Virus record (IMG/VR): IMGVR_UViG_3300046513_000221
Location: 199,414-263,413 of that record
Length of the DNA: 64,000 nt
Direction: 5' to 3' (one strand)
Shown here: one piece after another, positions 1-64,000 of the stretch
How positions within the stretch are numbered: position 1 is the stretch's first letter
How the letters are laid out: each line of letters begins with the position of its first letter
Translations under genes and position numbers: made by a program
The notes under the pieces: model-generated
Told to the model about the DNA's origin: nothing
Databases searched by the model: none
What the model saw: the letters and a program-made list of their open reading frames with translations, nothing else

Positions 1-2
1 GC

Positions 3-626
3 TTCATCCAAGGCGTCGAGCAGATCGTCCGTGGATCCTTCGAGTACTCGAATTTCATCAAGTACCTGAAGACCGAGGCCAAGCTCACGTACTGCGATGT
101 GCTGACGGGCCTGAACGAGGACATCATGAAGGATCTCAGCCTTGAGATGCATCACTACCCGTTCACCCTGTACGACATCACAGAGACGGTGCTGATGAAG
201 CACCTGCTGAACAACATGGACTTCACCCGGCTGAGTATCGCCAACGAGGTGATGGACCTACACTTCTCCTTGCAGGTCGGGATCATTCCCCTGACTCTGA
301 CCGTCCACCAGCTGGCGCACAGCGGCGGGATCATCGCGGATCTGGACAACATCTTCGGCAACTACACGAAGTTCGCCGAGGACTACGAGCTTTTCATCCC
401 CGAACCTGCAATGACGAGGCTGAAGGTCTACGAGTCCAAGAGCAAGAACAAGGCTCTGCTCAAGAACACCAATCGCAACACGCTGGAATTCAACCCAGGC
501 CTGTTCGTCATCGACTACGAGCCTACCTCCGGCGATCCGGAAGTTGACCAGTGGGAGAAGGGCAAAAAGCCGCCACCTTGGGATCCAGTAGCGGCCTTCG
601 GTGAAGACACATCCTATGGAGATTGA
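3..626 (+). CDS. Conserved jumbo-phage protein with His-rich HNH-like motifs (5' end outside window)
   Basis: Frame open from window edge (FIQGVEQIVRGSFEY...); motifs EMHHYPFTL and LTVHQLAH; genome-typical codon usage. Confidence 0.6.
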   Translation, partial: FIQGVEQIVRGSFEYSNFIKYLKTEAKLTYCDVLTGLNEDIMKDLSLEMHHYPFTLYDITETVLMKHLLNNMDFTRLSIANEVMDLHFSLQVGIIPLTLTVHQLAHSGGIIADLDNIFGNYTKFAEDYELFIPEPAMTRLKVYESKSKNKALLKNTNRNTLEFNPGLFVIDYEPTSGDPEVDQWEKGKKPPPWDPVAAFGEDTSYGD

Positions 627-627
627 T

Positions 628-870
628 ATGAACGAACAGCAAGTACGAAGGGAATTGGCGGCACAGGTCGCCGCCGGGACCATCAGCGCGTGCGCCTGTA
701 TGGGTGCCGTGTACGGGGAACCGCACTGCCCTTGCAAAATGAAGCAACTCGGTCTCCCCAGCTCACCGGCGCACATCGCCGCCAACGAGAAGGCGAACGA
801 AGACCTCAAGAAGCTCTTCGGCCCCGGTGGCGTATTTCATCGACCCGCTCCCGCTCCAGAAAGTACTTGA
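628..870 (+). CDS. Small hypothetical protein with CAC...HCPC putative metal-binding motif
   Basis: GGAG RBS before ATG 628; 3' end overlaps the convergent glycosylase gene. Confidence 0.55.
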   Translation: MNEQQVRRELAAQVAAGTISACACMGAVYGEPHCPCKMKQLGLPSSPAHIAANEKANEDLKKLFGPGGVFHRPAPAPEST

Positions 871-1276
871 GCATGTGGTCCTCCGGAGCGATTTCCTGAT
901 ACCGCATCCCGAGAACGAAGATGCAGTAGGACTCCATAGCGTAGTTGCCGACCTGCGGTAGCTTCATGACGGACTCGAACGAGTGCCAATCCTCTGCTTC
1001 CGAATAGGCTCTCGACAGGGTTCTGATAGCCTGAGTCCTGACCACTCCGAAACCCAGCGGCTTGAGCAGGGTGTAGACCTCCTCGTCGGAGGCCAGTACA
1101 AGAAAGTCCTCCGGACTGGGGAACCTTCTGAATAACTCGACAGCGATAGGCTTCGCCACGCTGCCTCTTGCCCGGCGCACTAGAGTGGCGCAGACGAGAA
1201 CCTTCCAAGGATCGTTTGCGTACTCCTCCTGAACCAGCCGGTAACCTTCAGGTACGATATCAGTTCTAGTTGACAT
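806..1276 (-). CDS. MBD4-like HhH-GPD mismatch (U:G/T:G) DNA glycosylase
   Basis: LVQE..DPWKVLV, FPSPE, LLKPLG, LPQVGNYAMESYCIF, PEDH parallel the MBD4 glycosylase domain (LVQE..DPWKLL, LLKPLG, GIGKYGNDSYRIF, PEDH). Confidence 0.85.
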   Translation of the reverse strand: MSTRTDIVPEGYRLVQEEYANDPWKVLVCATLVRRARGSVAKPIAVELFRRFPSPEDFLVLASDEEVYTLLKPLGFGVVRTQAIRTLSRAYSEAEDWHSFESVMKLPQVGNYAMESYCIFVLGMRYQEIAPEDHMLKYFLERERVDEIRHRGRRAS

Positions 1277-1291
1277 GGCATCGAATCCTCC

Positions 1292-1303
1292 AACAGTAGC
1301 ATA
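1292..1303 (+). promoter_or_regulatory. AR9-type late promoter AACA-N6-TA
   Basis: AACA gtagca TA just upstream of ATG 1330. Confidence 0.65.
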
Positions 1304-1329
1304 GCAATTTCATATTTGGATCACACAAA

Positions 1330-1665
1330 ATGTTCGGATTCCTCAAACGTAAGCCGGTAGCTCCACCTCCGCTTCCAACCTTCGACTTCGAGAAAGATAC
1401 CCAGTATCTCTTCTCGATGATCGCGACCTACATTGAGAGCGAGAAGTTCAAGCTCCGGATTCACCAGAAGACCCTGATGACGGACAACGACATCACGGAG
1501 ATCTCCGTGGCGCTGCTCACCAGCGTCATCGAGTCCATCGCGGAGCCGTATCGCCGCATGCTCACCAAGTACATTCCCGATGAGAAGATCGACGACTTCA
1601 TCGCCGAGATCATCATCCGCAACATGGTGGAGGCAGGTATCACCATCAACCAATCGACAGTGTAA
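1330..1665 (+). CDS. Hypothetical protein
   Basis: 111 aa ORF, typical codon usage, downstream of late promoter. Confidence 0.7.
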   Translation: MFGFLKRKPVAPPPLPTFDFEKDTQYLFSMIATYIESEKFKLRIHQKTLMTDNDITEISVALLTSVIESIAEPYRRMLTKYIPDEKIDDFIAEIIIRNMVEAGITINQSTV

Positions 1666-1674
1666 GGAGAAAGC

Positions 1675-1983
1675 ATGGACAACCAGCATCAAAAGATTTC
1701 GGGTTACAGGGACTTCGGTCAGGAGACCATCGATAAGATCAACGAGATCAAGGGTCTGGGCAACGGCCAACTGAAGCCCCTGATCGACCGTCTGATAGCC
1801 GACCACGGCGCAGAGCTGCACCAGACGATCGGTATGCAGACCTCGATGACCGAGGAAGAGTACCTCGCCAAGATGGCCGAATTGGCCGACGCAAGCAAAA
1901 ACATGGGAACGGCACAGGAACATCTGCGTATCGGTTTCATGATGCTGATCCGGGTGGTCGCCCGTCCGAAGACCGAGTACTAA
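1675..1983 (+). CDS. acb2: Anti-CBASS protein Acb2 (cyclic oligonucleotide sponge)
   Basis: N-terminus MDNQHQKISGYRDFGQETIDKINEIK and C-terminus GFMMLIRVVARP closely match Acb2 ([20 protein letters not shown]...GMMAIIRAIAQP); AGGAG RBS. Confidence 0.9.
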   Translation: MDNQHQKISGYRDFGQETIDKINEIKGLGNGQLKPLIDRLIADHGAELHQTIGMQTSMTEEEYLAKMAELADASKNMGTAQEHLRIGFMMLIRVVARPKTEY

Positions 1984-1990
1984 GATCAAC

Positions 1991-2066
1991 GGGGCGTAAC
2001 TGTCACATACGGGAGACAGCGGGTGAAATACTCGGGCGCAGGGTTAAACTCCCTCACGCTCCACCA
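1991..2066 (+). ncRNA. tRNA-like RNA with alanine acceptor identity and atypical anticodon arm
   Basis: 76 nt; acceptor stem GGGGCGT/ACGCTCC with G3-U70, A73, encoded CCA; D arm CTGTC/GACAG; T arm AGGG-TTAAACT-CCCT at canonical positions; central arm CGGGT-GAAAT-ACTCG. Confidence 0.7.
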
Positions 2067-2111
2067 AAAAAGAAAGCACCTTGACACCGAAATGGCGTCA
2101 AGGTGCGTTTC
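2066..2111. terminator. Bidirectional intrinsic terminator
   Basis: GCACCTTGAC/GTCAAGGTGC hairpin flanked by A- and T-rich tails between convergent units. Confidence 0.7.
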
Positions 2112-2879
2112 TTACACCAGCAGCTGAATAAGCGGCTGAAGGAAGTTCTCGTAGTTGTAGCTGATGTCCAGCTCCTCAAGCTGATCATCCTGAATGTACT
2201 CGAAGTACACGTCGTTGCTCGCCAGCCGCAGCTTGAGCTTGTACTGGTAGATGGCGTTCAGTTCCCGGTAGTAGTCGTGAGCCAGCTCCAGACTGACGTA
2301 GCAGTGACGTAATTCTTGGAGATAGTCGAAGATGAACTGCTTGTCCTTGTACTCGTAGAACTTCATGAGAATCTTGATCTCTTCGATCAGATTGTCCTTG
2401 GCCTCCACGTCGTGATCCAGCCCCTTGAACCAGAACCTGTCGGTCTTGGCGTGCAGGAAGAACTCCTTCTTCCGCAGGAGCATGTATGACGATGCCGTCT
2501 CCCGGAGCGTGAAGACCACGTTGTCGAACTCCAGCACGGTCGGCTTCTGGTCGTACATCGTGATCGAGTCCTTCTTGACGCTGAGGATCCGGTCCTCGTC
2601 GATCTCGTTGTGCTCCCTGAAGAGCCTCATGTGCTCGATGAATCCGTCGTTCAGCTGCTTGACGAACTCCTTGTTGTCCCTCGCGTACTTACCGATCTCG
2701 ATGTGACGCTGCTTCTTGGTCATCCCGGATATCTGCTTGACGAACTTCTCGGGCAGCAGTCCGTTGTTCTTCGATATCGACCAGCCCCCCTCGATGATGT
2801 CGTACTCCTGAATGCTCTTGTTCTTCAGAACGAGAATGTCCTCGTTCAGGTAGACGAGTGAGTTCACGCTTCCAGACAT
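2112..2879 (-). CDS. Putative split DNA polymerase (PolB palm-related) subunit
   Basis: EYDI...ILSVKKDSI motifs resemble palm acidic motifs of the short polymerase-like protein of AR9/phiKZ-related phages. Confidence 0.45.
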   Translation of the reverse strand: MSGSVNSLVYLNEDILVLKNKSIQEYDIIEGGWSISKNNGLLPEKFVKQISGMTKKQRHIEIGKYARDNKEFVKQLNDGFIEHMRLFREHNEIDEDRILSVKKDSITMYDQKPTVLEFDNVVFTLRETASSYMLLRKKEFFLHAKTDRFWFKGLDHDVEAKDNLIEEIKILMKFYEYKDKQFIFDYLQELRHCYVSLELAHDYYRELNAIYQYKLKLRLASNDVYFEYIQDDQLEELDISYNYENFLQPLIQLLV

Positions 2880-2918
2880 AGTGTCTCCTCGTACAGTTGA
2901 TCTTTAGGTTTGTTTTGC

Positions 2919-2931
2919 GAATATATAATTC
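2919..2931 (+). promoter_or_regulatory. Putative early promoter core (GAATATATAATTC)
   Basis: Same ATATAT core as the sites at 19867, 25916, 40244 and 50450. Confidence 0.4.
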
Positions 2932-3040
2932 TCATGATTGCACTTGGGATGCGCATTGACATCCTTCAACATATAAATTATATATTTGTAATCGATTTCT
3001 CAATTTCCCGCACGGCGGGAGATGAATATCTGGAGAGTAA

Positions 3041-3553
3041 ATGAGTATTGCTTACTTCACGGTGCCGAACGATCAGCACCAAGTAACCAACATTGCGGCC
3101 GCGATGGATTCCCGTGATCTCGACGATCACGATATCATCAACATCGAAACGGTCAACGCCAACACTCTCGTGAAGGTATGGTTCCGCCAAGTTAAGATGG
3201 TTCCTTCCGGCGTCAAGGTCGCCGAGATTGATGTCTCGAAGGCTATGGCGTCCAACATGATCACCAATGCCGGTCAGCTGGTTGCCGCATTCGGCGCACC
3301 GCAGACCCGCTATGAGCCGCCTCCTAACCCGGACGCTCATCCGGAGACGAGCTACGACCCGGCAGGATGGACTCCGGGCGTCAAGTACGAGAAGGGTGAT
3401 AAGGTCACCCTCAACGGTGAAGTCAAGGTAATCGGCAATAGCGGTACCTCCGCAGATCTGGATCCGAAGCCAACCGTCCCAGCAACTGATGTAAATCAAG
3501 CCAAAAGCAAGATCGCACTGAAGTCGCTCCCGAACAGTAAGCACCGCCGCTAA
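3041..3553 (+). CDS. Putative virion protein with CBM5/12-like motif
   Basis: WTPGVKYEKGDKVTLNG fits W..G..Y..GD.V..NG; GGAG RBS. Confidence 0.55.
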   Translation: MSIAYFTVPNDQHQVTNIAAAMDSRDLDDHDIINIETVNANTLVKVWFRQVKMVPSGVKVAEIDVSKAMASNMITNAGQLVAAFGAPQTRYEPPPNPDAHPETSYDPAGWTPGVKYEKGDKVTLNGEVKVIGNSGTSADLDPKPTVPATDVNQAKSKIALKSLPNSKHRR

Positions 3554-3556
3554 ACG

Positions 3557-3596
3557 AAAAATGCTATATGGGTCAACAGATTCATATAGCATTTTT
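3557..3596 (+). terminator. Intrinsic terminator, overlapped by an AACA-N6-TA motif (3575-3586)
   Basis: AAAAATGCTATATG/CATATAGCATTTTT inverted repeat. Confidence 0.65.
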
Positions 3597-3640
3597 ATCG
3601 ATTTCGCGTTATAATGCAAAGATGTGGCCGAGGGTGCAAA

Positions 3641-4021
3641 ATGAGTAAACGTAAACAGAGTAAGCAAGATAAAGAAGCCTTGGAGTTGGAGCGCAAGCTC
3701 GGCGGTCTCTTGGGCTGGGTTAACATCGAGCAATCATTGGCAGTTGATGGTACCGTCATCTTCACGGGGATTGCACCGAAGAGCAGTAAGGTCAGCGTCC
3801 TCCCGCAATGGGTACGCGACTGGCGCGACTGCGGTCCTCTGCTGACTCAGGTCAGTATGATCGCGATCTACATCGACAAGGACGCCGACGAGATCGAGTG
3901 TCATGTCAATTCTCCAAACATGTCGAAGTACAATGACTTGGCACTGCGCATGGGGATCGTCGAATCCTTTATTGACGACATCGAAGAACAGAAAGAAGAA
4001 GAACCTGTATGCTCCAGCTAA
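3641..4021 (+). CDS. Hypothetical protein
   Basis: ORF with GAGGG RBS, coupled to the RNAP gene. Confidence 0.6.
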   Translation: MSKRKQSKQDKEALELERKLGGLLGWVNIEQSLAVDGTVIFTGIAPKSSKVSVLPQWVRDWRDCGPLLTQVSMIAIYIDKDADEIECHVNSPNMSKYNDLALRMGIVESFIDDIEEQKEEEPVCSS

Positions 4022-5367
4022 AACCACGTAACATCGACGATGCATTCGTCGAAGCAAATCTGATCACCAATCACGAGCCACTGAGCAGCGATGCCAAGTT
4101 CACCCTCGACGGCGTCTTCTCCGAGAAGATCTTCGGCACGATGGCGAACGGCATCGACTACTCCTGCACCTGCGGGTGCTATCAAGGCGAGTTCAACAAG
4201 GGCTACGAGTGCGAGATCTGCAACGACCCTGTCGTGTTCAAGGGTCTGGCGCTGAAGAAGGAAGGCTGGATCGATCTGGAGTACCCGATCATCCACCCGG
4301 TCTTCTACCGCTACCTGAAGAAGATCATCGGTGCGACCAATCTGCAGTCGATCATCAACTACAAGGGCAAGATCAAAGTGTCCGGCCAGCTGGACGAGGC
4401 TCCGCTGGAGTACCCGTTCCACGAGATCGGCATGATGCGTTTCATCGAGAACTTCGAGACCATCGTGGACAGCTACATCAGCCAGAAGTCCGAGAAGGCC
4501 GTCAAGCACGCCAAGGATATCGCCTTCATCGTCGAGCATCAGGAGCTTGTGTTCATCACCAAGTACCCGATCATCAACAGCCGCCTCCGTCCGGCGACCA
4601 TCCTGAACGGCGAGTTCAGCTTCGACGCGATCAACAACCTGTACAACGGCATCATCCGTGGCTCCGGTCTGCTGCGCGATCTGACCGAGATCGAGAAGAA
4701 CGACATGAACATCCTGTCTCTGGTCTACAAGAACCAGATGCTGGTGAACGAGTTGTTCGATACCGTCATCGACACGCTGTCCAACAAGGACGGCTACATC
4801 CGTGGCTCCCTGATGGGATGCCGCCTGAACTGGTCGAGCCGCAACGTCATCACGCCGCTGACCGGCAAGTACGGTATGGACCAGTGCGTCATGCCTTACC
4901 TGACCGCGATCGAGCTGCTGAAGCCGCTGATCATGCGCAAGCTGCAGAAGCTGAAGAAGATCAGCATCGCGGCGGCGCACAAGATCTGGTTCGAGGCCAA
5001 TCTGGTCTACAACAAGCTCGTGCACAGCATCATGCGCGAGCTGGTGAAAGAAAACAACATCCGGATCCTGCTGAACCGTAATCCGACGATCTCGGTAGGC
5101 TCTATCCTGATGCTGGAGGTAGCCGATATCAAGGAGGACATGGAAGACGTCACCTTGAGCATCTCCAACCTGATCCTGCCGTCCATCTCCGGCGACTACG
5201 ACGGAGACGTTCTGAACATCGTCATGCTGTTCTCCAAGGCGTTCGTCGATCTGTTCCGTCCATTCATGCCGAGCAACCTCGTCATCGACACCGACAGCGG
5301 CGAGTTCAACGGCAATTTCGCACCGTTCAAGGACGTGGCTATCGGCCTCCAGTCCATCGTGAACTAG
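4009..5367 (+). CDS. Multisubunit RNA polymerase beta' N-terminal subunit (catalytic; probably non-virion RNAP)
   Basis: GVFSEKIFG, Zn finger CTCG..CEIC, LRP, SSRNVI, LLNRNPTI, catalytic GDYDGD. Confidence 0.92.
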   Translation: MLQLKPRNIDDAFVEANLITNHEPLSSDAKFTLDGVFSEKIFGTMANGIDYSCTCGCYQGEFNKGYECEICNDPVVFKGLALKKEGWIDLEYPIIHPVFYRYLKKIIGATNLQSIINYKGKIKVSGQLDEAPLEYPFHEIGMMRFIENFETIVDSYISQKSEKAVKHAKDIAFIVEHQELVFITKYPIINSRLRPATILNGEFSFDAINNLYNGIIRGSGLLRDLTEIEKNDMNILSLVYKNQMLVNELFDTVIDTLSNKDGYIRGSLMGCRLNWSSRNVITPLTGKYGMDQCVMPYLTAIELLKPLIMRKLQKLKKISIAAAHKIWFEANLVYNKLVHSIMRELVKENNIRILLNRNPTISVGSILMLEVADIKEDMEDVTLSISNLILPSISGDYDGDVLNIVMLFSKAFVDLFRPFMPSNLVIDTDSGEFNGNFAPFKDVAIGLQSIVN

Positions 5368-5375
5368 GAGGTAAA

Positions 5376-5651
5376 ATGTGCCCTCTGCCAACAAAGCGTG
5401 AACACGTCTTTCTGGCCGGGGCGCTCCTCTTCGCTATTCTGTACTCGACTGCGATCGAGGCTATGGCGGGGTGGAGCGCCGAAGTGGATATCCTGAAAAC
5501 CGCGTGTAACGATAACGACGGTCTGAAGGAGATCTACCGAGACTGGAAGAACAAAGGTCGTCCGATCGTCGCCGAGTGCTACGACGGTACGAAGTGGCGA
5601 ATATTCAATGGGAAGGTAGTACCGTATGCCAAGCAAGAAAAAACTCCGTAG
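5376..5651 (+). CDS. Hypothetical protein with N-terminal TM/signal segment
   Basis: GGAGG RBS; hydrophobic segment. Confidence 0.55.
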   Translation: MCPLPTKREHVFLAGALLFAILYSTAIEAMAGWSAEVDILKTACNDNDGLKEIYRDWKNKGRPIVAECYDGTKWRIFNGKVVPYAKQEKTP

Positions 5652-5937
5652 CATCACGGACATCGAGTGGCTGCAGCTCAAGACCGGGCGCGGTCAGGAT
5701 GCCACCGGCTATCCATGTCACGACTACGGTGACGGCGGGTTCTTCTACTTCTGGCCGTGGGGAACCCAACCCGAGATCAACATTATCCACAAGATTGGTG
5801 CGAGCTGTCCTGTCAAAGCAGCTAAGGCGTTCCTGGAACACTACGTCAAGAACCCGTCCGGTGACATGACGACGCACTACCCACCAGTAAAGAAATCCAA
5901 GAATGCAAATCAAGGGAAAACCAAAAAAGGTCGTTGA
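5626..5937 (+). CDS. Hypothetical protein
   Basis: Overlapping small-gene run. Confidence 0.5.
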   Translation: MPSKKKLRSITDIEWLQLKTGRGQDATGYPCHDYGDGGFFYFWPWGTQPEINIIHKIGASCPVKAAKAFLEHYVKNPSGDMTTHYPPVKKSKNANQGKTKKGR

Positions 5938-6130
5938 CTGGCTCCTGAAGCACTTCGACCTGAAGGACGTGATCGTTATCGGCGCGATCGCGTTTGTCTA
6001 CATCAATGGCATCTACGTCCAGAAGCAACAGAGACTGGAGATGGAGGAAAGCTACCTGCGCGGCTATGCCGATGGCGTGAAGTTCTCCCTCAACCCCGGC
6101 ACGGATAACCAACCGAAAGGAAAGAAATAG
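5903..6130 (+). CDS. Small membrane protein
   Basis: Single TM segment (VIVIGAIAFVYI). Confidence 0.55.
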   Translation: MQIKGKPKKVVDWLLKHFDLKDVIVIGAIAFVYINGIYVQKQQRLEMEESYLRGYADGVKFSLNPGTDNQPKGKK

Positions 6131-6364
6131 ATGTGTCTCCCATATCAGATCGAATTCTCGATGTCTAACGGCATCAACGGCAAAGCCAATATCTACAATC
6201 ACGTCGATGCTCGCACCCGTATGAAGGAGATCTGTAGGGATCCCAAGACGGTCAGCGCCGTCCTCTGGACGACCAACGACGATGAGGGCGAACCATCCAG
6301 CCCGACTGTCATCAGCCGCCGTAACAAGACCGATCTCGCTTCCTTTGAGATCATTCCAATGTAA
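6131..6364 (+). CDS. Hypothetical protein
   Basis: Abuts previous stop codon. Confidence 0.55.
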   Translation: MCLPYQIEFSMSNGINGKANIYNHVDARTRMKEICRDPKTVSAVLWTTNDDEGEPSSPTVISRRNKTDLASFEIIPM

Positions 6365-6382
6365 GTCAACCAAGGAGGTAGC

Positions 6383-6661
6383 ATGAAGAAGTCCCTCGTA
6401 ATTCACGTCAAGAGCGATTTTGACGTGACAGCTTTTGTCAGCCGTGCGTGCAAGGACCACGAGCTGGATCCACCGATCCTGATCAAGCGCGAGAACAAGA
6501 TCTCCGAGTACAAACTCGTAGGTCCGGAGCAGAAGCTGGCACAGGCCGTGTGCGCCCACTTCCTCGACGACGATGCTCACGACTTCACCGAGGCATCGAT
6601 GATCGCTGCGACCGAGAAGATGATGGCGTCGGCCATCGAACACGCCGAAGCATCGGTCTGA
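6383..6661 (+). CDS. Hypothetical protein
   Basis: Strong AGGAGG RBS. Confidence 0.7.
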   Translation: MKKSLVIHVKSDFDVTAFVSRACKDHELDPPILIKRENKISEYKLVGPEQKLAQAVCAHFLDDDAHDFTEASMIAATEKMMASAIEHAEASV

Positions 6662-6706
6662 CCCAGCGGCCCTACCCTTACCGGGTAGGGTCAACAAGGA
6701 GTCAAG

Positions 6707-7027
6707 ATGGCTACAAAGAAGAAGCCCCAATCGACTGTTGTCGTGGACACATCCAAGGAAGTGGACGACGATAAACTCTCGAACCAGCAGCTCGCCGACC
6801 TGTACGGTGCGCTCACAACCCGCGTGCAGAGGATGCTAGCGGATCCAGTCTTCAAGCGTCAGCAAGAAATAGAGGACGCGCTGCGACTCAGGGTGTACGA
6901 AACCAAGAAGCACACTGAGAAGGTCGAACTCAAGGGCAAGGAGTGGATAGTCACCCTTCCGTCAGTGAAGAAAGAGCTAGACATGCGTGACATCAGACAC
7001 AGAAAGATCAAGAAAAGGAACACATGA
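6707..7027 (+). CDS. Hypothetical protein
   Basis: AAGGAG RBS. Confidence 0.7.
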   Translation: MATKKKPQSTVVVDTSKEVDDDKLSNQQLADLYGALTTRVQRMLADPVFKRQQEIEDALRLRVYETKKHTEKVELKGKEWIVTLPSVKKELDMRDIRHRKIKKRNT

Positions 7028-7719
7028 ACTCGTTACTAATGGTACTCTTCGGTGCCCTCCTGCTGTTCGCAGGTATGGCGGTGGTACTGGAACTGAAGCG
7101 GAGCCGGACCGATCTCGACTCCGTCATTCTCTACAACATCTCGGCCAACTTCTTTGGGTTGGCGTTCATTCTGTATCCCAGCCTGTCCACAATCCACATG
7201 ATCATCTGCGCGATGATCATCACCGTGATCGAGCTGGGTATCATGCAGATCATCATCAGCGGCAGGGCTTTCGGCATCGAATGCTCACGCATGAAGATCT
7301 ACCGTCGTTGGAAGGGCGGTATATGGGTAGTCATGTACGATGACGACAAGTGGCACCATGCCAATGCCAAGGGCTTCGTTAGTGGTGGCGGTTGCCATTA
7401 CACCTTCTTGGGCAACAAGAAGGTCGAGATCTACGACCCGATCGTCGATCAGGAGAAGTTCGCCAAGGTGGCGGAAGAGGGCGTACCTCAGATCGTGACT
7501 TGGAACGTCCGCGAGATGCCGGTGGTCGGCGGTATCACTGCGAGCTGGGTTCCTCCGAGCCGGATCTCGTTCTTCGCCGACGGCATTGACCTCGTGATCA
7601 ACGGCGACGGTACGATCACATGGAACGAGGAGAAGGCCAGCAGCGACGAGGCCGCTCTGGCATTCCTGGAATCGCTCAAGAAGCTGGCTCCGGAATTCTT
7701 CCGTCAGTCGAAACTGTAA
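7024..7719 (+). CDS. Membrane protein (about 3 TM) fused to a soluble domain
   Basis: ATGA overlap with upstream gene; hydrophobic first ~85 aa. Confidence 0.55.
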   Translation: MNSLLMVLFGALLLFAGMAVVLELKRSRTDLDSVILYNISANFFGLAFILYPSLSTIHMIICAMIITVIELGIMQIIISGRAFGIECSRMKIYRRWKGGIWVVMYDDDKWHHANAKGFVSGGGCHYTFLGNKKVEIYDPIVDQEKFAKVAEEGVPQIVTWNVREMPVVGGITASWVPPSRISFFADGIDLVINGDGTITWNEEKASSDEAALAFLESLKKLAPEFFRQSKL

Positions 7720-7724
7720 GCGGG

Positions 7725-7766
7725 ATGGGTGCGAGGGCGAGAGCCTTCCACCCTTCTTTTTTTTTT
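7725..7766 (+). terminator. Intrinsic terminator, hairpin + T10
   Basis: GGGTG..AGG/CCTT..CACCC followed by TTC and T10. Confidence 0.7.
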
Positions 7767-7774
7767 GTAAGCGC

Positions 7775-7786
7775 AACAACAGAATA
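7775..7786 (+). promoter_or_regulatory. Late promoter AACA-N6-TA
   Basis: AACA acagaa TA upstream of ATG 7811. Confidence 0.7.
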
Positions 7787-7810
7787 ATCAAATATCGCTT
7801 TAGGATCATC

Positions 7811-9106
7811 ATGGCTAAGCTGCAAGCAACCACATTCCCGATGATCGGCTCCGGCACGATGCTGAGTAGCATCACGGGTCTGATCAAGAACCATATCCTT
7901 GCGCGGCTCCCCAAGAACTACATCAAGTACGTCTACATCAAGAACTCGATCGCCAGTGTGACCGAGCGCAACCGCGATGAAGAGATGAAGCTCATCAAGG
8001 AGAAGCCGTCGCTCTCCCTCGGCCTGAACTACGCCTATAACGAGCCTGTCTCGTTCGGCGACCAGATGCCTTGGGGTATGAGCCGCATTCCCGTCCGTGC
8101 CTATCAACGCACCTCGATCTACCGTCCGGTGCTGCTGAACGACATCGACAACATGTACATCTCCACCATCGACGAGCGCATCAAGTTGAACTTTGATGTC
8201 GGCATCCGTGTCGATTCGGAGACGCAAGCGTACAATCTCCTGATGTACATGAAATCGTACATCGGTGTCAACCGACCCTACTACCTTAACCGGGCGAACC
8301 TTGAGGTTCCGATGCCGATCAATGCTCTGAACCTGATCATCAAGAGCAAGGGCTTCGACATCTCGACTCCGCAGGGTCTGATGGATTTCCATGATTACCT
8401 GACGAAATGGTCCGGTGGTCAGATTACCTACAAGAAGAACCTCGGAAGTGGCAACATGAACTACTTCATGAAGTTCTCCTCCAACGTCCTCTGCAAGATC
8501 ACGGACATGCCGACGATCGACAAGACGATGGAGGGCAAATCGGTTCTGGACGCCATCGTCCGGTACAACATCGAGGTCGAGCTGGTCAACTTCACCAACT
8601 TCATCTCGGAGCACGAGGAGCTTCAGCCCCTGCCGGAGCCGCCGCTGCTGATCGGTGAGACCGGTAACACGATGGTCTACAACTTCACCGCCAAGATGCC
8701 GTTCACCCGGCAGCTGGACGACGGTAAGGTTCTGGCAGTCACGCTGGACTTCATCACCGACCTCAACTCCGCGATCGACATCACATCGTTCGACGATGCG
8801 CTGCGCCCGGACGTGCGATACTTCATCGAGCACCAGCTCGGCCTGATCCCGGATGAAGCTAACGCCATCTTGGATCACACAAAAATCCGGGTACTGCGAG
8901 ATCACGAGGATCTGATCGAGGATGATGACTTCACCGTGGACTGGTCGAAGAAGGAGGTATCGATCCTCCATCCTCGAACGAACTACGTGTACACCCTCGC
9001 CCTGTACCTCGACCTGACCCTGTACAACTCGGTCGTCCGCGAACGCGACAGGATCAACCGTGGCGGTGAGGACGGCAGCAATGTCGTCGAGATCCCCAAG
9101 GAGTAA
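7811..9106 (+). CDS. Virion structural protein (tail/neck-associated)
   Basis: 431 aa, late promoter, beta-rich composition. Confidence 0.55.
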   Translation: MAKLQATTFPMIGSGTMLSSITGLIKNHILARLPKNYIKYVYIKNSIASVTERNRDEEMKLIKEKPSLSLGLNYAYNEPVSFGDQMPWGMSRIPVRAYQRTSIYRPVLLNDIDNMYISTIDERIKLNFDVGIRVDSETQAYNLLMYMKSYIGVNRPYYLNRANLEVPMPINALNLIIKSKGFDISTPQGLMDFHDYLTKWSGGQITYKKNLGSGNMNYFMKFSSNVLCKITDMPTIDKTMEGKSVLDAIVRYNIEVELVNFTNFISEHEELQPLPEPPLLIGETGNTMVYNFTAKMPFTRQLDDGKVLAVTLDFITDLNSAIDITSFDDALRPDVRYFIEHQLGLIPDEANAILDHTKIRVLRDHEDLIEDDDFTVDWSKKEVSILHPRTNYVYTLALYLDLTLYNSVVRERDRINRGGEDGSNVVEIPKE

Positions 9107-9150
9107 AAAAAAAGATGAACGTAAGGATCCCATCGTGGGATCCTTACGTC
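9105..9150 (-). terminator. Bidirectional terminator with A9 tract
   Basis: ACGTAAGGATCCCA/TGGGATCCTTACGT hairpin. Confidence 0.75.
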
Positions 9151-9163
9151 TCTTTACTTCAAG

Positions 9164-9538
9164 TTACTTCTGCTTCTTCTTGGTAGCGAAGCGCATGATG
9201 TCGTGCATGTCGCACTTCACCAAGCTGAAGATCTGCTTGAAGGTCACTACCATAGGCAGCATGATCTTCATCACACGGATGTACGTGTTGGTGAACATGA
9301 AGAAGATCTCATCGTTGATCTCGATGATGATCTCCTTGTCGTCACGGGTGATGGTCACGTTCTCGTTATCTTTCGTGTGAGCGATGATCTGGTCCATACC
9401 TTCGATGGTTTCTTCAGCGGTCGGTACGTTCATCTTGCGGAACTTCTCGCTGAAGACCATGGCGATTTCCTGACCCAACTCTGCGTTAGCGATGGCATTG
9501 GTTTGTACGACGGTATCTACGCTGATGATGATTTTCAT
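9164..9538 (-). CDS. Hypothetical (probably early) protein
   Basis: GGAG RBS; early-type promoter at 9603-9640. Confidence 0.7.
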   Translation of the reverse strand: MKIIISVDTVVQTNAIANAELGQEIAMVFSEKFRKMNVPTAEETIEGMDQIIAHTKDNENVTITRDDKEIIIEINDEIFFMFTNTYIRVMKIMLPMVVTFKQIFSLVKCDMHDIMRFATKKKQK

Positions 9539-9602
9539 ATGGACTCCATTTAGTTAGTTTGATTTAAGGTACTTCGGTACTAGATATCCCTTCTAGACCA
9601 TC

Positions 9603-9683
9603 CTAATCATATCTCTTTGACTCTACAGTAGATTCGGTTTTTTGAAGGTTTGCCGGAAGGTGTCTATTCCAAACACTTTATTA
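9603..9683. promoter_or_regulatory. Back-to-back early-type (-) and late (+; AACA ctttat TA, 9672-9683) promoters
   Basis: Minus strand AAACCGAATC...GATATGATTAG; plus strand AACA-N6-TA. Confidence 0.55.
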
Positions 9684-9718
9684 GCGAAATACGAAGTTCC
9701 ACCAGAAAGAGGAATACT

Positions 9719-11638
9719 ATGTCTTTACCAATCAACTATCGCCGCGACCTCGCAGGGAAGGTGTACCAGCTCACGCAGTACTCCCCTCTGCAGCCGATCG
9801 CGGACAAGAACTACGACATCGTGAAGCTGAACGAGCGTCTGATCAAGATCAACCACGCCGTCCGTGTCTGCTTCGACGCGATCGCGGACTTGGCCACTCG
9901 CGACTCCTCGTTCCTTCCGTCGTTCTTCCAAGGCTTCGTGAACCCGGTGTATGTGAAGTCCCGCACCTATGAGGATCTCACGAACCACCTGTTCATCAAC
10001 GGCTTCAACAGCAACGGCACCCCGATGTCGTTCAGCGAGAGCCGCGTGGTGTACTCGTACGCCGATCTGGGTGATATCACGAACGAGGACTACGACTTCG
10101 TGCTGTACAAGAACGGTGAGATGATGCAGCGCGACGACTTCGACGTGAGCAACACCGCTTACGGCGTCAAAGCCTACGTGAAGCAGGACAAGCTGATCAA
10201 CAACGACAACGTGACGATGGCGGTTTACCGCATCTTCAACGCCAAGTACCAGATGTACAAGGACACGATCCAAGCCCCTCAGACGGGCTACAACGCGATC
10301 GTGGACGTCAACATCAGCTTCCCGAGTTTCTACAGCGTCGAGTACCTGCAAGTGGCCGTGCGCCACGTCAACCAGCCTCACTACGAGGTACTGGATCCGG
10401 CTACCTGCTCGATCACCTTCGACAGCGCCAACCGCAAGCTGCGCGTCTTCGTGCGTGGTGTCCAGCTGGCAAAGTTCGACACCGTGATCGTGTACGATAC
10501 CACCAGCTACTTCCGTACCCGCATCTTCGGCTCCAACCATGACGGCGCTCGTTCGTCAATCCATCCGGTCGCGCTGATCCAGAAGACCGATTCCGGCGAG
10601 AACGTCCCGGTGGCCTTCTCGAACTACCGCGACTTCGACATCTGGTTGAACGGTCGTCACCTGATCCCCGGTAAGCACTTCGTCGTGACTCCCGGTCATC
10701 AGCTGGGTCTGGACGACAAGATCAACTACATCGAATTCCTGATCCAGCAGCCGTCCGAGTCGTCGTACTGGGTCGAGATCATGAAGAACGTCCCTTACAA
10801 GGACAACAACACCACGTACCTGTCCAAGGACAAGCTGGATGTGCGCGGCGTTGAGTTCGTCAACACGAACCTGTTCCCGATCATGAAGAACATGGGCGAG
10901 TGCTTCATCAACGGTCGCTTCGTCAACCCGGCCAAGCTCTCGACCGTACACCGTCAGGTGCTGGTCGTGGACAACGTGGACGACACCACGGACTTCTTCT
11001 ACAAGTTCAACCCGCCGATCAACGACGCTACCAATGCGATGATCGAAGAGGCCGTTCTGGCTTCGACCGACTTCGACAAGTTCGTCAATCTGACGGGCGG
11101 TATCAACAACCTGATCTCGGTGACGAAGAACCAGCGCGATCCGTTCCCGGTCAAGGCTTATCCAGACGTGGTCGAGTCCTACAACGGCTTCGTGATTCCG
11201 ATCGTGACGAACTACCTGCGCTGGGCGCTGGCTGCGGTTCCGGACATCGGCAACTTCGTCCTCGACCAGAACGACGCCCTCGCCACAAGCCTGTGGGATC
11301 TGTCCTTCTGGGACCAGCAGTACGTCAAGGACGCAATCATCGATTGCAACCGTCTGCTCTCGCTGGACATCAACATCGACTGCAACTACGGCGACTTCCG
11401 TGGTGCGGACTCGCGTGCGGCCCTCATCAGCAAGCATGCTCCGATCATCTCCAACTTCGGAGCGTACGCTCTGGAGACGGCTGCGGATACCCTGTCCGAC
11501 TTCACCGTTGACAGCAACATCCCGGTCATTCCGGAGCTGTGGAACCTGACCGGCTGGAACGAGCCAAACATCCACGACGTCAACCTCGACGCTAACCTGC
11601 AACTGAACGACCCGGTAGAAATGTCGGGTAGCGTGTGA
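9719..11638 (+). CDS. Virion structural protein (tail/baseplate-associated) with duplicated C-terminal DxN module
   Basis: GAGG RBS before ATG 9719; late promoter; repeated NG beta-turn motifs. Confidence 0.6.
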   Translation: MSLPINYRRDLAGKVYQLTQYSPLQPIADKNYDIVKLNERLIKINHAVRVCFDAIADLATRDSSFLPSFFQGFVNPVYVKSRTYEDLTNHLFINGFNSNGTPMSFSESRVVYSYADLGDITNEDYDFVLYKNGEMMQRDDFDVSNTAYGVKAYVKQDKLINNDNVTMAVYRIFNAKYQMYKDTIQAPQTGYNAIVDVNISFPSFYSVEYLQVAVRHVNQPHYEVLDPATCSITFDSANRKLRVFVRGVQLAKFDTVIVYDTTSYFRTRIFGSNHDGARSSIHPVALIQKTDSGENVPVAFSNYRDFDIWLNGRHLIPGKHFVVTPGHQLGLDDKINYIEFLIQQPSESSYWVEIMKNVPYKDNNTTYLSKDKLDVRGVEFVNTNLFPIMKNMGECFINGRFVNPAKLSTVHRQVLVVDNVDDTTDFFYKFNPPINDATNAMIEEAVLASTDFDKFVNLTGGINNLISVTKNQRDPFPVKAYPDVVESYNGFVIPIVTNYLRWALAAVPDIGNFVLDQNDALATSLWDLSFWDQQYVKDAIIDCNRLLSLDINIDCNYGDFRGADSRAALISKHAPIISNFGAYALETAADTLSDFTVDSNIPVIPELWNLTGWNEPNIHDVNLDANLQLNDPVEMSGSV

Positions 11639-11639
11639 T

Positions 11640-12617
11640 ATGAAGAAAACACTTAAAGACACCTACGTCTACAAGGTGCTGGGCCTCGACAACACCGTCG
11701 CGGCTTGCGCCAAGATCAACGCCGAGTTGGACTCCCGCCGCGTCACCGGCGACCGACTCGATGCGATCCTGAACGACATCAAGTTCAAGATCAACTACCC
11801 GACCAAGATCCGCATCATGGACGAACTGAAGAACGGCACCATCGTCTTCGTCGATGAGCCGGAAGCCAATGCCCTCCCGGCATGGCTCTACGGCAGTGCG
11901 GGTGGTCAGGTGCGCGCCGTGGTCAACCTGTTCGGCAAGGTCCGCACCGGACGCGACGGCCAGATGCAGTTCAACGTGCGCGAGGTCTTCGCTCTGGCGC
12001 AGATCGGCTTCACCATCAAGGAGTTCTACCTGAAGGAGAAGGCGGTCACCCAAAACATGATGATGTCGAAGCTGGCAGTGGTCATCTACGAGCGCATGAT
12101 CTACCGCGTTCTGGACACTCTGTACTCGCTGGACATCGGCCCCGCGTGGCTGCGCACTCAGGTCAAGCTGGAGATCCGCTTCTTCGCAACGCAGTACCTG
12201 CTGGAGAAGCCGGACGACGACGCGATCTACAAGTTCGTGGCGATGGACCTCGCCAAGGCGCTGGGTACCTCCCCTGAGCAGCTGATCGCACAGGTCGCGT
12301 CCAGCAAGACCGAAGGCGATCCGGTCGATCCGGCAACCGGCATGTTCGTGAAGTACTCCAGCATCCCGAACCTGATCAAGCACCTGCAGAACGCCAATCC
12401 GATCCTGAAGGATCTGGATACGACGACCTTCCTGCGCAAGTACATCATGATGTATGGCGAGAAGGCTCTGCTGATGCTGGAGAGCTACTCGTACTTCTTG
12501 GCACTCATCATGAGCGTCACGCTGTCGGGTAACATCGTCAAGGACTTCGGTCTGGAGGCGGTGGTCGGTAAGGAGGGCGTGTCGATGTACAACACGTTCT
12601 TCGATCTGACTCGATAA
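11640..12617 (+). CDS. Conserved virion-associated protein
   Basis: 325 aa, co-transcribed with the upstream late gene. Confidence 0.55.
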   Translation: MKKTLKDTYVYKVLGLDNTVAACAKINAELDSRRVTGDRLDAILNDIKFKINYPTKIRIMDELKNGTIVFVDEPEANALPAWLYGSAGGQVRAVVNLFGKVRTGRDGQMQFNVREVFALAQIGFTIKEFYLKEKAVTQNMMMSKLAVVIYERMIYRVLDTLYSLDIGPAWLRTQVKLEIRFFATQYLLEKPDDDAIYKFVAMDLAKALGTSPEQLIAQVASSKTEGDPVDPATGMFVKYSSIPNLIKHLQNANPILKDLDTTTFLRKYIMMYGEKALLMLESYSYFLALIMSVTLSGNIVKDFGLEAVVGKEGVSMYNTFFDLTR

Positions 12618-12655
12618 AAGAAACCCCATACCCTTTGCGGGGTATGGGGATCTTC
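12616..12655. terminator. Bidirectional terminator
   Basis: CCCCATACCC/GGGTATGGGG hairpin. Confidence 0.75.
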
Positions 12656-12823
12656 TTACTTCTTCTCGGTGACGGCAGCGCCTTCGCCCTTTTTCACCTT
12701 CTCGGCGTCGGTGGCGTTTTTGCTCGCATCGGTCTCGCCCTTCTTGAACTTGTCGTCCTTCAAGGCATCTGGCAGCTTCCCTTCGGACAGCAGCTCTTCC
12801 ATCAACAGTTTAACAGACATCAT
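12656..12823 (-). CDS. Small late protein, probably internal head protein (LLSE motif)
   Basis: GAGGA RBS; own late promoter (minus AACA cgacgt TA, 12846-12857). Confidence 0.55.
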   Translation of the reverse strand: MMSVKLLMEELLSEGKLPDALKDDKFKKGETDASKNATDAEKVKKGEGAAVTEKK

Positions 12824-12863
12824 TTCCTCGCGGGGTGGTTTCAACTAACGTCGTGTTCTCACG

Positions 12864-12910
12864 AAAAAAAAAAGAAGGTGCCCGTACCCCTCGTGAGGGT
12901 ACGGAGCCTT
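12864..12910 (-). terminator. Terminator, hairpin + T9
   Basis: CCGTACCC/GGGTACGG hairpin with A9 on the plus strand. Confidence 0.7.
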
Positions 12911-12921
12911 ATTCAGTGGTG

Positions 12922-13251
12922 CTACACCGAGTGCATGCGATGTTCGTCTTCTTGGGCGCGTTTCTCAAGGTGTCTGGTGAACTTGTGCGCGGTGCGGATC
13001 TCGATCTTCTGGAAGAACGGAGTCTTACGCAGCTTGCGGTTCAGTAGTACGGAGAGGATCAAGGCGATCAGCATCAGAGGGATGCCGATGCACGCGGATA
13101 TCGTTGCCCACATGATAACCGCGAAGAGGCTGTTGGCGATGTTGAACGAGTTGATCGACGTAATCAGCCTCGGGAAAACCGACACCATTATGGATGGTAC
13201 ACCGAAAGCGCCAATGATGGCGATCACCACAGAAATGATAATACCTTGCAT
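12922..13251 (-). CDS. Membrane protein (2 TM)
   Basis: Hydrophobic helices; AGGAG RBS; early promoter at 13316-13353. Confidence 0.7.
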   Translation of the reverse strand: MQGIIISVVIAIIGAFGVPSIMVSVFPRLITSINSFNIANSLFAVIMWATISACIGIPLMLIALILSVLLNRKLRKTPFFQKIEIRTAHKFTRHLEKRAQEDEHRMHSV

Positions 13252-13315
13252 TTGAAGCTCCTATCGATAGTTTGAATGAAGACTAAATGAGGGACGATTC
13301 CCTCTTCAGTTCACA

Positions 13316-13370
13316 AGAATCATATATCCTTGAGCAGGATTCAGATTCGATTTTCGCCAACACTCACATA
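13316..13370. promoter_or_regulatory. Back-to-back early (-) and late (+; AACA ctcaca TA, 13359-13370) promoters
   Basis: Minus AAATCGAATC...GGATATATGATT; plus AACA-N6-TA. Confidence 0.6.
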
Positions 13371-13391
13371 GTCAAACACACAGGAGTGCGC

Positions 13392-13922
13392 ATGAAGCAA
13401 CTCGTAACCAAAGCGGCCCTCTGGCTGCAGCGGATGATCATCAAATCCAAGATGCGGATCAACCAGAGCCTCTCTATCTCGGACTTCCTCGTGGCGATCT
13501 CGGACCACCGGCTCGCCAAGGCCATGACCGAGCGGAACGAGCTTATCATTGTCGAGGTACCCCGTAACGTGGTATTTCGTGGGGTAAACAACATAGTTTT
13601 CGAGGATAACGTCCGGATCCATTCGGAGGCCAACATGGTCGTCACCGCCTTCGAAAAGATCAGCATTAATCCACCAGAGCTGAGGGGTGACACCTTCTTC
13701 ACTCAGGAGCAGCTGGGCGATTACTTCAAGGAACTGACTGCCAAGGTGAAGGCTCTTGAGCACGCTCTGGCCAACCAGCCTAAGCACCAGTGCTGCGCTC
13801 CTCCCAAGGCTCCGGCCCTTCCGATCCCGGCAGTGAAACCTTTCAAGCCGAAGCACAAGCAGAAGGTGAAATCGCGGTATTCCCACTCAGCAGAGTACCC
13901 AAAACAACGTCAAGGAGCTTAA
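13392..13922 (+). CDS. Hypothetical late protein with short beta-helix-like segment, upstream of PAAR
   Basis: AGGAG RBS; alternating-hydrophobic segment VEVPRNVVF..NIVF..NVRIHS..NMVV..KISINP. Confidence 0.55.
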   Translation: MKQLVTKAALWLQRMIIKSKMRINQSLSISDFLVAISDHRLAKAMTERNELIIVEVPRNVVFRGVNNIVFEDNVRIHSEANMVVTAFEKISINPPELRGDTFFTQEQLGDYFKELTAKVKALEHALANQPKHQCCAPPKAPALPIPAVKPFKPKHKQKVKSRYSHSAEYPKQRQGA

Positions 13923-14195
13923 ATGTCAGCAGCAGCAGTAAGACTTGGCGACAAGTGCAGCGGCCACGGCCCGTTCTCCCCTCGCCCATCGACCGAGGGA
14001 AGTCCCAAGACGATAGTCAACAACAAGCCGGTGGTCCGCGTTGGTGATGCTTGGGCCAACCACCCACACCCCGGAAAGCAAGCCTCCGGATCCCCGACTG
14101 TCTTCGCTGAAGGAAAGGCGATAGCCCGTGTTGGCGATAACATCGACTGCGGCTCCAAGTCCTCCAACGGAAGCCCGGACGTATTCATAGGATAG
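13923..14195 (+). CDS. PAAR-domain baseplate spike tip (T4 gp5.4-like)
   Basis: AVRLGD..GH, PVVRVGD, AIARVGD..CG, GSPDVF repeats. Confidence 0.92.
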   Translation: MSAAAVRLGDKCSGHGPFSPRPSTEGSPKTIVNNKPVVRVGDAWANHPHPGKQASGSPTVFAEGKAIARVGDNIDCGSKSSNGSPDVFIG

Positions 14196-14198
14196 ACC

Positions 14199-14399
14199 AT
14201 GTACAAAAACGAAGAGGGACACGTAGTCCAGTGGACAAAGTTCAGCGAATCCAAGCCCGAAGAGGGACAACACATCCTCTTCCGGGAGGAGCGCGAACGC
14301 TGCGAGATGTACCCCGATGGCTGGGCCAAAGGGACTGGTCACTACTACGCTGAAGACGCCTCCGATTGGAATGGCGAGTGGATGGAGTGGCCTCGGTAA
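14199..14399 (+). CDS. Small Trp-rich hypothetical protein (DUF551-like)
   Basis: WTKFSESKP...WMEWP. Confidence 0.5.
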   Translation: MYKNEEGHVVQWTKFSESKPEEGQHILFREERERCEMYPDGWAKGTGHYYAEDASDWNGEWMEWPR

Positions 14400-14440
14400 A
14401 AAAAAAGATCCATAGCCCCGCAAAGGGCTATGGATTCTTC
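14398..14440. terminator. Bidirectional terminator with long A tract
   Basis: ATCCATAGCCC/GGGCTATGGAT hairpin. Confidence 0.75.
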
Positions 14441-14442
14441 AT

Positions 14443-14790
14443 TTACTTCGCGTTGCGACGAGCGGAAATGCACATGATGCTGCGGACATCGAACTCAGCG
14501 CCGTGCTTCCAGTGACGGAACTCGGCTGGAACGTCCTCCATGATCTCGTAGACACGCTTGATGTCGTTGTTCACCATGTAGTAGCGCACCAGAGCAATCA
14601 CCTTTGGCGTGCCGGACAGACGACTGTACATGATCTCCATGTCATTGTGACGCGCCTCGGTCTGGTAGGTGTGGTAATCGCTGGTGAAGTCTGCCCACTC
14701 CTCGCTGCTCACCACCTTGAAGCCGCCGTGCATCAGCGTCTTCTTCGATTGCTCTTCAAAATTTACCGGGCTGGTTGGATCGATGTTCAT
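14443..14790 (-). CDS. Hypothetical protein
   Basis: AGGAG RBS. Confidence 0.7.
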   Translation of the reverse strand: MNIDPTSPVNFEEQSKKTLMHGGFKVVSSEEWADFTSDYHTYQTEARHNDMEIMYSRLSGTPKVIALVRYYMVNNDIKRVYEIMEDVPAEFRHWKHGAEFDVRSIMCISARRNAK

Positions 14791-14799
14791 TGTAACTCC

Positions 14800-16050
14800 T
14801 TATGCAAGCATGAGACGCAGCTTCTTACGCTGGTCGATATCGAGGAACTTGTTTGCTTCAGTCAGATTGGCTATCATCTTGGCACGATAGTCATCTGCGT
14901 TCTTCCCCGCTCGAACTTTATTCTTTGGAACCAGACCATACAACTCGTACAGCTCGTCCTCATCGTCCGAGTAGACGAAACTGAACGCAACGGTAAGGTG
15001 CTGCAGGAAGTTCAGGTGATCCAGATTGGCACCGGACTCGGTCAGGAGTTGAACGACGATGTCGAGATTCTTGCGAGCGTCCGACTTCAGTTCAGTCTTC
15101 ATTCCCGAGAAGAATGCTCTGAAGTGGTCTGGACCCGGATCATTCATCGAATTAGATCCGAAGGAGAAGTATGCTGGCAGCACCCCAGCCTCCGCGATCG
15201 CATAGACGCCGTAGGTCTTTACGACCGACGTCATCATGTATTTGCGAGTATGGCGGCTCTTGACACTCGAAACGTTCTTCAGAGTGAAAGACTCCAATGG
15301 GATCTCGCGGACGTACATACTGAGGTAAGTCTCCAGCATCTGGACAGCTACCGCGTGCGAATGCTTGCCGTCCTTATTGAAGTCATTGCAATCCTTGAAG
15401 AAAGTCTCGGCGTCCATGTCAAGACGCTTTGGACCCTCGATGATTGGATCCATCAAAAGCTGCGGTGCAACTATGTCGATCACATCGTCCTGAAAGCCGC
15501 TCTCCCGGAGGAACGCATTCTCCTCGACCATCATCTTCTTGGTGAAGCTGTTGGGGAAAGAATCTCCGTATCCGGGTCTCGTGGCACTGCCGACGATGAC
15601 CATGTCCTTCCAATCTACAATGAGTTTGTCCAGCCGGATGTATCCTTCGGCATCCTCAAATACCACATGTTTGAGAAACTTGAAGGAGCTCATGACGCTG
15701 CTCGTGTCGCACAGCCTGTTACCCTTCATGTCCGGGATCAAGATCTCCTCGAAGATGTGCTCGATCACCATGCTGTTTGTCAGCGCCTTCTCGTAGACTT
15801 TCGATGAAAGCTTCGCGAACAGAGCCTGCACCGGATCGATAGGGGTGTAGTACCGCTTGTGATCGGAGGTCGGAGGGAACTTGGCCTCCATGACGAGACG
15901 AATGATGTCGTGTTCCACCAGCGTCTCCACCGAAAAGGAGCGCACCGCGCTCTCCAGCACAGCCAGTCGCTTCCAACCGCTGTCGCCAAACAGCTCGACA
16001 CACGCAGCGACTTCTTCAGGCTTGCATGGAAGTTTTTTGCGAGGCTTCAA
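14800..16050 (-). CDS. Hypothetical protein (true start may be ATG 16112 via a frameshift)
   Basis: 416 aa ORF; TTG start without clear RBS. Confidence 0.65.
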   Translation of the reverse strand: MKPRKKLPCKPEEVAACVELFGDSGWKRLAVLESAVRSFSVETLVEHDIIRLVMEAKFPPTSDHKRYYTPIDPVQALFAKLSSKVYEKALTNSMVIEHIFEEILIPDMKGNRLCDTSSVMSSFKFLKHVVFEDAEGYIRLDKLIVDWKDMVIVGSATRPGYGDSFPNSFTKKMMVEENAFLRESGFQDDVIDIVAPQLLMDPIIEGPKRLDMDAETFFKDCNDFNKDGKHSHAVAVQMLETYLSMYVREIPLESFTLKNVSSVKSRHTRKYMMTSVVKTYGVYAIAEAGVLPAYFSFGSNSMNDPGPDHFRAFFSGMKTELKSDARKNLDIVVQLLTESGANLDHLNFLQHLTVAFSFVYSDDEDELYELYGLVPKNKVRAGKNADDYRAKMIANLTEANKFLDIDQRKKLRLMLA

Positions 16051-16166
16051 GGCGAGGACAGTCAGGTTCTTACTGATTTCTTTTCATCTTCAATGAATTT
16101 TGCGGTATTCATAGTCCGTTCAATCAAAAATAACCCATAGACCTTTTGGCCTATGGGTTGGTTACA

Positions 16167-18233
16167 TTACTCTTCGTCGCCGCGTTCATCCTGCAGCGTT
16201 TCGAGGGCTTCTTCCTCCATCCCCTCGTTCTCCATCGTGATACCGATACCAGAGAAGTACGAGCGAATCACCTGTGCGGCATTCGTGATCGTGTTCTCGG
16301 TGTCGGTGCCGATGTTGACGCGGTTGATGTTCTGGATGTCGTTGCGCAGCAGCTTGACGATCTGGTTCCGGCGCTCCACGTTGTGCGAGGAGTAGTGACG
16401 CAGGAAGTTCACGATCGGCTTGGAACCTTCTGGGCCGTTGGACAGCATCAGCATGTTGAACGTCTCCTGCTCGCCGAAGCGGATCGGAGACGAGTTGTTC
16501 ATCGCGGTACCCTTCTTGTACTGCTCGTTGCTCTTGAACGGAACGTTGAGCAGACTGATCTGACCAGCCGAGCGAACGGAGAACTTCGACGCGGCCTCGT
16601 GCTTCAGCTGAATGAAGTACATGTCGCCGAGGATCTGCGCCTGAAGCAAGCCCTCGAATTTGAGCTTGTTGATGCCGAAGTGGTTATACAGGTTCGACAT
16701 GATCTGCGGCGTGGCGTTCTCGAAGAAGGGAGGCTGATGGATGTACAGACCCTTCTCGAAGACGGCCTCGCAGTAAGCGTCGATGAACTCGTCGGAGTCC
16801 GGCTGCGTATCGGCGAACTCCAGCAGCTCGGTACGCTGCAGCGGGTTCAGGATCTCGAAGAACTCCAGAATCGCGTTGAAGAGCCAGTAATTGCGCTCCA
16901 ATACCACGCTCTTCGCCTTGAGGATGATCTCGTTGGCGATGAAGTTCAGCTCCTGCTCGAACAGCTGTGCGATGTTCATACGCCCGGTGACGCCGAGCGG
17001 ATTCAGCACCACATCCGGGATGCGACCGTCTGCCGTGCGCGGCATCTGGTCATCCGGGATGATGGCGGAGATAACGCCCTTGTTGCCGTAGCGACCGGTG
17101 ATCTTCGAACCGATGTAGATGCCGTGGTCCTTGCGGATTTTGAAGCGCAGCACAGCACCCTCGAACTCGGAGCGATCCTGACTGAACTTGATGCCCGAGT
17201 TGTAGTCCTTGGCCTTCTGGAACAGGAAGCCGACATCGTCGCGCAGGGTCCAGCCGTTCTCTTTGAACTGAGTGATCATGTCCTCCAGTTCCTGATACTT
17301 GGCCTTGTTGTGCTCGATCAGGACGCGGATCGGCTCGTTGAAGGTGTAAGCCAGATCCTTCTCAGCGAAGTTGCTGAAGACCTCGATGTCCTCGATGACG
17401 CCGTCGAAGAAGAAGCAGGTGTCGGTGCGCTCGATGGTCGCGCCGTTCTCCTTGAAGTCGTTCAGGATCGAACTGTAGTTGATCCGGCGACGGGCCGCGA
17501 GGATGCCGCCCTTGATCTTCTGACCGACCGTCGGGAACGGCTGGTGACGACCCTTGTCGCCGTACAGGTTCAGCAGAACGTCGTTGTTGTTGACGACGAT
17601 GTCGGCTTCGGTCACGGAGGTGTGACTGAACTTTTTAGCACCCGACGCACTGAGTGGGATGCCGTCTTCGAAGGTCAGACCGTCTTTCGCGAGAAACAGC
17701 ACGTTCAGGTTGACGCCGTACTTCAGATTCAGGCCGTCGTCGTACATGTTGGTGCGCTCCAGCAGCGTTCCGGCCTCCAGAGTATCCCCGAACTCCATCT
17801 CGGGCATTTTCCGTACGTTTTTGTGCCCATAGTTCTCGGTCAGGCGCGACACGGAGGTGTGGTGGAAGACGCCCACGGACTCGTCGCCGTACAGGAAGAA
17901 GTGGTACGCGTTGTTCTCGTTGAACTCCACGGTGCCAATGAAGGTGGCGTCCTCGGTCAACTGGGTGTAGCCCATGCCGTGCGAGTACTTACCGACCTGA
18001 TTCTCGAAGCGGCTGAAGACCTTCGGGATCTCTCCCTCGTTCAGCGTCAGTGCCTGACCGATCTGGCCGGTGAACATGTTCAGGCGCGAGCCATCACATT
18101 TGTTGACGTTTGGAGTGAGGACGTCCTCACCCAAGAAGTAATGGGGTGGTCTTTCCGTCACCACCTCGACGGCCTTAGCGGTTGCGGTCTTCTTGATGAC
18201 CTTGGCTGCTTCGGTTGGTTTCTTCTTTGCCAT
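16167..18233 (-). CDS. Multisubunit RNA polymerase beta C-terminal subunit (probably non-virion RNAP)
   Basis: GVNLNV, TFEDG, GSKITGRYGNKGVIS, NPLGVTGRMNIAQLFE, YFIQLKH, RFGEQE. Confidence 0.93.
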   Translation of the reverse strand: MAKKKPTEAAKVIKKTATAKAVEVVTERPPHYFLGEDVLTPNVNKCDGSRLNMFTGQIGQALTLNEGEIPKVFSRFENQVGKYSHGMGYTQLTEDATFIGTVEFNENNAYHFFLYGDESVGVFHHTSVSRLTENYGHKNVRKMPEMEFGDTLEAGTLLERTNMYDDGLNLKYGVNLNVLFLAKDGLTFEDGIPLSASGAKKFSHTSVTEADIVVNNNDVLLNLYGDKGRHQPFPTVGQKIKGGILAARRRINYSSILNDFKENGATIERTDTCFFFDGVIEDIEVFSNFAEKDLAYTFNEPIRVLIEHNKAKYQELEDMITQFKENGWTLRDDVGFLFQKAKDYNSGIKFSQDRSEFEGAVLRFKIRKDHGIYIGSKITGRYGNKGVISAIIPDDQMPRTADGRIPDVVLNPLGVTGRMNIAQLFEQELNFIANEIILKAKSVVLERNYWLFNAILEFFEILNPLQRTELLEFADTQPDSDEFIDAYCEAVFEKGLYIHQPPFFENATPQIMSNLYNHFGINKLKFEGLLQAQILGDMYFIQLKHEAASKFSVRSAGQISLLNVPFKSNEQYKKGTAMNNSSPIRFGEQETFNMLMLSNGPEGSKPIVNFLRHYSSHNVERRNQIVKLLRNDIQNINRVNIGTDTENTITNAAQVIRSYFSGIGITMENEGMEEEALETLQDERGDEE

Positions 18234-18242
18234 GTGTGTTTC

Positions 18243-18539
18243 CTAGATGCGAAGCGATTTTGGTGGCAGCACCATGAGTGCCTCTGCCTTGAACGTGGTA
18301 GCGAACTCGGCGTACGGCTCTCCGCGCCGGTGCTTGCTGTCCTTCTTCCAGTAGATGATGCGATCCCTGTGCTCTGTCGGCGAGAACCCCTTGATGCGGA
18401 AAGTGACGTTCTCGCGAGTGACGTAGTACTTCTCGGTCTCGCGGATGATGTCCGCTATGAAGACCTTAGGGGTACCGTCTACCGGCGAGTTGTACTCAGT
18501 GATCTTGAGGAACCGAGCTTTTTGTTGTTGTTGGACCAT
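18243..18539 (-). CDS. Hypothetical protein
   Basis: 98 aa ORF within the operon. Confidence 0.55.
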   Translation of the reverse strand: MVQQQQKARFLKITEYNSPVDGTPKVFIADIIRETEKYYVTRENVTFRIKGFSPTEHRDRIIYWKKDSKHRRGEPYAEFATTFKAEALMVLPPKSLRI

Positions 18540-18595
18540 ACAAAATTTCCCAAATGAAATGGGGTACGACCGTTGTGATCGTACCCCAGTTTACG

Positions 18596-19816
18596 TTACT
18601 CTTCGAACTCTTCGGTCAAGCTGTTGCGGTCAACCGCTTCGGCGGTCGAGGCACCATTCTTGGCTTCGAGGATCGTGCCCATTTTCTCGGCGATGTAGGT
18701 GTTCCAGCTTTCTTGGAAGTCACCGTCGCCGTTGTACAGGGTCAGGAAGTCCTTCTGAGCGAAGGTGTGTTCCGGTGCCGGAGCGATGTAGAACTTCTGA
18801 CCCTGCTTCTTCAGCACACCCAGCGTGTCCTTGATGTGGTAGTAGTTCGTCAGCGCGTTGTGGAAGCCCAGCTTGCCGTGGTAGAACAGCGGGGCCGACA
18901 GCTTGTTGTAGCCCGAGCGGGTCTTCAGGAAGTTGCAATAGACCAGACGGCCTTGGATGCCCAGATCCTTGTCGTCCTTATACTCCTTACCGGCCTTCAG
19001 CTTGAAGACGAACGACGCCATGTAGACGAACTTGTTACCGCCCGAGATGTTCTCGTCCTCGCCCAGACCCGGCAGCTGGATCTTCTTCTCGGCGTACGGG
19101 TTGATGGTGATCTTGGTCGTGATGTGACCGATCGCCATGATGGTGATGTTGTAAGCTTCCAGCAGGTGCTCGACGCCCATCAGGAACGCGGAGTTGCCCT
19201 TGGCGATCGTTGCTGCGACCATGTTGGAGTCCATGTCGGCCTTCTCCAGCAGCTCTTTGTTGCGCATCGCGGCGACGGAGTCGATGATCAGGATGGTCGG
19301 CGGATAGATCTTGCAAGGCTTGCCTTCCAGCGTGTACCAGTCCAGCAGCTCGCTCGGCGGGAGGTTGCGCTTGTGCTCGGCGATCTCGAACAGCTGCTTC
19401 TTCAGGAACTCGACGGTCATGTCTTCTTGGTTGAAGACGGTGAAGGTGTTGTCGTATTCTTCGTCCGTGCAGCCGGTCAGGTTCTTGACGCGGGAGCGTG
19501 GATCGGTCGATGAACGCTCGAAGTCGGCGAGGATCACGTCGCCGTTCATCGGGTGCGCCATGTTCCATGCTGCTTGGATCAGAATGGTGGTCTTACCGGA
19601 CTGCGAGTGGCCGACTGCCATGTGGATCTTGCCCATCGGCAGACCGATGTTGTAGAACTCTTCGTTGTCAGCGAGGTTGGTCGCGACGGTACCGCAGTTG
19701 TAGTCGATCAGGTCGATGCCGGTGGCGACGAACATGGTTTCGGACACGGAACCCGGAGCCTGTTTCTTGATGATGTCGGCCTTGGTACCTTTGATTTGCT
19801 TGTTCAGAATGCCCAT
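18596..19816 (-). CDS. uvsX: RecA/UvsX-like recombinase
   Basis: ATGIDLID, Walker A GHSQSGKTT, DFE, Walker B IIDSV, SGG. Confidence 0.85.
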   Translation of the reverse strand: MGILNKQIKGTKADIIKKQAPGSVSETMFVATGIDLIDYNCGTVATNLADNEEFYNIGLPMGKIHMAVGHSQSGKTTILIQAAWNMAHPMNGDVILADFERSSTDPRSRVKNLTGCTDEEYDNTFTVFNQEDMTVEFLKKQLFEIAEHKRNLPPSELLDWYTLEGKPCKIYPPTILIIDSVAAMRNKELLEKADMDSNMVAATIAKGNSAFLMGVEHLLEAYNITIMAIGHITTKITINPYAEKKIQLPGLGEDENISGGNKFVYMASFVFKLKAGKEYKDDKDLGIQGRLVYCNFLKTRSGYNKLSAPLFYHGKLGFHNALTNYYHIKDTLGVLKKQGQKFYIAPAPEHTFAQKDFLTLYNGDGDFQESWNTYIAEKMGTILEAKNGASTAEAVDRNSLTEEFEE

Positions 19817-19866
19817 TGATTACTTTCAAACTTGAGGTTGCTGGGAGTCGGATGATTCCCGTAAAG

Positions 19867-19878
19867 ATAATATATTCA
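19867..19878 (-). promoter_or_regulatory. Early promoter core (GAATATATTATC)
   Basis: TATATT core ~50 nt upstream of recombinase ATG. Confidence 0.6.
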
Positions 19879-19895
19879 CTACCGACCGGCTGAAG

Positions 19896-20405
19896 TTAGC
19901 CGATGATGCGGGTAGCGGACCAGCGGGTGGCGCTGCGCAGCGAGATCTCGAAGATCGGTTGCTGCAGGAAGCGATCCTGCGTCTCGTTGAAGATCTGGAT
20001 GCCCATCAGGAATGAAAGGTTCGGCTGCTTGCCGATCTTCTCCAGATTACCCTTCAGGAAGGTCAGAACCGGATTCATCAGGTAATCCGCCTCGGCGTCA
20101 CGGATGTCACCGTTGGCGGCAGCGGTGGTGCGGTTCACGCAGCGTTGCGGCTGGTTGTTGGAACCGTCCCACGCCGCCACGAAGGAGACGTGAGCAGCGA
20201 TCAGGTCGCCGCGCTCGGTGATGAAGCGTTTGAAGACTTCCGGGTCACCGAAGGCCGTCATCACGACATCCGAGTTGATGTCGTGGACGTAGCGACCGAG
20301 CGCGCTGTGGTCACCGAACAGGGCGTTCTGCGCCTTGCAGTAGCCGTCCAGCACTTTACTTGCTGCCACGGAAGCGTTCGATGCGTTTGCCTTTGATTGG
20401 TCCAT
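19896..20405 (-). CDS. Hypothetical protein
   Basis: Likely start MDQSK at ATG 20405. Confidence 0.65.
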   Translation of the reverse strand: MDQSKANASNASVAASKVLDGYCKAQNALFGDHSALGRYVHDINSDVVMTAFGDPEVFKRFITERGDLIAAHVSFVAAWDGSNNQPQRCVNRTTAAANGDIRDAEADYLMNPVLTFLKGNLEKIGKQPNLSFLMGIQIFNETQDRFLQQPIFEISLRSATRWSATRIIG

Positions 20406-21330
20406 TGTCGTCTTTCCAGAAGAGGTGTTTATTGGTGTTTCCACCGGCTGCAGCCTTGTGACCACCGCCGTTGAAGTGCTTTTCTGCAATCTTTGCTACA
20501 TCCACCGGACCATCTTTGAGGGTACGCAGACTCAGGTAGTAGCGCTCCTTGTCAGTGTCGTAAACCCAGATGATCGCGAGGTCGTACTTTGCGCAGAGTC
20601 GATTGCCCAGCTCAGACGCAAACATGTTGTCGGCACCTACCGTCGCAACGGTGAAGCCGTCGATCTCGCCGACGACCAGTGTCTTGTTGTTCAGCAGCTC
20701 TTCGATCTGGTTGTTGAAGAGACGCAGTTGAGCCTCACCCTCGCGAATGAACTCTTTGTAGAAGTCATCGATGTTGAAAGACTCGACGAGTCTGTCCCAG
20801 CAGTCGAAGTCCATTGGCTGCGAGGCGATGTTGATCATGAATTTCTTAGTATCTTCCAGATGGAAGTTCCAAAGGTCACGATCCTGAACGTGGTCCACCA
20901 GACGCTTCAGACCCACCAGTGTCGCCGCGACTGCGGGACTGTGAGCAATGAAGCGATCCCAAGACAGACCGGCACCGGACTTCTTGCCGTCCAGACGCAG
21001 GTACAGCTTGCCGACGATGTCGTTCTCTTCAGCCAGTAGCCTCTGCACACCAGCCATGCGCTTGAACGCTGGCTCGTGGTGGTCGATGACATGCACTTCG
21101 GCACCGAGTGCCGCCGTCATCCAGAGCAGTTGTTCGTCGTTGTACGAGAAGTCGAGGACATAGACCGTGGTGTCCTTGTCGATCTTGTCGTACGGCGGAG
21201 GATGCCCGTAGAAGACTGGCAGGATCGTGACGTTGTCGATTTGGCCGCAATTCTTCAGGCCTTGTCTGGCAACATACGCTGAACAGAAACCGTCGAAGCA
21301 GTTTCCATGGTACAGTATGAGGTATTTCAT
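20356..21330 (-). CDS. DHH-family phosphoesterase
   Basis: YHGNCFDG, LDFS, IDHH, GGGHKAAAG. Confidence 0.9.
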   Translation of the reverse strand: MKYLILYHGNCFDGFCSAYVARQGLKNCGQIDNVTILPVFYGHPPPYDKIDKDTTVYVLDFSYNDEQLLWMTAALGAEVHVIDHHEPAFKRMAGVQRLLAEENDIVGKLYLRLDGKKSGAGLSWDRFIAHSPAVAATLVGLKRLVDHVQDRDLWNFHLEDTKKFMINIASQPMDFDCWDRLVESFNIDDFYKEFIREGEAQLRLFNNQIEELLNNKTLVVGEIDGFTVATVGADNMFASELGNRLCAKYDLAIIWVYDTDKERYYLSLRTLKDGPVDVAKIAEKHFNGGGHKAAAGGNTNKHLFWKDDNGPIKGKRIERFRGSK

Positions 21331-21393
21331 GATGTCAGTAATGAAAAGTTACGATTTTCAGGAGGATCGCATTTTCGTGATCCTTGGATTTTC

Positions 21394-21930
21394 TTACTCG
21401 GGGATCAGCTCGGCGATGCGTGCTGCAACTGCATCGCGAACCAGCTTGTCCACGGCGTTGTTGTACTCGCTGTCCTTGTGCGACTTGACATGGATGTACT
21501 TGATCTTGATGCTCTCGGTCTTTTCCAGGATCTCTTTGTAGATGTCCTGATGGGCCACCGGCTTGCCGTTGGTCGAGCGCCACTCGCCCTTGGTGCGGAT
21601 CGATGCCTTGATCCACTTCGAGATGTAGTCGTTGAAGGCGTCGGTCGCGGTCTTGCTGTCGGAGTACACCTCGATCGTCAGCTCGTGCTTGGCACCGAAC
21701 TTCTTGGTCGCGAAGATCGCTGCGCTGAGGATGCCACGCAGTTCCATTTCGGTGATGGTCGAGTTCTCGACGACGGTCACGGCACGGCCCAGCTCGTCAT
21801 CGATGCCGGTCGATTGGTCGCGGGTCATGGCGATGAAGCCGTAGGCGGCGACGTTGTCGATGCCGTCCACGTTCTTCACGGTGTTGATACTGCCATCGGT
21901 GTAAACCTTGATCTTCAGCTTGGTCTTCAT
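21394..21930 (-). CDS. rnhA: Ribonuclease HI
   Basis: YTDGS, MELRG, YSDS, HVKSH, NNAVDKL. Confidence 0.92.
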   Translation of the reverse strand: MKTKLKIKVYTDGSINTVKNVDGIDNVAAYGFIAMTRDQSTGIDDELGRAVTVVENSTITEMELRGILSAAIFATKKFGAKHELTIEVYSDSKTATDAFNDYISKWIKASIRTKGEWRSTNGKPVAHQDIYKEILEKTESIKIKYIHVKSHKDSEYNNAVDKLVRDAVAARIAELIPE

Positions 21931-21989
21931 GTGTCTCTTTTCTTGAATCTAGATGAAAGGCCGCTACCCTGAGGTAGCGGCTACTTTGA

Positions 21990-22730
21990 TTACTGCGCGG
22001 CGTCCAGATTGATCACGCTGCCGCTGACGGCGACGATGCCATCGGGCAGAACCAACGAGACGCCCTGACCTTCAGCCTTCGCCAGTGCGTCGTACTGGTC
22101 CATGATCTGCTTGCTCACCGGCTGCGGATTCGCTTCCACCATGTCGGTGCAGGTGGCGTCGGCCACGACGTAGTAGGTCGGTTGCAGGGTAGCGGAACCT
22201 GCAATCAGCTCTTCGGCGTTGACGTGCAGCAGCGGCTGCGGATCGGCTGCGGTGTACGAGTCGTCCGGATGCTTGACGAAGAAGGCCGGGATCGGCACGC
22301 CGCTGTCTTCAGGCAGCATGAACGAGGTGTCCGGCGCACCATCGGTCGAGTCGTCCGGGAGCGCGAAGCCGCGCTCTTCGTCGGTCACGTAGCGGTCCAG
22401 TGCGGTAGGGATCTGATCGATCTCGGCCCACTGCTCCTCGGCCTGTACGCGGCAGAACTCCAGCCACTCTTCCTTGGTCGAGACAGGGATCTCGGTGACG
22501 ACCTGAATGCCCTGCTCCGCCAGAATCGACGGGTGGGCGAACACGGCCAGCTGCGAGGTCGGAACCCACTCGGGGATATTGCTCTCGGCGTTGACGCGGG
22601 ATTCGCGTTGCACCAGCTTGATCAGCTCTTCTTCCGAGGTTGCACGGAAGATGTTGACTGGCTGTTGCGGTTTAGCCAGCAGGCACGAGGTCAGGAAGAA
22701 CAGTTTGCTCATTTTGGTATTCTCTTTCAT
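21990..22730 (-). CDS. Hypothetical acidic protein
   Basis: 246 aa ORF; internal repeat ADPQP/ANPQP. Confidence 0.65.
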   Translation of the reverse strand: MKENTKMSKLFFLTSCLLAKPQQPVNIFRATSEEELIKLVQRESRVNAESNIPEWVPTSQLAVFAHPSILAEQGIQVVTEIPVSTKEEWLEFCRVQAEEQWAEIDQIPTALDRYVTDEERGFALPDDSTDGAPDTSFMLPEDSGVPIPAFFVKHPDDSYTAADPQPLLHVNAEELIAGSATLQPTYYVVADATCTDMVEANPQPVSKQIMDQYDALAKAEGQGVSLVLPDGIVAVSGSVINLDAAQ

Positions 22731-22733
22731 GGG

Positions 22734-23756
22734 TTATTTAAGTCTGAATGTCTTTGGCAGGATCAGTTCCGGCCGGACTCCGAAATCCTTTTGAGACTCG
22801 AATTTATTGTACACGATCTTGACCGATTTGTATCGAGGCAGCATGAGGATGCGCTCGAAGTCCTTCAGCGAGATGTCGTTGTCGGCGTAGATGGTCAGGT
22901 TCTGCGTCAGGAAGCCCATGCGCATCAGCGTCGCTGGCAGCAGGTTGAAGCCCTTGCCGTTGATCGCTGTGAACACGCGGTTCAGGTTGTCCTTGTCGCT
23001 GTAATAGTTGTTGTAGACCGATGCGAGGTCGAAGAAGCCCTCCGACATCACCACATCGATCTCAGGTGCCATCTTCTCCACTCGGGAGGTCATGGTGTAG
23101 ATCTTGCTGCCCTCGCCGTACTTGTCGAAGCCGATCGTCTTGAACCGCTTCGAGAAGCTGCCGTCGTAGAAGCGGAAGCTCGCGTAGGTGTTGTCCTGAG
23201 ACAGCCAGCCAACGGCGTGCTTATCAACCAGCCAACACTCCTTGGCGAACTGCTCGTCGTCCAGCAGGTGCTCCAGCCCGTTCAGGATCACGAAATCCTC
23301 AAGGGAGTTGATGATCTTGTACTGACGCAGGAGGGTGCGGTCGCAGTCGATGCCGAGGCGGCTGTCGATGTACTCCTTCTTGGGCTTGAACTTGCCCTTG
23401 AAGTCGTACTTCGGGAACTTCGCATTCGCCATCCGCAGGACGCCACGGCTACCCTCCCGTACCACCGTATTCCTACGGAAAGCACGGTATTCCCTGTGGA
23501 TATTCGTCGACAGCTCGTCGTCGAATACACTGAGGTCATCGAGAGTGCCGCCGCTGAGAATCCCAGAGCTTTCGCAACGTTGGCAGAAGAACCAGTACGG
23601 CACCTGATTCGTGATGTACAGGTGAGCGTGTGTCCTGTCCTTGGAGCTATCTCCGCAGTACGGACACCGCACCTGAAGCTCGGTCCTCCGAGCGTTGAAG
23701 TAAGCGACCTGCTTACTCTGCGTCATCACGCGGTACAGATCATCCAGAATCGTCAC
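22734..23756 (-). CDS. DNA primase (Zn finger + TOPRIM, T4 gp61-like)
   Basis: CPYCGDS, FCQRC, SEGFFD, YADND, KDFG. Confidence 0.8.
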   Translation of the reverse strand: MTILDDLYRVMTQSKQVAYFNARRTELQVRCPYCGDSSKDRTHAHLYITNQVPYWFFCQRCESSGILSGGTLDDLSVFDDELSTNIHREYRAFRRNTVVREGSRGVLRMANAKFPKYDFKGKFKPKKEYIDSRLGIDCDRTLLRQYKIINSLEDFVILNGLEHLLDDEQFAKECWLVDKHAVGWLSQDNTYASFRFYDGSFSKRFKTIGFDKYGEGSKIYTMTSRVEKMAPEIDVVMSEGFFDLASVYNNYYSDKDNLNRVFTAINGKGFNLLPATLMRMGFLTQNLTIYADNDISLKDFERILMLPRYKSVKIVYNKFESQKDFGVRPELILPKTFRLK

Positions 23757-23759
23757 GGG

Positions 23760-24125
23760 TTACTTCCCCGTAGTGATCCAGTCCGGGCCGGGAGGCGTGT
23801 CCCAGCCGGTATCTGCAACGGTATAGCCCATCGTGGACGAGTAGAAGGTCAGCTTGCCACCGCGATCGCTGATCGAGCGGATGCCCCACGTATCCTTTCC
23901 GTTCTCCGCAGAGTCCGGGTCGTCGTAGACGTTCACGTCACGGTGCGTGCCCTTCTCAGTCACGTACTGCGTGATGATCTCGCCGTGACCGGCTGCGTTG
24001 TAGAAGACCTCGACCTTCTTGACGCTGAGCATCGCGACGTACAGCGGATCATCGGCGGTGTTCATGCCAGCGACGACGAAGATGCGGTCGCCGATGTCGT
24101 GGATTTGTTGGTCCAGAGTTTTCAT
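23760..24125 (-). CDS. Hypothetical protein
   Basis: TAATG coupling. Confidence 0.65.
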   Translation of the reverse strand: MKTLDQQIHDIGDRIFVVAGMNTADDPLYVAMLSVKKVEVFYNAAGHGEIITQYVTEKGTHRDVNVYDDPDSAENGKDTWGIRSISDRGGKLTFYSSTMGYTVADTGWDTPPGPDWITTGK

Positions 24126-24391
24126 TACTTCTTCTCGCTTTCCTTCTTGACGTACTCCACGCCGTCGATGACAACGGCGGTCGCCAGCGATTTACCTTCC
24201 GGGACCGTCGCGGAAGTGATACTGTTCGGGCAACGCATGACGGTCAGGCGCTGTCCGTCAGTATTCGTGAGGTAGAAGGTTTTGCAGTCCTTCAGTTCGG
24301 ACGGCATCGAAGCGAAGTAGAGGGTCTTGGCGCTGTCTACGCAGCCGGTCAGAGCCAGCATCGATGCCAGCAGAATTGCGATACGCTTCAT
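24125..24391 (-). CDS. Lipoprotein
   Basis: MKRIAILLASMLALTG-C lipobox; TAATG coupling to upstream gene. Confidence 0.75.
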   Translation of the reverse strand: MKRIAILLASMLALTGCVDSAKTLYFASMPSELKDCKTFYLTNTDGQRLTVMRCPNSITSATVPEGKSLATAVVIDGVEYVKKESEKK

Positions 24392-25875
24392 TACATACGC
24401 TCCAGGAAAGAAAGAACCTCGCTGATGAGAGGCTTCGGGTTCTCCTCGATTGCTTCGAGGTAGGACGACAGGTCGTTCGACTCGTCGTGGCTTGGCAGGT
24501 ACTCGAACTCGGTACTCATGATGTCGCCGATGAACACGATGATCGACTTGTTCTCTTCGATCTTCTCGCGGATGAGCGAGTACTTCGAGAGGATGTTGTG
24601 GTAGGACTTGGACTGCACGATCTCGGTGACCAGCTTGCCCTTGTGCAGGTTGCGACGGCCACCCTTCGGACGGATCTGCGCCGTGAGGATCGCCGCCAGC
24701 GTGTAGTACTTTTGATCGAGCAGCCACTGGCGGAAGATCATCAGCATGTACAGGTATTCCTCGCGGTTGCACAACTGGACGTTGATCTTGTCCTGTGCGC
24801 CGAGATAGTGCGTCATCAGGCGCACCTGCATCTGGTTGGGCTGCACCTTGCGGGTGTTGTACGCCAGCTCCTCCGGCGAGAACCGCATCTTGCGGCGATC
24901 GATGAAGTTCTTGATGTTCTCCTTGTCGATCGTGTACTGCATCTCGTTGGAGTTCACCAGACGCATCTCGACGCGTTGGAACGGGCTGACGTTGCTCTCG
25001 TTGCTGTCGGTGCGGATCTGGCTGATCGGCTTGAAGTTGATCTTGATGTTCTGCGTGAACTGGTACATGATCTGCTGCTTGATCACGACGTGCAGGAAAG
25101 AGACGATCGACTTGTTGATGTCGAGCTTCGGTATCGTGTCCCGTACGATCTTGCGGAACAGGTCAAGCGACATGACGTGTTCGTCCACCGAGATGTTCTT
25201 CAGGTACTCCCACATGACGCGGTCGGAGTACAGGGTGTTGTTGACGGAGGACTTAATGAACTTCGTGATCTTCTGCGGCAGGTCCAGCTCCACGCCGTGC
25301 TCGTCGATGTTGAACACACCGAAGATGCGATTGAACACGTTGATCGTGATGTCCTGCTCCTTCTTGATCTGCATCACGTCCATATAGGAGCAGATCAGAG
25401 GGATGACGATTCTCGACATGATCGAGATGCAGATCACCATCTTGGCGTAGGAGTCCTTGAACTGTAGTTCCTCCTCGCCGGTGCGGGTCTCGATCGAGAT
25501 CGTGTACTCCGCATTCACCTTCTCGCGGATGGCCGTTTGCAGGATCTCGTCGCTGATCAGCTGCTCGAACAGGAAGTCGATGAACAGATTCACGTCGCCG
25601 AATGGCACACCTTCCTCGGTATGACCCTCGATGAAGGTACCGTCCTGGATGTTCATCATCACAGTCAGGTAGCTCTCCGGCAGGTCGTCGTAGAGGTCGA
25701 AGAAGTACTTCAGATCCTCGACGATCTTACCGATGATCGAGTTGTACACTCGCTTTCGGTTGATGGGAAAGAGGCAGTACTTGGCCTCCTCCCCGATGTT
25801 AAACAGCTGGGTGAAATCGAAGGTGAAGTCCTTCTCGTTCACACCAAACAGACTATCAATATTCGTGATCGTCAT
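24391..25875 (-). CDS. Putative nvRNAP promoter-specificity subunit (AR9 gp226/phiKZ gp68-like)
   Basis: 494 aa helical protein; SIMSRIVIPLI motif recalled from this family; early promoter directly upstream. Confidence 0.5.
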   Translation of the reverse strand: MTITNIDSLFGVNEKDFTFDFTQLFNIGEEAKYCLFPINRKRVYNSIIGKIVEDLKYFFDLYDDLPESYLTVMMNIQDGTFIEGHTEEGVPFGDVNLFIDFLFEQLISDEILQTAIREKVNAEYTISIETRTGEEELQFKDSYAKMVICISIMSRIVIPLICSYMDVMQIKKEQDITINVFNRIFGVFNIDEHGVELDLPQKITKFIKSSVNNTLYSDRVMWEYLKNISVDEHVMSLDLFRKIVRDTIPKLDINKSIVSFLHVVIKQQIMYQFTQNIKINFKPISQIRTDSNESNVSPFQRVEMRLVNSNEMQYTIDKENIKNFIDRRKMRFSPEELAYNTRKVQPNQMQVRLMTHYLGAQDKINVQLCNREEYLYMLMIFRQWLLDQKYYTLAAILTAQIRPKGGRRNLHKGKLVTEIVQSKSYHNILSKYSLIREKIEENKSIIVFIGDIMSTEFEYLPSHDESNDLSSYLEAIEENPKPLISEVLSFLERM

Positions 25876-25915
25876 GCGGTACCCTTTTCATTTTTTGGTG
25901 TTTCTTGACTACGCG

Positions 25916-25950
25916 CTAATTATATATGCACAATTGGCGATTTATGGTTT
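25916..25950 (-). promoter_or_regulatory. Early promoter (AAACCATAAATC...GCATATATAATTAG)
   Basis: ATATAT core plus upstream element. Confidence 0.55.
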
Positions 25951-26837
25951 CAACGACGCACCTTGCTGTCCACTTTGTTGTCGACTTTCGTGTTCAATTT
26001 GCTCAGAACACGGGCCTTGCGATCGACCGTTTCCTTCTCACTCTTGTCGATCCGGGCCTTACCGCGTGCGGCGTTCACCGACTTCACGACCTTCTTCTCC
26101 ACCTTCGGAGCGGCCTGTTTAGGCGCTTTCATCTGCATCTTCTTGTGCATCTTGTAGTCTTGATCCACCTCGGCGAAGCTGCGGACGGCGTTCTTGATGC
26201 TGAACTTCGTCGCGTTGATGATGGCCGGGGCGTAGTTGGAGTACTCGTTCAGGCCCAACTGCCGGATGAACATCATGGCGAACATGATGGACTTCTCGTA
26301 GTTGACGATCTCGTCCGGGTTGCGACTCGTCGGCGCATGGGTCAGACTCATCTCAGGCAGTTTGCTCTTGAAGTACGGGATCAGGAGCTCTTGCTTGTTG
26401 AACACGTACGCGTACGTGAAGGCAAATGCCGAGTTGTTACTGAATATTCGGATGTTTTTGCCGAGCAGATTAGTGCTTTTCGCATTAACCTCAAGGAATT
26501 CTACCGCTACGTCGTACGTAACGCCAGACACCGTCTCAGATGGGACGCGCACGATGATGAACACGCTGTCCTGAACCTTGTAGACATTGTACTTGAAGGA
26601 TCCGTTCTCCTTCAGCACATGCTGGTACTTGCCGGTGATCTGCGCGAGCAGCTTCTTGCGCTTCTCGGTCGCGGCTGCGCCCTTCGTACCGAACGGGTCG
26701 TTGATGAAGGACTGGATCGTGTACTTGATCCCGCTGAAGAGAGACCCGATGACGGATTGGTCAGCGGGTTTCGGAGCATGGGTGGGATCCTTGATGTATG
26801 AAGGGAGAGTGTGGGTACTCTTCGTGGTTTCGGCCAT
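25950..26837 (-). CDS. Conserved hypothetical protein with basic C-terminal tail
   Basis: GAGG RBS before ATG 26837; Lys-rich tail. Confidence 0.7.
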   Translation of the reverse strand: MAETTKSTHTLPSYIKDPTHAPKPADQSVIGSLFSGIKYTIQSFINDPFGTKGAAATEKRKKLLAQITGKYQHVLKENGSFKYNVYKVQDSVFIIVRVPSETVSGVTYDVAVEFLEVNAKSTNLLGKNIRIFSNNSAFAFTYAYVFNKQELLIPYFKSKLPEMSLTHAPTSRNPDEIVNYEKSIMFAMMFIRQLGLNEYSNYAPAIINATKFSIKNAVRSFAEVDQDYKMHKKMQMKAPKQAAPKVEKKVVKSVNAARGKARIDKSEKETVDRKARVLSKLNTKVDNKVDSKVRR

Positions 26838-26892
26838 GTGGCACCTCAAAATTTTGAATTATAACACGAAATTTCTATTACGGGCATAAAAT

Positions 26893-26927
26893 TTTCGGGA
26901 TGGACTTGTTAGGATCCATCCCGAAAA
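26893..26927 (-). terminator. Terminator after chaperonin gene
   Basis: TTTTCGGGATGGA/TCCATCCCGAAAA hairpin. Confidence 0.65.
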
Positions 26928-26936
26928 CGGGTCAGC

Positions 26937-28637
26937 TTAGATCAGCTGGTTGATACTCAGGAGCATGCCCACGATCGAGACGGACGCCTTGAGGATCTGG
27001 ACGTCGGTGTCGATAGGCGCGAGGACTTGTGTTTCCTCGATGCTCTGGAACTGGCGCTCCAGTACGTCGTACATGCGCGAGTCATTCATGTGCAGCGCCT
27101 CGCGGATCATCTCCAACGCCTCCGGTTGGGAGCGCAGGACAGGATCCTTGCTGATGATGCAGTAGAACGTGTTGTAGTACACGTCGCGCAGACGGTCGAT
27201 GACCTGACGCGTGAACTCCAAGTCGAACTGCTTCAGCACCGCGTCGTCCGCATGGATCTCGTCCCAGCGGTTGGCGATAGAATTGGCCGCAAAGAACAGC
27301 GAGATGTTGCCGCCGAATCCGAAGCCCTTCAGCAGGGCCGATTTACAGGCCAATACGGCATCCTCCACGAGGAATCGACGCGTCTGCTTCTCTTCGGCGG
27401 TGATGCCGCCCACCAGAATGCGAACGGACACGCCGTTCAGCTTGGACAGACGGATGCGCAGGTTACCGCGTACCGAAGGCTGGCTGATGGGAGTCTCATC
27501 GAACTCCTTCTGCAGAACCTGCAGACGCTCGCCGTAGAACGGGGTGTTCAGGGTCATGCCCTGACCTGCGAGGAAGACCGATTTGGTTCCGGTCAGTTCG
27601 AGGCTGCTCGCCGCACCGAGTTGCTTCAGGTCGAAGGTCGCCGGGTCGCGGATGATGTCGGAGTCCAGATAGATTGCCAGATCGAGGAACTCGTCGTGCT
27701 GCAGCTGGCTCGACAGATCGTACGTCTTGACGATGTAGATCTTGTTCTGCTTGCGCAGGAAGTCTGCCATGCAGGTGTTCAGAACGTCCTGATGGGTCTG
27801 GTCGGTGATGACGACGATGTTGCGCGCCGGGTTCGCCTGTTGGACCTTCTTCAGCAGCTCATAGTGCTCGCCGAAGAACTCGTAGCTCATGAACACGATC
27901 GGCTTGTCTACCGTGATGGTGGACTTGTCGCCGAAGTACATGTTGTGCGCCGGACCACGATCGAACGTGAAGCCGTAACGCATGGTGTGTGACACAGGTG
28001 TCAGCGAATCGCGTGGATCCTCTTCGATGCGCACATCCGACAGATAGGACAGACCGGAGAAGACGTTGGCGATGTACTCACCGATGCGTACATCGTTGTT
28101 GTTCGAGATCTGGCTGATGGCCGTCAGCACGCGCTTGCGGTTGTCGCCATTCACCTGATGGGTGTACTTATTCTCGATCTCGCGTTCGAGATAGAACACC
28201 ACGCGGTCCAGCAGATCCAGCAGCTGCTTGCGGGTGTACTTCCGGTCGCGCAGGTCCATCAGGGCTTCATACATGAAGCTCGCCGACAGAACGGCACTGG
28301 TGGAGCCGTCGCCGACGGTCTTGACCAGATTGTAGGACACCTTCTTCAGCAGCTGGTGGACGGCGACGTCCTGCGCAGCAGCATACTTCAGGTTCTCCAG
28401 AATGGTGTAACCATCCTTGGTGATGATCGGAACACCACCATCATTCTCGATCATGGTGTTCGAGCCCAGCGGACCATAGCTCTTCGCCAGAACGCTGACC
28501 AGCGAGGTCAGGAACTTCAGCGTATCACTGTGGAACTGAGCGTCATCCTTGATGACACCTTGGAAAGGCGACGGCGAACCCATTTGCTGGGCCACAGTCG
28601 TCTCGGCAGGTTTCTTTCTTTTCAAAAATTCGAACAT
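26937..28637 (-). CDS. groEL: Phage chaperonin (GroEL-like)
   Basis: SYGPLG, ITKDGYTIL, VGDGSTSA, VGG, EDAVLA, GGN. Confidence 0.9.
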   Translation of the reverse strand: MFEFLKRKKPAETTVAQQMGSPSPFQGVIKDDAQFHSDTLKFLTSLVSVLAKSYGPLGSNTMIENDGGVPIITKDGYTILENLKYAAAQDVAVHQLLKKVSYNLVKTVGDGSTSAVLSASFMYEALMDLRDRKYTRKQLLDLLDRVVFYLEREIENKYTHQVNGDNRKRVLTAISQISNNNDVRIGEYIANVFSGLSYLSDVRIEEDPRDSLTPVSHTMRYGFTFDRGPAHNMYFGDKSTITVDKPIVFMSYEFFGEHYELLKKVQQANPARNIVVITDQTHQDVLNTCMADFLRKQNKIYIVKTYDLSSQLQHDEFLDLAIYLDSDIIRDPATFDLKQLGAASSLELTGTKSVFLAGQGMTLNTPFYGERLQVLQKEFDETPISQPSVRGNLRIRLSKLNGVSVRILVGGITAEEKQTRRFLVEDAVLACKSALLKGFGFGGNISLFFAANSIANRWDEIHADDAVLKQFDLEFTRQVIDRLRDVYYNTFYCIISKDPVLRSQPEALEMIREALHMNDSRMYDVLERQFQSIEETQVLAPIDTDVQILKASVSIVGMLLSINQLI

Positions 28638-28649
28638 TGCGGTTCCTAA

Positions 28650-28853
28650 TTATTTCTTGGCCTTAGGCCGGGGTTTGCTTGCAGCTTCGGCCTTGGCCTT
28701 TTCCATCTCTCGTGCTTCGATCTTGCGCTTGTCCTCGACGAATCTAGCCCTTGCGTCGTAGAGGCTGGATAGCATGGGAAGCTCACATTCCATGACGTCC
28801 TCCAGAGTCAGCTGCCCCTTGAAGATATCCAAGGTGGCAGCTATCTGGTACAT
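28650..28853 (-). CDS. Small tail/hub assembly protein, possibly the -1 frameshift extension of the upstream gene
   Basis: Frame is -1 relative to the upstream gene and open across its 3' end. Confidence 0.55.
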   Translation of the reverse strand: MYQIAATLDIFKGQLTLEDVMECELPMLSSLYDARARFVEDKRKIEAREMEKAKAEAASKPRPKAKK

Positions 28854-28906
28854 GATGTTGTCCAGAGACTTCTGTACTTCGTCATGCGGGCGTACATCTA
28901 TGAGCT

Positions 28907-30079
28907 TTACTGAACCCTTGCTATACTTTGAAAAAGCGTGTTGGTCAGATCGACGGTGATGTCGGTGATCATCTCACCGCAGTGGCCGCACTTCAGGTTA
29001 GGCAGCTTGTACGAAACCTTGAACGCGTCCATCTTGGCGCTGATCTCCTTGTCGAGGAACGCCTTGTCTTCCGGATCGATGTCGATGATCACGCGGATCT
29101 TGTCCTGAATCGTCTCCAGTTCGATGAACTCCAGACGGCCCTCGGACAGAGCCTGAATGTGAGGAATCGCCATGGTGCCGATGTGCTTCAGGTAGCCGAA
29201 GATCTCCGGCTCGACGGCGGGGTGCTGCTCGGCGCGGTTCAGCGTGCGGATGTAGTCGTGCAGGGTCGGCGTGGTCAGGTCCAGAACGGTTTTGCTGACC
29301 GGCAGGATGATGCGACGGGTGTTGTTTACGACCGACGACTTCACCAGCTCGTTTGCTGGCAGGTTCTTGGACAGCAGGTCGCGAATGTAGCTGCCAACCT
29401 CGTTCTCGTCCTTGGCCTGAATCAGCAGTTCCTTGCTGATCTTCGCCTTGTTGGTCTTCTCGCACGAGCCGCAGATGACGTTGTAGTCGCCTTCTTCCGG
29501 GAAGGTGGCGCAGTAGATGCCGTAGATCAGGGTCTCGAAGTCGGCCTCGGACGTGATCTTCAGCCACAGGTCGAAGTCGATCTTACCGAAGTTGGCGTTA
29601 ACCATCTTCGAGTAGGTGAAGTTGAACAGCTTCAGGTTCTGTTCCTTCTCGGTGCCGGTGAACTTGCGCACCTTGATCATGTCGTCGTTGTTCAGTGCGC
29701 GGAAGGCGGCACGGTAGCCCGACTGCAGGGCGACGATCTCGAAGGAAGGCTTCAGGAACAGCGTGTCCATTTCCTGATGGGTGCCCAGCGGGTTATCCGA
29801 CTTACGGATGTTGATCGCGGACAGGTCGATGTTCAGCGCGGCCAGAACCTTGCGAGCAGCGCTCTGCGCGGTTTCCTTGGCCGGGGCCGGTGCTGCCGGT
29901 GCCTCGGGAGCCACTGGAGCAGGGGATTGCTCGACAGCGGTCTGTACCGGGGCTTCGCCAGCGATTGCGGTCGAAACTTCCGCTTCCGCTACGGGAGCAG
30001 CCTGTTGACCCAGATCTTCTTGCGAAACGCCCTGCTCCGCCAGCATGCTATGCAGATCGTCGATGTTGTTGATTTCCAT
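28907..30079 (-). CDS. Baseplate hub/tail assembly chaperone (T4 gp26-like)
   Basis: Two CxxC pairs (CGSC, CGHC), LPVS motif; late promoter at 30131-30142 places the start at ATG 30079. Confidence 0.65.
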   Translation of the reverse strand: MEINNIDDLHSMLAEQGVSQEDLGQQAAPVAEAEVSTAIAGEAPVQTAVEQSPAPVAPEAPAAPAPAKETAQSAARKVLAALNIDLSAINIRKSDNPLGTHQEMDTLFLKPSFEIVALQSGYRAAFRALNNDDMIKVRKFTGTEKEQNLKLFNFTYSKMVNANFGKIDFDLWLKITSEADFETLIYGIYCATFPEEGDYNVICGSCEKTNKAKISKELLIQAKDENEVGSYIRDLLSKNLPANELVKSSVVNNTRRIILPVSKTVLDLTTPTLHDYIRTLNRAEQHPAVEPEIFGYLKHIGTMAIPHIQALSEGRLEFIELETIQDKIRVIIDIDPEDKAFLDKEISAKMDAFKVSYKLPNLKCGHCGEMITDITVDLTNTLFQSIARVQ

Positions 30080-30130
30080 GTCTGTTTTCCTATTCAGGTT
30101 TAGTGTCGGAGTGAAATACTCCTGATGGTC

Positions 30131-30142
30131 TAACCCCATGTT
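30131..30142 (-). promoter_or_regulatory. Late promoter AACA-N6-TA
   Basis: Minus AACA tggggt TA. Confidence 0.65.
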
Positions 30143-30238
30143 GACCCTTAGGCCATTTTACGATGGCATTTCGTCATAAAAAATATATGCGAAACAGAAA
30201 TTCCCCTAAGCACGAATTATCGGCTTAGGGGATTGCTG

Positions 30239-30673
30239 TCAGAAGTAGAAGTCAGAGACCACATTGTCCTTGACCGGGAGATTCGGATCGCGCTTGAACG
30301 TCAGTGCGAAGACATCCTTGGCGTCCACCAAGATCGTCAGCCTGAATATGCAAGCCAGAATCGTTTGACCCGACTGCTTATCGGTGGTGAACTGGATGGT
30401 CGCGTCCGAGACCTGATCGCTCGGCAGGTACTTGGATATCTGCGAGTTGATCCTATCTGTGAGGTCGATCAGCGTGGAGTTGTCTGCGAACTCTTGCAGG
30501 TACGTTCCGATACCGATCCCGGCTCCCACGCAGTTCGGGATGGTTCCCGGTTCCATGATAAGGAGGGTCTGGATACGCTTCGCCAACGCCTTCAGGTCTG
30601 TCTCGACGTGCGATGACCTGAAGGGACTCGGCAGAAGGGTCGCCTCTCCCTTGAGGGTAGCATCGACGGCCAT
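30239..30673 (-). CDS. Baseplate wedge/sheath initiator (gp25-like)
   Basis: IQTLLIMEPGTIP..GIGI..YL..I..QISKYLP pattern. Confidence 0.7.
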   Translation of the reverse strand: MAVDATLKGEATLLPSPFRSSHVETDLKALAKRIQTLLIMEPGTIPNCVGAGIGIGTYLQEFADNSTLIDLTDRINSQISKYLPSDQVSDATIQFTTDKQSGQTILACIFRLTILVDAKDVFALTFKRDPNLPVKDNVVSDFYF

Positions 30674-30683
30674 GAGCTACCCC

Positions 30684-31139
30684 TTAGGTGTTGTTGTTGA
30701 TGTTGAAGACCTTCTTCTTGTCTTCCGGGGTCGGAGCGGGGTTCGCCTTCTCGTGGTCCAGATGGGCGAGGATGTTGAAGCCCTGAGCGCGGGACAGCAG
30801 CTGGTTCAGAACCTCCAGATGCTCCTTCATGTAAACCAGCTTCTGGTTGTCCTCTTCCTTCTTCTTGTCCATCTTGGACTCGAATTGGGACATCTTCTCG
30901 CGTGCCTCGCGCAGAGCCTGCTGGATGCGAGCGATGCAGTCGGTCTTCTCCTCGTGGGTCTTGATGTTGACCACGCGGCGAGCCAGATGGTCGATCTCGG
31001 CCACGGAGTAGCCCTTCAGCTTGCGGGTAGCCCACGTCATGAAGCTCTCGACGCTGAACTCTTCGTTCATCATCTTCTGTTCCTCCAGTGCCAGAACGGC
31101 AGTTTCGGTCAGGAAGATCGGTTGCAGATTGAGTGCCAT
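30684..31139 (-). CDS. Putative internal head protein (MALNLQ...LTE)
   Basis: N-terminus similar to MALFLQ family; helical. Confidence 0.55.
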   Translation of the reverse strand: MALNLQPIFLTETAVLALEEQKMMNEEFSVESFMTWATRKLKGYSVAEIDHLARRVVNIKTHEEKTDCIARIQQALREAREKMSQFESKMDKKKEEDNQKLVYMKEHLEVLNQLLSRAQGFNILAHLDHEKANPAPTPEDKKKVFNINNNT

Positions 31140-31149
31140 TTCGGTTTCC

Positions 31150-31677
31150 TTATATCATTGCCACGAAGTACAACTTAGCTACGTGGTGATCATTCGGTAC
31201 CTTGGATACGGAATGATCGGTGTTGGTGATGAGGATCTCCTTCAGGGGGCGATCCTTGATGTTGATCAGGTTTTGCCCGACCAGATGGAACCCTGCGGCG
31301 ATCATCTCGTCGGAGAGCTCCACCAGAGCCCAGATATTCTTATCGGTACTGCCGATGCTTTCGAGGAGCCTGATCTTCTCGATCTCTCCCCGGCGGCAGA
31401 CGTACTGCCCACGAATGGTGTGGTACAGGCTCGGATTGATGACGCTGTGCAGACTGACGTCCCGAGTGGTTGCGAAATCGGGGCGCGCTTCTATGTAATT
31501 GTCCCGGAAGCTCCTGTCCTTCAGAGCGTGATCGGTCTCGACAATCCCTTTCTGCGTGTCCTTTCCAACGAAGACTCTCTCATCGAGATCCACCCGAATG
31601 ACCTCATCTTCAAGAAGTTTGAATACATCTGGGTAAGTCAAAATTTTCATGAACAACTCCCTCGCGTATGCGCGCAT
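31150..31677 (-). CDS. Hypothetical protein
   Basis: 175 aa ORF (start may be ATG 31650). Confidence 0.6.
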   Translation of the reverse strand: MRAYARELFMKILTYPDVFKLLEDEVIRVDLDERVFVGKDTQKGIVETDHALKDRSFRDNYIEARPDFATTRDVSLHSVINPSLYHTIRGQYVCRRGEIEKIRLLESIGSTDKNIWALVELSDEMIAAGFHLVGQNLINIKDRPLKEILITNTDHSVSKVPNDHHVAKLYFVAMI

Positions 31678-31727
31678 TACGCGATTTTAAATAATTATAA
31701 ATAATAAATAAAAAAGAAACCAGTTTT

Positions 31728-32447
31728 TTACTGGTTTTCTATCACCTTTCTGTGAAAGTACACATTGAAAGGTGTGTAGAACTTATCTTCTACTTGAATG
31801 TATTGGAAACCCTCGGCGATGGTTGCGTCACGCTTGAGGATCTCTTTTGCAGCGTCGCGCTGCTGGTAGTGCGGGTTACTACCCTTGATCTCGACGATCA
31901 GGTTGAGCGATGGAATGTAGAAGTCCGGTAGGTAGAACCGAACCTGACCCTCCGCATCCTTGTAGTAGATCGTAGGAGGCTTGGTGAGCATCGACGAGGT
32001 GAAGTGATAAACACTTTCGAGGAAGTGCAGGAAGTGCTCCTCGTAGGTGCCAGTGACTTCGGTCTTCGTCCCGTCCATCCATGTGTACTCGGAACCAATC
32101 TGGCGGTTCCCGAGCATCAGGCGCTGGTGCTCCGGATCATCGGTCAGATGGGTCTTACCGTACTTCGCCATCATTTTCCTTTTGAAGTCCTCGCGGTACT
32201 CCTGCTTCTCGACCTCATCGGCGAAGCGCTCATAGCGTTCCGTCACCGGATTCCAGGCAGTCGGCTTCCCGCTGATCACCGAGCGTCCCTCGGTCTTCTT
32301 GTACTTGAGGTTGAAGTAGAGTCGTGCTGCTGGCATCTCGTCACTCAGCATTTGAGGATACTTCGTCTCGATATGCTGGTACAGAGCAGGTTTACTGGAG
32401 AAAGTCGCCCCATCCAAGGGAAACTTAAACGAGTTATTGGTAGGCAT
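31728..32447 (-). CDS. PD-(D/E)XK TnsA-like nuclease (T4 gp4 head-completion-like)
   Basis: GTYE, YLPDFYIPSLNLIVEIKG; GAGGA RBS. Confidence 0.7.
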   Translation of the reverse strand: MPTNNSFKFPLDGATFSSKPALYQHIETKYPQMLSDEMPAARLYFNLKYKKTEGRSVISGKPTAWNPVTERYERFADEVEKQEYREDFKRKMMAKYGKTHLTDDPEHQRLMLGNRQIGSEYTWMDGTKTEVTGTYEEHFLHFLESVYHFTSSMLTKPPTIYYKDAEGQVRFYLPDFYIPSLNLIVEIKGSNPHYQQRDAAKEILKRDATIAEGFQYIQVEDKFYTPFNVYFHRKVIENQ

Positions 32448-32471
32448 GTAATCCTCAGCAAGTTTCAATAT

Positions 32472-32512
32472 TAGCTATTTGTTGAACAAAATCCTGATGA
32501 AACATAAGGTTA
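32472..32512. promoter_or_regulatory. Divergent late promoters centred on the inverted repeat TGTT-G-AACA
   Basis: Minus AACA aatagc TA (32472-83); plus AACA aaatcc TG (32485-96) and AACA taaggt TA (32501-12). Confidence 0.65.
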
Positions 32513-32544
32513 ACTATAGTAACTTCTTCAACCGGAGAGCAATC

Positions 32545-33027
32545 ATGTTTAAAGCATTAACTGCAGGTGCAAAACCGTACATCGCCCTCGCCGTGGTGAT
32601 CGCTATCGCGGTGCTGTTCGCACTGTGGCAGCACTCCAAGGCAGACCTCGCCACCGTCAAAGCTGACGCCAAGGTAATGGAGGTCCAAAAGAATGCCGTT
32701 ATCGAACACAATGGCGAACAGATCACCAAGGCCGTAGAGGTCAACAAAGCCAATGACGAGACCCTCAAAACGGTTGTCAAGGCGCAGGAAACAATCAAGA
32801 AGAGCTCGGAGAAGATCACCAAGATCATCGACGACAACAATCAGGTCAAGAACGATCTCCTCATCGAGATCCAGAAGAATGTTGACGAGGAACGCTATGT
32901 GAGTCCAGAGACCGCATCCTCGATCCAGAAGGTACTGGATGAGATCGAACCCCTCGTTTACCCTCCTCAAGGAGAGCCGATTACCACTGTGTACTCCGGC
33001 GAACAACTCGATGTCACACTTACGTAA
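32545..33027 (+). CDS. Inner-membrane spanin (Rz-like)
   Basis: N-terminal TM followed by coiled coil; GGAG RBS. Confidence 0.65.
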   Translation: MFKALTAGAKPYIALAVVIAIAVLFALWQHSKADLATVKADAKVMEVQKNAVIEHNGEQITKAVEVNKANDETLKTVVKAQETIKKSSEKITKIIDDNNQVKNDLLIEIQKNVDEERYVSPETASSIQKVLDEIEPLVYPPQGEPITTVYSGEQLDVTLT

Positions 33028-33037
33028 GGAGCACGAA

Positions 33038-33400
33038 ATGAGCACCAACATCAAGAAAATAATGATCGTCTGCCTCACTCTCTTCATGACCTGCATCCTT
33101 GCTGGATGTGGTACGATGAACCCGGAGGCCGGTAAGATCGACGTGACCGTCGCGAAACAAGAGGCAGTTTTCATCGAGATCCCACAGGAAACCCTCGACA
33201 AGTGCAAGAAGCCTCGCAAGCAAGATACCGTCTTCTTCCAGCACCTCAAGGAGGGGAAGATCAAAGAGAAGGAACTCGCTGCCGCCTACGTGGAGAGCTA
33301 CACCGGCCACGTCAACTGCTATCTGTCCAAGGAAGAGGCAGTTTTCCTCCAGCAGAAGCTGAAGGAACAAACTAAAACGGTGAAGAAAGATGGCAATTAA
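33038..33400 (+). CDS. Outer-membrane spanin lipoprotein (Rz1-like)
   Basis: LAGC lipobox; IP...L..C..P...C pattern. Confidence 0.7.
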   Translation: MSTNIKKIMIVCLTLFMTCILAGCGTMNPEAGKIDVTVAKQEAVFIEIPQETLDKCKKPRKQDTVFFQHLKEGKIKEKELAAAYVESYTGHVNCYLSKEEAVFLQQKLKEQTKTVKKDGN

Positions 33401-35891
33401 CCCATTAGACCAGTTAAAGATCATCGCTAGCAGGGAGATTGATGTACTCACATCTCACTGCGTGAAGGTGGTGATCAAGGATCAGGATGAGGCCGATGTA
33501 TTCGAGACCCAAGAGAGTCTCCGTCAGGCCTCCCTGTACCTCGACGTGTACTACCAGCTGGACAAGTACCCGACGCATGACATCCTGCGGACGCTCATTC
33601 GAGCAGCCGCTACACAAGACAGTCCTGATGCCGCTACGGTCGAGGCCGTGCAGACGCAGATCGATCTGAACTACAGTAACGCCCCGGTGACCCGGACAGC
33701 GCTGATCGCGCTCAAGGACAAGATTGCCCGGAACGGCTTCATCTCGATCACTCTGGTGGACAACAACATCACCGAGGAACGCACGCACTTCCTTGAGAGC
33801 TTCATCGATCTGAACAAGTACTACCAGAATCTCAAGGAGACCTACGGCATCCCGATCTGGAAGAGCCGCAAGGCATATGACTTCGATCTGCTGTTGGAGC
33901 CTAAGAAGGAGGATGACCTCATTCTGGCTAACTTCAGTGAGAACTACGCCGAGTGCCAGCGCTACTTCGTTTCCGTGATGTTCACCAAGTCGATGGCCAA
34001 GGATATGGTCGGCACGACCTCCACCGGCAGCTACATCAACTACTACAAGGCCTTCGGTCGCTTCTTCATCTGCTTCATGGTGATGATCAAGACGATCAAC
34101 GAGAAGCTCAAGAACCCGCTGGACGCTAACTCGATGGATGAGTACATCCTCGACAACATGCTCTTCTCCTTCGGGTTCACGGACTTCAAGAACTTCCCTG
34201 TAGACTACAAGCGGAAGATCGTCCAGAACATCAACGAGTTGATTCGACACAAGGGTACTGACCGTATCTTTACCGACATCCTCCAGATCTTCGGTTTCAA
34301 GGACATCAACATCTTTAAGTACTACCTCGTCAAGCACCAGTCGTTCAACGATGACAAGAGCATGGCCGGGGTTGACGACAAGATCCGCTTCGTCTCACAC
34401 AACGTGACCATCCCGTCCCTTCAGGAGGCGGTGAAGCGCAAGGAGTACCTGACCCACTCGTTCGAGAGCGTGACCGACAGCGATCCGTACTGGCAAGCGT
34501 CCAAGCTGGAGATCGGGAAGAAGGACTTCAACTACGTCAACAGTAAGTACTTCTCCATCGAGAGTAGCTTCGACCTCTTCAAGGAGACCTCGAACATCGC
34601 ATACTTCATCAATCTGGTGAAGACCCTGCGTGACGAGTACCCGGAAGCCGACAACGCCCTGACCCTCACGGCGACCAAGATCTCCGATCGTCCGATCGAG
34701 CTGGTCGATCTGCTGGTCGCAGCGCAGATCATCGTCTCGAACTACTACGGTATCGACGACACGATTGATTTCTCGCAAGAGAGCATCTACAATGTGTTGA
34801 GCTTCGACCCGGAGGATGAGACCCCGCTGAACAAGCTGGTCACCTCCGACGAACACGACATCAACAACCCCGACACGCAGCGGTACGTGCTGGATCATAT
34901 CTCGGACTACGACGATGTGAGCAAGAGCGAGCTGGAGACCATCTTCAAGTCCGACAAGGGCAAGATGGCCAACATGATCGCGCTCATCAAGAGCCAACAG
35001 CACACGATCGGTGATGTGCGCGACTTCAAGAAACTCCAGGCACTCTACGAGTCGAAGTTCCTCGCGAAGTTCAACCTCCGCGAATACGAAGGTTTCATTG
35101 GCTACAACCAGTACCTTCGCACTCGGAACCTCGATCTGCACACCTACATCGACACGATCGTGACCTCGTCCACGCAGGACGAGAAGAAGGTGGAAGTCCT
35201 GTACATCCTTAGCGCTCTGACCGAGTATGCGAAGAACCTCGATGTGCAGTTCGACAACCGCTTCTCGGACGTTATCACGTCATACATCAACCGGATGGTA
35301 TCGATCTTCAAGGCGTACACTGTGACGCTGAAGGACTTCACCATCTTCTACTCGTACGACGACAGTCTCTTCTTCACGTACTTCGATGAGGCATTCGTCT
35401 CCACGAAGAACACCTTCGACGATGATCTGATCCAGATCAACGACCACGTTGGTGCAAGCCGGGGGAGCGAAGTCCTGCATGATGTCAAGATGCATCTGCT
35501 GGACCGGGCTGAGGGAATGACGACCATCATCCGCAATCATGCGAATGAGGACCACCTGTATCTCGTGGACCGACACAGTGAGCGGACGCTTCTCACGATC
35601 GAAGACAGGTTCAGCATGGAGGATTCGATCCATTCCATGCGTACCAAGAAAGAGGATAGAGAGACCACCCTCCGGTACAGGGACTTCATCGAGTATGACA
35701 AGGAGGAACCTTCCGAATTTAACCTCGCGATCGAAAAGGCGTGGTTCGCCGACAGGACGCGCCCTACGTCCGTCCTCTCTCCGGAGGATCACATGCCGAT
35801 ACATGACCGAACGGGCATGCGCAGCATCGGTGCTAACATTTCAGACCGCGTCAGGTTCTCGGACAGCTTCGAGATACGAGTAATCGAATAA
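33390..35891 (+). CDS. Baseplate wedge-like virion protein
   Basis: 833 aa; LIRHKGT motif; C-terminal acidic D..F.D repeats. Confidence 0.55.
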   Translation: MAINPLDQLKIIASREIDVLTSHCVKVVIKDQDEADVFETQESLRQASLYLDVYYQLDKYPTHDILRTLIRAAATQDSPDAATVEAVQTQIDLNYSNAPVTRTALIALKDKIARNGFISITLVDNNITEERTHFLESFIDLNKYYQNLKETYGIPIWKSRKAYDFDLLLEPKKEDDLILANFSENYAECQRYFVSVMFTKSMAKDMVGTTSTGSYINYYKAFGRFFICFMVMIKTINEKLKNPLDANSMDEYILDNMLFSFGFTDFKNFPVDYKRKIVQNINELIRHKGTDRIFTDILQIFGFKDINIFKYYLVKHQSFNDDKSMAGVDDKIRFVSHNVTIPSLQEAVKRKEYLTHSFESVTDSDPYWQASKLEIGKKDFNYVNSKYFSIESSFDLFKETSNIAYFINLVKTLRDEYPEADNALTLTATKISDRPIELVDLLVAAQIIVSNYYGIDDTIDFSQESIYNVLSFDPEDETPLNKLVTSDEHDINNPDTQRYVLDHISDYDDVSKSELETIFKSDKGKMANMIALIKSQQHTIGDVRDFKKLQALYESKFLAKFNLREYEGFIGYNQYLRTRNLDLHTYIDTIVTSSTQDEKKVEVLYILSALTEYAKNLDVQFDNRFSDVITSYINRMVSIFKAYTVTLKDFTIFYSYDDSLFFTYFDEAFVSTKNTFDDDLIQINDHVGASRGSEVLHDVKMHLLDRAEGMTTIIRNHANEDHLYLVDRHSERTLLTIEDRFSMEDSIHSMRTKKEDRETTLRYRDFIEYDKEEPSEFNLAIEKAWFADRTRPTSVLSPEDHMPIHDRTGMRSIGANISDRVRFSDSFEIRVIE

Positions 35892-35901
35892 CAGTTATCT
35901 A
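35890..35901 (+). promoter_or_regulatory. Late promoter AACA-N6-TA
   Basis: AACA gttatc TA. Confidence 0.65.
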
Positions 35902-35930
35902 GTCAACTTTTCTACCTAGAAAGAGAAATC

Positions 35931-36650
35931 ATGCACCAATCCAATGTGAAACAACTGAGTTTCGAAGAGCAGATGATGTTCCGTGACATCCGTCCGGATC
36001 GTCTGAAGTCGAAGCTGCAAGGCATCGTCGTGGTCAAGGACGCCGAAGACGGCAAGATCCTGCAGGTCAAGCCAAATCTGGTCGTGCGCGACGGTCGCGA
36101 GATGACCCTGCGCAAGGTCTTCAACCTGCCGGGCGCTGTTCCGGGCGAGAGCGAGTCCGCTCTGGGTTCCAAGTCGGTCCTGCTGTTCGGCATCGGCACC
36201 GGTGGCACCCCGAACAACGATCCGTTCAACCCGTTCCAGCCGACCCCTTCGGATCACGATCTGTCTTCGGCGATCTCGTTCCGCACCTCCAGCAACGCCG
36301 ACCCGCTGCCGGACGCCGATGCACTGAAGTACTCGGACGGTCGCTCCGTCTCGGGCGGCAACATCGAGTGGTACAAAAAGCTCTTCAGCAACGGTCACGG
36401 CGAGATCACCGTCGATCCGGTCGCCGACATGGTGTACAACAAGCTGTCGCTGCAGATCAGCCCACAGGATGCTCGTGACAAGTTCGTCAACGAGCTGGCA
36501 CTGTACTGGGCGCAATACAACGCGTCGGCGCTGGACATGAACTCGAAGTTCAGCAACTACTTCATGTTCAGCCGCATCACCTTCCTGACCGAACCACTGC
36601 CGTCCACGACCAATAAGGCCTTGGATATTGATTACTACGTCTACCTGTAA
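35931..36650 (+). CDS. Baseplate/tail-collar protein
   Basis: NLVVRDGR, FGIGTGG, NELALY, FSRITF, YYVY. Confidence 0.6.
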   Translation: MHQSNVKQLSFEEQMMFRDIRPDRLKSKLQGIVVVKDAEDGKILQVKPNLVVRDGREMTLRKVFNLPGAVPGESESALGSKSVLLFGIGTGGTPNNDPFNPFQPTPSDHDLSSAISFRTSSNADPLPDADALKYSDGRSVSGGNIEWYKKLFSNGHGEITVDPVADMVYNKLSLQISPQDARDKFVNELALYWAQYNASALDMNSKFSNYFMFSRITFLTEPLPSTTNKALDIDYYVYL

Positions 36651-36678
36651 GGGTAGCTGAAGAAATCTGGATCACAGG

Positions 36679-36726
36679 AAAAAAAAAGAACCGGAGCTAC
36701 CCTTTGCGGGGTAGCTCCGATTTTTA
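36679..36726. terminator. Bidirectional terminator with A9 tract
   Basis: CGGAGCTACCC/GGGTAGCTCCG hairpin. Confidence 0.75.
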
Positions 36727-36730
36727 CGCT

Positions 36731-37663
36731 TTAGCCTTTGACAGCTTCAGCTTCGACTGGTGCGTCGTGGTTCAGCTTGTAGCCGTCGGTCGCTGGTGCA
36801 TCGACGCAACCGCTGACGGTGGCTGCGAATGCTTCTTCAGCCGGGGCATCAGCAGCGGCTTCGCTCTTGCAGTGCTCGCAGTCGGAGTGGTCCATGCTCT
36901 GACCGGTCACCATACCGTGCTTCTGCATGAAGCCGACGATGTAGTCGATGCCAGCAGCTTCGACGGTCTTCTCTTCTTCACCCACGACATGCGCCTTACC
37001 ATTGAAGGTCTTGGCATTCAGATCCGCGTCGTCGATGGTCAGCGTAGCGCCGTCGTTGAAGGTCACCACGTTACCGGCGACCATGTTGATGCGGATCAGC
37101 GAGACCTTCGGCATCTGGATCGGTTCAGGCTTCTCGATGTGGAAGCGACCCTCGATGATCAGGTCGCGGATTTCCTGCTCCGACATGTCGAAGTCATCGT
37201 TCTTCGAGCCGTCTTCCCACTTGACGGCGACGGTGAAGTGGCCCGGTTCGTATTCCTTCTCGATCGTGGCGGTGCCGACGCTCATGCTGCTGATGTACAG
37301 AACCAGACCGGCTTCGATCTTCAGGTCTTTGGCCGACTTGATCAGCTTGAAGTTCTGGACGGCGTACTCGATCACTTCCGGCAGGATCTTCGTGACTTCG
37401 GCGGAGACGTTCGCCAGCAAGCCCTTCAGACGCGGCAGGACGCAGTCGTCCAGACTGGTGTCGAAGGTGGCCGGGTCGTCGCCGGACTGGTTGTCCACAG
37501 CGTTCTTCAGGATGTCGGCGGCGACGAGTTGCGCCAGTGCCTTGACGACGCCTTCTTCGTTACCGTTGATCAGGTTGTCGTCGATCATTCCCGTGAACAG
37601 CGTCTGGTCTTCAGCTGGCAGGTTGGCGGTCAGGGCGGCGAATGCGTTGGTCTTGGTGTTCAT
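36731..37663 (-). CDS. Hypothetical acidic protein
   Basis: 310 aa; CEHC near C-terminus. Confidence 0.75.
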   Translation of the reverse strand: MNTKTNAFAALTANLPAEDQTLFTGMIDDNLINGNEEGVVKALAQLVAADILKNAVDNQSGDDPATFDTSLDDCVLPRLKGLLANVSAEVTKILPEVIEYAVQNFKLIKSAKDLKIEAGLVLYISSMSVGTATIEKEYEPGHFTVAVKWEDGSKNDDFDMSEQEIRDLIIEGRFHIEKPEPIQMPKVSLIRINMVAGNVVTFNDGATLTIDDADLNAKTFNGKAHVVGEEEKTVEAAGIDYIVGFMQKHGMVTGQSMDHSDCEHCKSEAAADAPAEEAFAATVSGCVDAPATDGYKLNHDAPVEAEAVKG

Positions 37664-37678
37664 ACTGTAGTGCCTTTC

Positions 37679-37891
37679 TTAGTTACCGGTATCGGTGTAG
37701 GTGCTGAGAATGATGGAGAAAGCGGAGTTGTCTACAGTCCACTTCCGAAGTACGGGGTCATGCGTTTGCGGGAAGAAGGCGTCGAGAAATGCCTCGCCGA
37801 GGTTCTTCGTTCCCTGAATGGTCGTCATGAAGGTTTCATGATACCATTTGATGAATTGTTGTTTTGGGATTCTGACTATCCCGGTACTCAT
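37679..37891 (-). CDS. Hypothetical protein
   Basis: ATGA coupling. Confidence 0.55.
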   Translation of the reverse strand: MSTGIVRIPKQQFIKWYHETFMTTIQGTKNLGEAFLDAFFPQTHDPVLRKWTVDNSAFSIILSTYTDTGN

Positions 37892-38253
37892 TTCATCTCG
37901 TCCATCTGGAGGATGAAGCGCACCTGCTTCTTCAGTTCCTCGACTTCCGGCTTGAAGCGCATCTCGGATGGCTCAGCGCAGTAGTTGAAGTTCTTCAGAC
38001 CGGTGATGTCCGGGTGCTTGATGCTAGCCACGGTGTTCCACTTGAGACCCTGTTGGTCCCAGACCTCTACCTTCGCAACGCTCTGGAAGTCGTAGGTGTC
38101 GAGGTAGATGTACACACGAACGCGGTATGCGCTCGGATCACCTGCAAAGACCGAGATGCCGAAGATCTCCTCGTAGGTATGACCCTGACGCATCCGCGTT
38201 ATCTTCTTCGAGAACGGAACCTCGGGATTCACGTACTTTTTCTTAGCTGCCAT
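37888..38253 (-). CDS. Hypothetical protein
   Basis: GGAG RBS. Confidence 0.7.
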   Translation of the reverse strand: MAAKKKYVNPEVPFSKKITRMRQGHTYEEIFGISVFAGDPSAYRVRVYIYLDTYDFQSVAKVEVWDQQGLKWNTVASIKHPDITGLKNFNYCAEPSEMRFKPEVEELKKQVRFILQMDEMK

Positions 38254-38305
38254 AAGTGCTCCCAAATTGAAACTGATGGGGAGGATCGGAACCCTCCCCG
38301 TATTA

Positions 38306-39364
38306 TTACGCCATCTCGACTGCCTCGTGGGCCATCGCGTTCAGTACGCCGAACAGCGAGCTATTCGAGCCGCTTACAACCTTGAAATCAATGTTGGCCT
38401 TGATCAACACGTCACGATGAGCGTGGTCGACCCAGTCCTTCATCAGGATTACTTCACCGACCTTCTCTGCACGACTGCGGAGCATGGTCATCGCCTCGTT
38501 GGCTTCGTGGAAACGAAGGTCAAAGAAGCGGTCATACTTGTGCTTGACTTCCGCGATCTGTTTGGGGATGAGTCCGATGATCAGGATACTCGGTTTCCGT
38601 ACAGCTGCTTCTGCGCTTTTCGGCATACGGGGGTCGTGACGACGGTCCACAGGAGGCTCCTCGACCGAACGGGCGAAGGTCTCCATCGGCTCACCACCCA
38701 TCGTGTGGGCAACTTCCTGGAACACACCAGTGAGGATCATTTTCCGTACCACGGCTGTCATGAAGTGAGCAGCTTCGGTGCAGCTGACACCATTGAGGAA
38801 AACCTCTGGTGCCTCAACAAACACCTTCGCGATGACCGGAGCGATGGCCTTCACCGGTTCCGGCAGAGACCGCACCAGCTCATCCAGCCACATCAGGTCT
38901 TCACGGCGCTGCAGACCCTTGCGCTGCTTCGGATCGAGGATCTCCTCGGCCTTCACAACCGCGTCGGTGAGCGGTATGTGAGGACATTCGGAGCGCAGAC
39001 GCTTGACCTCGACGGCCACCTGCATACGGATCTTACCACCCCAGCGGATGACGCGTGGTCCGGAACCCTCGACAACACTAGGGATGCTCTTGGTCGTCTT
39101 GGAATGCTTCTTCAGGTACTCTTGCGTTACCTGATACTCGAACATCGCTGCCGGATTCTCCGGCTGGATGCGCTCTACATCGCCGCGATTCATCAGGAAG
39201 GAGATGATCGCGTACATGCGCTTCTCGGGTGTGACCTCGTCACCGCCGATCGCCTCGTGGATCTGCTTCAGGGTCATGCGATGACCGCCCATGGTTGCGT
39301 TGGCAATTACTTCAACGGTCACGGCACGTACTTCTGCTACGGAAACTTTGCTGGACGAATTCAT
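38306..39364 (-). CDS. Putative DNA-binding protein (N-terminal wHTH-like, C-terminal DUF2325-like)
   Basis: MTLKQIHEAI..ISFLMNRGDV; ILIIG..VILMKDWVDH; early promoter at 39381-39392. Confidence 0.5.
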   Translation of the reverse strand: MNSSSKVSVAEVRAVTVEVIANATMGGHRMTLKQIHEAIGGDEVTPEKRMYAIISFLMNRGDVERIQPENPAAMFEYQVTQEYLKKHSKTTKSIPSVVEGSGPRVIRWGGKIRMQVAVEVKRLRSECPHIPLTDAVVKAEEILDPKQRKGLQRREDLMWLDELVRSLPEPVKAIAPVIAKVFVEAPEVFLNGVSCTEAAHFMTAVVRKMILTGVFQEVAHTMGGEPMETFARSVEEPPVDRRHDPRMPKSAEAAVRKPSILIIGLIPKQIAEVKHKYDRFFDLRFHEANEAMTMLRSRAEKVGEVILMKDWVDHAHRDVLIKANIDFKVVSGSNSSLFGVLNAMAHEAVEMA

Positions 39365-39430
39365 TTTTATATTTCTCCCAAAGTATATATGTAAATTGGA
39401 GGGGAATCCCATCCCCTCCGGTGATGCAGG

Positions 39431-39973
39431 TTAAACCTTGTCGATCTTGACTTTCTCGATCAGGTCGAGGTAGTCTGCGTCGGTCAGTACGCCTTCAAGG
39501 CGCTCGCCGAGCCAGTCCATGCCGTGCTCGATGTGCTCACGGATGGTAGGGTACTTGTCCATCAGGTCTTTCGTGATGATGAACAGTGCGCCGCCACCGT
39601 TATTGGTAGCCACGCCCACCCCGGCCAGAGTCTTCTCGCGGTTCAGGTTCTGCGCGAAGTCGAAGCCGGTATTCTTGTCGCCAGCACGATCGCCTTCGGG
39701 GAAGACGTGGTCGAGCGGCAGACGGATGTCTGGATTCATGTGGCTGATCATGAATTGGAAGTCAGCCTCGTTGTCGGTGACGAGATAGATATTGCCGCCC
39801 GTGGTCTCCATGAAGTCCCACGTCAGGCGCTCGTCGTCGGCAGCAACTTCACCTTCCATATCGGAAGCGAGGAAGACGTTGCGGAGGATAGCCAGCTTGT
39901 CAACTTCGCTCAGTGCAGCGTTTGCACGCAGGTTCTCGCGAAGGTTGTTGATAGATGTTCCCAGTGCTTGCAT
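39431..39973 (-). CDS. Hypothetical protein
   Basis: GGAG RBS before ATG 39973. Confidence 0.7.
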   Translation of the reverse strand: MQALGTSINNLRENLRANAALSEVDKLAILRNVFLASDMEGEVAADDERLTWDFMETTGGNIYLVTDNEADFQFMISHMNPDIRLPLDHVFPEGDRAGDKNTGFDFAQNLNREKTLAGVGVATNNGGGALFIITKDLMDKYPTIREHIEHGMDWLGERLEGVLTDADYLDLIEKVKIDKV

Positions 39974-40106
39974 TTGCTTCTCCAAAGGGTATGCTTAATT
40001 GATTTCTGTGCGCTTTTGTACAGGGACGCGCTTCCCTAAGATGTATTGAGACATGGAGAGGTGAATCCTTTGAGGCTTCTCCATGAATTTCAGCTAACTA
40101 CCGCAA

Positions 40107-40202
40107 TCACTTACCACGACGCCATTTCGCCCAGTCGCCTGGGAAAACGCCGTCACGTTCGGATTGATTTGCAGTGTTGTAGTTGAAATTGTACATCGAC
40201 AT
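40107..40202 (-). CDS. Possible 31-aa early peptide (MSMYNFNYNT...WAKWRRGK)
   Basis: Read directly; lies just downstream of the early promoter; typical codons. Confidence 0.35.
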   Translation of the reverse strand: MSMYNFNYNTANQSERDGVFPGDWAKWRRGK

Positions 40203-40243
40203 AAAACAGGATCTCTACTAAGGTTATGGCACGAATACCATAG

Positions 40244-40295
40244 CTATAATATATGCCGAATGGCCTAGACGATTCGGTTTATCAACAAACCTATA
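40244..40295. promoter_or_regulatory. Back-to-back early (-; AAACCGAATC...GCATATATTATAG) and late (+; AACA aaccta TA) promoters
   Basis: Both motifs seen directly. Confidence 0.65.
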
Positions 40296-40320
40296 ATAGA
40301 CACCAAGCAAAGGTTTCATA

Positions 40321-41631
40321 ATGGATATCGAATCGAAGCTCTTCTCCTTGAAGGGTAGCGCTATCGACCTCAAGCTGCTGCATGAGCTCCTCGCCATAAA
40401 CGAGAACGGCAAGCAGGTGGTCCACCAAAACACCAAGTTCGTACTAGACAAGGCCAAGCTCGAAGCGGCCGGATCGGAGATCCTCCTCCACAAGGACTTT
40501 GATAAGGAACTGGGCAAGGAGACGACCGTTGGCCGCTTCCTGTTCAATCTGCGCCTCTATGCCCTCTACGACCTCATGTACGAGGATGTGGAACGGAGGA
40601 ACAACCCGAAGCAGGTCGATGTGCGCAACAAATTCACTTACAAGAACATCACGCTTACCGCTAGCGCGATGGATGTACTGTATAAGGAGCTGACCGGGAT
40701 GATGATCACCTCGGAGATCACTCCCCAAGTGTCGGCCCAGTTCATCGACAACCTGAACTGGATCGGCTTCGTGCTGGTACCCTACCTCAATCCTTCCCTC
40801 GACATCAAGTCGGTCAACGCCGGTCCCGAGATCCGCAAGATCAAGGCACAGGTGCTGGAGGAGCACAAGGACATCATCATCAACAACGATGTGAAGAACT
40901 TCAACAGCGTGATCGAGGCCAAGGTGCTGAAGTCCGCTGCGGAGATCCTCGACAGGCAGCAGTCCACCGGTAAGATGATCTACGACTCCGGCGTCAATGG
41001 TACTTTCTCGAACAACTACAAGCTGACGGCCCTGTTCCGTGGCGTGGTTCCAAAGAGCGATGACCCGACGCAGTACAAGATCGGACTGTCGTCCCTGACA
41101 GACGGTGTGAGCAAGGACGAGATCGCCCTCGCGGGTGACATCGCGGTGCAAGGCTCCATCGGTCGTGCCATCTCGACGCGTCAAGGCGGTTACCTCGTCA
41201 AGCAGTTCAACTCGGCGTTCCAGTCCCTCGTGGTCGATGATCCCGGCACTAACTGCGGCTCCGTCCGCACGATCACCGTCGAGCTGGACGACAAGAACTT
41301 CGGCCAGTACCTCTACCGCTACATCATCGACGGCGGTGTGGTCGTCCAACTGTCGCAGGACAACAAGTCGAAGTATGTCGGCAAGAAGGTCAAGCTGCGT
41401 ACCCCGTTCTACTGCCGCACCGTCAAGATCTGCAACACCTGCGCCGGTGACATGCTCTACCGCCTCGGCATCAAGAACATCGGTCTGACGACCTCCAACA
41501 TCGGTTCCGCCCTGATGAATGCAGCGCTCAAGGCGTTCCACTCACTGGCCGTGAAGACCGCAAGCTACAACATCGAGGACTTCATGAGTGAAGTCAAACC
41601 ATTCAACGGCAACAACAACGGAAAACAATAA
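40321..41631 (+). CDS. RNA polymerase beta' C-terminal subunit (probably virion RNAP)
   Basis: TTVGRFLFN, SG, TRQGGYL, NCGS, LRTPFYC..ICNTCAG, ALKAFH; late promoter. Confidence 0.88.
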   Translation: MDIESKLFSLKGSAIDLKLLHELLAINENGKQVVHQNTKFVLDKAKLEAAGSEILLHKDFDKELGKETTVGRFLFNLRLYALYDLMYEDVERRNNPKQVDVRNKFTYKNITLTASAMDVLYKELTGMMITSEITPQVSAQFIDNLNWIGFVLVPYLNPSLDIKSVNAGPEIRKIKAQVLEEHKDIIINNDVKNFNSVIEAKVLKSAAEILDRQQSTGKMIYDSGVNGTFSNNYKLTALFRGVVPKSDDPTQYKIGLSSLTDGVSKDEIALAGDIAVQGSIGRAISTRQGGYLVKQFNSAFQSLVVDDPGTNCGSVRTITVELDDKNFGQYLYRYIIDGGVVVQLSQDNKSKYVGKKVKLRTPFYCRTVKICNTCAGDMLYRLGIKNIGLTTSNIGSALMNAALKAFHSLAVKTASYNIEDFMSEVKPFNGNNNGKQ

Positions 41632-42332
41632 TGGCACTATTCCTTCAAGTCCCGGCTGTGCCGGAAGAGATTCCCGTGGAGATCAAGAGCTTCGGCGAGG
41701 CCATGCTCTCCCTGTACAACACTACGTCCGAGTTCCACACCGACCTCCTGAGTGAGGGCGTCGTGGGCGATATCTTCGAATCGGTGAAGAAGCTGATCAT
41801 GTCGATCATCAACACTGTCATGAAGGTTCTGCGCTTCCTGCGCGAGAAGCTGACCGCCGCGTTGAGCTGGATCGTAGGAAAATCCGTGTCGGTGCCTGTG
41901 GCCGTGATCGCTTACTGGCAGAACACCCTGTCAGCGTGCGATGCGGCGCTGTTGGACCTCACCAGTAACATCCACGGTGACTGGGCCGACTTCAACACAC
42001 TCCGTAACATCCACGATCAGAAGATCCGGGAACCGTTTAATGCCATCCCGAAGAGCGGTGGTGCGACCAAGATCTTCAGCAAGGACGATATGTCCAAGCT
42101 GATCAATCTGGCATCGGAGACGGTGGACCTGTCCAAACAAGCCGCTGAGATCTACAAGAACGAGCTGCAGGAACTGGAAGCCGCCAAGGGCAAAATCCCC
42201 GACGACGAGTATCAGACCGAATTCAAGGTACTGCACGCCAAGTGCATCTTCATGCAGTTCATCGTCACGAATTGCGTAGGCGTGATCCAGTCGATCGCGC
42301 ACCACGGCAAACAGACCGTGGAAGCGTTCTAA
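41631..42332 (+). CDS. Internal head protein, MALFLQ family
   Basis: MALFLQ start, LSEG then amphipathic helix. Confidence 0.6.
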   Translation: MALFLQVPAVPEEIPVEIKSFGEAMLSLYNTTSEFHTDLLSEGVVGDIFESVKKLIMSIINTVMKVLRFLREKLTAALSWIVGKSVSVPVAVIAYWQNTLSACDAALLDLTSNIHGDWADFNTLRNIHDQKIREPFNAIPKSGGATKIFSKDDMSKLINLASETVDLSKQAAEIYKNELQELEAAKGKIPDDEYQTEFKVLHAKCIFMQFIVTNCVGVIQSIAHHGKQTVEAF

Positions 42333-42337
42333 AGAAA

Positions 42338-42373
42338 TAACCCCATAGGCCCGTAAAGGGTCTATGGGGGTTT
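42338..42373. terminator. Bidirectional terminator
   Basis: CCCCATAGGCCC/GGGTCTATGGGG hairpin. Confidence 0.75.
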
Positions 42374-42374
42374 C

Positions 42375-43196
42375 TTACTGCTGTATGTTACCTCTGTTCA
42401 TCAAGCCCTGCTTGGTGACAAGCGAGCCGGTGATCAGGTTCGATTTTAGACCAGCGCCGATGAAGAACACATCGAGCGTGTTCAGTGCCTGACCGGAGTG
42501 CAGGACGCTGTTCTTGTAGGTCGAGATCGATGCGGTGCCGAGTGCGGAGATCTCCGCTTGCATCTGCATCTTGTGGTTGATGTTGTCGGCGCGAGCACCC
42601 AGCAGCTCCTTGATGATGTAGTTGTCACCGGTCTTGCCTTCCAGCTTGTTGGCGACGTCGGTCATCCAGTTGAACTGGTCGCTGACGTTGTTGGTCACCG
42701 CCAGCAGAGCCGTGGTGTCACCGTCCGTCAGGCGTCCGGTACGCTCGGTCGTGGACAGGGAGCCGGTCAGCTTGGAACGAGCACCCGCCTTCATGATGTC
42801 GGTGTTCATCATGTTCTTCTTGGACAGGATCTGCTGCATCCGCTTGAGGTGGATGTACATCACCGGAACCTTGAATGGCGTGCGGACGACCTGACCGTCA
42901 GGCGTGGTGTGCCGGACGTACACGAACTCCTCCAGAGGCAGCTTCAGATACTTCGCAGCGGCCTCCACGGTGTCCATGTTGATCTTCTTCTTCTCGTAGA
43001 GGTCCATCTCGACGTAGAAGTTGTTGTTGTCGCTCGAAGCCATCTTGCGGAAGTACGCCATGAACTGGGCGTCCGACATCTTGTCGAACTGGGCTTTGTA
43101 CTTGGCGGCATTCTTGCCGGAAGGATCGAGAATCTTCAGGGTAGTGAGGATTTTATCCTCAACCTGTTTTCTTTTCTGAGGTGTGATCGATGCCAT
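42375..43196 (-). CDS. RNA polymerase beta extreme C-terminal subunit (probably virion RNAP)
   Basis: PVMYIHLKRMQQ, RSKLTG, GRLTDGD..ALLA, ELLGARAD correspond to the beta C-terminus. Confidence 0.75.
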   Translation of the reverse strand: MASITPQKRKQVEDKILTTLKILDPSGKNAAKYKAQFDKMSDAQFMAYFRKMASSDNNNFYVEMDLYEKKKINMDTVEAAAKYLKLPLEEFVYVRHTTPDGQVVRTPFKVPVMYIHLKRMQQILSKKNMMNTDIMKAGARSKLTGSLSTTERTGRLTDGDTTALLAVTNNVSDQFNWMTDVANKLEGKTGDNYIIKELLGARADNINHKMQMQAEISALGTASISTYKNSVLHSGQALNTLDVFFIGAGLKSNLITGSLVTKQGLMNRGNIQQ

Positions 43197-43204
43197 TGAA
43201 TTTC

Positions 43205-43696
43205 CTATTTCAGTTCAAGCGTATACTGTCCGAGAAACGCCTTAGCGTCTATGGTTTCTACCCGGATGATCTCACGCTTAGGGATATGCTGGTCCGTCTT
43301 GTACTCATCGACGGCATTGTTGAACTTGTTATTCACCGGGATGAATCTATCCGGAGCGATACAGTACACGTAGAACTGCTTGACTCGCTCAATATCGGTC
43401 GTCGATATCGGTGAATAGCCCTCGATGGTCATGATGCCCTTCTCAGTCTTAAATCGCCTGACTTCCAGACCGATTTGTGTCAGAGACGAGGCAAAGCCCA
43501 TCTCAGCGGCTAGCTGGCGTCCCGCAGATGCATACAAGAACTTGTTGCTCTCAGTCTCGTCCCACTGTATCTCTGCCTTGGTATGATCGATTCCCGGTTT
43601 GAGGGTGTCGGTCAAATAGTACGATCCATGGTAGAGAACGAGTGGATTGACTTTCTCGCTAAGCAAAAACCTGATCATATGGTCGGTATTCATCAT
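43205..43696 (-). CDS. Putative ADP-ribosyltransferase (Arr-like), possibly virion-packaged
   Basis: LYHGS...LKPG...FLYAS..A, YVY, late DEY; N-terminal LLSE. Confidence 0.45.
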   Translation of the reverse strand: MMNTDHMIRFLLSEKVNPLVLYHGSYYLTDTLKPGIDHTKAEIQWDETESNKFLYASAGRQLAAEMGFASSLTQIGLEVRRFKTEKGIMTIEGYSPISTTDIERVKQFYVYCIAPDRFIPVNNKFNNAVDEYKTDQHIPKREIIRVETIDAKAFLGQYTLELK

Positions 43697-43699
43697 AGA

Positions 43700-44890
43700 T
43701 CACCGGCATTTGTGGAGCACTATGAGATAAACAAAGTAGGAATACACCGCGTTGCGGTAGGCCATCTTCGTCGGGATGCGGTTCGTGGCAGCGTACTTAC
43801 TGCAGTGCAGCATCAGGAACTTATCGAGGATCACCTTGATCTGGATCAGATCCTGATTCGTGGTGTTCGAGATCGAGATCTGGCGCAGGGCCATGGTGAT
43901 GAAGTCCGAGCTACAGACCTTCTCGAACGCCTGTGGATCGGCATCGGAGATGATGTTGAAGAGCATACGGAGCATGCTGTCCAGTGTCTCAGGGTTCTCC
44001 TTGATGCGGATCTCGTTGAGCGCCTGATAGACCGTCATGAACGGCAGATTGTTCTTGTTGCTGACCAGCTTCGTCAGACCCATGTTGATCTTCATCGACA
44101 CGTAGTCGTGGACGACGGACTGCGCCAGCTGGTGGATGGTGTCGGACAGGTTGGTCTTATCGACCATCTCGTCCTTGTCATCGAACGACTTCTCGGTGTT
44201 CAGGTAGTTCTTCTTGTCGCGGTTGTCGTAGTACTCCTCCGCGATGCCGTTGATGATCTTACCGATCCGGTTCTCCATCTGAGGGATGTACGTCAGGTAC
44301 GCCTCGTCGGTGCCGTCGGTCAGGATGCGCTTGTACGTCTCGTGGGACGTCATCACCGTGTCCTTGATCACGTTGTAGTTGTTCTGCAGCTGCTTGTACT
44401 TGAACTTGTTGCTCAAGTTGTTCATGGTATACGCCATGATCTGCGGGTTCGGCGGGAACTGCCAGCTGCGGCGCTGGCGTGAGGAGAAGAACTTCATCGA
44501 CAGGTACATGATGAAGAGCTGGGCTTCAGTATCCTTCTTTTGGATCGTCAGTTCGCGGATCACGAGCCACGACAGCATGGTGAACGGGTCGTTCAGCAGC
44601 ACGAATGCCTCGCCACGCTTGTTCACATAGCCGAATTCCTTGACGTTATCCTTGAGTGTGGACACGATGTAGCCCGACACCTCCTCCGGCGCGATGTCCG
44701 TGAGATCGAACACCACGTTCTGGTCTTTCACCGCGAAGATGAGACGCTGGGCCGGGGAGCTGTCGAAGATGATTGCGTGGTTGGCATCGAAGTACTTCTG
44801 GATGCTGAGAACGGCGGCGCGCAGCTTGGCCTTGTCGTTCACTGCTTCCTTGATGCGTTCTTCAAAACCTTTGATGATGTAGGAAGACAT
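43700..44890 (-). CDS. Conserved late protein, co-transcribed with vRNAP subunit
   Basis: About 396 aa helical ORF; late promoter at 44933-44944. Confidence 0.7.
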   Translation of the reverse strand: MSSYIIKGFEERIKEAVNDKAKLRAAVLSIQKYFDANHAIIFDSSPAQRLIFAVKDQNVVFDLTDIAPEEVSGYIVSTLKDNVKEFGYVNKRGEAFVLLNDPFTMLSWLVIRELTIQKKDTEAQLFIMYLSMKFFSSRQRRSWQFPPNPQIMAYTMNNLSNKFKYKQLQNNYNVIKDTVMTSHETYKRILTDGTDEAYLTYIPQMENRIGKIINGIAEEYYDNRDKKNYLNTEKSFDDKDEMVDKTNLSDTIHQLAQSVVHDYVSMKINMGLTKLVSNKNNLPFMTVYQALNEIRIKENPETLDSMLRMLFNIISDADPQAFEKVCSSDFITMALRQISISNTTNQDLIQIKVILDKFLMLHCSKYAATNRIPTKMAYRNAVYSYFVYLIVLHKCR

Positions 44891-44932
44891 ATTTCTTCTT
44901 TCGGAAAAGTGTTGCCGCACAATGGTGCTTAC

Positions 44933-44944
44933 TAGTCTATTGTT
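44933..44944 (-). promoter_or_regulatory. Late promoter AACA-N6-TA
   Basis: Minus AACA atagac TA. Confidence 0.65.
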
Positions 44945-45021
44945 AACCAGAAAGCTGTTTTCCTTTAGAAGTAAAGAAAAAAAGAAGCGCCAACGCCCGG
45001 ATGTGGACGTTGGCGGTTTTC

Positions 45022-45630
45022 TTAGATCGACAGCATGTTGATCAGGCGGGTCAGGGTCTCGTTGTCACGGGACGCTGCGATCAGCTCGGCGTCGATGTTC
45101 TGGTGCAGCGAGGAACGGTTCTCGTTCGCCGGGATCGAGTCCTGCAGGGTGCGTTCGTGAGCGGCCAGAACCGGCGTCAGGCGCTTCTCCAGTTCCACCA
45201 GCAGTTCAGCACGGCGCTGGGTCTGCTCGCCCAGAGCTTGAACTGCGATGGAGATGCCGGAGCTGGCGTGCGATGCACGGACGATGCTGGTGGTGTTGAC
45301 TGCGGATGCCTTGATACCGAAGGTCTTCGGGGTTGCAGCATCTGCGAGCAGCTGCATCTGCTTACCCAGATCCATTGGATCCCGGACGGTATCGCGGTCG
45401 CTCGTCGGCGATGCTTCCGTCACACCGTCGCTCAGATCCTGAATCGAGCGTGCGGCGCGGCGCGGCTTGATAGCTACGGATACAGCGATGCCGCCGATGT
45501 GGCGGGTACGTGGCTTCTTCGGTGTAGTTTCCACTTGGGCAGCTGCCTTGGCGGCGCGGCGGGTGGCGACAGTTTCCGGAGTCTTCGCCTTCGGGATACG
45601 ACGGGTGGTAGTTGCTTGTTGCTTAGGCAT
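45022..45630 (-). CDS. Hypothetical protein with basic N-terminus and coiled-coil C-terminus
   Basis: GGAGG RBS. Confidence 0.7.
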   Translation of the reverse strand: MPKQQATTTRRIPKAKTPETVATRRAAKAAAQVETTPKKPRTRHIGGIAVSVAIKPRRAARSIQDLSDGVTEASPTSDRDTVRDPMDLGKQMQLLADAATPKTFGIKASAVNTTSIVRASHASSGISIAVQALGEQTQRRAELLVELEKRLTPVLAAHERTLQDSIPANENRSSLHQNIDAELIAASRDNETLTRLINMLSI

Positions 45631-45685
45631 GGTATTCCTCCTGTTTCAGATTGGGGTGTGCCACCAATAAGACGGTGGCAGTTCT

Positions 45686-46087
45686 TTACACTGGTGCTGC
45701 GACGACGTGGGTCGGCTTCTTCGGGTCGATGTAGACCTCGCGGCACAGGTCGGCGAAGTCGGACTCGGTGAAGCCGCGATCCAGCATCACTTTCTTGACG
45801 CGGTTGAGGAATTTACCTTCCTCTTCCACTTTCTTGCGGTTAGCTTCCTCGCGACGATCGGCTTCATCGCGAGCGCTCATTTCCTTGAACATCTGGTCGG
45901 GACTACGGCGGTAGGTCTCCAGATCGTTACGGTCCAGCATATCGCCTTCGGTCAGACGAACCTCACCGACAGTACTCTTCGGATCCGCCAGATCGTAGCG
46001 ACGAATCTCGGTGGTCCCGCCAGAGGCGGTGATGGTCAACAGGTGGGCCTTCTTTGGACCGCTGTCGCTACGCAGACTGCTATTCAT
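45686..46087 (-). CDS. Hypothetical protein
   Basis: AAGGA RBS before ATG 46087. Confidence 0.7.
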   Translation of the reverse strand: MNSSLRSDSGPKKAHLLTITASGGTTEIRRYDLADPKSTVGEVRLTEGDMLDRNDLETYRRSPDQMFKEMSARDEADRREEANRKKVEEEGKFLNRVKKVMLDRGFTESDFADLCREVYIDPKKPTHVVAAPV

Positions 46088-46151
46088 GTTTGATTCCTTC
46101 AGGTTAAGAGGGAGGAGTGCCCAGACAACAGGCACTCCTCTCACTCAGGTT

Positions 46152-48995
46152 TTACTGACAGGCTTCGCATTCCTCGAAGCCGGGGTCGCCCGGACGCATG
46201 TAGCATGCGGCACCGGCGTCAGCCTCACCTGCACCCGGAACAGCGACAGGAGCCGCTGCGACAGGTACATTGGACTGTACCGCGTTCAGTTCACCGCCCC
46301 GGCCAGTCGATTTCTCGGCGGAGGTAGCGGAGGTGGTACGCAGGTAGTAGGTGGTCTTCAGACCGCGCTGCCATGCCAGCTTGTAGGTGGCATCCAGCTT
46401 CTTGCCGGAAGCACCGGCCATGTAGATGTTGAGGCTCTGCGCCTGATCGATCCACTTCTGACGGCGAGCTGCCGCCTCGATCAACCATTCCGGAGCGATC
46501 TCGAACGCCGTTGCATAGACGTCCTTGATGCTCTGTGGGATGCGGCTGATCTTCTGGATCGAACCGTCGTAGAACTTGATGTCCGAGATCATGACCTCGT
46601 CCCACAGGCCCAATTCTTTCAGGTCGGCAACCAGATAGCGGTTGATGATCGTGAACTCGCCGGACAGGTTCGACTTGACGAACAGGTTCTGGAAGGTCGG
46701 CTCGATGCACGCCGATACGTCGATGATGTTACTGATCGTCGCGGTCGGAGCGATAGCGAGGCAGTTCGAGTTGCGCATGCCGTGGTACTTGATGCGCTGA
46801 CGCAGCTCGTCCCACACCGATTCGCCGTAGAAGCTGTCGGTGTTGATGGTCAGGTACTCGGCACCGCGCTCTTCGGCCAGCAGACGCTGGGAGTCCTGCG
46901 GCAGAATGCCCTTGGACCACAGCGAGCCTTCGAACGTGAAGTAGCGACCGCGCTCGATAGCCATGTCGCACGACGACGAGTAGGCGTGGTACGCGATCAT
47001 TTCAGTCGATTTGTCCGCGAACAGGACGGCATCTTCCGAAGCGTACGGGACGTGCATCATCTGCAAGCAGTCCTGGAAACCCATCATGCCCAGACCGACA
47101 GGGCGGTGGCGCATGTTGGAGTTCTTTGCCTTCTCGACCGAGTAGAAGTTCAGGTCGATGACGTTGTCCAGAATGCGCATTGCAGTCTTGACGGTCTTCG
47201 CCAGTTTCGACTCGTCGATGTCGTACACCGGTGCGCCGGTGATGGCATCGTTGCCGATCTTGATCATGTGAGCGACCAGATTGACGGAGCCAATGTTGCA
47301 TACGGCGATCTCGTCGGCGCTGGTGTTCAGGGTGATCTCGGTACACAGGTTCGAGCTGTGAACGACGCCCATGTGCTGCTGCGGCGAACGGATGTTGCAC
47401 GGATCCTTGAAGGTGATCCATGGGTGGCCGGTCTCGAACAGCATCGACAGCATCTTGCGCCACAGATCGACGGCCTTGACGGTCTTGAACAGCTTGATCT
47501 CGCCGGTCTGCGTCTTGCGCTCGGCGTTGGTGTAGGCGGTCTCGAATGCGCGACCGAACAGATCGTGCAGGTCGGTGACGTCGGAAGGCGAGAACAGGGT
47601 CCATTCACCCTTCTCCATGACACGCTTCATGAACAGATCGGGGATCCAGTTCGCGGTGTTCATGTCGTGAGTACGACGGCGCTCATCGCCGGTGTTCTTA
47701 CGCAGGTCGAGGAATTCCTCGATGTCGAGGTGCCACGTTTCCAGATAGGCGCAGACAGCGCCCTTGCGCTTGCCGCCTTGGTTCACGGCGACGGCGGTGT
47801 CGTTCACCACCTTCAGGAACGGTACGACGCCTTGCGACTTGCCGTTCGTTCCCTTGATGCGAGCGCCCAGCGAACGAACTGGAGTCCAGTCGTTGCCCAG
47901 ACCGCCAGCCCACTTCTGCAAGCGAGCGTTGTCGTGGATACCGTCGTAGATGCCGTCCAGATCATCGCTGATCGTGGTCAGGAAGCACGATGCCAGCTGC
48001 GGACGCGTAGTACCGGAGTTGAACAGCGTTGGGGTGGAATTCATGTACTCGAACTGCGACAGCAGGTCGTAGAACTCGATGGCGCGAGCTTCGCGGTCGG
48101 ACTCGTTCAGGGCCAGACCCATAGCCACGCGCATCCAGAAGATCTGCGAGGACTCGTAACGAACTTCTTCCTGATGCAGGAAGTAGCGGTCGTACAGGGT
48201 TTGCAGACCGATGAAGCTGAACTGCGCATCGCGTTCCCACTTCAGGGCCGCTTGCAGACGGTCCAGATCGTAGGTTGCCATTGCCGGTTGCAGCATTTCC
48301 AGCTTGACGCCCAGCTCGATCGATGCGCGCAGCACCTGATCGCGTTCCGGTTTGTTCAGGTGGAAGAAGACTTCCTTGTGGATGTCATCGGCCAGCAGAC
48401 GTGCAGTCACTTGATTGTACTGCGGCTCGGTCTCGATGAAGCCACGAGCGGCCATCAGGACAGCCTTGTCGATCTCGGCTTCGGTGACGCCGTTGTACAG
48501 CTGCTGGTACATCACATCGAAGATGGCGTCCGGGTTAACGTTGTCCAGACCCTTGCAAGCGTCCTTGATGCGGATGCGCAGGTAAGCGGTCGATACGATA
48601 CCCTCGGTACCGTCGGTGTTGATCATGCGCATCTTGATTGCGCCGCCGTTGTCGTGGCCCACTTCGCGCTCGGCGCGGTGGCGGTTGCGGTAGATGACGT
48701 AGTCACGTGCCACATCGTGCAATGCGGAGCGCATCATGTACAGTTCGACGGTGTCCTGCACGGTCTCGATGTTGACGGCGGTCAGGCCGGAGCGTTCGCA
48801 GGAGGCTTCCAGATGTTTGACGATGTCGATGGTCAGGGTAGCTGCCAGTTCGCGCTCGCCTTGCGACAGGACGCCAGCGCTGTTGCGCAGTTGACCATCG
48901 GCATCCTTCAGCATTGCTTGCAGGATTGCGTTGGTGATCTTTTCCGCTGCGAAAGGCACTACGTTACCATCGCGTTTGATAATCTTATCCAGCAT
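46152..48995 (-). CDS. nrdA: Ribonucleotide reductase class Ia alpha subunit (N-terminal ATP cone)
   Basis: IIKRDG, TPTLFN, ASC, SNLCTEI, APTATIS, TTYY, CEACQ. Confidence 0.97.
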   Translation of the reverse strand: MLDKIIKRDGNVVPFAAEKITNAILQAMLKDADGQLRNSAGVLSQGERELAATLTIDIVKHLEASCERSGLTAVNIETVQDTVELYMMRSALHDVARDYVIYRNRHRAEREVGHDNGGAIKMRMINTDGTEGIVSTAYLRIRIKDACKGLDNVNPDAIFDVMYQQLYNGVTEAEIDKAVLMAARGFIETEPQYNQVTARLLADDIHKEVFFHLNKPERDQVLRASIELGVKLEMLQPAMATYDLDRLQAALKWERDAQFSFIGLQTLYDRYFLHQEEVRYESSQIFWMRVAMGLALNESDREARAIEFYDLLSQFEYMNSTPTLFNSGTTRPQLASCFLTTISDDLDGIYDGIHDNARLQKWAGGLGNDWTPVRSLGARIKGTNGKSQGVVPFLKVVNDTAVAVNQGGKRKGAVCAYLETWHLDIEEFLDLRKNTGDERRRTHDMNTANWIPDLFMKRVMEKGEWTLFSPSDVTDLHDLFGRAFETAYTNAERKTQTGEIKLFKTVKAVDLWRKMLSMLFETGHPWITFKDPCNIRSPQQHMGVVHSSNLCTEITLNTSADEIAVCNIGSVNLVAHMIKIGNDAITGAPVYDIDESKLAKTVKTAMRILDNVIDLNFYSVEKAKNSNMRHRPVGLGMMGFQDCLQMMHVPYASEDAVLFADKSTEMIAYHAYSSSCDMAIERGRYFTFEGSLWSKGILPQDSQRLLAEERGAEYLTINTDSFYGESVWDELRQRIKYHGMRNSNCLAIAPTATISNIIDVSACIEPTFQNLFVKSNLSGEFTIINRYLVADLKELGLWDEVMISDIKFYDGSIQKISRIPQSIKDVYATAFEIAPEWLIEAAARRQKWIDQAQSLNIYMAGASGKKLDATYKLAWQRGLKTTYYLRTTSATSAEKSTGRGGELNAVQSNVPVAAAPVAVPGAGEADAGAACYMRPGDPGFEECEACQ

Positions 48996-49082
48996 GTCTT
49001 ATTCCTTCAGAATTGGAAGAGGAGAGCCGACAACCGGCCCTCCATTACTACGGGTACTATCTTGTTACGGTGATACGGGATA

Positions 49083-50123
49083 TCAGTCGTCCCAGTCGTC
49101 CAGCTTACCGCCGACCTGATAGTCAACGACGCGGGTCTCGAAGAAGTTCTTCTCCTTCTTCAGGTCGATCATCTCCGACATCCACGGGAACGGGTTCTCC
49201 TCGCCGGGGAACATCGGGTCCAGACCGATCTGCAGCAGACGGCGATTGGCGATGAAGCGCAGATAGCCTTTGAACATGCTAGCGTTCAGGCCCAGCACGC
49301 CGTTCGGCATGGTGTCCTCGGCGTACGCGTACTCCAGATCGACCGCCTTGGTAAACAGGGTGCGGATCTCGGCGACGAACTCGGCGGTCCACAGGTGCGG
49401 ATTCTCCATCTTGATCGTGTTGATCAGGTCGATGCCGAAGTTGCAGTGCATGGACTCGTCGCGGAGGATGTACTGGTACTGCTCGGCAGCGCCAGTCATC
49501 TTGTTCTGGCGACCCATCGACAGGATCTGCGCGAAGCCGACGTAGAAGAACAGGCCTTCCATGATGCATGCGAAGACGATCAGCGACTTCAGCAGCTTCT
49601 GGTCGTTCTCCATTGTACCGGTCTTGAAGGCCGGGTCAGTCAGGGTGTCGATGAACGGGATCAGGAACTGGTCCTTGTCGCGGATCGACTTGACTTCGTT
49701 GTAGGCGTTGAACAGCTCGCCTTCGTCCATGCCGAGCGACTCGACGATGTACTGGTAGGCGTGGGTGTGAATTGCTTCCTCGAACGCTTGGCGCAGGAGG
49801 TATTGGCGACATTCAGGGGCCGTGATGTGACGGTAGGTACCGAGCACGATGTTGTTTGCTGCCAGCGAGTCGGCGGTGACGAAGAAGCCGAGGTTGCGCT
49901 TGATGATACGGCGCTCGTCGTCGGACAGGCCGTCCTTGCTCTTCCACAGCTCGATGTCGCGCTGCATGCTGATCTCTTGCGGCATCCAGTGGTTCGCGCA
50001 GCCGTTCAGGTACTTATCCCATGCCCACTTGTACTTGAAAGGTACCAGTTGGTTGACATCGGTCTGACCATTGATGATGCGCTTGTCAGCGGCGTTCACT
50101 CGCCCCAAGTTGCTAGTTTCCAT
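49083..50123 (-). CDS. nrdB: Ribonucleotide reductase class Ia beta subunit
   Basis: [35 protein letters not shown]. Confidence 0.97.
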
Positions 50124-50167
50124 ATTGCTTCCTACGGATGGAGGGACAACAAACTCCCTCCTGTTGA

Positions 50168-50218
50168 TAAAAGAAATAGACCCATACGGCCTAGGGTATT
50201 GCTAGGCGGCATGGGTCT
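50168..50218 (-). terminator. Terminator-like hairpin in the nrdB leader
   Basis: Minus AGACCCAT..CCTAG/CTAGG..ATGGGTCT followed by ATTTCTTTT. Confidence 0.55.
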
Positions 50219-50449
50219 GTGTGGGTTCCCGGATGAAGATCCAGGAGATTTATCTTGTGTCTAAATAGTAGTTTGGATCGTCCATCCCACTGCCAGACAC
50301 CGAATGCTTGAAATTCATCATCGCTGGTAAAGGACTTTCTCCTTCCAGCGTATTCTTTGTATGTCTGGAACTGTCTCTCCGTTAGTAATTTTACTATATA
50401 TTATATAATAAAATTTAATTACAACCTTAGTGTAATTTATTGTACACTG

Positions 50450-50462
50450 CTATAATATATGA
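50450..50462 (-). promoter_or_regulatory. Early promoter core (CATATATTATAG)
   Basis: Same 12-mer as at 40244. Confidence 0.6.
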
Positions 50463-50527
50463 ATGATGAATTTGTTAAATAAAAAACCTCGGTAGTGGAT
50501 TATTCTCCACTACCGAGTTTATTTTTC

Positions 50528-51073
50528 TTACGCTACTGCCTTCAACTGGTCGAAGCAGCTCATGTGATACAGCTTTGCGACCACCTGCTTCTCGCTAAGT
50601 GTCGGATCGGACACCATGATCGCGTTCAGCTTCAGGAGGGTCTCGACACGTTGCTTACCAGCCTCGTTGTCGCAGCAGGAGATCACGGTCTTGAGTCGTT
50701 CCTCGCAGATGGAGTTGATGCTGCGGCCATCGTCCATCTGACAGGAAAGGATGTCTTGATTGCGCCAGAAATCTCCGGTGCAGTTGAGGTAGTCGTTCTC
50801 GCGATCGCTCAGACGGATCATCTGCGATGCGAGTACATTCTTGCGAATCTTGGAGCCGAAGCGCTTGAACGAGAACACATGGGCGCTCAGTCCAACGGTC
50901 ATCGGGCGGAGCTGTTCAGGCCAGCGTTCCTTCGGCAGGACGGCACGGGTGGCCTCTGCCACGGCGGTGGACAGGTTGAAGGGCTGACCGTGCGCCATCT
51001 TTGCACGAATCTTGGTGAGAGTGGTCGCGACGAGCTTCGAGTATTCCTCGTCGGTATAGTTGGTCTTATCCAT
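50528..51073 (-). CDS. Hypothetical protein
   Basis: 181 aa ORF. Confidence 0.7.
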   Translation of the reverse strand: MDKTNYTDEEYSKLVATTLTKIRAKMAHGQPFNLSTAVAEATRAVLPKERWPEQLRPMTVGLSAHVFSFKRFGSKIRKNVLASQMIRLSDRENDYLNCTGDFWRNQDILSCQMDDGRSINSICEERLKTVISCCDNEAGKQRVETLLKLNAIMVSDPTLSEKQVVAKLYHMSCFDQLKAVA

Positions 51074-51137
51074 TGGTTTTTACATGGTTTCTGGGTTGAA
51101 GAATAGGGGATGCCGGTGAGGGCATCCCCATACTCGA

Positions 51138-52157
51138 TTAGCGCATCGACAGACGCTTCTGACGGCGAGCGTCGAAGCACTCGCGGATCAGCTCTTCCTT
51201 ACCCTTTGTCATGAAGCCGAGTACGCTCAGGGTCTCCATCAAGGAGTACTGGGCGATTGCCTCGGACATCAGCATCTCCGGACGGTACTCGATGCTCTCG
51301 CTCATGACGCTGATGGTCTTGGCGACCTCACGCAGAACGGAACTACCGGTTGCCTGACGGTACAGTTCGCGGTTGGCATGCTTGCTGAACTTGTTGGCCG
51401 TCGCATCTTCCGCCAGATAGGTCTGCAGGTCGATGATATCGGTCTCTTCTTTCAACACGCCGAGCACGATGCCTTCCACCTTGTCGGCGCAGGTATCGAC
51501 GAAGGCCTTGTAGGCGGCTTCACTGATGTTACCCTGCTCCTTGTCCTGACCCTTGGCGATGTCGCCGAAGGACAGAAGATTGTCCAGATAGTTCTGGGTG
51601 TTGTAGGTCGCTTGGTCGGGGTTGTCCGACATCTTCACGTTGGTGCCGATGACGGTCGGAGCACCGAACGGGTTGCAGCTGGAGGCCAGACCGATAGCCA
51701 TCTGCGATGCCGAGACGGTCTCGGTCTCGCCGAGGTTCAGCACCGAGCTACGTGCATACAGGTCGCCGACCTTCATCGAGATCGCAGGATCCTTGGTCAG
51801 GTAGCTGGAAGCAGCGGCCTTCATGTTGGCGAATGCTGCACCACCGGACATGACGTCGGCCTTGTTGTCCACCGGCATTGCGCGGTAGGCGATCTGGGCG
51901 ACCATCTCGGTCAGCGATTCCAGGAACGCGTTCTTGCGAGCAACGTTGGCCTCGCGGCGCTGTACGGCCTTGCTCTTGATAGTGGTGAAGGTGGACTCGC
52001 GCAGACCGTTCTGGTAACCGGACTCACGCTCACGTTCGCCCTGAATCAGAGCGTTGCGTCCCTCGTGCAGCGACTGAGCGGCCTTGGCCTTCAGTGCGGT
52101 CTGACGTGCATTGAAAAACGGTTTTACGACGCCGCCAGTCGGATTCTTGATGCTCAT
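51138..52157 (-). CDS. Late virion/prohead-core-like protein
   Basis: Late promoter 52201-52212 (minus AACA cctgat TA); several L-x-E sites. Confidence 0.55.
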   Translation of the reverse strand: MSIKNPTGGVVKPFFNARQTALKAKAAQSLHEGRNALIQGERERESGYQNGLRESTFTTIKSKAVQRREANVARKNAFLESLTEMVAQIAYRAMPVDNKADVMSGGAAFANMKAAASSYLTKDPAISMKVGDLYARSSVLNLGETETVSASQMAIGLASSCNPFGAPTVIGTNVKMSDNPDQATYNTQNYLDNLLSFGDIAKGQDKEQGNISEAAYKAFVDTCADKVEGIVLGVLKEETDIIDLQTYLAEDATANKFSKHANRELYRQATGSSVLREVAKTISVMSESIEYRPEMLMSEAIAQYSLMETLSVLGFMTKGKEELIRECFDARRQKRLSMR

Positions 52158-52210
52158 AATGCTTCCTTATCGTTTTAAAGGAGTTGGAAAGGAGTAATGC
52201 TAATCAGGTG

Positions 52211-54757
52211 TTACAGGTATTCCAGCGTGATGTCATACCGGAAATCGTTACCCTGATCGTCCGAGCCGCTGATCTTCTTGACCGTGAGGAACTCCGGTAC
52301 ATAGCTGATCTGGTTGAAGCTCGTGTTTGCGTTCGCCTCGACGTTCTGGATGTTGGCGTTGTTGACCGAGTACAGCTGGATGTACGCAATGATCGGGAAA
52401 GCCTTCTCCAGAGATGTGATCAAGTTCGAGGTCGAGAAGCGTTTATCGAGGGTACTGTTACAGTTCTCGATGAACGACACGATCGCTTTCTTGATGTCGC
52501 CCTCCAGCGAGGCAGACTGAACGCCGCGCAACTTGATCTGGAACTTCAGACGGAGATCTACGATATCCGACGAGAAATTCTTGCTGATACCCATCGTGTT
52601 GAAGAACTTGACGTCCAGTTCGGTGTTATTCTCCAGAAGCTCGGTAGCATCTTTCAGCGCTCCGAACAGTTGGAGGATCGTGGACATCATGTCCTTGTTG
52701 TACTTCTCGTTGTAGTAGAAGTTGCCGTTCACCAGCGGCACGCGCTCGACGACCACGTTGCCGGTGTTCTGGTTGATGGTCACAGGGCAGTAGACCAGCT
52801 CGGAAACGTCCTCGGCAAAGCCGATCGTGTCCAGACCAGTGTACTCGACGATAGGCACATCGTCCAGCGAGTTGAAGGAGCCGTTGTAGACCCCGATGTC
52901 GATGGTGTAGTCGCCGCTCAGTGCGATCTCCGGGATGATTACCTCCGGCGCGTTCGGCTCGTAGAAGGTATTCTCCACGATGTACTGACCGCGCGAGTTG
53001 AACGAATCGCTCGTGTTCACGTTCAGATAGTAGACGGTCGAGTCAGGGATGCTGCTCATCTTCGCCACACCGATCAGCTTGCCGTTCTGGTTGATCTTGG
53101 CGACCAGCACGAGGTTGCTGATGTCCTTCACATCGGTCAAGACGTTCAGGGTGATCTTGAACTTGTCCAGATCCACGAGGTTATTACGCTGAACGTTGTA
53201 GCTCGTGATGTTGATCTGGTTGGCCGTGTCGTAGTTCACCGCGTTCAGCTTGGCGTTGACATTGATGTCCTTGGAGTACGTGGTCACGTACGAGTTGATC
53301 TTCGGGAACTCCTCGAAGTCCAGGTTCATCAGGAACGGGGTAGTGAACACATACGAGTCGTTGTTGTACAGGTACGGGTCAGGGATCTCGTTCGACTTCA
53401 GCAGACGGTAGCGCGACGACTCGCGGTCGTACACGATGATCGAGCCGGGAGCAATCGAGAACTTACGCTCGGTAAGCTCATCGAAGGGGATCTCCAGACT
53501 GACCGTGTTGGTCGGGATGATCTCACCGGACGACAGGCGCATCAGCACGTACATCGAGTAGATGCGGCGGAAGAAGTCGTCCCGGACCTTGATGGTCTTC
53601 ACTTCGAGGTTCGCCCGGATACGGCTCTGCTTCAGGTCGCGGAACAGCGTGTCCAGATCGTACTCGGTGATGTAGGACTCGCGGGTACGCAGCTTGTCGA
53701 TCAGAGCGATCTTCGATTCCTTGAAGTTCAGCTGGTTCGAGCCACCCGTCACACCGGCGTCCGGCAGATTGTGCAGCGTGTAGCCGATCGGTTCGAGGAA
53801 GCTGTCCTTGATGGTAACGTTACCGAAGTACGGGAAGTTACCCGCCAGACCTTCGGAGGTCAGCAGCTCAACCTGAATGCGGGAGTTGAACTCAGGACGG
53901 AACTTGGCGGCACCGGTAGCGAAGTACACACGCAAGGTCGAGTCATTCACCAGTGTGTAATACGCGTACTGAGGGACGGTAGGCTCGTCGGACTCGTTGA
54001 AGTACATCGTCAGGTCCGACCACACGGTCGGGGCGCTGACCTTATCAGCCGGTGTCTGATAGCCTACCTTGAAAGCGACCAGATTCGAGCCGAAGTTGAT
54101 GTCGTACAGCGAGCGCTCCAGAATGTCGTTGGTCAGGACATCGTACACCACCTTCTTCTTGCGGAGCTGGTAGATGTTGAACGTGATCGTGGCGTTGACG
54201 CCGTCGATCAGTACCGGCAGGTTCTCGGACGTGATGAACTTATCATCGTAGTTGGTCGTCGAGGTCGAGCGGTTGTAGAACGCGACCACGGATGGGATCG
54301 TACCATTGAACTTGGCGTGGATCTCGATCTCGTGCGGCAGCATGAAGTTCAGGCCACCGATGGTGAAGTTCGTGTCCTTGGTCAGCTTGAAGACCCGGTA
54401 GCCGCTGGCGGTGTCGCCGGAGCTGGAGATGCTGGAGGTGGACATCAGCTTCTGGATGTTGATCGTCAGCGCGACGTGGGTCTGCGACGGCTTCGCAAGA
54501 GCGATGTTGTAGTTCAGGATCTTCGCCCAGTTGTAGAGCGAGTTCTTCAGCGATGCGGAGTTCAAGAAGAACTCCTTGTACAGCATATTCCGGTGGAAGG
54601 TGCTGTCCTTCGCAGTGTGCGACGTGATGCCGGTGATGTAGCCAAACATACCGGTCTTAGCGGTCGAGATGTCATCGATGTTCATGAAGCTCGCCGCCAT
54701 AGCGAGGAACTTCTCATCGTAGTTGTAACTCACCTCGGAGATATTATTCTCTGCCAT
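52211..54757 (-). CDS. Baseplate wedge protein (T4 gp6/gpJ-like)
   Basis: EFFLNSASLKNSLYNWA..Y..AKPS; VYFATG; GLAGN; ITEYD. Confidence 0.7.
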   Translation of the reverse strand: MAENNISEVSYNYDEKFLAMAASFMNIDDISTAKTGMFGYITGITSHTAKDSTFHRNMLYKEFFLNSASLKNSLYNWAKILNYNIALAKPSQTHVALTINIQKLMSTSSISSSGDTASGYRVFKLTKDTNFTIGGLNFMLPHEIEIHAKFNGTIPSVVAFYNRSTSTTNYDDKFITSENLPVLIDGVNATITFNIYQLRKKKVVYDVLTNDILERSLYDINFGSNLVAFKVGYQTPADKVSAPTVWSDLTMYFNESDEPTVPQYAYYTLVNDSTLRVYFATGAAKFRPEFNSRIQVELLTSEGLAGNFPYFGNVTIKDSFLEPIGYTLHNLPDAGVTGGSNQLNFKESKIALIDKLRTRESYITEYDLDTLFRDLKQSRIRANLEVKTIKVRDDFFRRIYSMYVLMRLSSGEIIPTNTVSLEIPFDELTERKFSIAPGSIIVYDRESSRYRLLKSNEIPDPYLYNNDSYVFTTPFLMNLDFEEFPKINSYVTTYSKDINVNAKLNAVNYDTANQINITSYNVQRNNLVDLDKFKITLNVLTDVKDISNLVLVAKINQNGKLIGVAKMSSIPDSTVYYLNVNTSDSFNSRGQYIVENTFYEPNAPEVIIPEIALSGDYTIDIGVYNGSFNSLDDVPIVEYTGLDTIGFAEDVSELVYCPVTINQNTGNVVVERVPLVNGNFYYNEKYNKDMMSTILQLFGALKDATELLENNTELDVKFFNTMGISKNFSSDIVDLRLKFQIKLRGVQSASLEGDIKKAIVSFIENCNSTLDKRFSTSNLITSLEKAFPIIAYIQLYSVNNANIQNVEANANTSFNQISYVPEFLTVKKISGSDDQGNDFRYDITLEYL

Positions 54758-54778
54758 TTTGAGCTTTCGATTATCGTT

Positions 54779-55867
54779 TTAGAAAAGATTCTTGATGCTT
54801 CCGAGTACTGAGGAAGACTTGGTTACGTCATTCTGGTCCGAACCCGGCATAGCCAGACGGTACAGAGAACGGTTGTTTGCCTTGTCAAAGCTGTTCGGGA
54901 TCTTGATGATTCGCGGACGATCATCATTCACCTTTATGGTATCCGGGTTCTGCGAGCTGCTGCCGGTGTAGAACTTACCGGCTGGCTGTTCGATGTCTGC
55001 ACGCGATGCAAGCAAGTTGAAGTCGCGGAGAACCTCCAGCTTCATCTCCTCGCGATAGGTGTAGGCGTACTCGATGTTGATCGTGGACTTGATCTCCTGC
55101 TTACCGCCATCCTCCGAAGTGAACTCGGACCAAGGAAGCTTGGTAGGCAGAGCGCCGGTGACCCGGTTCCAGTGGGTAAGGGTCTCACCGTCCGGAAGGG
55201 TGGAGAACATGTAGATCGACACAAGGTAATCGACGGTACGCTTGGCGTTGTCCATCAGATCCTTGGAGAGTAGTACGCCTCCGGAGATGCACTCGCCGAT
55301 GAAGCACTTCTCGATGTACTCGAACCACAGCTTGTGCATCCGGAGCATGGTCGTCCACTGATCCTCCATCAGGTTGATGGTCATGGTACCCGCGATGCGC
55401 GAGTCCTTGCCGGTCGTACCGAGGATGATCTTGTATTTATTCCACGTCTCGCTATAGTCCATGGTGTTCATTACCTCGTCGGCGGCCATGAAGCTGGCGG
55501 CGCGGTTGGTGATGATCGGGAGGAACTGGTCGCCGTGGGTGCCTGACAGCCACGAGATGATGTCCGGGGTGTAGATGGTACCTTCTTTGAGACCGAGCTT
55601 CCGCTCATTCTGATCCAAGATCAGCTTGGCTGCACTGTCAAACGGTTGCAGTGACAGCGATTTCTGACTGATAGCCAGATCGGGGGCCGTCATGAAGATG
55701 TAGTGATACCCGGTGATGAGGGGATCCTGAAGCGGCTTGCGGAAGCGGTGATAAGTCTTCGCCTCATCGCTAAGCGTGTTCAGGTAGTCAAGCTCTTCCC
55801 TCTCTTTTTCCGGAAGAGAATCCAGATATTGTTGGAAGTCATTGACTGGACTTGACGGATTTGCCAT
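54779..55867 (-). CDS. Tail tube-like virion protein
   Basis: YIFMTAPDL, W..Y, G..PT..P pattern of tube folds; late promoter. Confidence 0.5.
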   Translation of the reverse strand: MANPSSPVNDFQQYLDSLPEKEREELDYLNTLSDEAKTYHRFRKPLQDPLITGYHYIFMTAPDLAISQKSLSLQPFDSAAKLILDQNERKLGLKEGTIYTPDIISWLSGTHGDQFLPIITNRAASFMAADEVMNTMDYSETWNKYKIILGTTGKDSRIAGTMTINLMEDQWTTMLRMHKLWFEYIEKCFIGECISGGVLLSKDLMDNAKRTVDYLVSIYMFSTLPDGETLTHWNRVTGALPTKLPWSEFTSEDGGKQEIKSTINIEYAYTYREEMKLEVLRDFNLLASRADIEQPAGKFYTGSSSQNPDTIKVNDDRPRIIKIPNSFDKANNRSLYRLAMPGSDQNDVTKSSSVLGSIKNLF

Positions 55868-55904
55868 TTTGATTCCTTAAGCATTGGTCTTATTACTTCT
55901 CAGA

Positions 55905-55974
55905 TAATAAGTTGTTGACCGTCGATCCAATACGCGGTCCAAGGAGCTTATTGCGTTAATTGAACATTCCGTTA
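55905..55974. promoter_or_regulatory. Divergent late promoters
   Basis: Minus AACA acttat TA (55905-16); plus AACA ttccgt TA (55963-74). Confidence 0.7.
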
Positions 55975-56015
55975 GATGACTCACTTTAAGTACCTTTATC
56001 CAACAAGGAAGAAAC

Positions 56016-57092
56016 ATGGCAAACAATTCCGTTGTGGCCGATACTTTCGAAGCAATCATTTCGAATATCGCCAAAGCAATTCCCAACAAAGTCCGCACTG
56101 CAGTGGGCTTTGGTAAAGTGACCGATATCAACAAAGCATCTGGCACCAACATGCTGGAGCTGTATGGTATCTGCTCCGACAACATCCCTTCGAGTGCAGC
56201 GACGCTGATCATCAAGGCGTTGGAGACGAAGTATGGCAAGATCGTCTCGGAACTCGCGACCGAGATCATCGCCAAGTCCAGCAACACCGGTGAGGCCATC
56301 GACAAGCTGAAGGACACCCTCGGCAACAAGGGCCACCTGAGCGCCCTGAACAACCCGGTTGCATCGGTGGTCGATCACGCCGGTCTGTCCGAGACCACCA
56401 TCGGCGACCTCATGTCGAAGGTGGTGTTCAATGAGAGCACCCTGTCCGGTGGTCTGAAGAAGATCAACGAAGGCGCTGGCGACCAACTTAACGACTCGAT
56501 CCAAGCATCGGTCTTCAACATCACCCCGCTCGATCGCAGCAACAAGGATGTCACTGTCAGCTTCGGTGTCCGCGTGAGCATGATGACTGTCGAGTCGCAC
56601 AAGCTGGTCGAGAACTTCGGCTCGGTGCGTGACCGCTCGATTCTGTTCAACTACATCAAGCTGCGTGCCGGTGTACTGCCGTTCTGGAAGGGCTTCGTTG
56701 CCAACCTGAACGAGATCGACAAGGACATCAAGCGCGCCACTAGCGACGACCTGAGCGACCGCGTCCTGAACGACATGAACCGCAAAGGCGGCTTCCTGAT
56801 GCCTCAGAAGCTGTCCGGCCTGTCCGAAGCCAAGTACTTCATCGTCATGCTGGAGCAGACTGATGTGGACTCGCTGAAGTCGCAGTACAACTTCGACATC
56901 AAGAAGCCAGCTGCTCTGCAGCTGCTGTTCAAGCAGTACAACATCCTGTCGCTGGTGATCGTGGACTCCAACAAGAAGTCCATGCGCATGTTCGACAGCG
57001 ACAACCCGCTGAAGGGCACTGTCTACAACTACACCAAGACCTCCGAAGAGGACATGAGCTCGGTCTTCTCGGCTCTGGCCCGTCGCAACTAA
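56016..57092 (+). CDS. Virion (head) structural protein
   Basis: Late promoter; FNE/INE sites. Confidence 0.6.
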   Translation: MANNSVVADTFEAIISNIAKAIPNKVRTAVGFGKVTDINKASGTNMLELYGICSDNIPSSAATLIIKALETKYGKIVSELATEIIAKSSNTGEAIDKLKDTLGNKGHLSALNNPVASVVDHAGLSETTIGDLMSKVVFNESTLSGGLKKINEGAGDQLNDSIQASVFNITPLDRSNKDVTVSFGVRVSMMTVESHKLVENFGSVRDRSILFNYIKLRAGVLPFWKGFVANLNEIDKDIKRATSDDLSDRVLNDMNRKGGFLMPQKLSGLSEAKYFIVMLEQTDVDSLKSQYNFDIKKPAALQLLFKQYNILSLVIVDSNKKSMRMFDSDNPLKGTVYNYTKTSEEDMSSVFSALARRN

Positions 57093-57101
57093 GGAACCGA
57101 C

Positions 57102-58193
57102 ATGATCAAAAAAACTCTGCAAGGCTTCATCGATGAAGCTGCATCGAAATTCTACCTGAACGAGCATACCTCGCCGTATGCTTACGTGAAACTGGGCGAC
57201 CGCGAGCGTCAGGAGGTTCTGGCCTCCGTGACCCTGCACGAGTACGCCCTGTTCTCGGAGAGCGGCGAATCGACCTCGATCGCCATGAACGAAGCCATCT
57301 CCCATGCCAAGGACTCCTCGCAGTTCAAGGCAGCGAACTCGTTCAATTCGGTCTACTTCGACAAGGTGCGCGCCTCGGGTGGTGACATCACCAAGACCCC
57401 GAACTTCGCCAACTGCCAAGTGCTGGCTAAGTACTCGCGTGCTGAGTCGAAGGACAAGGTATTCATCGACAAGATGGATACGCTGGCCGATGCACTGACC
57501 AACATGGTCAAGTACAAGTCGCAGTTCGTCGAGGCCGTGAAGCGCGAGAAGGAAGAGATCTCCGACGAGTCGAAGCGCGTCGTCACCCAGTACTACATCA
57601 ACCTCGTCATGATGATCGACATCGGCGTGGATGTCCTGTACTCGTCGTCGGCTCAGGCAGAGATCGATTACAGTTCGACCCCGGCGATCGTGAAGCGCAT
57701 GTACTTCGTTGCACAGCCGGAGACTCTGGCTGACACGATCGGCATGATCCATTACTTCAACTCGCTGGCCGTGTCCGGCAAGCTGTCGAAGGTGCTGACC
57801 AAGAACGGCGCTGCCGAGCTGGCAGTCGCATCGGGTCGCATCCTGAAAGAGAACTTCCTCGATCTGGCCTTCGCTCTGGCGACCGGTAATGACTGGACCG
57901 AGCTGCTGCTGTTCCCGCTGTACATGATCCGCAGCGCGATCTACTTCGTCAAGTACATCACCGCCCTGTACGGCAAGATGACCTTCGGTCTGCAGCGCAG
58001 CATCGATATGCAGCGTGCCACCAAGGTCACCGAGTCCGAGTTCCAATCGTACTCGTCCGAAGCCTCCAAAAAGGCTCTGATGTTCGATCAGGCGGTTCGT
58101 CAGGCATCTTCGGATACCGAGCACGAGTTCGCCGATAACCGTGCCCAAATCAAGGGCATGGCTGCAGCCGGTGACGGCGGCATGCTCATGTAA
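57102..58193 (+). CDS. Virion (head) structural protein
   Basis: Late operon; LNE/LHE/MNE/LKE sites. Confidence 0.6.
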   Translation: MIKKTLQGFIDEAASKFYLNEHTSPYAYVKLGDRERQEVLASVTLHEYALFSESGESTSIAMNEAISHAKDSSQFKAANSFNSVYFDKVRASGGDITKTPNFANCQVLAKYSRAESKDKVFIDKMDTLADALTNMVKYKSQFVEAVKREKEEISDESKRVVTQYYINLVMMIDIGVDVLYSSSAQAEIDYSSTPAIVKRMYFVAQPETLADTIGMIHYFNSLAVSGKLSKVLTKNGAAELAVASGRILKENFLDLAFALATGNDWTELLLFPLYMIRSAIYFVKYITALYGKMTFGLQRSIDMQRATKVTESEFQSYSSEASKKALMFDQAVRQASSDTEHEFADNRAQIKGMAAAGDGGMLM

Positions 58194-58203
58194 TGTAGAA
58201 CTG

Positions 58204-58791
58204 ATGCGAATCGTCTATATTCACGGTGCGATCGCCTCCGGGCGCTCCTTCAATTACCTGCGTAAATGCGAGGAGCGCCCGGACGACATCCTGTTGGAGT
58301 ACAACAGCGTCCAAGGCTTTCGAAACAACCTCCGAGAAATGATCTTGAAACTGAAGGACATCGAAGATGATATCCTGATAGTTGCACACTCACTCGGAGG
58401 GGTTTACGCTCTGCATCTGGCTACTGCCTTCCCTAATAAGGTTAAAGGCGGCGTGACCATGAGCACACCGTACGGTGGCTCCAAACAGGCGGATGCCCTG
58501 AAGTGGTTCCCGCCATTCAGTGGTAGTCAATTACTGAAGGACATCAGTCCGGAGGGAGCTCCAATCCTCGCTTCAGCGAAGATCAAGCTAGACATACCGT
58601 GGGTGAACCTCGTAACCATTCGGGGTGGCACCTACTGGATTCCAGAACCAAACGACGGCGTCGTTACTCTGAAGTCCATGAAGCATCGTGACGACATGCA
58701 GTTCGTGGAGGTCTTAGCTGACCACTTCGAGATCACGCAGAGTCCCGAGTCGGCGCAAGCCGTCAAAGAAATGATATCCCGCCTCTCCTAA
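58204..58791 (+). CDS. Alpha/beta hydrolase (lipase/esterase-like)
   Basis: IHG, AHSLGG nucleophile elbow, TPYGGS, NDGVV, DH. Confidence 0.85.
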   Translation: MRIVYIHGAIASGRSFNYLRKCEERPDDILLEYNSVQGFRNNLREMILKLKDIEDDILIVAHSLGGVYALHLATAFPNKVKGGVTMSTPYGGSKQADALKWFPPFSGSQLLKDISPEGAPILASAKIKLDIPWVNLVTIRGGTYWIPEPNDGVVTLKSMKHRDDMQFVEVLADHFEITQSPESAQAVKEMISRLS

Positions 58792-58861
58792 GAGGGGATG
58801 AAGGCACCCTAATCGAATGGGTGCTCGCCTTCCCTCCCGCGATGGTTCACTCCGTCGTCAG

Positions 58862-58873
58862 AACATTAGAGTA
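58862..58873 (+). promoter_or_regulatory. Late promoter AACA-N6-TA
   Basis: AACA ttagag TA. Confidence 0.65.
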
Positions 58874-58936
58874 GAGTAGGTAGTAATCTCACCCGTTAAC
58901 TAACGTTAGCACTTTAATTCATTTGAGGACACAAAC

Positions 58937-59659
58937 ATGGCACTCTTCCTGCAAGAATCCCACACCCCGGCCCCTAAGGCTGACACCACCTTCGGCCTGA
59001 TGAACGCGCTGTGCGAGTTCCACGTCGAGCAAAGCAACATGACCGAAGCCATGCTGCGCGCTGACTTCGTCATCCACGAGCAGACCCGCGTTCTGCGCGA
59101 AGCTGCCGACGAAGCCGGTGCCAAGGCCAAAGAAGACGGTCTGGCGACCAAAGCATGGGGCATGGTCAAGTCCGGTCTGAAAAAGGCCAAGGAACTGATC
59201 ATCCGCATCTACAACTGGATCAAGGCCAAGCTGGCTGCGTTCTGGGAAAAAGTCAAGACCGCCTACAAGGGCGCGAAGACCTTCGTCATCTCGAAAGCCA
59301 AGCTGGCCAAGGCTCACGCCCTGCTGCTGCTGGCCAAGGCCCGTCGCAAGCTGGCCGAAGTCCTGCTGGCTGGCGCTGGCAAAGTTGACGTGGCTCAGGC
59401 CGAAGTCGACAAAGCCAAGGCAGCTGTTGAAGCCGCTGGCAAAGAAACCGGCGACGCCAACGCTCCAGCCTCCGAACTGGAAGGCATCACCGCTGGCGCT
59501 TCGGAAGAAGCCAAAGCCGCTGGCGATGCAGTTCCTGAAGGCGGTTCGGGCAACCCTGCCGACGCTCAAAAAGCTGGTAACGAGAGCGTTCAAGCCGCTC
59601 AAGCTGCCCAGCAAGCAATGGGCGCTGTGCTGGGTGCTACCGGCACTGCTGCAGCCTAA
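58937..59659 (+). CDS. Internal head protein, MALFLQ family
   Basis: MALFLQES; paralog of the next gene; Trp/Lys amphipathic helix. Confidence 0.65.
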   Translation: MALFLQESHTPAPKADTTFGLMNALCEFHVEQSNMTEAMLRADFVIHEQTRVLREAADEAGAKAKEDGLATKAWGMVKSGLKKAKELIIRIYNWIKAKLAAFWEKVKTAYKGAKTFVISKAKLAKAHALLLLAKARRKLAEVLLAGAGKVDVAQAEVDKAKAAVEAAGKETGDANAPASELEGITAGASEEAKAAGDAVPEGGSGNPADAQKAGNESVQAAQAAQQAMGAVLGATGTAAA

Positions 59660-59662
59660 ATA

Positions 59663-59704
59663 AAAGTGCGCAAGTCTGGTTAACTCCGGGCTTGCGCCTT
59701 TTTT
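59663..59704 (+). terminator. Intrinsic terminator
   Basis: GCGCAAG/CTTGCGC hairpin + T6. Confidence 0.65.
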
Positions 59705-59732
59705 ACCTAATCAAATAGAAAGAAGAAACGAT

Positions 59733-60470
59733 ATGGCACTGTTTCTGCAAGAGAGCTCGCAAGAGACCATAGTAACCCCAAGCTCCGATACCTTCGTGGA
59801 CATCATGAACGCTATCTGCGAGACCATGGTGGAACAAGGCGCGGTCATGGAGCGGATGCTGCGTGAGGACTTCGTCGTCCACGAGCAATCCCGTACCCTG
59901 AACGAGGCCGAACAGGTCGAGAAGAAGGAAGGTCTGCTGTCCTCCGCCTGGAAAGCTCTGAAGGAGTTCCTCCAGAAGATCAAGGATCTGATCGGTCGCG
60001 TCTGGGGCTGGGTCAAGTCCAAGATCGCCGCCTTCTGGGAGTGGGTCAAGAAGAAGTACCGCGATGTCAAGTACTTCCTGATCTCCAAGTACATGATCTG
60101 GCGCACCAAGCGCATCATGATCAAGCTGGGCATGGCTAAGGAAGCCGCAACTCTGGTCGCCAAGGGCAGCGTGACCATGGGTCTGGCTATCCATCGCAAG
60201 TTCGAAGAAGAAGGCCGCGACATCTCCGAGGTCAGCCACGAGGAGATGGCCAAGATCGCCATCGGTGAGCTGGAGCCGATGCTGGCCGATCTGGGCAAGG
60301 CTATGGGTGCTTCCCAAGAAGAGATCGAGCAACTTCGCTCCATGAGCGAGGGTGTTAAAGGTGCTGATCCAGCCGCCGTTCACAAGGTGGCGTCGATGTT
60401 CACCAGCATCTCCTCGGAGGTATCCGCAGTGACCTCCGGCCTGACCAAGGCCAAGCCTGTGGAAGCGTAA
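59733..60470 (+). CDS. Internal head protein, MALFLQ family
   Basis: Shares DTF..MNA.CE..VEQ..M.E.MLR.DFV.HEQ and W.K.K.AAFWE with 58937. Confidence 0.65.
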   Translation: MALFLQESSQETIVTPSSDTFVDIMNAICETMVEQGAVMERMLREDFVVHEQSRTLNEAEQVEKKEGLLSSAWKALKEFLQKIKDLIGRVWGWVKSKIAAFWEWVKKKYRDVKYFLISKYMIWRTKRIMIKLGMAKEAATLVAKGSVTMGLAIHRKFEEEGRDISEVSHEEMAKIAIGELEPMLADLGKAMGASQEEIEQLRSMSEGVKGADPAAVHKVASMFTSISSEVSAVTSGLTKAKPVEA

Positions 60471-60477
60471 CAAGAAA

Positions 60478-60514
60478 TTCCCCTATACCCCGCAAAGGGT
60501 ATAGGGGTTTCTTT
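60478..60514. terminator. Bidirectional terminator
   Basis: CCCCTATACCC/GGGTATAGGGG hairpin. Confidence 0.75.
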
Positions 60515-63189
60515 TAGCGGATCTTCGTCATGAAGTCCGCGAACTTGGCCTGATCGGGACTCGTAAAGAAGTCCTTCTCGGCCCGTACGTAGTTGCCGGA
60601 GAGCGAGTTGTTGATGAGCAGGATCTGACGACGGTTCACGCCGTTGTAGTTCATGCCTACGTGGATCCAGCGCCACTCCTTGCCGTTGCCCTCCAGAATC
60701 ACCTGATCGAAGTCGAGGCCGGACTGAGTCGCGATCCAGTGGAACGGCTCGCACAGGGAATCCCCCAAGGCACTGGTGAGCGCCAAGTCAGCGGCCATGG
60801 CCCACATGTGGCTGGACTTCGCAGCGCCCCCGGTAGGGACGGTGTAGCGGTACCAGCTGTTCATCTTGCCGCCGCCCCCGATGCACTTGCCGTACTGCTG
60901 GAAGATCGGGTCAAGGAGCTTGGTGGCAAACTTCTGGGCGTAGCAGTACAGATCGAAGTCCTGACAGATGTAGTTACCGCGAACGGGATCGACCGAGTCC
61001 TTGGTCGTGTAGATGTCGAGGAACTTGACCGTGTCCGACATCATGTCGCTCGGCTTCAGCTCCTTGGGCACCACATCCCCGTTATAGTCGGTATTCCCTG
61101 CGAATTTCGGGAGATATGGTCCGCCCTTCTTCTCGACCTTCAGGAGTGGTGGCGACGCGGAAAGCTTACCGCTTCCCGACGTGTTTCCACCCGTCTTCCC
61201 CTTGTAGGCGGCGTAGTCCTCCCGCATCTGACGGACGCGCTCCGAGTAGGTCGGGCGCTTCATGGAGACACCGTTGACCGTGACGTTCGGGATGTTGGTC
61301 AGGTACAGGAAGCACTGGAGGCTCACGCCCTGCTTAGGCTGCATTGTACCCTCGCTCAGGAACCTGAACTGCATGCCCTTGAGCCTGTACTCACCCGAGT
61401 AGGCAGCATCGTCGTTGTTGAAGAACTTCAAGACGTACCGCATGTTGGAGTTCAGCATGTAGGCATCGACGTCGTTGCACTGGATCGCGATGCTCAGAGC
61501 CTTCTCCCTGATCTCGTCCTGCAGCTGGGTCAGGTTGTACGGGTTGTCGTTCGCGCCCCAGTACGTACGCTGGGGACTGTCCTCGTTCTCCGAGATGTCG
61601 CACTCCGAGCTGAACGAGTCGTCCTGAGACGATCCCATCACACGGACGGACTCACCGTCCAGAATGCGAGCGCTGTTCCGCTTGTCGATCTGGTAGGCCT
61701 CCTGCGTCCGCACCAGACACAGACGACTCTCCTTGTCGACGAACGACCCGGACTCGTACTCACCGACGTTCACCCGAGAGACCTTGTCCACGACCTCGAT
61801 CAAGACCTGCTCGATCCCTCCCTTGCCGAAGGCGTGACCGCCCTTGTCCGATACAGTTACTAACGTGACCATGGAGGAAGTCTTGGACGACTCGTCGTAG
61901 ACCTCCCCGACCGACGACATCATCATGCGGATGCCGGTGGAGTAGACGCCGTACTTCTCCTGAAGCTGGCGGATGTTGTCGGCGAGTGAGCCGGGATCTA
62001 GGATCACCTGCTCGTACTCCCTGATATTGTCCGGAGGGGTCACGGTGAACGTGACCCTCTCCCGGTCAGACACCTCCTGCTTGATCTGCTCGTTGACCGC
62101 ATCCGTGAGGAGGGATGTTATGACGTCGAGCATGGTGGCGTTCCTGTACACCTTGCTTCGGACTTTGGAGTTGATGTCAACGTTCCTTTTAGACACTAGG
62201 TCGAGTTTTAGAGGGTGGGAAGGCAAACCAGCCAGCGGCGAACCCTCTGCGGCTCCGTCAGTGTTGAGCAGTGGGTCGAGCGCCACCATCTCAGTGTTGT
62301 CCAGCACCTTCATGCGGACGATGTGGTCGTCCGGGTCTCCGTGTCCCCTCACGTACTTGTCCACGCTCATGTAGAAGCGGAGGGTCTCGAAGTGGTCCTT
62401 GAAGTCGCGGTAGGTGAGCTCGTTGACCGTCAGCATCATACTGTAGAGCGGCATCACGAGGGCGTCGTACTCCATATTCTGCACGAACTCGTTGATGTAC
62501 TTGGTCAGATCGACCGACACGTTGTCGGGACGGACGTAGTAGAGGCTGAAGTCGTACACCCACTGCTGCATGGTCCGGGCCGGTACCGTGGGGTTCTTGT
62601 CCACCTTGTCTGGTTCGGGTTCGACCAGGACCGGCTTGGATGGCGTTATGGTCTCGGCCACCGTGGGGGTGTCGAGGATCTCCTGCTTGCACTTCTTGAC
62701 CTTGGGGATGATGTTGTCCTTCAGCTCCCGGACGTACTCCCTGAGAACCTCCCCGAGCATGGACGGGTCGTCGCCCAGCACGTTGTCGTACTGCGAGAGG
62801 TCTTGGATGAGGGTGTCGGCGGGGTCGAGGATGCGGGACATCGTGGTCCGGATGCTGGCCCAGAGCTGGATGGTACTCATGGCCTTGGACCTGATCTTCG
62901 CCTTCATGCCGGTGTCCATGCCACCGAGGTTGTAGGTGTTGTCCTGGATCTGTGCGGCCTCCGCCATGTTCTTCGAGTAGACGTAGGTGGTGTCCGCGTA
63001 CTTCTCCCGGAGCTTGCCTAGGTCGGCGAAGACCCTGTTGAGGCGCTGGCTGTCGTCGAACGCCTTGCCGGAGGTCGGGGCGATGGACGACGATGGCTGG
63101 TCGCTGCGGTCCCCCGGAACGGACGAGCCGTCCTCGGTCAGGGACACGTTGAGGAAGACGAACTCGTCCCTTATCGTTCTTTGAGTCAT
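60514..63189 (-). CDS. Tail/baseplate hub protein with C-terminal peptidase M15 (peptidoglycan endopeptidase)
   Basis: NSWYR, SSHMWAMAAD, FDQVILE, WIHV; AGGAG RBS before ATG 63189. Confidence 0.75.
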   Translation of the reverse strand: MTQRTIRDEFVFLNVSLTEDGSSVPGDRSDQPSSSIAPTSGKAFDDSQRLNRVFADLGKLREKYADTTYVYSKNMAEAAQIQDNTYNLGGMDTGMKAKIRSKAMSTIQLWASIRTTMSRILDPADTLIQDLSQYDNVLGDDPSMLGEVLREYVRELKDNIIPKVKKCKQEILDTPTVAETITPSKPVLVEPEPDKVDKNPTVPARTMQQWVYDFSLYYVRPDNVSVDLTKYINEFVQNMEYDALVMPLYSMMLTVNELTYRDFKDHFETLRFYMSVDKYVRGHGDPDDHIVRMKVLDNTEMVALDPLLNTDGAAEGSPLAGLPSHPLKLDLVSKRNVDINSKVRSKVYRNATMLDVITSLLTDAVNEQIKQEVSDRERVTFTVTPPDNIREYEQVILDPGSLADNIRQLQEKYGVYSTGIRMMMSSVGEVYDESSKTSSMVTLVTVSDKGGHAFGKGGIEQVLIEVVDKVSRVNVGEYESGSFVDKESRLCLVRTQEAYQIDKRNSARILDGESVRVMGSSQDDSFSSECDISENEDSPQRTYWGANDNPYNLTQLQDEIREKALSIAIQCNDVDAYMLNSNMRYVLKFFNNDDAAYSGEYRLKGMQFRFLSEGTMQPKQGVSLQCFLYLTNIPNVTVNGVSMKRPTYSERVRQMREDYAAYKGKTGGNTSGSGKLSASPPLLKVEKKGGPYLPKFAGNTDYNGDVVPKELKPSDMMSDTVKFLDIYTTKDSVDPVRGNYICQDFDLYCYAQKFATKLLDPIFQQYGKCIGGGGKMNSWYRYTVPTGGAAKSSHMWAMAADLALTSALGDSLCEPFHWIATQSGLDFDQVILEGNGKEWRWIHVGMNYNGVNRRQILLINNSLSGNYVRAEKDFFTSPDQAKFADFMTKIR

Positions 63190-63258
63190 GTGTTGCTCCT
63201 GATGTTTCACTAAATATAGGTTTGCCAGAGACCTGCACCCACGACCGGACAGTCCAAT

Positions 63259-63303
63259 GAAAAAAAAAAGAAGTCCCACAGCCCCGTGGAGGGCTATGGG
63301 TTC
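63259..63303 (-). terminator. Terminator, hairpin + T10
   Basis: CCCACAGCCC/GGGCTATGGG hairpin with A10. Confidence 0.7.
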
Positions 63304-63317
63304 TCGACTCGTAGTGC

Positions 63318-63614
63318 TCATTCATGAGGCCTGTATGTGTTGACTCCATCGACGCAGCGCGGTCGATGATTGTTTAGAGGTCTCTGGTGGATACCTACTT
63401 CCACCCTTGTCAGGACCAGAGGGGAGCAGCGCCCGTCGTCCTTGTAGCAGTACGTGTGTCCGTCATCCAGATCGTCGACGACGTCCGGGATGCGAGTGTA
63501 GAAGGAGCCACGGTGGAGGCCGTCGCTACCGATGCATACAACGAAGAAGGCCGCGTTACTCGGCGCTCCCTTCCAGAGCGCCTTGGTACAGTCACACTCG
63601 ATACTGCTCAACAT
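63318..63614 (-). CDS. Small hypothetical (early) protein
   Basis: AGGAG RBS; early-type ATATAT core at 63668-63683. Confidence 0.5.
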   Translation of the reverse strand: MLSSIECDCTKALWKGAPSNAAFFVVCIGSDGLHRGSFYTRIPDVVDDLDDGHTYCYKDDGRCSPLVLTRVEVGIHQRPLNNHRPRCVDGVNTYRPHE

Positions 63615-63818
63615 CTCTGATTCTCCTAAGAAAGTAATTGATGAGTCGGGATGATACCTACATCCTCATAATATTTATATATGGGTGACCCGGTTACAGA
63701 TACGCCCCGGATCACAGGAAAAAAAAAAAGATCCGGGAACCTCTAGGGAGGCTCACCGGATCCAAAAGCCACCGGGAGACGTGTAGGGATATTCCCACGC
63801 GGTGGCGTCCAAAACTTG

Positions 63819-64000
63819 TTAGACCAGCACGATCAATACGTCGTCTTCGGTCTTGTCCGCTACCTTGCTCTCAAGGTACGGCTGGATGTAGGTCTCGTGC
63901 AGGAAGGCGTTCACGCGCTCCGGCATCTCGCGGGTGGTGACCCAGTTACGGATCTCCTCGCGTTGAAGGTCCATGTCGAACTCCTGACCGACGCCGGGAA
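63819..64000 (-). CDS. 3' end of a hypothetical gene starting beyond the window
   Basis: Open frame ...GVGQEFDMDLQ...DDVLIVLV* with typical codons; followed by hairpins and T11. Confidence 0.6.
   Translation of the reverse strand, partial: PGVGQEFDMDLQREEIRNWVTTREMPERVNAFLHETYIQPYLESKVADKTEDDVLIVLV

What the first reader, a model, noticed from the sequence alone, without database searches (positions are those of the whole stretch)
806..1276. MBD4-like mismatch glycosylase in a jumbo phage: a possible way to keep GC high in dU-DNA
Seen: near-colinear similarity to the MBD4 glycosylase domain, including PEDH (catalytic Asp), and no Fe-S cysteines of Nth/MutY. Known: MBD4 excises U or T only from U:G/T:G mismatches. 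Inference: in a dU genome UNG cannot be used, so C deamination goes unrepaired and drives AT enrichment. A mismatch-specific glycosylase would repair U:G while sparing U:A, which could explain this GC-rich genome. Alternatively it repairs deaminated modified cytosines.
Basis: partly seen in the sequence, partly recalled or inferred. Interest (0 to 1): 0.72.

Follow-up and report, generated by a model that had tools for sequence, protein, structure and literature searches.

The report
MBD4-like mismatch glycosylase in GC-rich uracil-DNA-type jumbo phages
A giant phage from rhizosphere soil, close kin of the phages that write their DNA with uracil instead of thymine, carries an intact gene resembling the MBD4 repair enzyme (which cuts U or T only when mispaired with G); the gene was found only in the GC-rich branch of this group, so a link between one repair gene and genome composition can now be tested.

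Summary
Window 806-1276 (minus strand) encodes a 156-aa clusterless helix-hairpin-helix glycosylase. Its best solved relatives, by sequence (E 5e-15) and by fold (TM 0.71-0.84), are all MBD4 glycosylase domains. The catalytic Asp (PEDH) and the pocket and wedge residues are conserved.

The genome (263,413 bp, terminal repeats, 55% GC) is sister to Yersinia phage phiR1-37. It keeps phiR1-37's dU-DNA enzymes (dCTP deaminase and a HAM1-type dTTPase homologue) in the same gene order. It has no thymidylate synthase, dUTPase or UDG. It keeps proteins reported as exclusive to U-DNA phages and the RNAP specificity-subunit residue that excludes thymine. A dU genome is therefore likely, but not shown.

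The predicted link with GC content exists:
- The gene is in this genome, in one related IMG/VR record and on five related metagenomic contigs (50-62% GC).
- It is absent from complete AT-rich relatives (phiR1-37, AR9, one further genome).
- The GC-rich carriers placed on the tree form one clade, so this is a single evolutionary event. Cause and effect remain open.

Homologues in phage XP12 (all-5mC DNA) and two other phage contigs sit beside pyrimidine-modification genes. Activity on U:G versus U:A is untested.

The parts
806..1276 (-). MBD4-like clusterless HhH DNA glycosylase gene (156 aa, P0001). Residue map to human MBD4: L14-V15-Q16 = L447-V448-Q449; R35 = Arg468 wedge; G38 = G471; L74 = L506; hairpin LPQVG 106-110; Y112 = Tyr540; D133 = catalytic Asp560.
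1282..1286 (-). GGAGG ribosome-binding site 5 nt upstream of the ATG. The 53-bp spacer 1277-1329 is shared with the divergent gene 1330-1665 (+). It holds an AACA-N6-TA late-promoter-type word on the + strand and only an imperfect AACA-N6-GT on the minus strand.
   Evidence: sequence read directly
601..870 (+). Small Cys-rich ORF (89 aa) that overlaps the 3' end of the glycosylase gene by 65 nt, convergently. A counterpart in the same position exists in the related contig L002 (49% identity over 49 aa).
24391..25875 (-). Homologue of the AR9 gp226 / phiR1-37 g245 non-virion RNAP promoter-specificity subunit. It keeps the YSDxVxW block, including the Val equivalent to AR9 V206 that sterically excludes thymine at promoter position -10.
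   Evidence: PMC9209446
25950..26837 (-). [quoted passage not shown]
   Evidence: PMC10303552 Table 3
52211..54757 (-). Homologue of phiR1-37 g207 (39% identity over 99%), also reported as exclusive to uracil-DNA phages. Used here as the clade marker.
   Evidence: PMC10303552 Table 3
16167..18233 (-). Split RNAP beta-subunit gene. Best phage match is phiR1-37 g261 (40%), then AR9/PBS1 (37%), then Staphylococcus S6-like phages (31%).
4009..5367 (+). Split RNAP beta'-type subunit gene, 73% identical to its counterpart on the syntenic contig L002.

Best explanation
The gene encodes a functional, monofunctional glycosylase of the MBD4 type, in a jumbo phage that very probably replaces thymine with uracil in its DNA.

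Proposed mechanism. The enzyme scans duplex DNA and flips out a pyrimidine with a uracil-like face (U, also T) into the pocket formed by V15/Q16/Y112. The R35 loop enters the gap and reads the orphan base as guanine. D133 activates hydrolysis of the N-glycosidic bond. Recognition needs a G opposite, so the phage's normal U:A pairs are spared. U:G pairs, whether from cytosine deamination or from dUMP misinsertion out of the dUTP-rich pool made by the phage's own dCTP deaminase, become abasic sites. These are restored to C:G by an AP endonuclease, a polymerase and a ligase, which must come from the host or from unrecognised phage genes. This fills the gap left because UNG-type repair is unusable on a dU genome. 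Every U:G is resolved towards C:G, so the repair is GC-biased.

Shown: family, fold, intact active-site residues, purifying selection, restriction to the GC-rich clade, and conservation of the dU gene set.

Inferred: dU in the virion DNA, substrate specificity, the downstream repair steps, and any effect on GC content.
For: Identity. MBD4 domains are the top sequence hits and the top 16 fold hits with a pLDDT 94.5 model. Residues named by the MBD4-DNA structures (Val448, Gln449, Arg468, Gly471, Leu506, Tyr540, Asp560; PMC3479182) are conserved. Q16, Y112 and D133 are invariant across phage and eukaryote-type homologues. Tyr stands where bifunctional HhH enzymes have the lyase Lys.

Functionality. 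A variant strain shows 9 synonymous changes out of 10, and the gene has an RBS.

dU context.
- Nearest phages are phiR1-37, AR9/PBS1 and S6.
- The Dcd homologue is 34% identical and the HAM1-type Dtt homologue 26% identical over 293 aa, in phiR1-37 order g100-g101-g102-g103-g121 (PMC12697855).
- There is no ThyA, dUTPase or UDG. The only ThyX signal is a 13-bit hit in a shadow frame.
- g207 and g244 homologues are present (PMC10303552).
- The V206 equivalent is kept.
- AR9-type AACA-N6-TW words are 3.4-fold enriched in intergenic DNA and pile up 25-100 nt upstream of starts. ATATATTAT-type early-promoter words are enriched.

Distribution.
- The best database hits are on contigs of related phages of 50-62% GC. 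With this protein they form one group of 6 among 151 homologues.
- The gene is absent from complete phiR1-37, G006 and AR9, which have no glycosylase of either superfamily.
- GC3 of one orthologous gene is 0.70-0.85 in the carrier clade (G000, G010 and the fragment G004) and 0.21 in the sister clade.

Against: - No chemistry: dU in this phage's DNA is inferred from kinship and gene content only.
- The HAM1-type protein is only 26% identical to the characterised Dtt, and tblastn missed the match at E 1e-5, so its dTTPase specificity is unproven.
- K562 of MBD4 is Met here.
- Pfam HhH-GPD is just below its threshold.
- No phage AP endonuclease of the Xth or Nfo type was found, so the repair path is incomplete on the phage side.
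- No canonical early or late promoter word lies upstream of the gene, and no RNA data exist.
- The gene occupies three different genomic positions among clade members, which fits mobility as well as inheritance.
- The GC correlation is one phylogenetic event.
- Two more distant records of 43% GC lack the gene.
Confidence: 0.6

Rival explanations
1. The biochemistry is the same, but there is no role in base composition. The glycosylase repairs U:G (or T:G) as housekeeping, and the 50-62% GC of this clade simply tracks GC-rich rhizosphere hosts. The gene is kept because a GC-rich genome has more cytosines to lose, so high GC is the cause and not the effect.
For: Phage GC generally follows host GC (general knowledge). 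The carriers placed on the marker tree (G000, G010) fall in one clade, giving one event. The samples are rhizosphere metagenomes. GC-only restriction sites are purged (sum O/E 0.13), as expected with hosts whose R-M systems target GC-rich sites.
Against: Known dU jumbo phages lie far below their hosts in GC: PBS2 28% against 48%, phiR1-37 33% against 47% (PMC8150378). So host tracking is not the rule in this group. The GC3 jump from 0.21 to 0.70-0.85 between sister clades coincides with the gene.
Confidence: 0.45
2. Counter-defence. The enzyme mainly reverses damage done by host DNA cytosine deaminases or other deaminating defences to phage DNA, rather than spontaneous deamination.
For: The activity (U:G to an abasic site to C:G) would serve this purpose. 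The gene sits at variable positions among small accessory genes, as counter-defence genes often do (general knowledge).
Against: No defence-related partner or inhibitor domain was seen. The gene is conserved across a whole clade at 35-60% identity, and a variant strain shows 9 of 10 synonymous changes. Homologues in other phages sit in nucleotide-metabolism clusters rather than anti-defence islands.
Confidence: 0.1
3. Different substrate or different genome chemistry. The phage DNA is not dU, or carries another modification, and the enzyme removes T from T:G after 5mC deamination (host Dcm-type methylation) or another lesion such as 5hmU or an etheno adduct.
For: MBD4 also excises T, 5hmU and 5-FU (PMC3479182). 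Homologues in XP12 (all-5mC DNA) and on two other phage contigs lie next to ThyA-family and dCMP-deaminase genes. CCWGG is strongly depleted (39 observed, 290 expected).
Against: This genome has no ThyA-family enzyme and no C5-methyltransferase, and the CCWGG depletion leaves few Dcm sites. The dU gene set and the thymine-excluding RNAP residue are conserved.
Confidence: 0.12

Closest known systems
MBD4 (MED1) C-terminal glycosylase domain of animals (PDB 4E9E, 6VJW, 4EVV, 1NGN, 3IHO)
   Same: Same clusterless HhH fold (TM 0.71-0.84, about 32% identity). Same catalytic Asp in PEDH, the LVQE pocket, the Arg wedge in the (L/V)xR loop, KPLG, and Tyr in the hairpin in place of the lyase Lys.
   Different: No methyl-CpG-binding domain or linker: it is a stand-alone 156-aa protein. 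Lys562 is Met. It has an extra C-terminal helix (residues 134-155). It is encoded by a phage whose 'T' is probably U, so U:G rather than T:G in CpG context would be the main substrate.
MBD4-like ORFs of 5mC phage XP12 (gp61) and relatives (Xanthomonas, Stenotrophomonas AXL_1, Janthinobacterium Donnerlittchen phages)
   Same: Stand-alone phage proteins of the same family (30-31% identity) with Gln, Tyr and Asp conserved. They occur in phages with non-canonical pyrimidine DNA.
   Different: These are small siphoviruses of about 60 kb. XP12 gp61 lies directly beside HAD hydrolase, 'thymidylate synthase', dCMP deaminase and DHFR genes. The wedge Arg is Leu in XP12 gp61. The expected substrate there is T:G from 5mC deamination. 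They are annotated only as 'hypothetical', 'ENDO3c' or 'endonuclease III'.
MUG/TDG (UDG family 2) mismatch-specific uracil glycosylases
   Same: The same proposed job: remove U (or T) opposite G with little or no activity on U:A (PMC8150378).
   Different: An unrelated fold (UDG superfamily). No UDG-superfamily gene exists in this genome or in its relatives.
MIG / Nth / MutY HhH glycosylases with an Fe-S cluster
   Same: HhH-GPD superfamily. MIG (1KEA) is also a T/U:G mismatch glycosylase and is the next-best fold hit.
   Different: Those enzymes carry a C-terminal Cys4 Fe-S cluster and are about 210-350 aa. Sequence matches are weak (E 4.5e-3 or worse, apart from one Nth at 1e-7).
Yersinia phage phiR1-37 (dU-DNA jumbo phage)
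   Same: Sister lineage: 39-40% identity in marker proteins, nearly equal genome size (262,391 against 263,413 bp), the same Dtt-g101-RNAP-Dcd-helicase order, and the same RNAP specificity subunit.
   Different: phiR1-37 is 33% GC with GC3 of 0.21, and it has no glycosylase gene of either superfamily.

Membership tests
MBD4-type clusterless HhH-GPD glycosylase | HhH-GPD fold closest to the MBD4 catalytic domain | tested here: met
   AF2 model pLDDT 94.5. The 16 best PDB fold hits are all MBD4, TM 0.71-0.84.
MBD4-type clusterless HhH-GPD glycosylase | Catalytic Asp (human Asp560) following the HhH motif | tested here: met
   D133 in PEDH aligns with MBD4 PEDH. It is invariant in 49 and in 10 homologues. 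Asp560 is named catalytic in PMC3479182.
MBD4-type clusterless HhH-GPD glycosylase | Base pocket Val448/Gln449/Tyr540 and the Arg468 wedge loop | tested here: met
   V15, Q16, Y112 and R35 align. Q449A is inactive in MBD4.
MBD4-type clusterless HhH-GPD glycosylase | No Fe-S cluster (no Cys-X6-Cys-X2-Cys-X5-Cys) | tested here: met
   Only C29 and C118 are present, and there is no C-terminal Cys motif.
MBD4-type clusterless HhH-GPD glycosylase | Monofunctional (no lyase Lys in the HhH second helix) | tested here: met
   Y112 occupies the position of MBD4 Tyr540 in the G-x-Y hairpin. The placement of the lyase Lys at this site in bifunctional enzymes is from general knowledge.
MBD4-type clusterless HhH-GPD glycosylase | Pfam HhH-GPD above the gathering score | tested here: inconclusive
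   24.6 bits against a cut-off of 26.2. Relatives on other contigs carry the precomputed PF00730 hit.
MBD4-type clusterless HhH-GPD glycosylase | Excises U/T opposite G but not U opposite A | not testable with these tools
   Needs an enzyme assay. Inferred only from conserved residues.
Full-length MBD4 orthologue | N-terminal methyl-CpG-binding domain | tested here: not met
   The protein is 156 aa and consists of the glycosylase domain only. It is therefore MBD4-like, not an MBD4 orthologue.
dU-DNA jumbo phages (phiR1-37 / AR9-PBS1 / S6 group) | Thymidine replaced by deoxyuridine in virion DNA | not testable with these tools
   Sequence reads report U as T. This needs LC-MS or a UDG-sensitivity test.
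dU-DNA jumbo phages (phiR1-37 / AR9-PBS1 / S6 group) | Phage dCTP deaminase (Dcd) plus a dT-nucleotide hydrolase (HAM1-type Dtt in phiR1-37) | tested here: met
   PF00383 at genome 78,247-78,816 (-) and PF01725 at 82,521-83,552 (-). They are 34% and 26% identical to phiR1-37 g103 and g100, in conserved gene order. Activities are known only for the phiR1-37 enzymes (PMC12697855).
dU-DNA jumbo phages (phiR1-37 / AR9-PBS1 / S6 group) | No thymidylate synthase and no dUTPase | tested here: met
   PF00303 and PF00692 are absent. The PF02511 hit of 13 bits lies in a non-coding shadow frame.
dU-DNA jumbo phages (phiR1-37 / AR9-PBS1 / S6 group) | Proteins reported as exclusive to U-DNA phages (g207, g244) and the gp226-type specificity subunit with the thymine-excluding Val | tested here: met
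   PMC10303552; PMC9209446. g196, g234 and g278/g282 were not checked.
dU-DNA jumbo phages (phiR1-37 / AR9-PBS1 / S6 group) | Phylogenetic placement inside the group | tested here: met
   In the marker tree this genome, G004 and G010 are sister to phiR1-37 and G006 (support 99/98), and all lie within the AR9/S6 assemblage.

The most novel reading that the evidence does not exclude
Stand-alone MBD4-like glycosylases may be a phage toolkit for genomes written with non-canonical pyrimidines, acting on U:G in dU-DNA phages and on T:G in 5mC phages such as XP12. In the phiR1-37 lineage, gaining this one gene would have imposed GC-biased base excision repair. That would have removed the C-to-U decay that keeps other dU phages at 25-35% GC, and allowed silent-site GC to rise from about 0.2 to 0.7-0.85. 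A single repair gene would then set the base composition of a 260-kb genome.
Probability: 0.25. Interest if true: 0.85.

Novelty: new variant of a known kind. Interest (0 to 1): 0.66.

Why it matters
Uracil-DNA phages pose an unanswered question. If U is a normal base, a cell or virus cannot tell a deaminated cytosine from a legitimate U, and UNG-type repair becomes lethal rather than helpful. Known dU jumbo phages are strikingly AT(U)-rich compared with their hosts, and none of those examined here encodes a glycosylase.

This work shows that a GC-rich sister clade carries an intact mismatch-dependent glycosylase of the MBD4 type. That is exactly the logic needed to repair U:G while ignoring U:A. 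The hypothesis can be tested with one recombinant protein and three oligonucleotide duplexes.

It also gives a function to 'hypothetical' ORFs that sit in the 5-methylcytosine gene cluster of phage XP12 and in other pyrimidine-modification clusters. It offers a marker pair (dU module with or without the MBD4-like gene) for sorting metagenomic jumbo phages. It suggests a compact U:G/T:G-specific, U:A-blind glycosylase that may be useful as a reagent. Searches of the open-access literature found no description of MBD4-like glycosylases in phages.

Tried and rejected
- Megablast of 12 kb of the window against 50,697 phage records: no match.
- Word-based search of 5.8 billion proteins: only the protein itself was found. 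The exhaustive HMMER search was needed.
- Single-sequence AlphaFold2 model: pLDDT 52, unusable. It was replaced by the alignment-based model.
- The search for related loci with alignment A1 failed because no conserved stretch was available. The neighbouring gene 2112-2879 found no viral contig.
- ThyX: the 13-bit hit lies in a shadow ORF antisense to the real gene, so it was rejected.
- Modified-cytosine reading for this phage: no ThyA-family enzyme and no C5-methyltransferase, so it was rejected here.
- Phage-encoded downstream repair: no Xth-type or Nfo-type AP endonuclease. Ligase and repair polymerase were not searched.
- tblastn of the HAM1-type protein did not reach phiR1-37 at E 1e-5. 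Homology was shown only by pairwise BLASTP together with synteny.
- Three IMG/VR contigs of 34% GC with 33%-identical homologues (L006-L008) have no RNAP gene, and one has a ThyA homologue. They are a different phage type and were not pursued.
- Transcription evidence: no RNA run holds this DNA.
- Host assignment: the window has no tRNAs and the only source information is 'rhizosphere metagenome'. The host GC is therefore unknown.
- My crude codon-usage gene caller did not call this ORF. Its GC3 of 0.68 is about 1 SD below the genome mean of 0.76. Homology and the synonymous-substitution pattern show that it is nevertheless a real gene.
- Complex prediction was not used, because jobs with DNA get no verdict.
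Full report
1. THE OBSERVATION

Window 806-1276 on the minus strand holds an ATG-started ORF of 156 codons. A GGAGG site lies 5 nt upstream.

Sequence evidence:
- phmmer against every PDB chain returns 15 MBD4 glycosylase-domain sequences first (E 4.9e-15 to 3.9e-13). They are colinear over residues 12-139.
- Far weaker matches follow, to endonuclease III, MIG and MutY.
- Pfam's general HhH-GPD model scores 24.6 bits, just under its 26.2 cut-off. PHROGs has nothing.

Fold evidence:
- A single-sequence fold failed.
- With a 49-sequence alignment, the AlphaFold2 model reaches pLDDT 94.5.
- Its 16 best Foldseek hits in the PDB are all MBD4 catalytic domains (TM 0.71-0.84, rmsd about 2 A, 29-33% identity). 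MIG follows, then Nth and MutY.

Active-site residues were mapped using the human MBD4-DNA structures (PMC3479182):
- L447-V448-Q449 corresponds to L14-V15-Q16.
- The inserting Arg468 corresponds to R35, and G471 to G38.
- L506, whose carbonyl reads the orphan guanine, corresponds to L74.
- Tyr540 corresponds to Y112, and catalytic Asp560 to D133 in PEDH.
- Only Lys562 differs (Met).
- There are two cysteines and no Fe-S motif.

The gene is also alive. A variant strain present in two other rhizosphere runs differs at 10 positions within it. Nine of these are synonymous and one changes N21 to D. There are no indels.

2. THE GENOME

The window is the last 64 kb of a 263,413-bp IMG/VR virus record with direct terminal repeats and 55.2% GC. 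It comes from a rhizosphere metagenome.

The window encodes split beta and beta' RNAP subunits, a GroEL-like protein and class I ribonucleotide reductase.

By tblastn, the RNAP beta subunit and an 848-aa protein match best to Yersinia phage phiR1-37 (39-40%). Next come Bacillus AR9/PBS1 and then Staphylococcus S6-like and Listeria LPJP1 phages. That is exactly the set of known or presumed uracil-DNA jumbo phages.

A maximum-likelihood tree of the 848-aa marker places this genome with two IMG/VR records (G004, G010) as sister to (phiR1-37, G006). All branches are strongly supported.

3. IS IT A dU PHAGE?

This cannot be read from sequence, but seven indirect tests all point the same way.

(a) dU enzymes. 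PMC12697855 showed that phiR1-37 makes dU-DNA with a dCTP deaminase (g103) and a HAM1-family dTTP pyrophosphatase (g100). This genome has a dCMP-deaminase-family gene and a long HAM1-family gene 4 kb apart. They are 34% and 26% identical to g103 and g100. They sit in the same order as in phiR1-37: g100-g101-g102-g103-helicase g121. The same pair is present in G006 and G010.

(b) Missing enzymes. There is no ThyA, dUTPase or UDG-superfamily gene. The sole ThyX signal is a 13-bit hit in an antisense shadow frame.

(c) U-DNA-phage proteins. Homologues of g207 and g244 are present. PMC10303552 lists both as found only in uracil-DNA phages.

(d) RNAP specificity subunit. The homologue of AR9 gp226 keeps the YSDxVxW block, including the Val (AR9 V206) whose side chain clashes with the thymine methyl group at promoter position -10.

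(e) Promoter words. The AR9 late-promoter word AACA-N6-T(A/T) is 3.4-fold enriched in intergenic DNA and piles up 25-100 nt upstream of start codons. ATATATTAT-type early-promoter words, as annotated in phiR1-37 and AR9, are also enriched.

(f) Restriction-site avoidance scales with the lack of A/T letters in six-base palindromes:
- G/C-only sites have sum O/E 0.13. Four of the eight are absent altogether.
- Sites with two A/T letters have O/E 0.69, with four 0.87, and with six 1.26.
- This fits the finding that dU protects T-containing sites. It would equally fit GC-rich host restriction systems.

(g) Modified cytosine. No C5-methyltransferase is encoded, so nothing suggests modified cytosine.

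I put dU-DNA at roughly 75-80%.

4. DISTRIBUTION OF THE GENE

An exhaustive HMMER search of 1.84 billion representative proteins finds 1,398 homologues at E <= 1e-3. Many are long proteins with the domain at the C-terminus, as in eukaryotic MBD4.

The best hits lie on contigs that tblastn shows to be fragments of related phages. P0012, 12th in the list, joins them on the tree:
- P0002 (60% identical) is on L002 (58% GC), fully syntenic with window -111..4824.
- P0003 (40%, 312 aa) is on L013 (62% GC), beside the virion RNAP beta subunit and the HAM1-type gene.
- P0004 (41%) is on L012 (50% GC).
- P0012 is on L034/L035 (53-55% GC), syntenic with L013.

A profile search of 15 IMG/VR records of the wider group adds G010, a 137-kb fragment of about 51-55% GC.

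These proteins form one group of six among 151 homologues.

Complete genomes of phiR1-37 (33% GC), G006 (34.5%) and AR9 (28%) have no homologue. Neither do the 84-94% complete records G014 (26.5%) and G018 (43%). None of them has a UDG- or HhH-superfamily glycosylase of any kind.

In one orthologous gene, GC3 is 0.85, 0.84 and 0.70 in the GC-rich clade (carriers G000 and G010, and the fragment G004, where the gene was not found). It is 0.21 and 0.21 in the sister clade, and 0.17 and 0.13 in AR9 and S6.

However, the GC-rich carriers that could be placed on the tree form one clade. This is a single gain (or a single loss in the sister lineage), and hosts are unknown. Causation is open in both directions.

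5. WIDER PATTERN

Among sequenced phages, the only other tblastn hits of about 30% identity over most of the protein are XP12 and its relatives. XP12 is the classic phage with all cytosines replaced by 5-methylcytosine (PMC7653180). Shorter, weaker hits (65-70% of the query) are cyanophage S-TIM54 and an archaeal virus.

In XP12 the homologue (gp61, 'hypothetical') lies directly upstream of HAD hydrolase, 'thymidylate synthase', dCMP deaminase and DHFR genes.

Two metagenomic homologues sit in comparable clusters:
- P0010 lies with DCD/dUTPase, dCMP deaminase, carbamoyltransferase, dNK and a ThyA homologue.
- P0031 lies with a C5-methylase, an Asn-synthase-like gene, a ThyA homologue and dCMP deaminase.

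The family therefore recurs in phages that alter their pyrimidines. Deamination of 5mC gives T:G, and deamination of C in dU-DNA gives a U:G that UNG logic cannot handle. An enzyme that requires a guanine opposite solves both problems.

Full-text searches found no paper describing MBD4-like glycosylases in phages.

6. MECHANISM AND RIVALS

The best-supported reading is a monofunctional glycosylase that flips U (or T) out of U:G/T:G pairs, leaves U:A alone and starts base excision repair. The later steps would be supplied by the host, since no Xth or Nfo gene is present.

A glycosylase that always removes the U resolves every U:G to C:G. That is inherently GC-biased repair.

Rivals:
- GC is set by the host, and the gene is a consequence of high GC rather than its cause.
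- The selective driver is host DNA deaminases.
- The substrate or the DNA chemistry is different.

None can be excluded without an assay.

7. VERDICT

The enzyme family is known. Its presence and apparent role in phages with non-canonical pyrimidine DNA is a new variant worth bench work.

Noticed in passing
whole genome G000 (window = G000 199,414-263,413): Six-base palindromes made only of G and C are almost eliminated: CCCGGG 0 observed/62 expected, CCGCGG 0/81, GCCGGC 0/95, GGGCCC 0/13, GGCGCC 1/58, CGGCCG 7/86. CTCGAG is 0/131. Avoidance fades as A/T letters increase (sum O/E 0.13, 0.69, 0.87, 1.26). CCWGG is 39/290 and CTAG 189/357.
   Followed up: partly
L033 (Xanthomonas phage Xp12, NC_073033.1 46,973-47,455, gp61): The all-5mC phage XP12 encodes an MBD4-like protein annotated 'hypothetical'. 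It lies immediately upstream of HAD hydrolase, 'thymidylate synthase', dCMP deaminase and DHFR genes. Related ORFs exist in Stenotrophomonas AXL_1, Janthinobacterium Donnerlittchen and other Xanthomonas phages.
   Followed up: partly
contig of P0010 (ENA ERZ1426827, no DNA served) and L039:10001-10384: Two further phage contigs place the MBD4-like gene inside pyrimidine-modification clusters. One has DCD/dUTPase, dCMP deaminase, carbamoyltransferase, dNK and a ThyA homologue. The other has a C5-methylase, N6/N4-methylase, an Asn-synthase-like gene, a ThyA homologue and dCMP deaminase.
   Followed up: no
window 601-870 (+): A small Cys-rich ORF (89 aa, with motifs CACMG and HCPC) overlaps the 3' end of the glycosylase gene by 65 nt, convergently. 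The same arrangement is conserved in L002. In the variant strain it carries 2 non-synonymous and 3 synonymous changes.
   Followed up: partly
L013:1042-1980 (P0003): In a 62% GC relative the MBD4-like domain (residues 5-135) is followed by an extension of about 170 aa of unknown function. The gene lies about 3 kb from the virion RNAP beta subunit and the HAM1-type gene. The glycosylase gene thus occupies at least three different genomic positions within the clade.
   Followed up: no
window 1669-1710: In the variant strain of two other runs, a dense cluster of 17 substitutions plus a 1-nt deletion and a 1-nt insertion falls at the start of the small gene 1675-1983 (+). Flanking DNA differs at about 1-2%.
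   Followed up: no
window 26937-28637 (-) and 46152-48995 (-): A GroEL-like chaperonin (Cpn60_TCP1, phrog 'chaperonin groEL') and a class I ribonucleotide reductase large subunit with an ATP-cone are encoded in the window.
   Followed up: no
G000 38,398-38,574 (L001): A 13-bit ThyX (PF02511) hit falls in a shadow ORF antisense to the real gene. In this high-GC3 genome, long antisense ORFs are common and can produce false family hits.
   Followed up: yes
G015 and G018 (L028, L031; IMG/VR records of 179 and 242 kb, 43% GC): A distant branch of the marker tree (23% identity) has intermediate GC, a weak dCMP-deaminase-family hit, no HAM1-type gene and no glycosylase. Whether these phages use dU is unknown.
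   Followed up: no
one search hit list: At least 86 of the 150 best homologues listed are proteins of 250 aa or more, most with the domain at the C-terminus (the eukaryotic MBD4 architecture). They are as similar to the phage protein (31-43%) as most stand-alone prokaryotic or viral ones. The evolutionary direction between phage and eukaryotic MBD4 domains was not examined.
   Followed up: no

What the first reader, a model, noticed from the sequence alone, without database searches (positions are those of the whole stretch)
1991..2066. Alanine-identity tRNA mimic with a broken anticodon arm directly behind acb2
Seen: exactly 76 nt, starting 8 nt after the acb2 stop. It has a 7-bp acceptor stem (GGGGCGT/ACGCTCC) with G3-U70, A73 and encoded CCA, and G53-T54-T55...A58...C61 at canonical positions. 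Several parts are non-canonical: a 5-bp D stem, A8 and A56, a C49-C65 mismatch, and a central arm (CGGGT-GAAAT-ACTCG) with a 5-nt loop, no U33 and no Ala anticodon. Known: G3-U70 plus A73 suffice for AlaRS charging regardless of anticodon, and the GGGGC...CTCCACCA ends resemble tmRNA. Inference: an aminoacylatable, non-decoding RNA. It could act as a decoy for tRNA-targeting defence toxins or anticodon nucleases, as an EF-Tu/SmpB sponge, or as an Ala donor, forming a protein+RNA counter-defence unit with Acb2.
Basis: partly seen in the sequence, partly recalled or inferred. Interest (0 to 1): 0.82.

Follow-up and report, generated by a model that had tools for sequence, protein, structure and literature searches.

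The report
Alanine-type tRNA look-alike without anticodon
The 76-base element behind acb2 belongs to a conserved, apparently phage-only family of tRNA-shaped RNAs that keep every signal for alanine charging but have no usable anticodon. It is neither a chance fold nor a decayed tRNA gene, and its job is still unknown.

Summary
Window 1991-2066 (+) folds as a cloverleaf with G3:U70, A73 and an encoded CCA. ARAGORN and Rfam do not call it.

The fold alone is weak evidence (z -1.68). The decisive evidence is about 19 distinct homologues in uncultivated phage contigs. They share the same four-way cloverleaf, with 14 of 24 pairs showing compensatory changes. They also share an invariant G1-C72, G2-C71, G3:U70 and U7-A66, and a nearly invariant 20-nt D arm. 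The central hairpin varies and cannot decode.

Homologues nearly always sit inside large phage tRNA arrays, a few bases from real tRNAs. A normal tRNA-Ala is often adjacent, so the element is not a decayed tRNA-Ala. None of the 23 D-arm pattern matches in the bacterial and archaeal representative genomes was a member, and no cultured-phage record matched beyond the T arm and acceptor end.

No other member lies next to acb2. In this phiR1-37-like jumbo phage, acb2 plus the RNA is an insertion in front of a bidirectional terminator.

The element is closer to tRNA-Ala than to the tmRNA tRNA-like domain. It has a D stem and a four-way junction, whereas the phage DS6A "TLD-only" RNA has a three-way junction.

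Best reading: a processed, alanine-charged, non-decoding tRNA mimic acting in trans. The exact target is inferred, not shown. The window copy is a truncated-arm variant with a bulged T stem.

The parts
1991..2066 (+). tRNA-like RNA gene, 76 nt, alanine identity, no anticodon. It belongs to the truncated-arm class of a conserved phage family.
   Evidence: Sequence and fold. Family model R2 scores it 85 bits.
1991..1997 (+). Acceptor stem, 5' strand. G1, G2 and G3 are invariant in the family.
   Evidence: Pairs with 2056-2062. G3 (1993) with U70 (2060) is kept in 17 of 17 sequences. Positions 4-6 covary.
2000..2019 (+). D arm: 5-bp stem plus 10-nt loop. This is the signature of the family (CUGYC-ACAUNNGGGA-GRCAG). 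The loop ends in G18 G19 G20 A21, as in tRNA-Ala.
   Evidence: Nearly invariant in all members. As a search pattern it returned 14 of 14 family members in viral contigs.
2020..2034 (+). Central hairpin in place of the anticodon arm: 5 bp with a 5-nt loop, or 6 bp with a 3-nt loop. No U33 and no 7-nt loop.
   Evidence: In the family this arm varies in length and sequence, with compensatory changes at every pair.
2035..2055 (+). Variable region (2035-2038) and T arm (2039-2055). The T loop is UUAAACU (A56). A C/C mismatch, or one-base bulge, lies at 2039/2055.
   Evidence: The window C:C is the only cell at that T-stem pair not scored as paired among 17 sequences. A56 is shared with L101, L062, L066, L108, L157, L163, L172 and L182. 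The other members have C56.
2056..2066 (+). Acceptor stem 3' strand (2056-2062, U70 at 2060), discriminator A73 (2063) and encoded CCA (2064-2066).
   Evidence: A73 is present in all but one member, and CCA is encoded in all but one.
1675..1983 (+). acb2 (cyclic-oligonucleotide sponge, anti-CBASS). It is the upstream gene and is probably transcribed together with the RNA.
   Evidence: PDB 8H2J/8IXZ 'p26', E 4e-10 over the full length. 33-35% identity to PaMx41, PaMx33 and PaP2. The Pfam Acb2_Tad1 hit is below its cut-off.
2076..2106 (.). 13-bp hairpin: a bidirectional intrinsic terminator shared by the acb2-RNA unit and the convergent gene 2112-2879(-).
   Evidence: The equivalent site in phiR1-37 is annotated as a bidirectional terminator.
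1330..1665 (+). Homologue of phiR1-37 g277. This is the left anchor showing that acb2 plus the RNA is an insertion.
   Evidence: BLASTP E 3e-12 to g277. In phiR1-37, g277 is followed 13 nt later by the terminator.
2112..2879 (-). Homologue of phiR1-37 g276. This is the right anchor of the insertion.
   Evidence: 37% identity, E 6e-54.

Best explanation
The element is a working copy of a conserved, apparently phage-restricted family of tRNA-Ala-derived RNAs. These RNAs keep the tRNA body and the complete alanine identity set but have a plain hairpin where the anticodon loop should be.

In this phiR1-37-like jumbo phage the RNA was inserted together with acb2 in front of a bidirectional terminator. 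It is most likely transcribed as the tail of the acb2 message. Inferred steps: the host tRNA-processing enzymes cut it out, RNase P at the 5' side and trimming to the encoded CCA at the 3' side. Host AlaRS then charges it with alanine, because AlaRS reads G3:U70, A73, G2-C71, G4-C69 and G20 and ignores the anticodon.

It cannot decode. Its effect must therefore come from the charged acceptor/T-arm half and the invariant D arm. On this reading it acts in trans as a mimic or competitor of alanyl-tRNA-Ala and of tmRNA, which carries the same G3:U70 and A73 identity and, in E. coli as recalled from memory, the same T loop. The targets would be factors that read the tRNA body, such as AlaRS, EF-Tu, the trans-translation machinery, or an unknown protein that binds the D arm.

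Shown here: the sequence, the fold, family conservation and covariation, tRNA-array context, absence from the bacterial genome matches examined, and insertion relative to phiR1-37. Inferred: expression, processing, charging and the target.
For: - True homologues were found by pattern plus covariance-model searches: 14 of 14 viral-contig matches and 10 of 28 metagenome matches are members.
- The cloverleaf is supported by covariation.
- G1-C72, G2-C71, G3:U70 and U7-A66 are invariant while pairs 4-6 covary. A G:U wobble kept in 17 diverged sequences points to selection for AlaRS recognition (identity set in PMC9976931).
- Members lie 2-16 nt from bona fide tRNAs on the same strand inside arrays of up to 33 tRNAs. 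This implies the same transcription and processing.
- A normal tRNA-Ala(UGC) coexists, directly adjacent in L154 and L155.
- In the sampled loci, the best-scoring true tRNAs against the family model are tRNA-Ala, at 38.8-39 bits.
- 0 of 23 pattern matches in about 185,000 bacterial and archaeal genomes is a member.
- Among phage tRNA-like RNAs that ARAGORN does not call, 11 of 22 carry G3:U70, against 0 of 9 called tRNAs.
- The window copy is followed 9 nt later by a strong terminator hairpin and is retained unchanged in a 98.4%-identical strain from two other samples.
Against: - There is no expression or charging data, and no RNA run could be listed.
- The window copy deviates from the family consensus. 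It has a shortened central arm, has lost the conserved GUAACUC loop of the majority class, and has a one-base bulge in the T stem. It could be a weakened copy.
- No partner protein recurs next to the family.
- The invariant D arm is not explained by AlaRS or EF-Tu recognition.
- If SmpB were the target, the D stem and the anticodon-like arm would occupy the space SmpB fills on tmRNA (established structural knowledge, not tested here).
- The family is rare: about 19 distinct sequences in very large collections.
Confidence: 0.55

Rival explanations
1. A TLD-only mini-tmRNA. It would bind SmpB (and AlaRS/EF-Tu) and so block or replace trans-translation, as reported for the TLD-only RNA of mycobacteriophage DS6A.
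For: - It has G3:U70, A73 and CCA, and most members have the T loop UUCAACU, which is the E. coli tmRNA T loop as I recall it (sequences).
- Window 2032-2071 is 82% identical to ssrA 3' ends.
- There is precedent: DS6A encodes little more than a tmRNA TLD, and a similar molecule inhibits tmRNA in E. coli (PMC4131195, PMC11915505).
- By my recollection, large-tRNA-array mycobacteriophages such as Bxz1 also carry a tmRNA. PMC4131195 lists the phages that have ssrA.
Against: - The family has a 5-bp D stem and a four-way junction. The DS6A RNA (L148:28478-28560) has the single-stranded GG..UCGAC D-loop analogue and a three-way junction.
- No Rfam tmRNA model matches.
- The family model scores DS6A at 21.9 bits, no better than unrelated tRNAs.
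- The reported inhibition did not need chargeability, so SmpB titration alone would not explain an invariant G3:U70.
Confidence: 0.15
2. A decoy or sponge for tRNA-directed anti-phage enzymes, such as acceptor-end or body-recognising nucleases, nucleotidyltransferase or pyrophosphokinase toxins, or acetyltransferases. In this phage it would sit in a counter-defence islet with Acb2.
For: - In the window it lies 7 nt behind a bona fide anti-CBASS gene, in an accessory insertion absent from phiR1-37.
- Phage tRNA arrays are themselves proposed to counter tRNA-targeting defences (PMC10264068).
- A protein-RNA anti-defence complex that uses t(m)RNA fragments exists: AcrIIIA1 (PMC11662646).
Against: - The acb2 linkage is unique to this phage.
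- An anticodon nuclease would have nothing to recognise in a 3-5 nt loop.
- No defence enzyme specific for tRNA-Ala bodies is known to me.
- A decoy needs high abundance, which is unknown.
Confidence: 0.13
3. In this particular phage the RNA is mainly a cis-acting 3' module of the acb2 transcript. It would serve as an RNase P cut site and a stable end, as with tRNA punctuation or MALAT1/mascRNA. Alternatively, it is a degenerating copy carried along with the insertion.
For: - It lies between the stop codon and the terminator.
- The window copy has a bulged T stem, a shortened arm, and has lost the conserved loop of the majority class.
- The window holds no tRNA genes into which it would be integrated.
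Against: - The acceptor stem, full Ala identity set, D arm and T loop are intact.
- Other truncated-arm members (L163, L157, L101, L156) keep the same design in unrelated phages. The short arm is therefore a recurring variant rather than private decay.
- Processing alone would not need G3:U70.
Confidence: 0.1
4. An alanine donor for a non-ribosomal aminoacyl transfer, kept out of translation. This would resemble the non-proteinogenic tRNA-Gly that feeds Fem transferases, or the tRNA-dependent lipid and peptide transferases.
For: Invariant alanine identity combined with inability to decode. The invariant D arm could be the handle for a dedicated transferase.
Against: No transferase-like gene recurs next to family members. 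Whole genomes could not be surveyed.
Confidence: 0.05
5. A decoding tRNA after all. Majority-class members have canonical arm geometry and a 7-nt loop G-U-A-A-C-U-C, so they could read GUU as alanine.
For: In standard numbering the majority class fits a 26:44 pair, a 5-bp stem and a 7-nt loop with U33 (derived).
Against: - G32 and C38 can pair, leaving a 5-nt loop.
- Position 37 is U, and two members have A33.
- The window and four other members have 3-7 nt A-rich loops on shorter stems.
- ARAGORN and the Rfam tRNA model reject them.
Confidence: 0.02

Closest known systems
Bacterial and phage tRNA-Ala
   Same: 7-bp acceptor stem with G1-C72, G2-C71, G3:U70 and (in the window) G4-C69. A73 and CCA. 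D loop ending in G18 G19 G20 A21. 5-bp T stem and 7-nt T loop. Four-way cloverleaf. The best-scoring true tRNAs against the family model in the sampled loci. Same position in tRNA arrays.
   Different: No 7-nt anticodon loop and no UGC or GGC anticodon. 5-bp D stem with position 14 paired. Position 8 is not U. A56 in many members. Not detected by ARAGORN or the Rfam tRNA model. It coexists with a normal tRNA-Ala rather than replacing it.
tmRNA tRNA-like domain, and the 'TLD-only' RNA of mycobacteriophage DS6A (PMC4131195, PMC11915505)
   Same: Alanine identity without an anticodon. A similar T arm and 3' end. Phage-encoded and non-coding. A plausible link to translation rescue or its inhibition.
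   Different: The tmRNA and DS6A RNAs have no D stem, carry the GG..UCGAC D-loop analogue, and form a three-way junction through helix P2. The family is a four-way cloverleaf with its own invariant D arm. No sequence or model similarity beyond that of any tRNA.
Aminoacylatable tRNA-like structures at the 3' ends of plant RNA viruses (TYMV, BMV, TMV). From general knowledge.
   Same: A viral tRNA mimic at the 3' end of a message that is charged but does not decode. This matches the window's placement behind acb2.
   Different: Those are part of an RNA genome, use pseudoknotted acceptor arms, have valine, tyrosine or histidine identity, and act in cis. This family is normally a free-standing gene in tRNA arrays.
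T4 stable RNAs species 1 and 2 (rnaC, rnaD)
   Same: Small stable RNAs of unknown function at the end of a phage tRNA cluster. rnaC carries a T-arm-like hairpin.
   Different: Longer (139 and 119 nt as annotated). No G3:U70 acceptor stem or family D arm was evident by eye, so no homology is apparent.
Non-proteinogenic tRNA-Gly of staphylococci (donors for Fem transferases). From general knowledge.
   Same: Charged tRNAs diverted from the ribosome.
   Different: Those keep a normal anticodon loop and avoid EF-Tu through T-arm changes. No linked transferase is seen here.

Membership tests
Canonical tRNA | Cloverleaf with 7-bp acceptor stem, D arm, T arm and 3' CCA | tested here: met
   MFE fold. 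Consensus fold with covariation.
Canonical tRNA | 7-nt anticodon loop with U33 and a purine at position 37 | tested here: not met
   The window loop is 3-5 nt. The family majority loop has G32-C38 and U37.
Canonical tRNA | Recognised by tRNA detectors (ARAGORN, Rfam RF00005) | tested here: not met
   Neighbouring true tRNAs score 39-54 bits in the same scans.
Canonical tRNA | Core tertiary positions U8, unpaired A14 and C56 | tested here: not met
   Position 8 is A in the window and any base in the family. The base at position 14 of the 5' strand is paired in a fifth D-stem pair. A56 is present in the window.
Alanine acceptor (substrate of bacterial AlaRS) | G3:U70, A73, G2-C71, G4-C69 and G20, with no anticodon requirement (PMC9976931) | tested here: met
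   All are present in the window sequence. G3:U70 is kept in 17 of 17 family members.
Alanine acceptor (substrate of bacterial AlaRS) | Actual alanylation | not testable with these tools
   Needs an in vitro charging assay or acid-gel northern.
tmRNA / TLD-only tmRNA | Acceptor stem with G3:U70 and a T arm | tested here: met
   Weak blastn similarity to ssrA 3' ends.
tmRNA / TLD-only tmRNA | No D stem, a single-stranded D-loop analogue (GG..UCGAC), and helix P2 forming a three-way junction | tested here: not met
   The family has a conserved 5-bp D stem and a four-way junction. DS6A shows the tmRNA pattern.
tmRNA / TLD-only tmRNA | Match to tmRNA covariance models, or similarity to DS6A | tested here: not met
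   No Rfam tmRNA hit at E<=10. DS6A scores 21.9 bits with the family model.
tmRNA / TLD-only tmRNA | SmpB binding | not testable with these tools
   Needs a binding assay.
New phage family (here: Ala-type anticodon-less tRNA-like RNA) | D-arm signature CUGYC-ACAUNNGGGA-GRCAG between a G3:U70 acceptor stem and a T arm | tested here: met
   Window 2000-2019 matches. The model built from the window alone retrieves members at 42-70 bits.
New phage family (here: Ala-type anticodon-less tRNA-like RNA) | Location inside a phage tRNA array | tested here: not met
   The window has no tRNA genes, and the copy sits behind acb2. L152 and L157 are also outside arrays.
Acb2-linked counter-defence module | Recurrent linkage of acb2 and the RNA | tested here: not met
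   No RNA match at 30 other acb2 loci. No acb2 in 18 family loci.

The most novel reading that the evidence does not exclude
Unrelated phages share a dedicated, horizontally spread effector RNA: an alanine-charged tRNA that is built not to decode. Its invariant D arm would recruit a specific factor. It would then reprogram a translation-linked process during infection, for example by blocking or replacing tmRNA-mediated tagging, or by neutralising an acceptor-end-directed defence toxin. In this jumbo phage it has been moved out of the tRNA array into a counter-defence islet next to acb2.
Probability: 0.3. Interest if true: 0.85.

Novelty: new variant of a known kind. Interest (0 to 1): 0.7.

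Why it matters
Phage tRNA arrays are usually read as codon supplements or as replacements for tRNAs destroyed by host defences. A conserved member of these arrays that keeps alanine identity but cannot decode does not fit either reading, so the arrays appear to hold something other than translation adaptors.

Only one comparable case is on record, the TLD-only tmRNA of phage DS6A, and that RNA has a different architecture. The family is missed by ARAGORN and Rfam, so it goes unannotated. A covariance model like the one built here would let it be annotated.

Its small size and clear identity elements make the hypotheses directly testable: charging, EF-Tu and SmpB binding, and effects on trans-translation and on tRNA-targeting defences. 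For this window specifically, it shows that the RNA behind acb2 is a transplanted family member, not a curiosity created by decay.

Tried and rejected
- ARAGORN at default and at 95-70% thresholds did not call the element.
- Rfam at gathering threshold on the whole window, and at E<=10 on 1900-2200, gave only chance hits: rliE, RybB and sR23.
- Megablast of 1-6000 against cultured phages gave no match.
- Single-protein locus searches with Acb2, the g276 homologue and the RNAP subunit returned only the window's own contig or distant acb2 loci.
- The first strict DNA pattern found only the window's own contig.
- The model search of 30 acb2 loci found no homologue.
- Read laying on three rhizosphere runs showed a 98.4% variant with no change at 1956-2306. 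This is uninformative for covariation.
- No RNA-seq run was listed.
- A scan for DS6A's TLD by acceptor pairing plus CCA failed because DS6A does not encode CCA. The family model then located it.
- One viral scan was wasted on a pattern whose gap lower bound (30) excluded the family itself, whose gap is 25-29. It returned ordinary tRNA-Ala genes. The corrected pattern added no new member.
- Nickievirus phages, relatives of the L101 phage, lack the RNA in the regions checked. The end of the nickie record was not examined.
- Mini-ORF idea (AUG in the D loop, in-frame UAA in the central loop): rejected. The AUG is not conserved (AUA-U/C/A-GG variants) and the body is fully structured.
- Decoding tRNA (anticodon AAC): rejected, as set out under the rival explanations.
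- attP or host-gene fragment: rejected. Both halves are present, and none of the 23 pattern matches in bacterial genomes is a member.
- T4 rnaC and rnaD show no homology by eye.

Full report
OBSERVATION. It has a 7-bp acceptor stem with G3 (1993) opposite U70 (2060), A73, and an encoded CCA. It has a 5-bp D stem with a 10-nt loop, a short central hairpin (2020-2034) with no 7-nt loop, the T loop UUAAACU, and a C/C mismatch at 2039/2055. Seven bases separate it from the acb2 stop codon (1981-1983).

RNAfold returns the cloverleaf as the minimum-energy structure. The z-score is only -1.68, and 12 of 200 shuffles fold as well. ARAGORN does not call it, even at 70% thresholds. Rfam has no tRNA or tmRNA match. 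On its own, the element could not be told from chance.

CONTEXT. The window is part of a 263-kb uncultivated viral contig from a rhizosphere metagenome. Its closest cultured relative is Yersinia jumbo phage phiR1-37, with 50% amino-acid identity in the split RNA polymerase beta' subunit.

Gene order is conserved with phiR1-37. Window 1330-1665 corresponds to g277, and 2112-2879(-) corresponds to g276. In phiR1-37, g277 is followed 13 nt later by a bidirectional terminator and then by g276. The window has acb2 (1675-1983) and the RNA inserted between the g277 homologue and that terminator, a 13-bp hairpin at 2076-2106.

The upstream gene really is Acb2. It matches PDB 8H2J/8IXZ 'p26' at E 4e-10 over its full length. 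A 98.4%-identical strain in two other rhizosphere samples carries the RNA unchanged. At that divergence this says nothing either way.

HOMOLOGUES. A scan of viral contigs for the T loop plus CCACCA, filtered with a covariance model built from the window sequence alone, gave clear homologues at 54-68 bits. They revealed a nearly invariant D arm, CUGYC-ACAUNNGGGA-GRCAG.

That D arm was then used as a search pattern:
- In viral contigs, 14 of 14 matches are family members.
- In metagenome contigs, 10 of 28 are members.
- In one genome for each of about 185,000 bacterial and archaeal species, 0 of 23 are members.

blastn of one family member (L153) against 50,697 GenBank phage records matched only the T arm and acceptor end of ordinary tRNAs. 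A second, looser pattern added no member with a different D stem. In all there are about 19 distinct sequences, and every one comes from an uncultivated phage or a metagenome contig.

STRUCTURE AND CONSERVATION. MAFFT plus RNAalifold on 17 full-length members predicts the same four-way cloverleaf independently. It has 24 pairs, 14 of them with compensatory double changes. On the model-fitted alignment, 393 of 393 cells are paired. The covariation score is 0.612, against 0.189 +/- 0.021 for shuffles (0 of 500 reach it) and at most 0.12 for slid controls.

G1-C72, G2-C71, G3:U70 and U7-A66 never vary, while pairs 4-6 covary. A73 is present in all but one member, and an encoded CCA in all but one. 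The D loop ends in G18 G19 G20 A21, as in tRNA-Ala. The window therefore has the complete bacterial alanine identity set: A73, G2-C71, G3:U70, G4-C69 and G20, with no anticodon element (PMC9976931).

The central arm comes in two forms (derived):
- The majority has canonical geometry, with a 26:44 pair, 5 bp, and the loop G-U/A-A-A-C-U-C. G32 and C38 in that loop can pair.
- A minority has shorter stems and A-rich loops of 3-7 nt. These are the window, L163, L157, L101 and L156.

A56 is a common variant and occurs in both forms. Against its nearest relatives (L101, L163), the window's C49-C65 mismatch is a one-base insertion. It is the only cell at that T-stem pair not scored as paired in the alignment.

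WHERE THE FAMILY LIVES. Most homologues lie inside phage tRNA arrays of up to 33 genes. They are on the same strand as bona fide tRNAs and 2-16 nt from them. A normal tRNA-Ala(UGC) is present in the same arrays in L150, L153, L154 and L155. In L154 and L155 it is directly adjacent.

The family RNA is much more conserved between phages than their tRNA-Ala genes are.

The carriers are unrelated phages. One is a Nickievirus-like Pseudomonas phage. One is a siphovirus with a capsid protein like those of Klebsiella and Citrobacter phages. There is also a 185-kb contig and this phiR1-37-like jumbo phage. No acb2 lies in any of 18 family loci, and no family RNA lies at 30 other acb2 loci. No protein family recurs beside the RNA.

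tRNA-Ala OR tmRNA? The 3' half resembles ssrA 3' ends (82% over 40 nt) and the tRNA-Ala of T5-like phages, but these blastn matches are marginal on their own (E about 0.5-2). The majority T loop, UUCAACU, is the E. coli tmRNA T loop as I recall it.

The literature records one phage 'TLD-only' tmRNA, in mycobacteriophage DS6A. A similar molecule inhibits tmRNA in E. coli (PMC4131195, PMC11915505). I located the DS6A RNA at L148:28478-28560. It has the tmRNA hallmarks: no D stem, the GG..UCGAC D-loop analogue, and a three-way junction. It scores only 21.9 bits with the family model, whereas true tRNA-Ala genes score 38.8-39 bits.

The family is therefore best described as tRNA-Ala-derived. It works somewhat like a tmRNA tRNA-like domain, being alanine-charged and non-decoding, but it is not a member of that family.

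MECHANISM. Several points are shown: the fold is real and under selection, the alanine identity set is under selection, the RNA has the gene context of a tRNA, and it cannot decode. The rest is inferred:
- It is transcribed with acb2 and released by RNase P and 3' trimming.
- It is charged by host AlaRS.
- It acts in trans through its charged acceptor/T half and its invariant D arm.

My preferred target class is the machinery that handles Ala-tRNA-Ala and tmRNA, namely AlaRS, EF-Tu and stalled ribosomes. A pure SmpB sponge is less likely. The D stem and central arm occupy the space SmpB fills on tmRNA, and SmpB titration would not need G3:U70.

The rivals are a decoy for tRNA-directed defence enzymes, an alanine donor, and, for this copy, a cis-acting 3' module or weakened relic. 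Co-insertion into an accessory site remains a fact for this phage.

NOVELTY. Seven completed full-text searches found no description of this family. Rfam 15 has no model for it. It may lie among the unnamed tRNA-like candidates of a large IMG/VR survey (PMC10690425), but it is not described there.

A quick survey suggests it is one of several kinds of uncalled tRNA-like RNAs in phages. Half of them (11 of 22) carry G3:U70, against 0 of 9 ordinary tRNAs with the same T loop.

LIMITS. There are no expression data. Whole genomes of the carriers were not available, so co-occurring proteins could not be tested. The scans used fixed patterns, so diverged members are missed. The window copy is an atypical member.

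Noticed in passing
window 1669-1729: A second strain, in runs X2 and X3, differs at about 16 clustered positions plus a compensating 1-nt deletion and insertion in the ribosome-binding site and first ~18 codons of acb2. The rest of the 2.2 kb differs only at scattered sites, and 1956-2306 is identical. This looks like a recombination patch or fast evolution of the Acb2 N-terminus.
   Followed up: no
L101:5320-5459: Directly upstream of the L101 family member lies a 5' half of a tRNA-Ala-like gene (5407-5443: acceptor strand, D arm, anticodon-stem strand). A further piece upstream of that holds the complementary anticodon-stem strand and a degenerate T arm. 13-nt and 9-nt repeats link the two pieces. 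The Rfam tRNA model bridges the 5' half to the family member's 3' half at 32.5 bits. This may be a rearranged or permuted tRNA-Ala. Unexplained.
   Followed up: partly
L042:10752-10830, L045:7323-7401, L056:3467-3546, L098:1106-1185 (also in L096 and L106): Other phage RNAs of 79-89 nt with G3:U70, A73, CCA and a UUAAANU T loop, but no D stem. They have a three-way junction with a P2-like helix, which resembles the DS6A 'TLD-only' design. ARAGORN does not call them.
   Followed up: partly
L051:7307-7378 (= L070:339-410); L047:5756-5848, L080:1929-2020 and a related 93-nt RNA in L073; ~91-95-nt RNAs in L048 and L094: Further uncalled tRNA-like RNAs inside or near phage tRNA arrays. They have G3:C70 (not alanine type), compact D arms or long inserts, and no anticodon loop. 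Non-decoding tRNA look-alikes seem to be a wider phenomenon in phages.
   Followed up: no
L154:9161-9235 and L056:4912-4987: ARAGORN calls tRNAs with anticodon CTA (labelled Pyl), that is, amber-suppressor-type tRNAs. They occur in two phage contigs, one with a family RNA (L154) and one with another uncalled tRNA-like RNA (L056). This may indicate stop-codon reassignment.
   Followed up: no
L152:2144-3076: A tyrosine recombinase/integrase gene lies about 0.5 kb upstream of the L152 family member, which is not in a tRNA array. I did not check whether this marks an integration module.
   Followed up: no
window 4009-5367: N-terminal piece of a split multisubunit RNA polymerase beta' subunit, 50% identical to phiR1-37 g274. 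With the gene order, this identifies the window as a phiR1-37-like jumbo phage. phiR1-37 is said to carry deoxyuridine DNA, from general knowledge.
   Followed up: partly
window 61147-61243 (-): Weak match to the family model (13.9 bits, E 0.57) that ends in CCACCA. The fold is poor and it is probably chance.
   Followed up: partly
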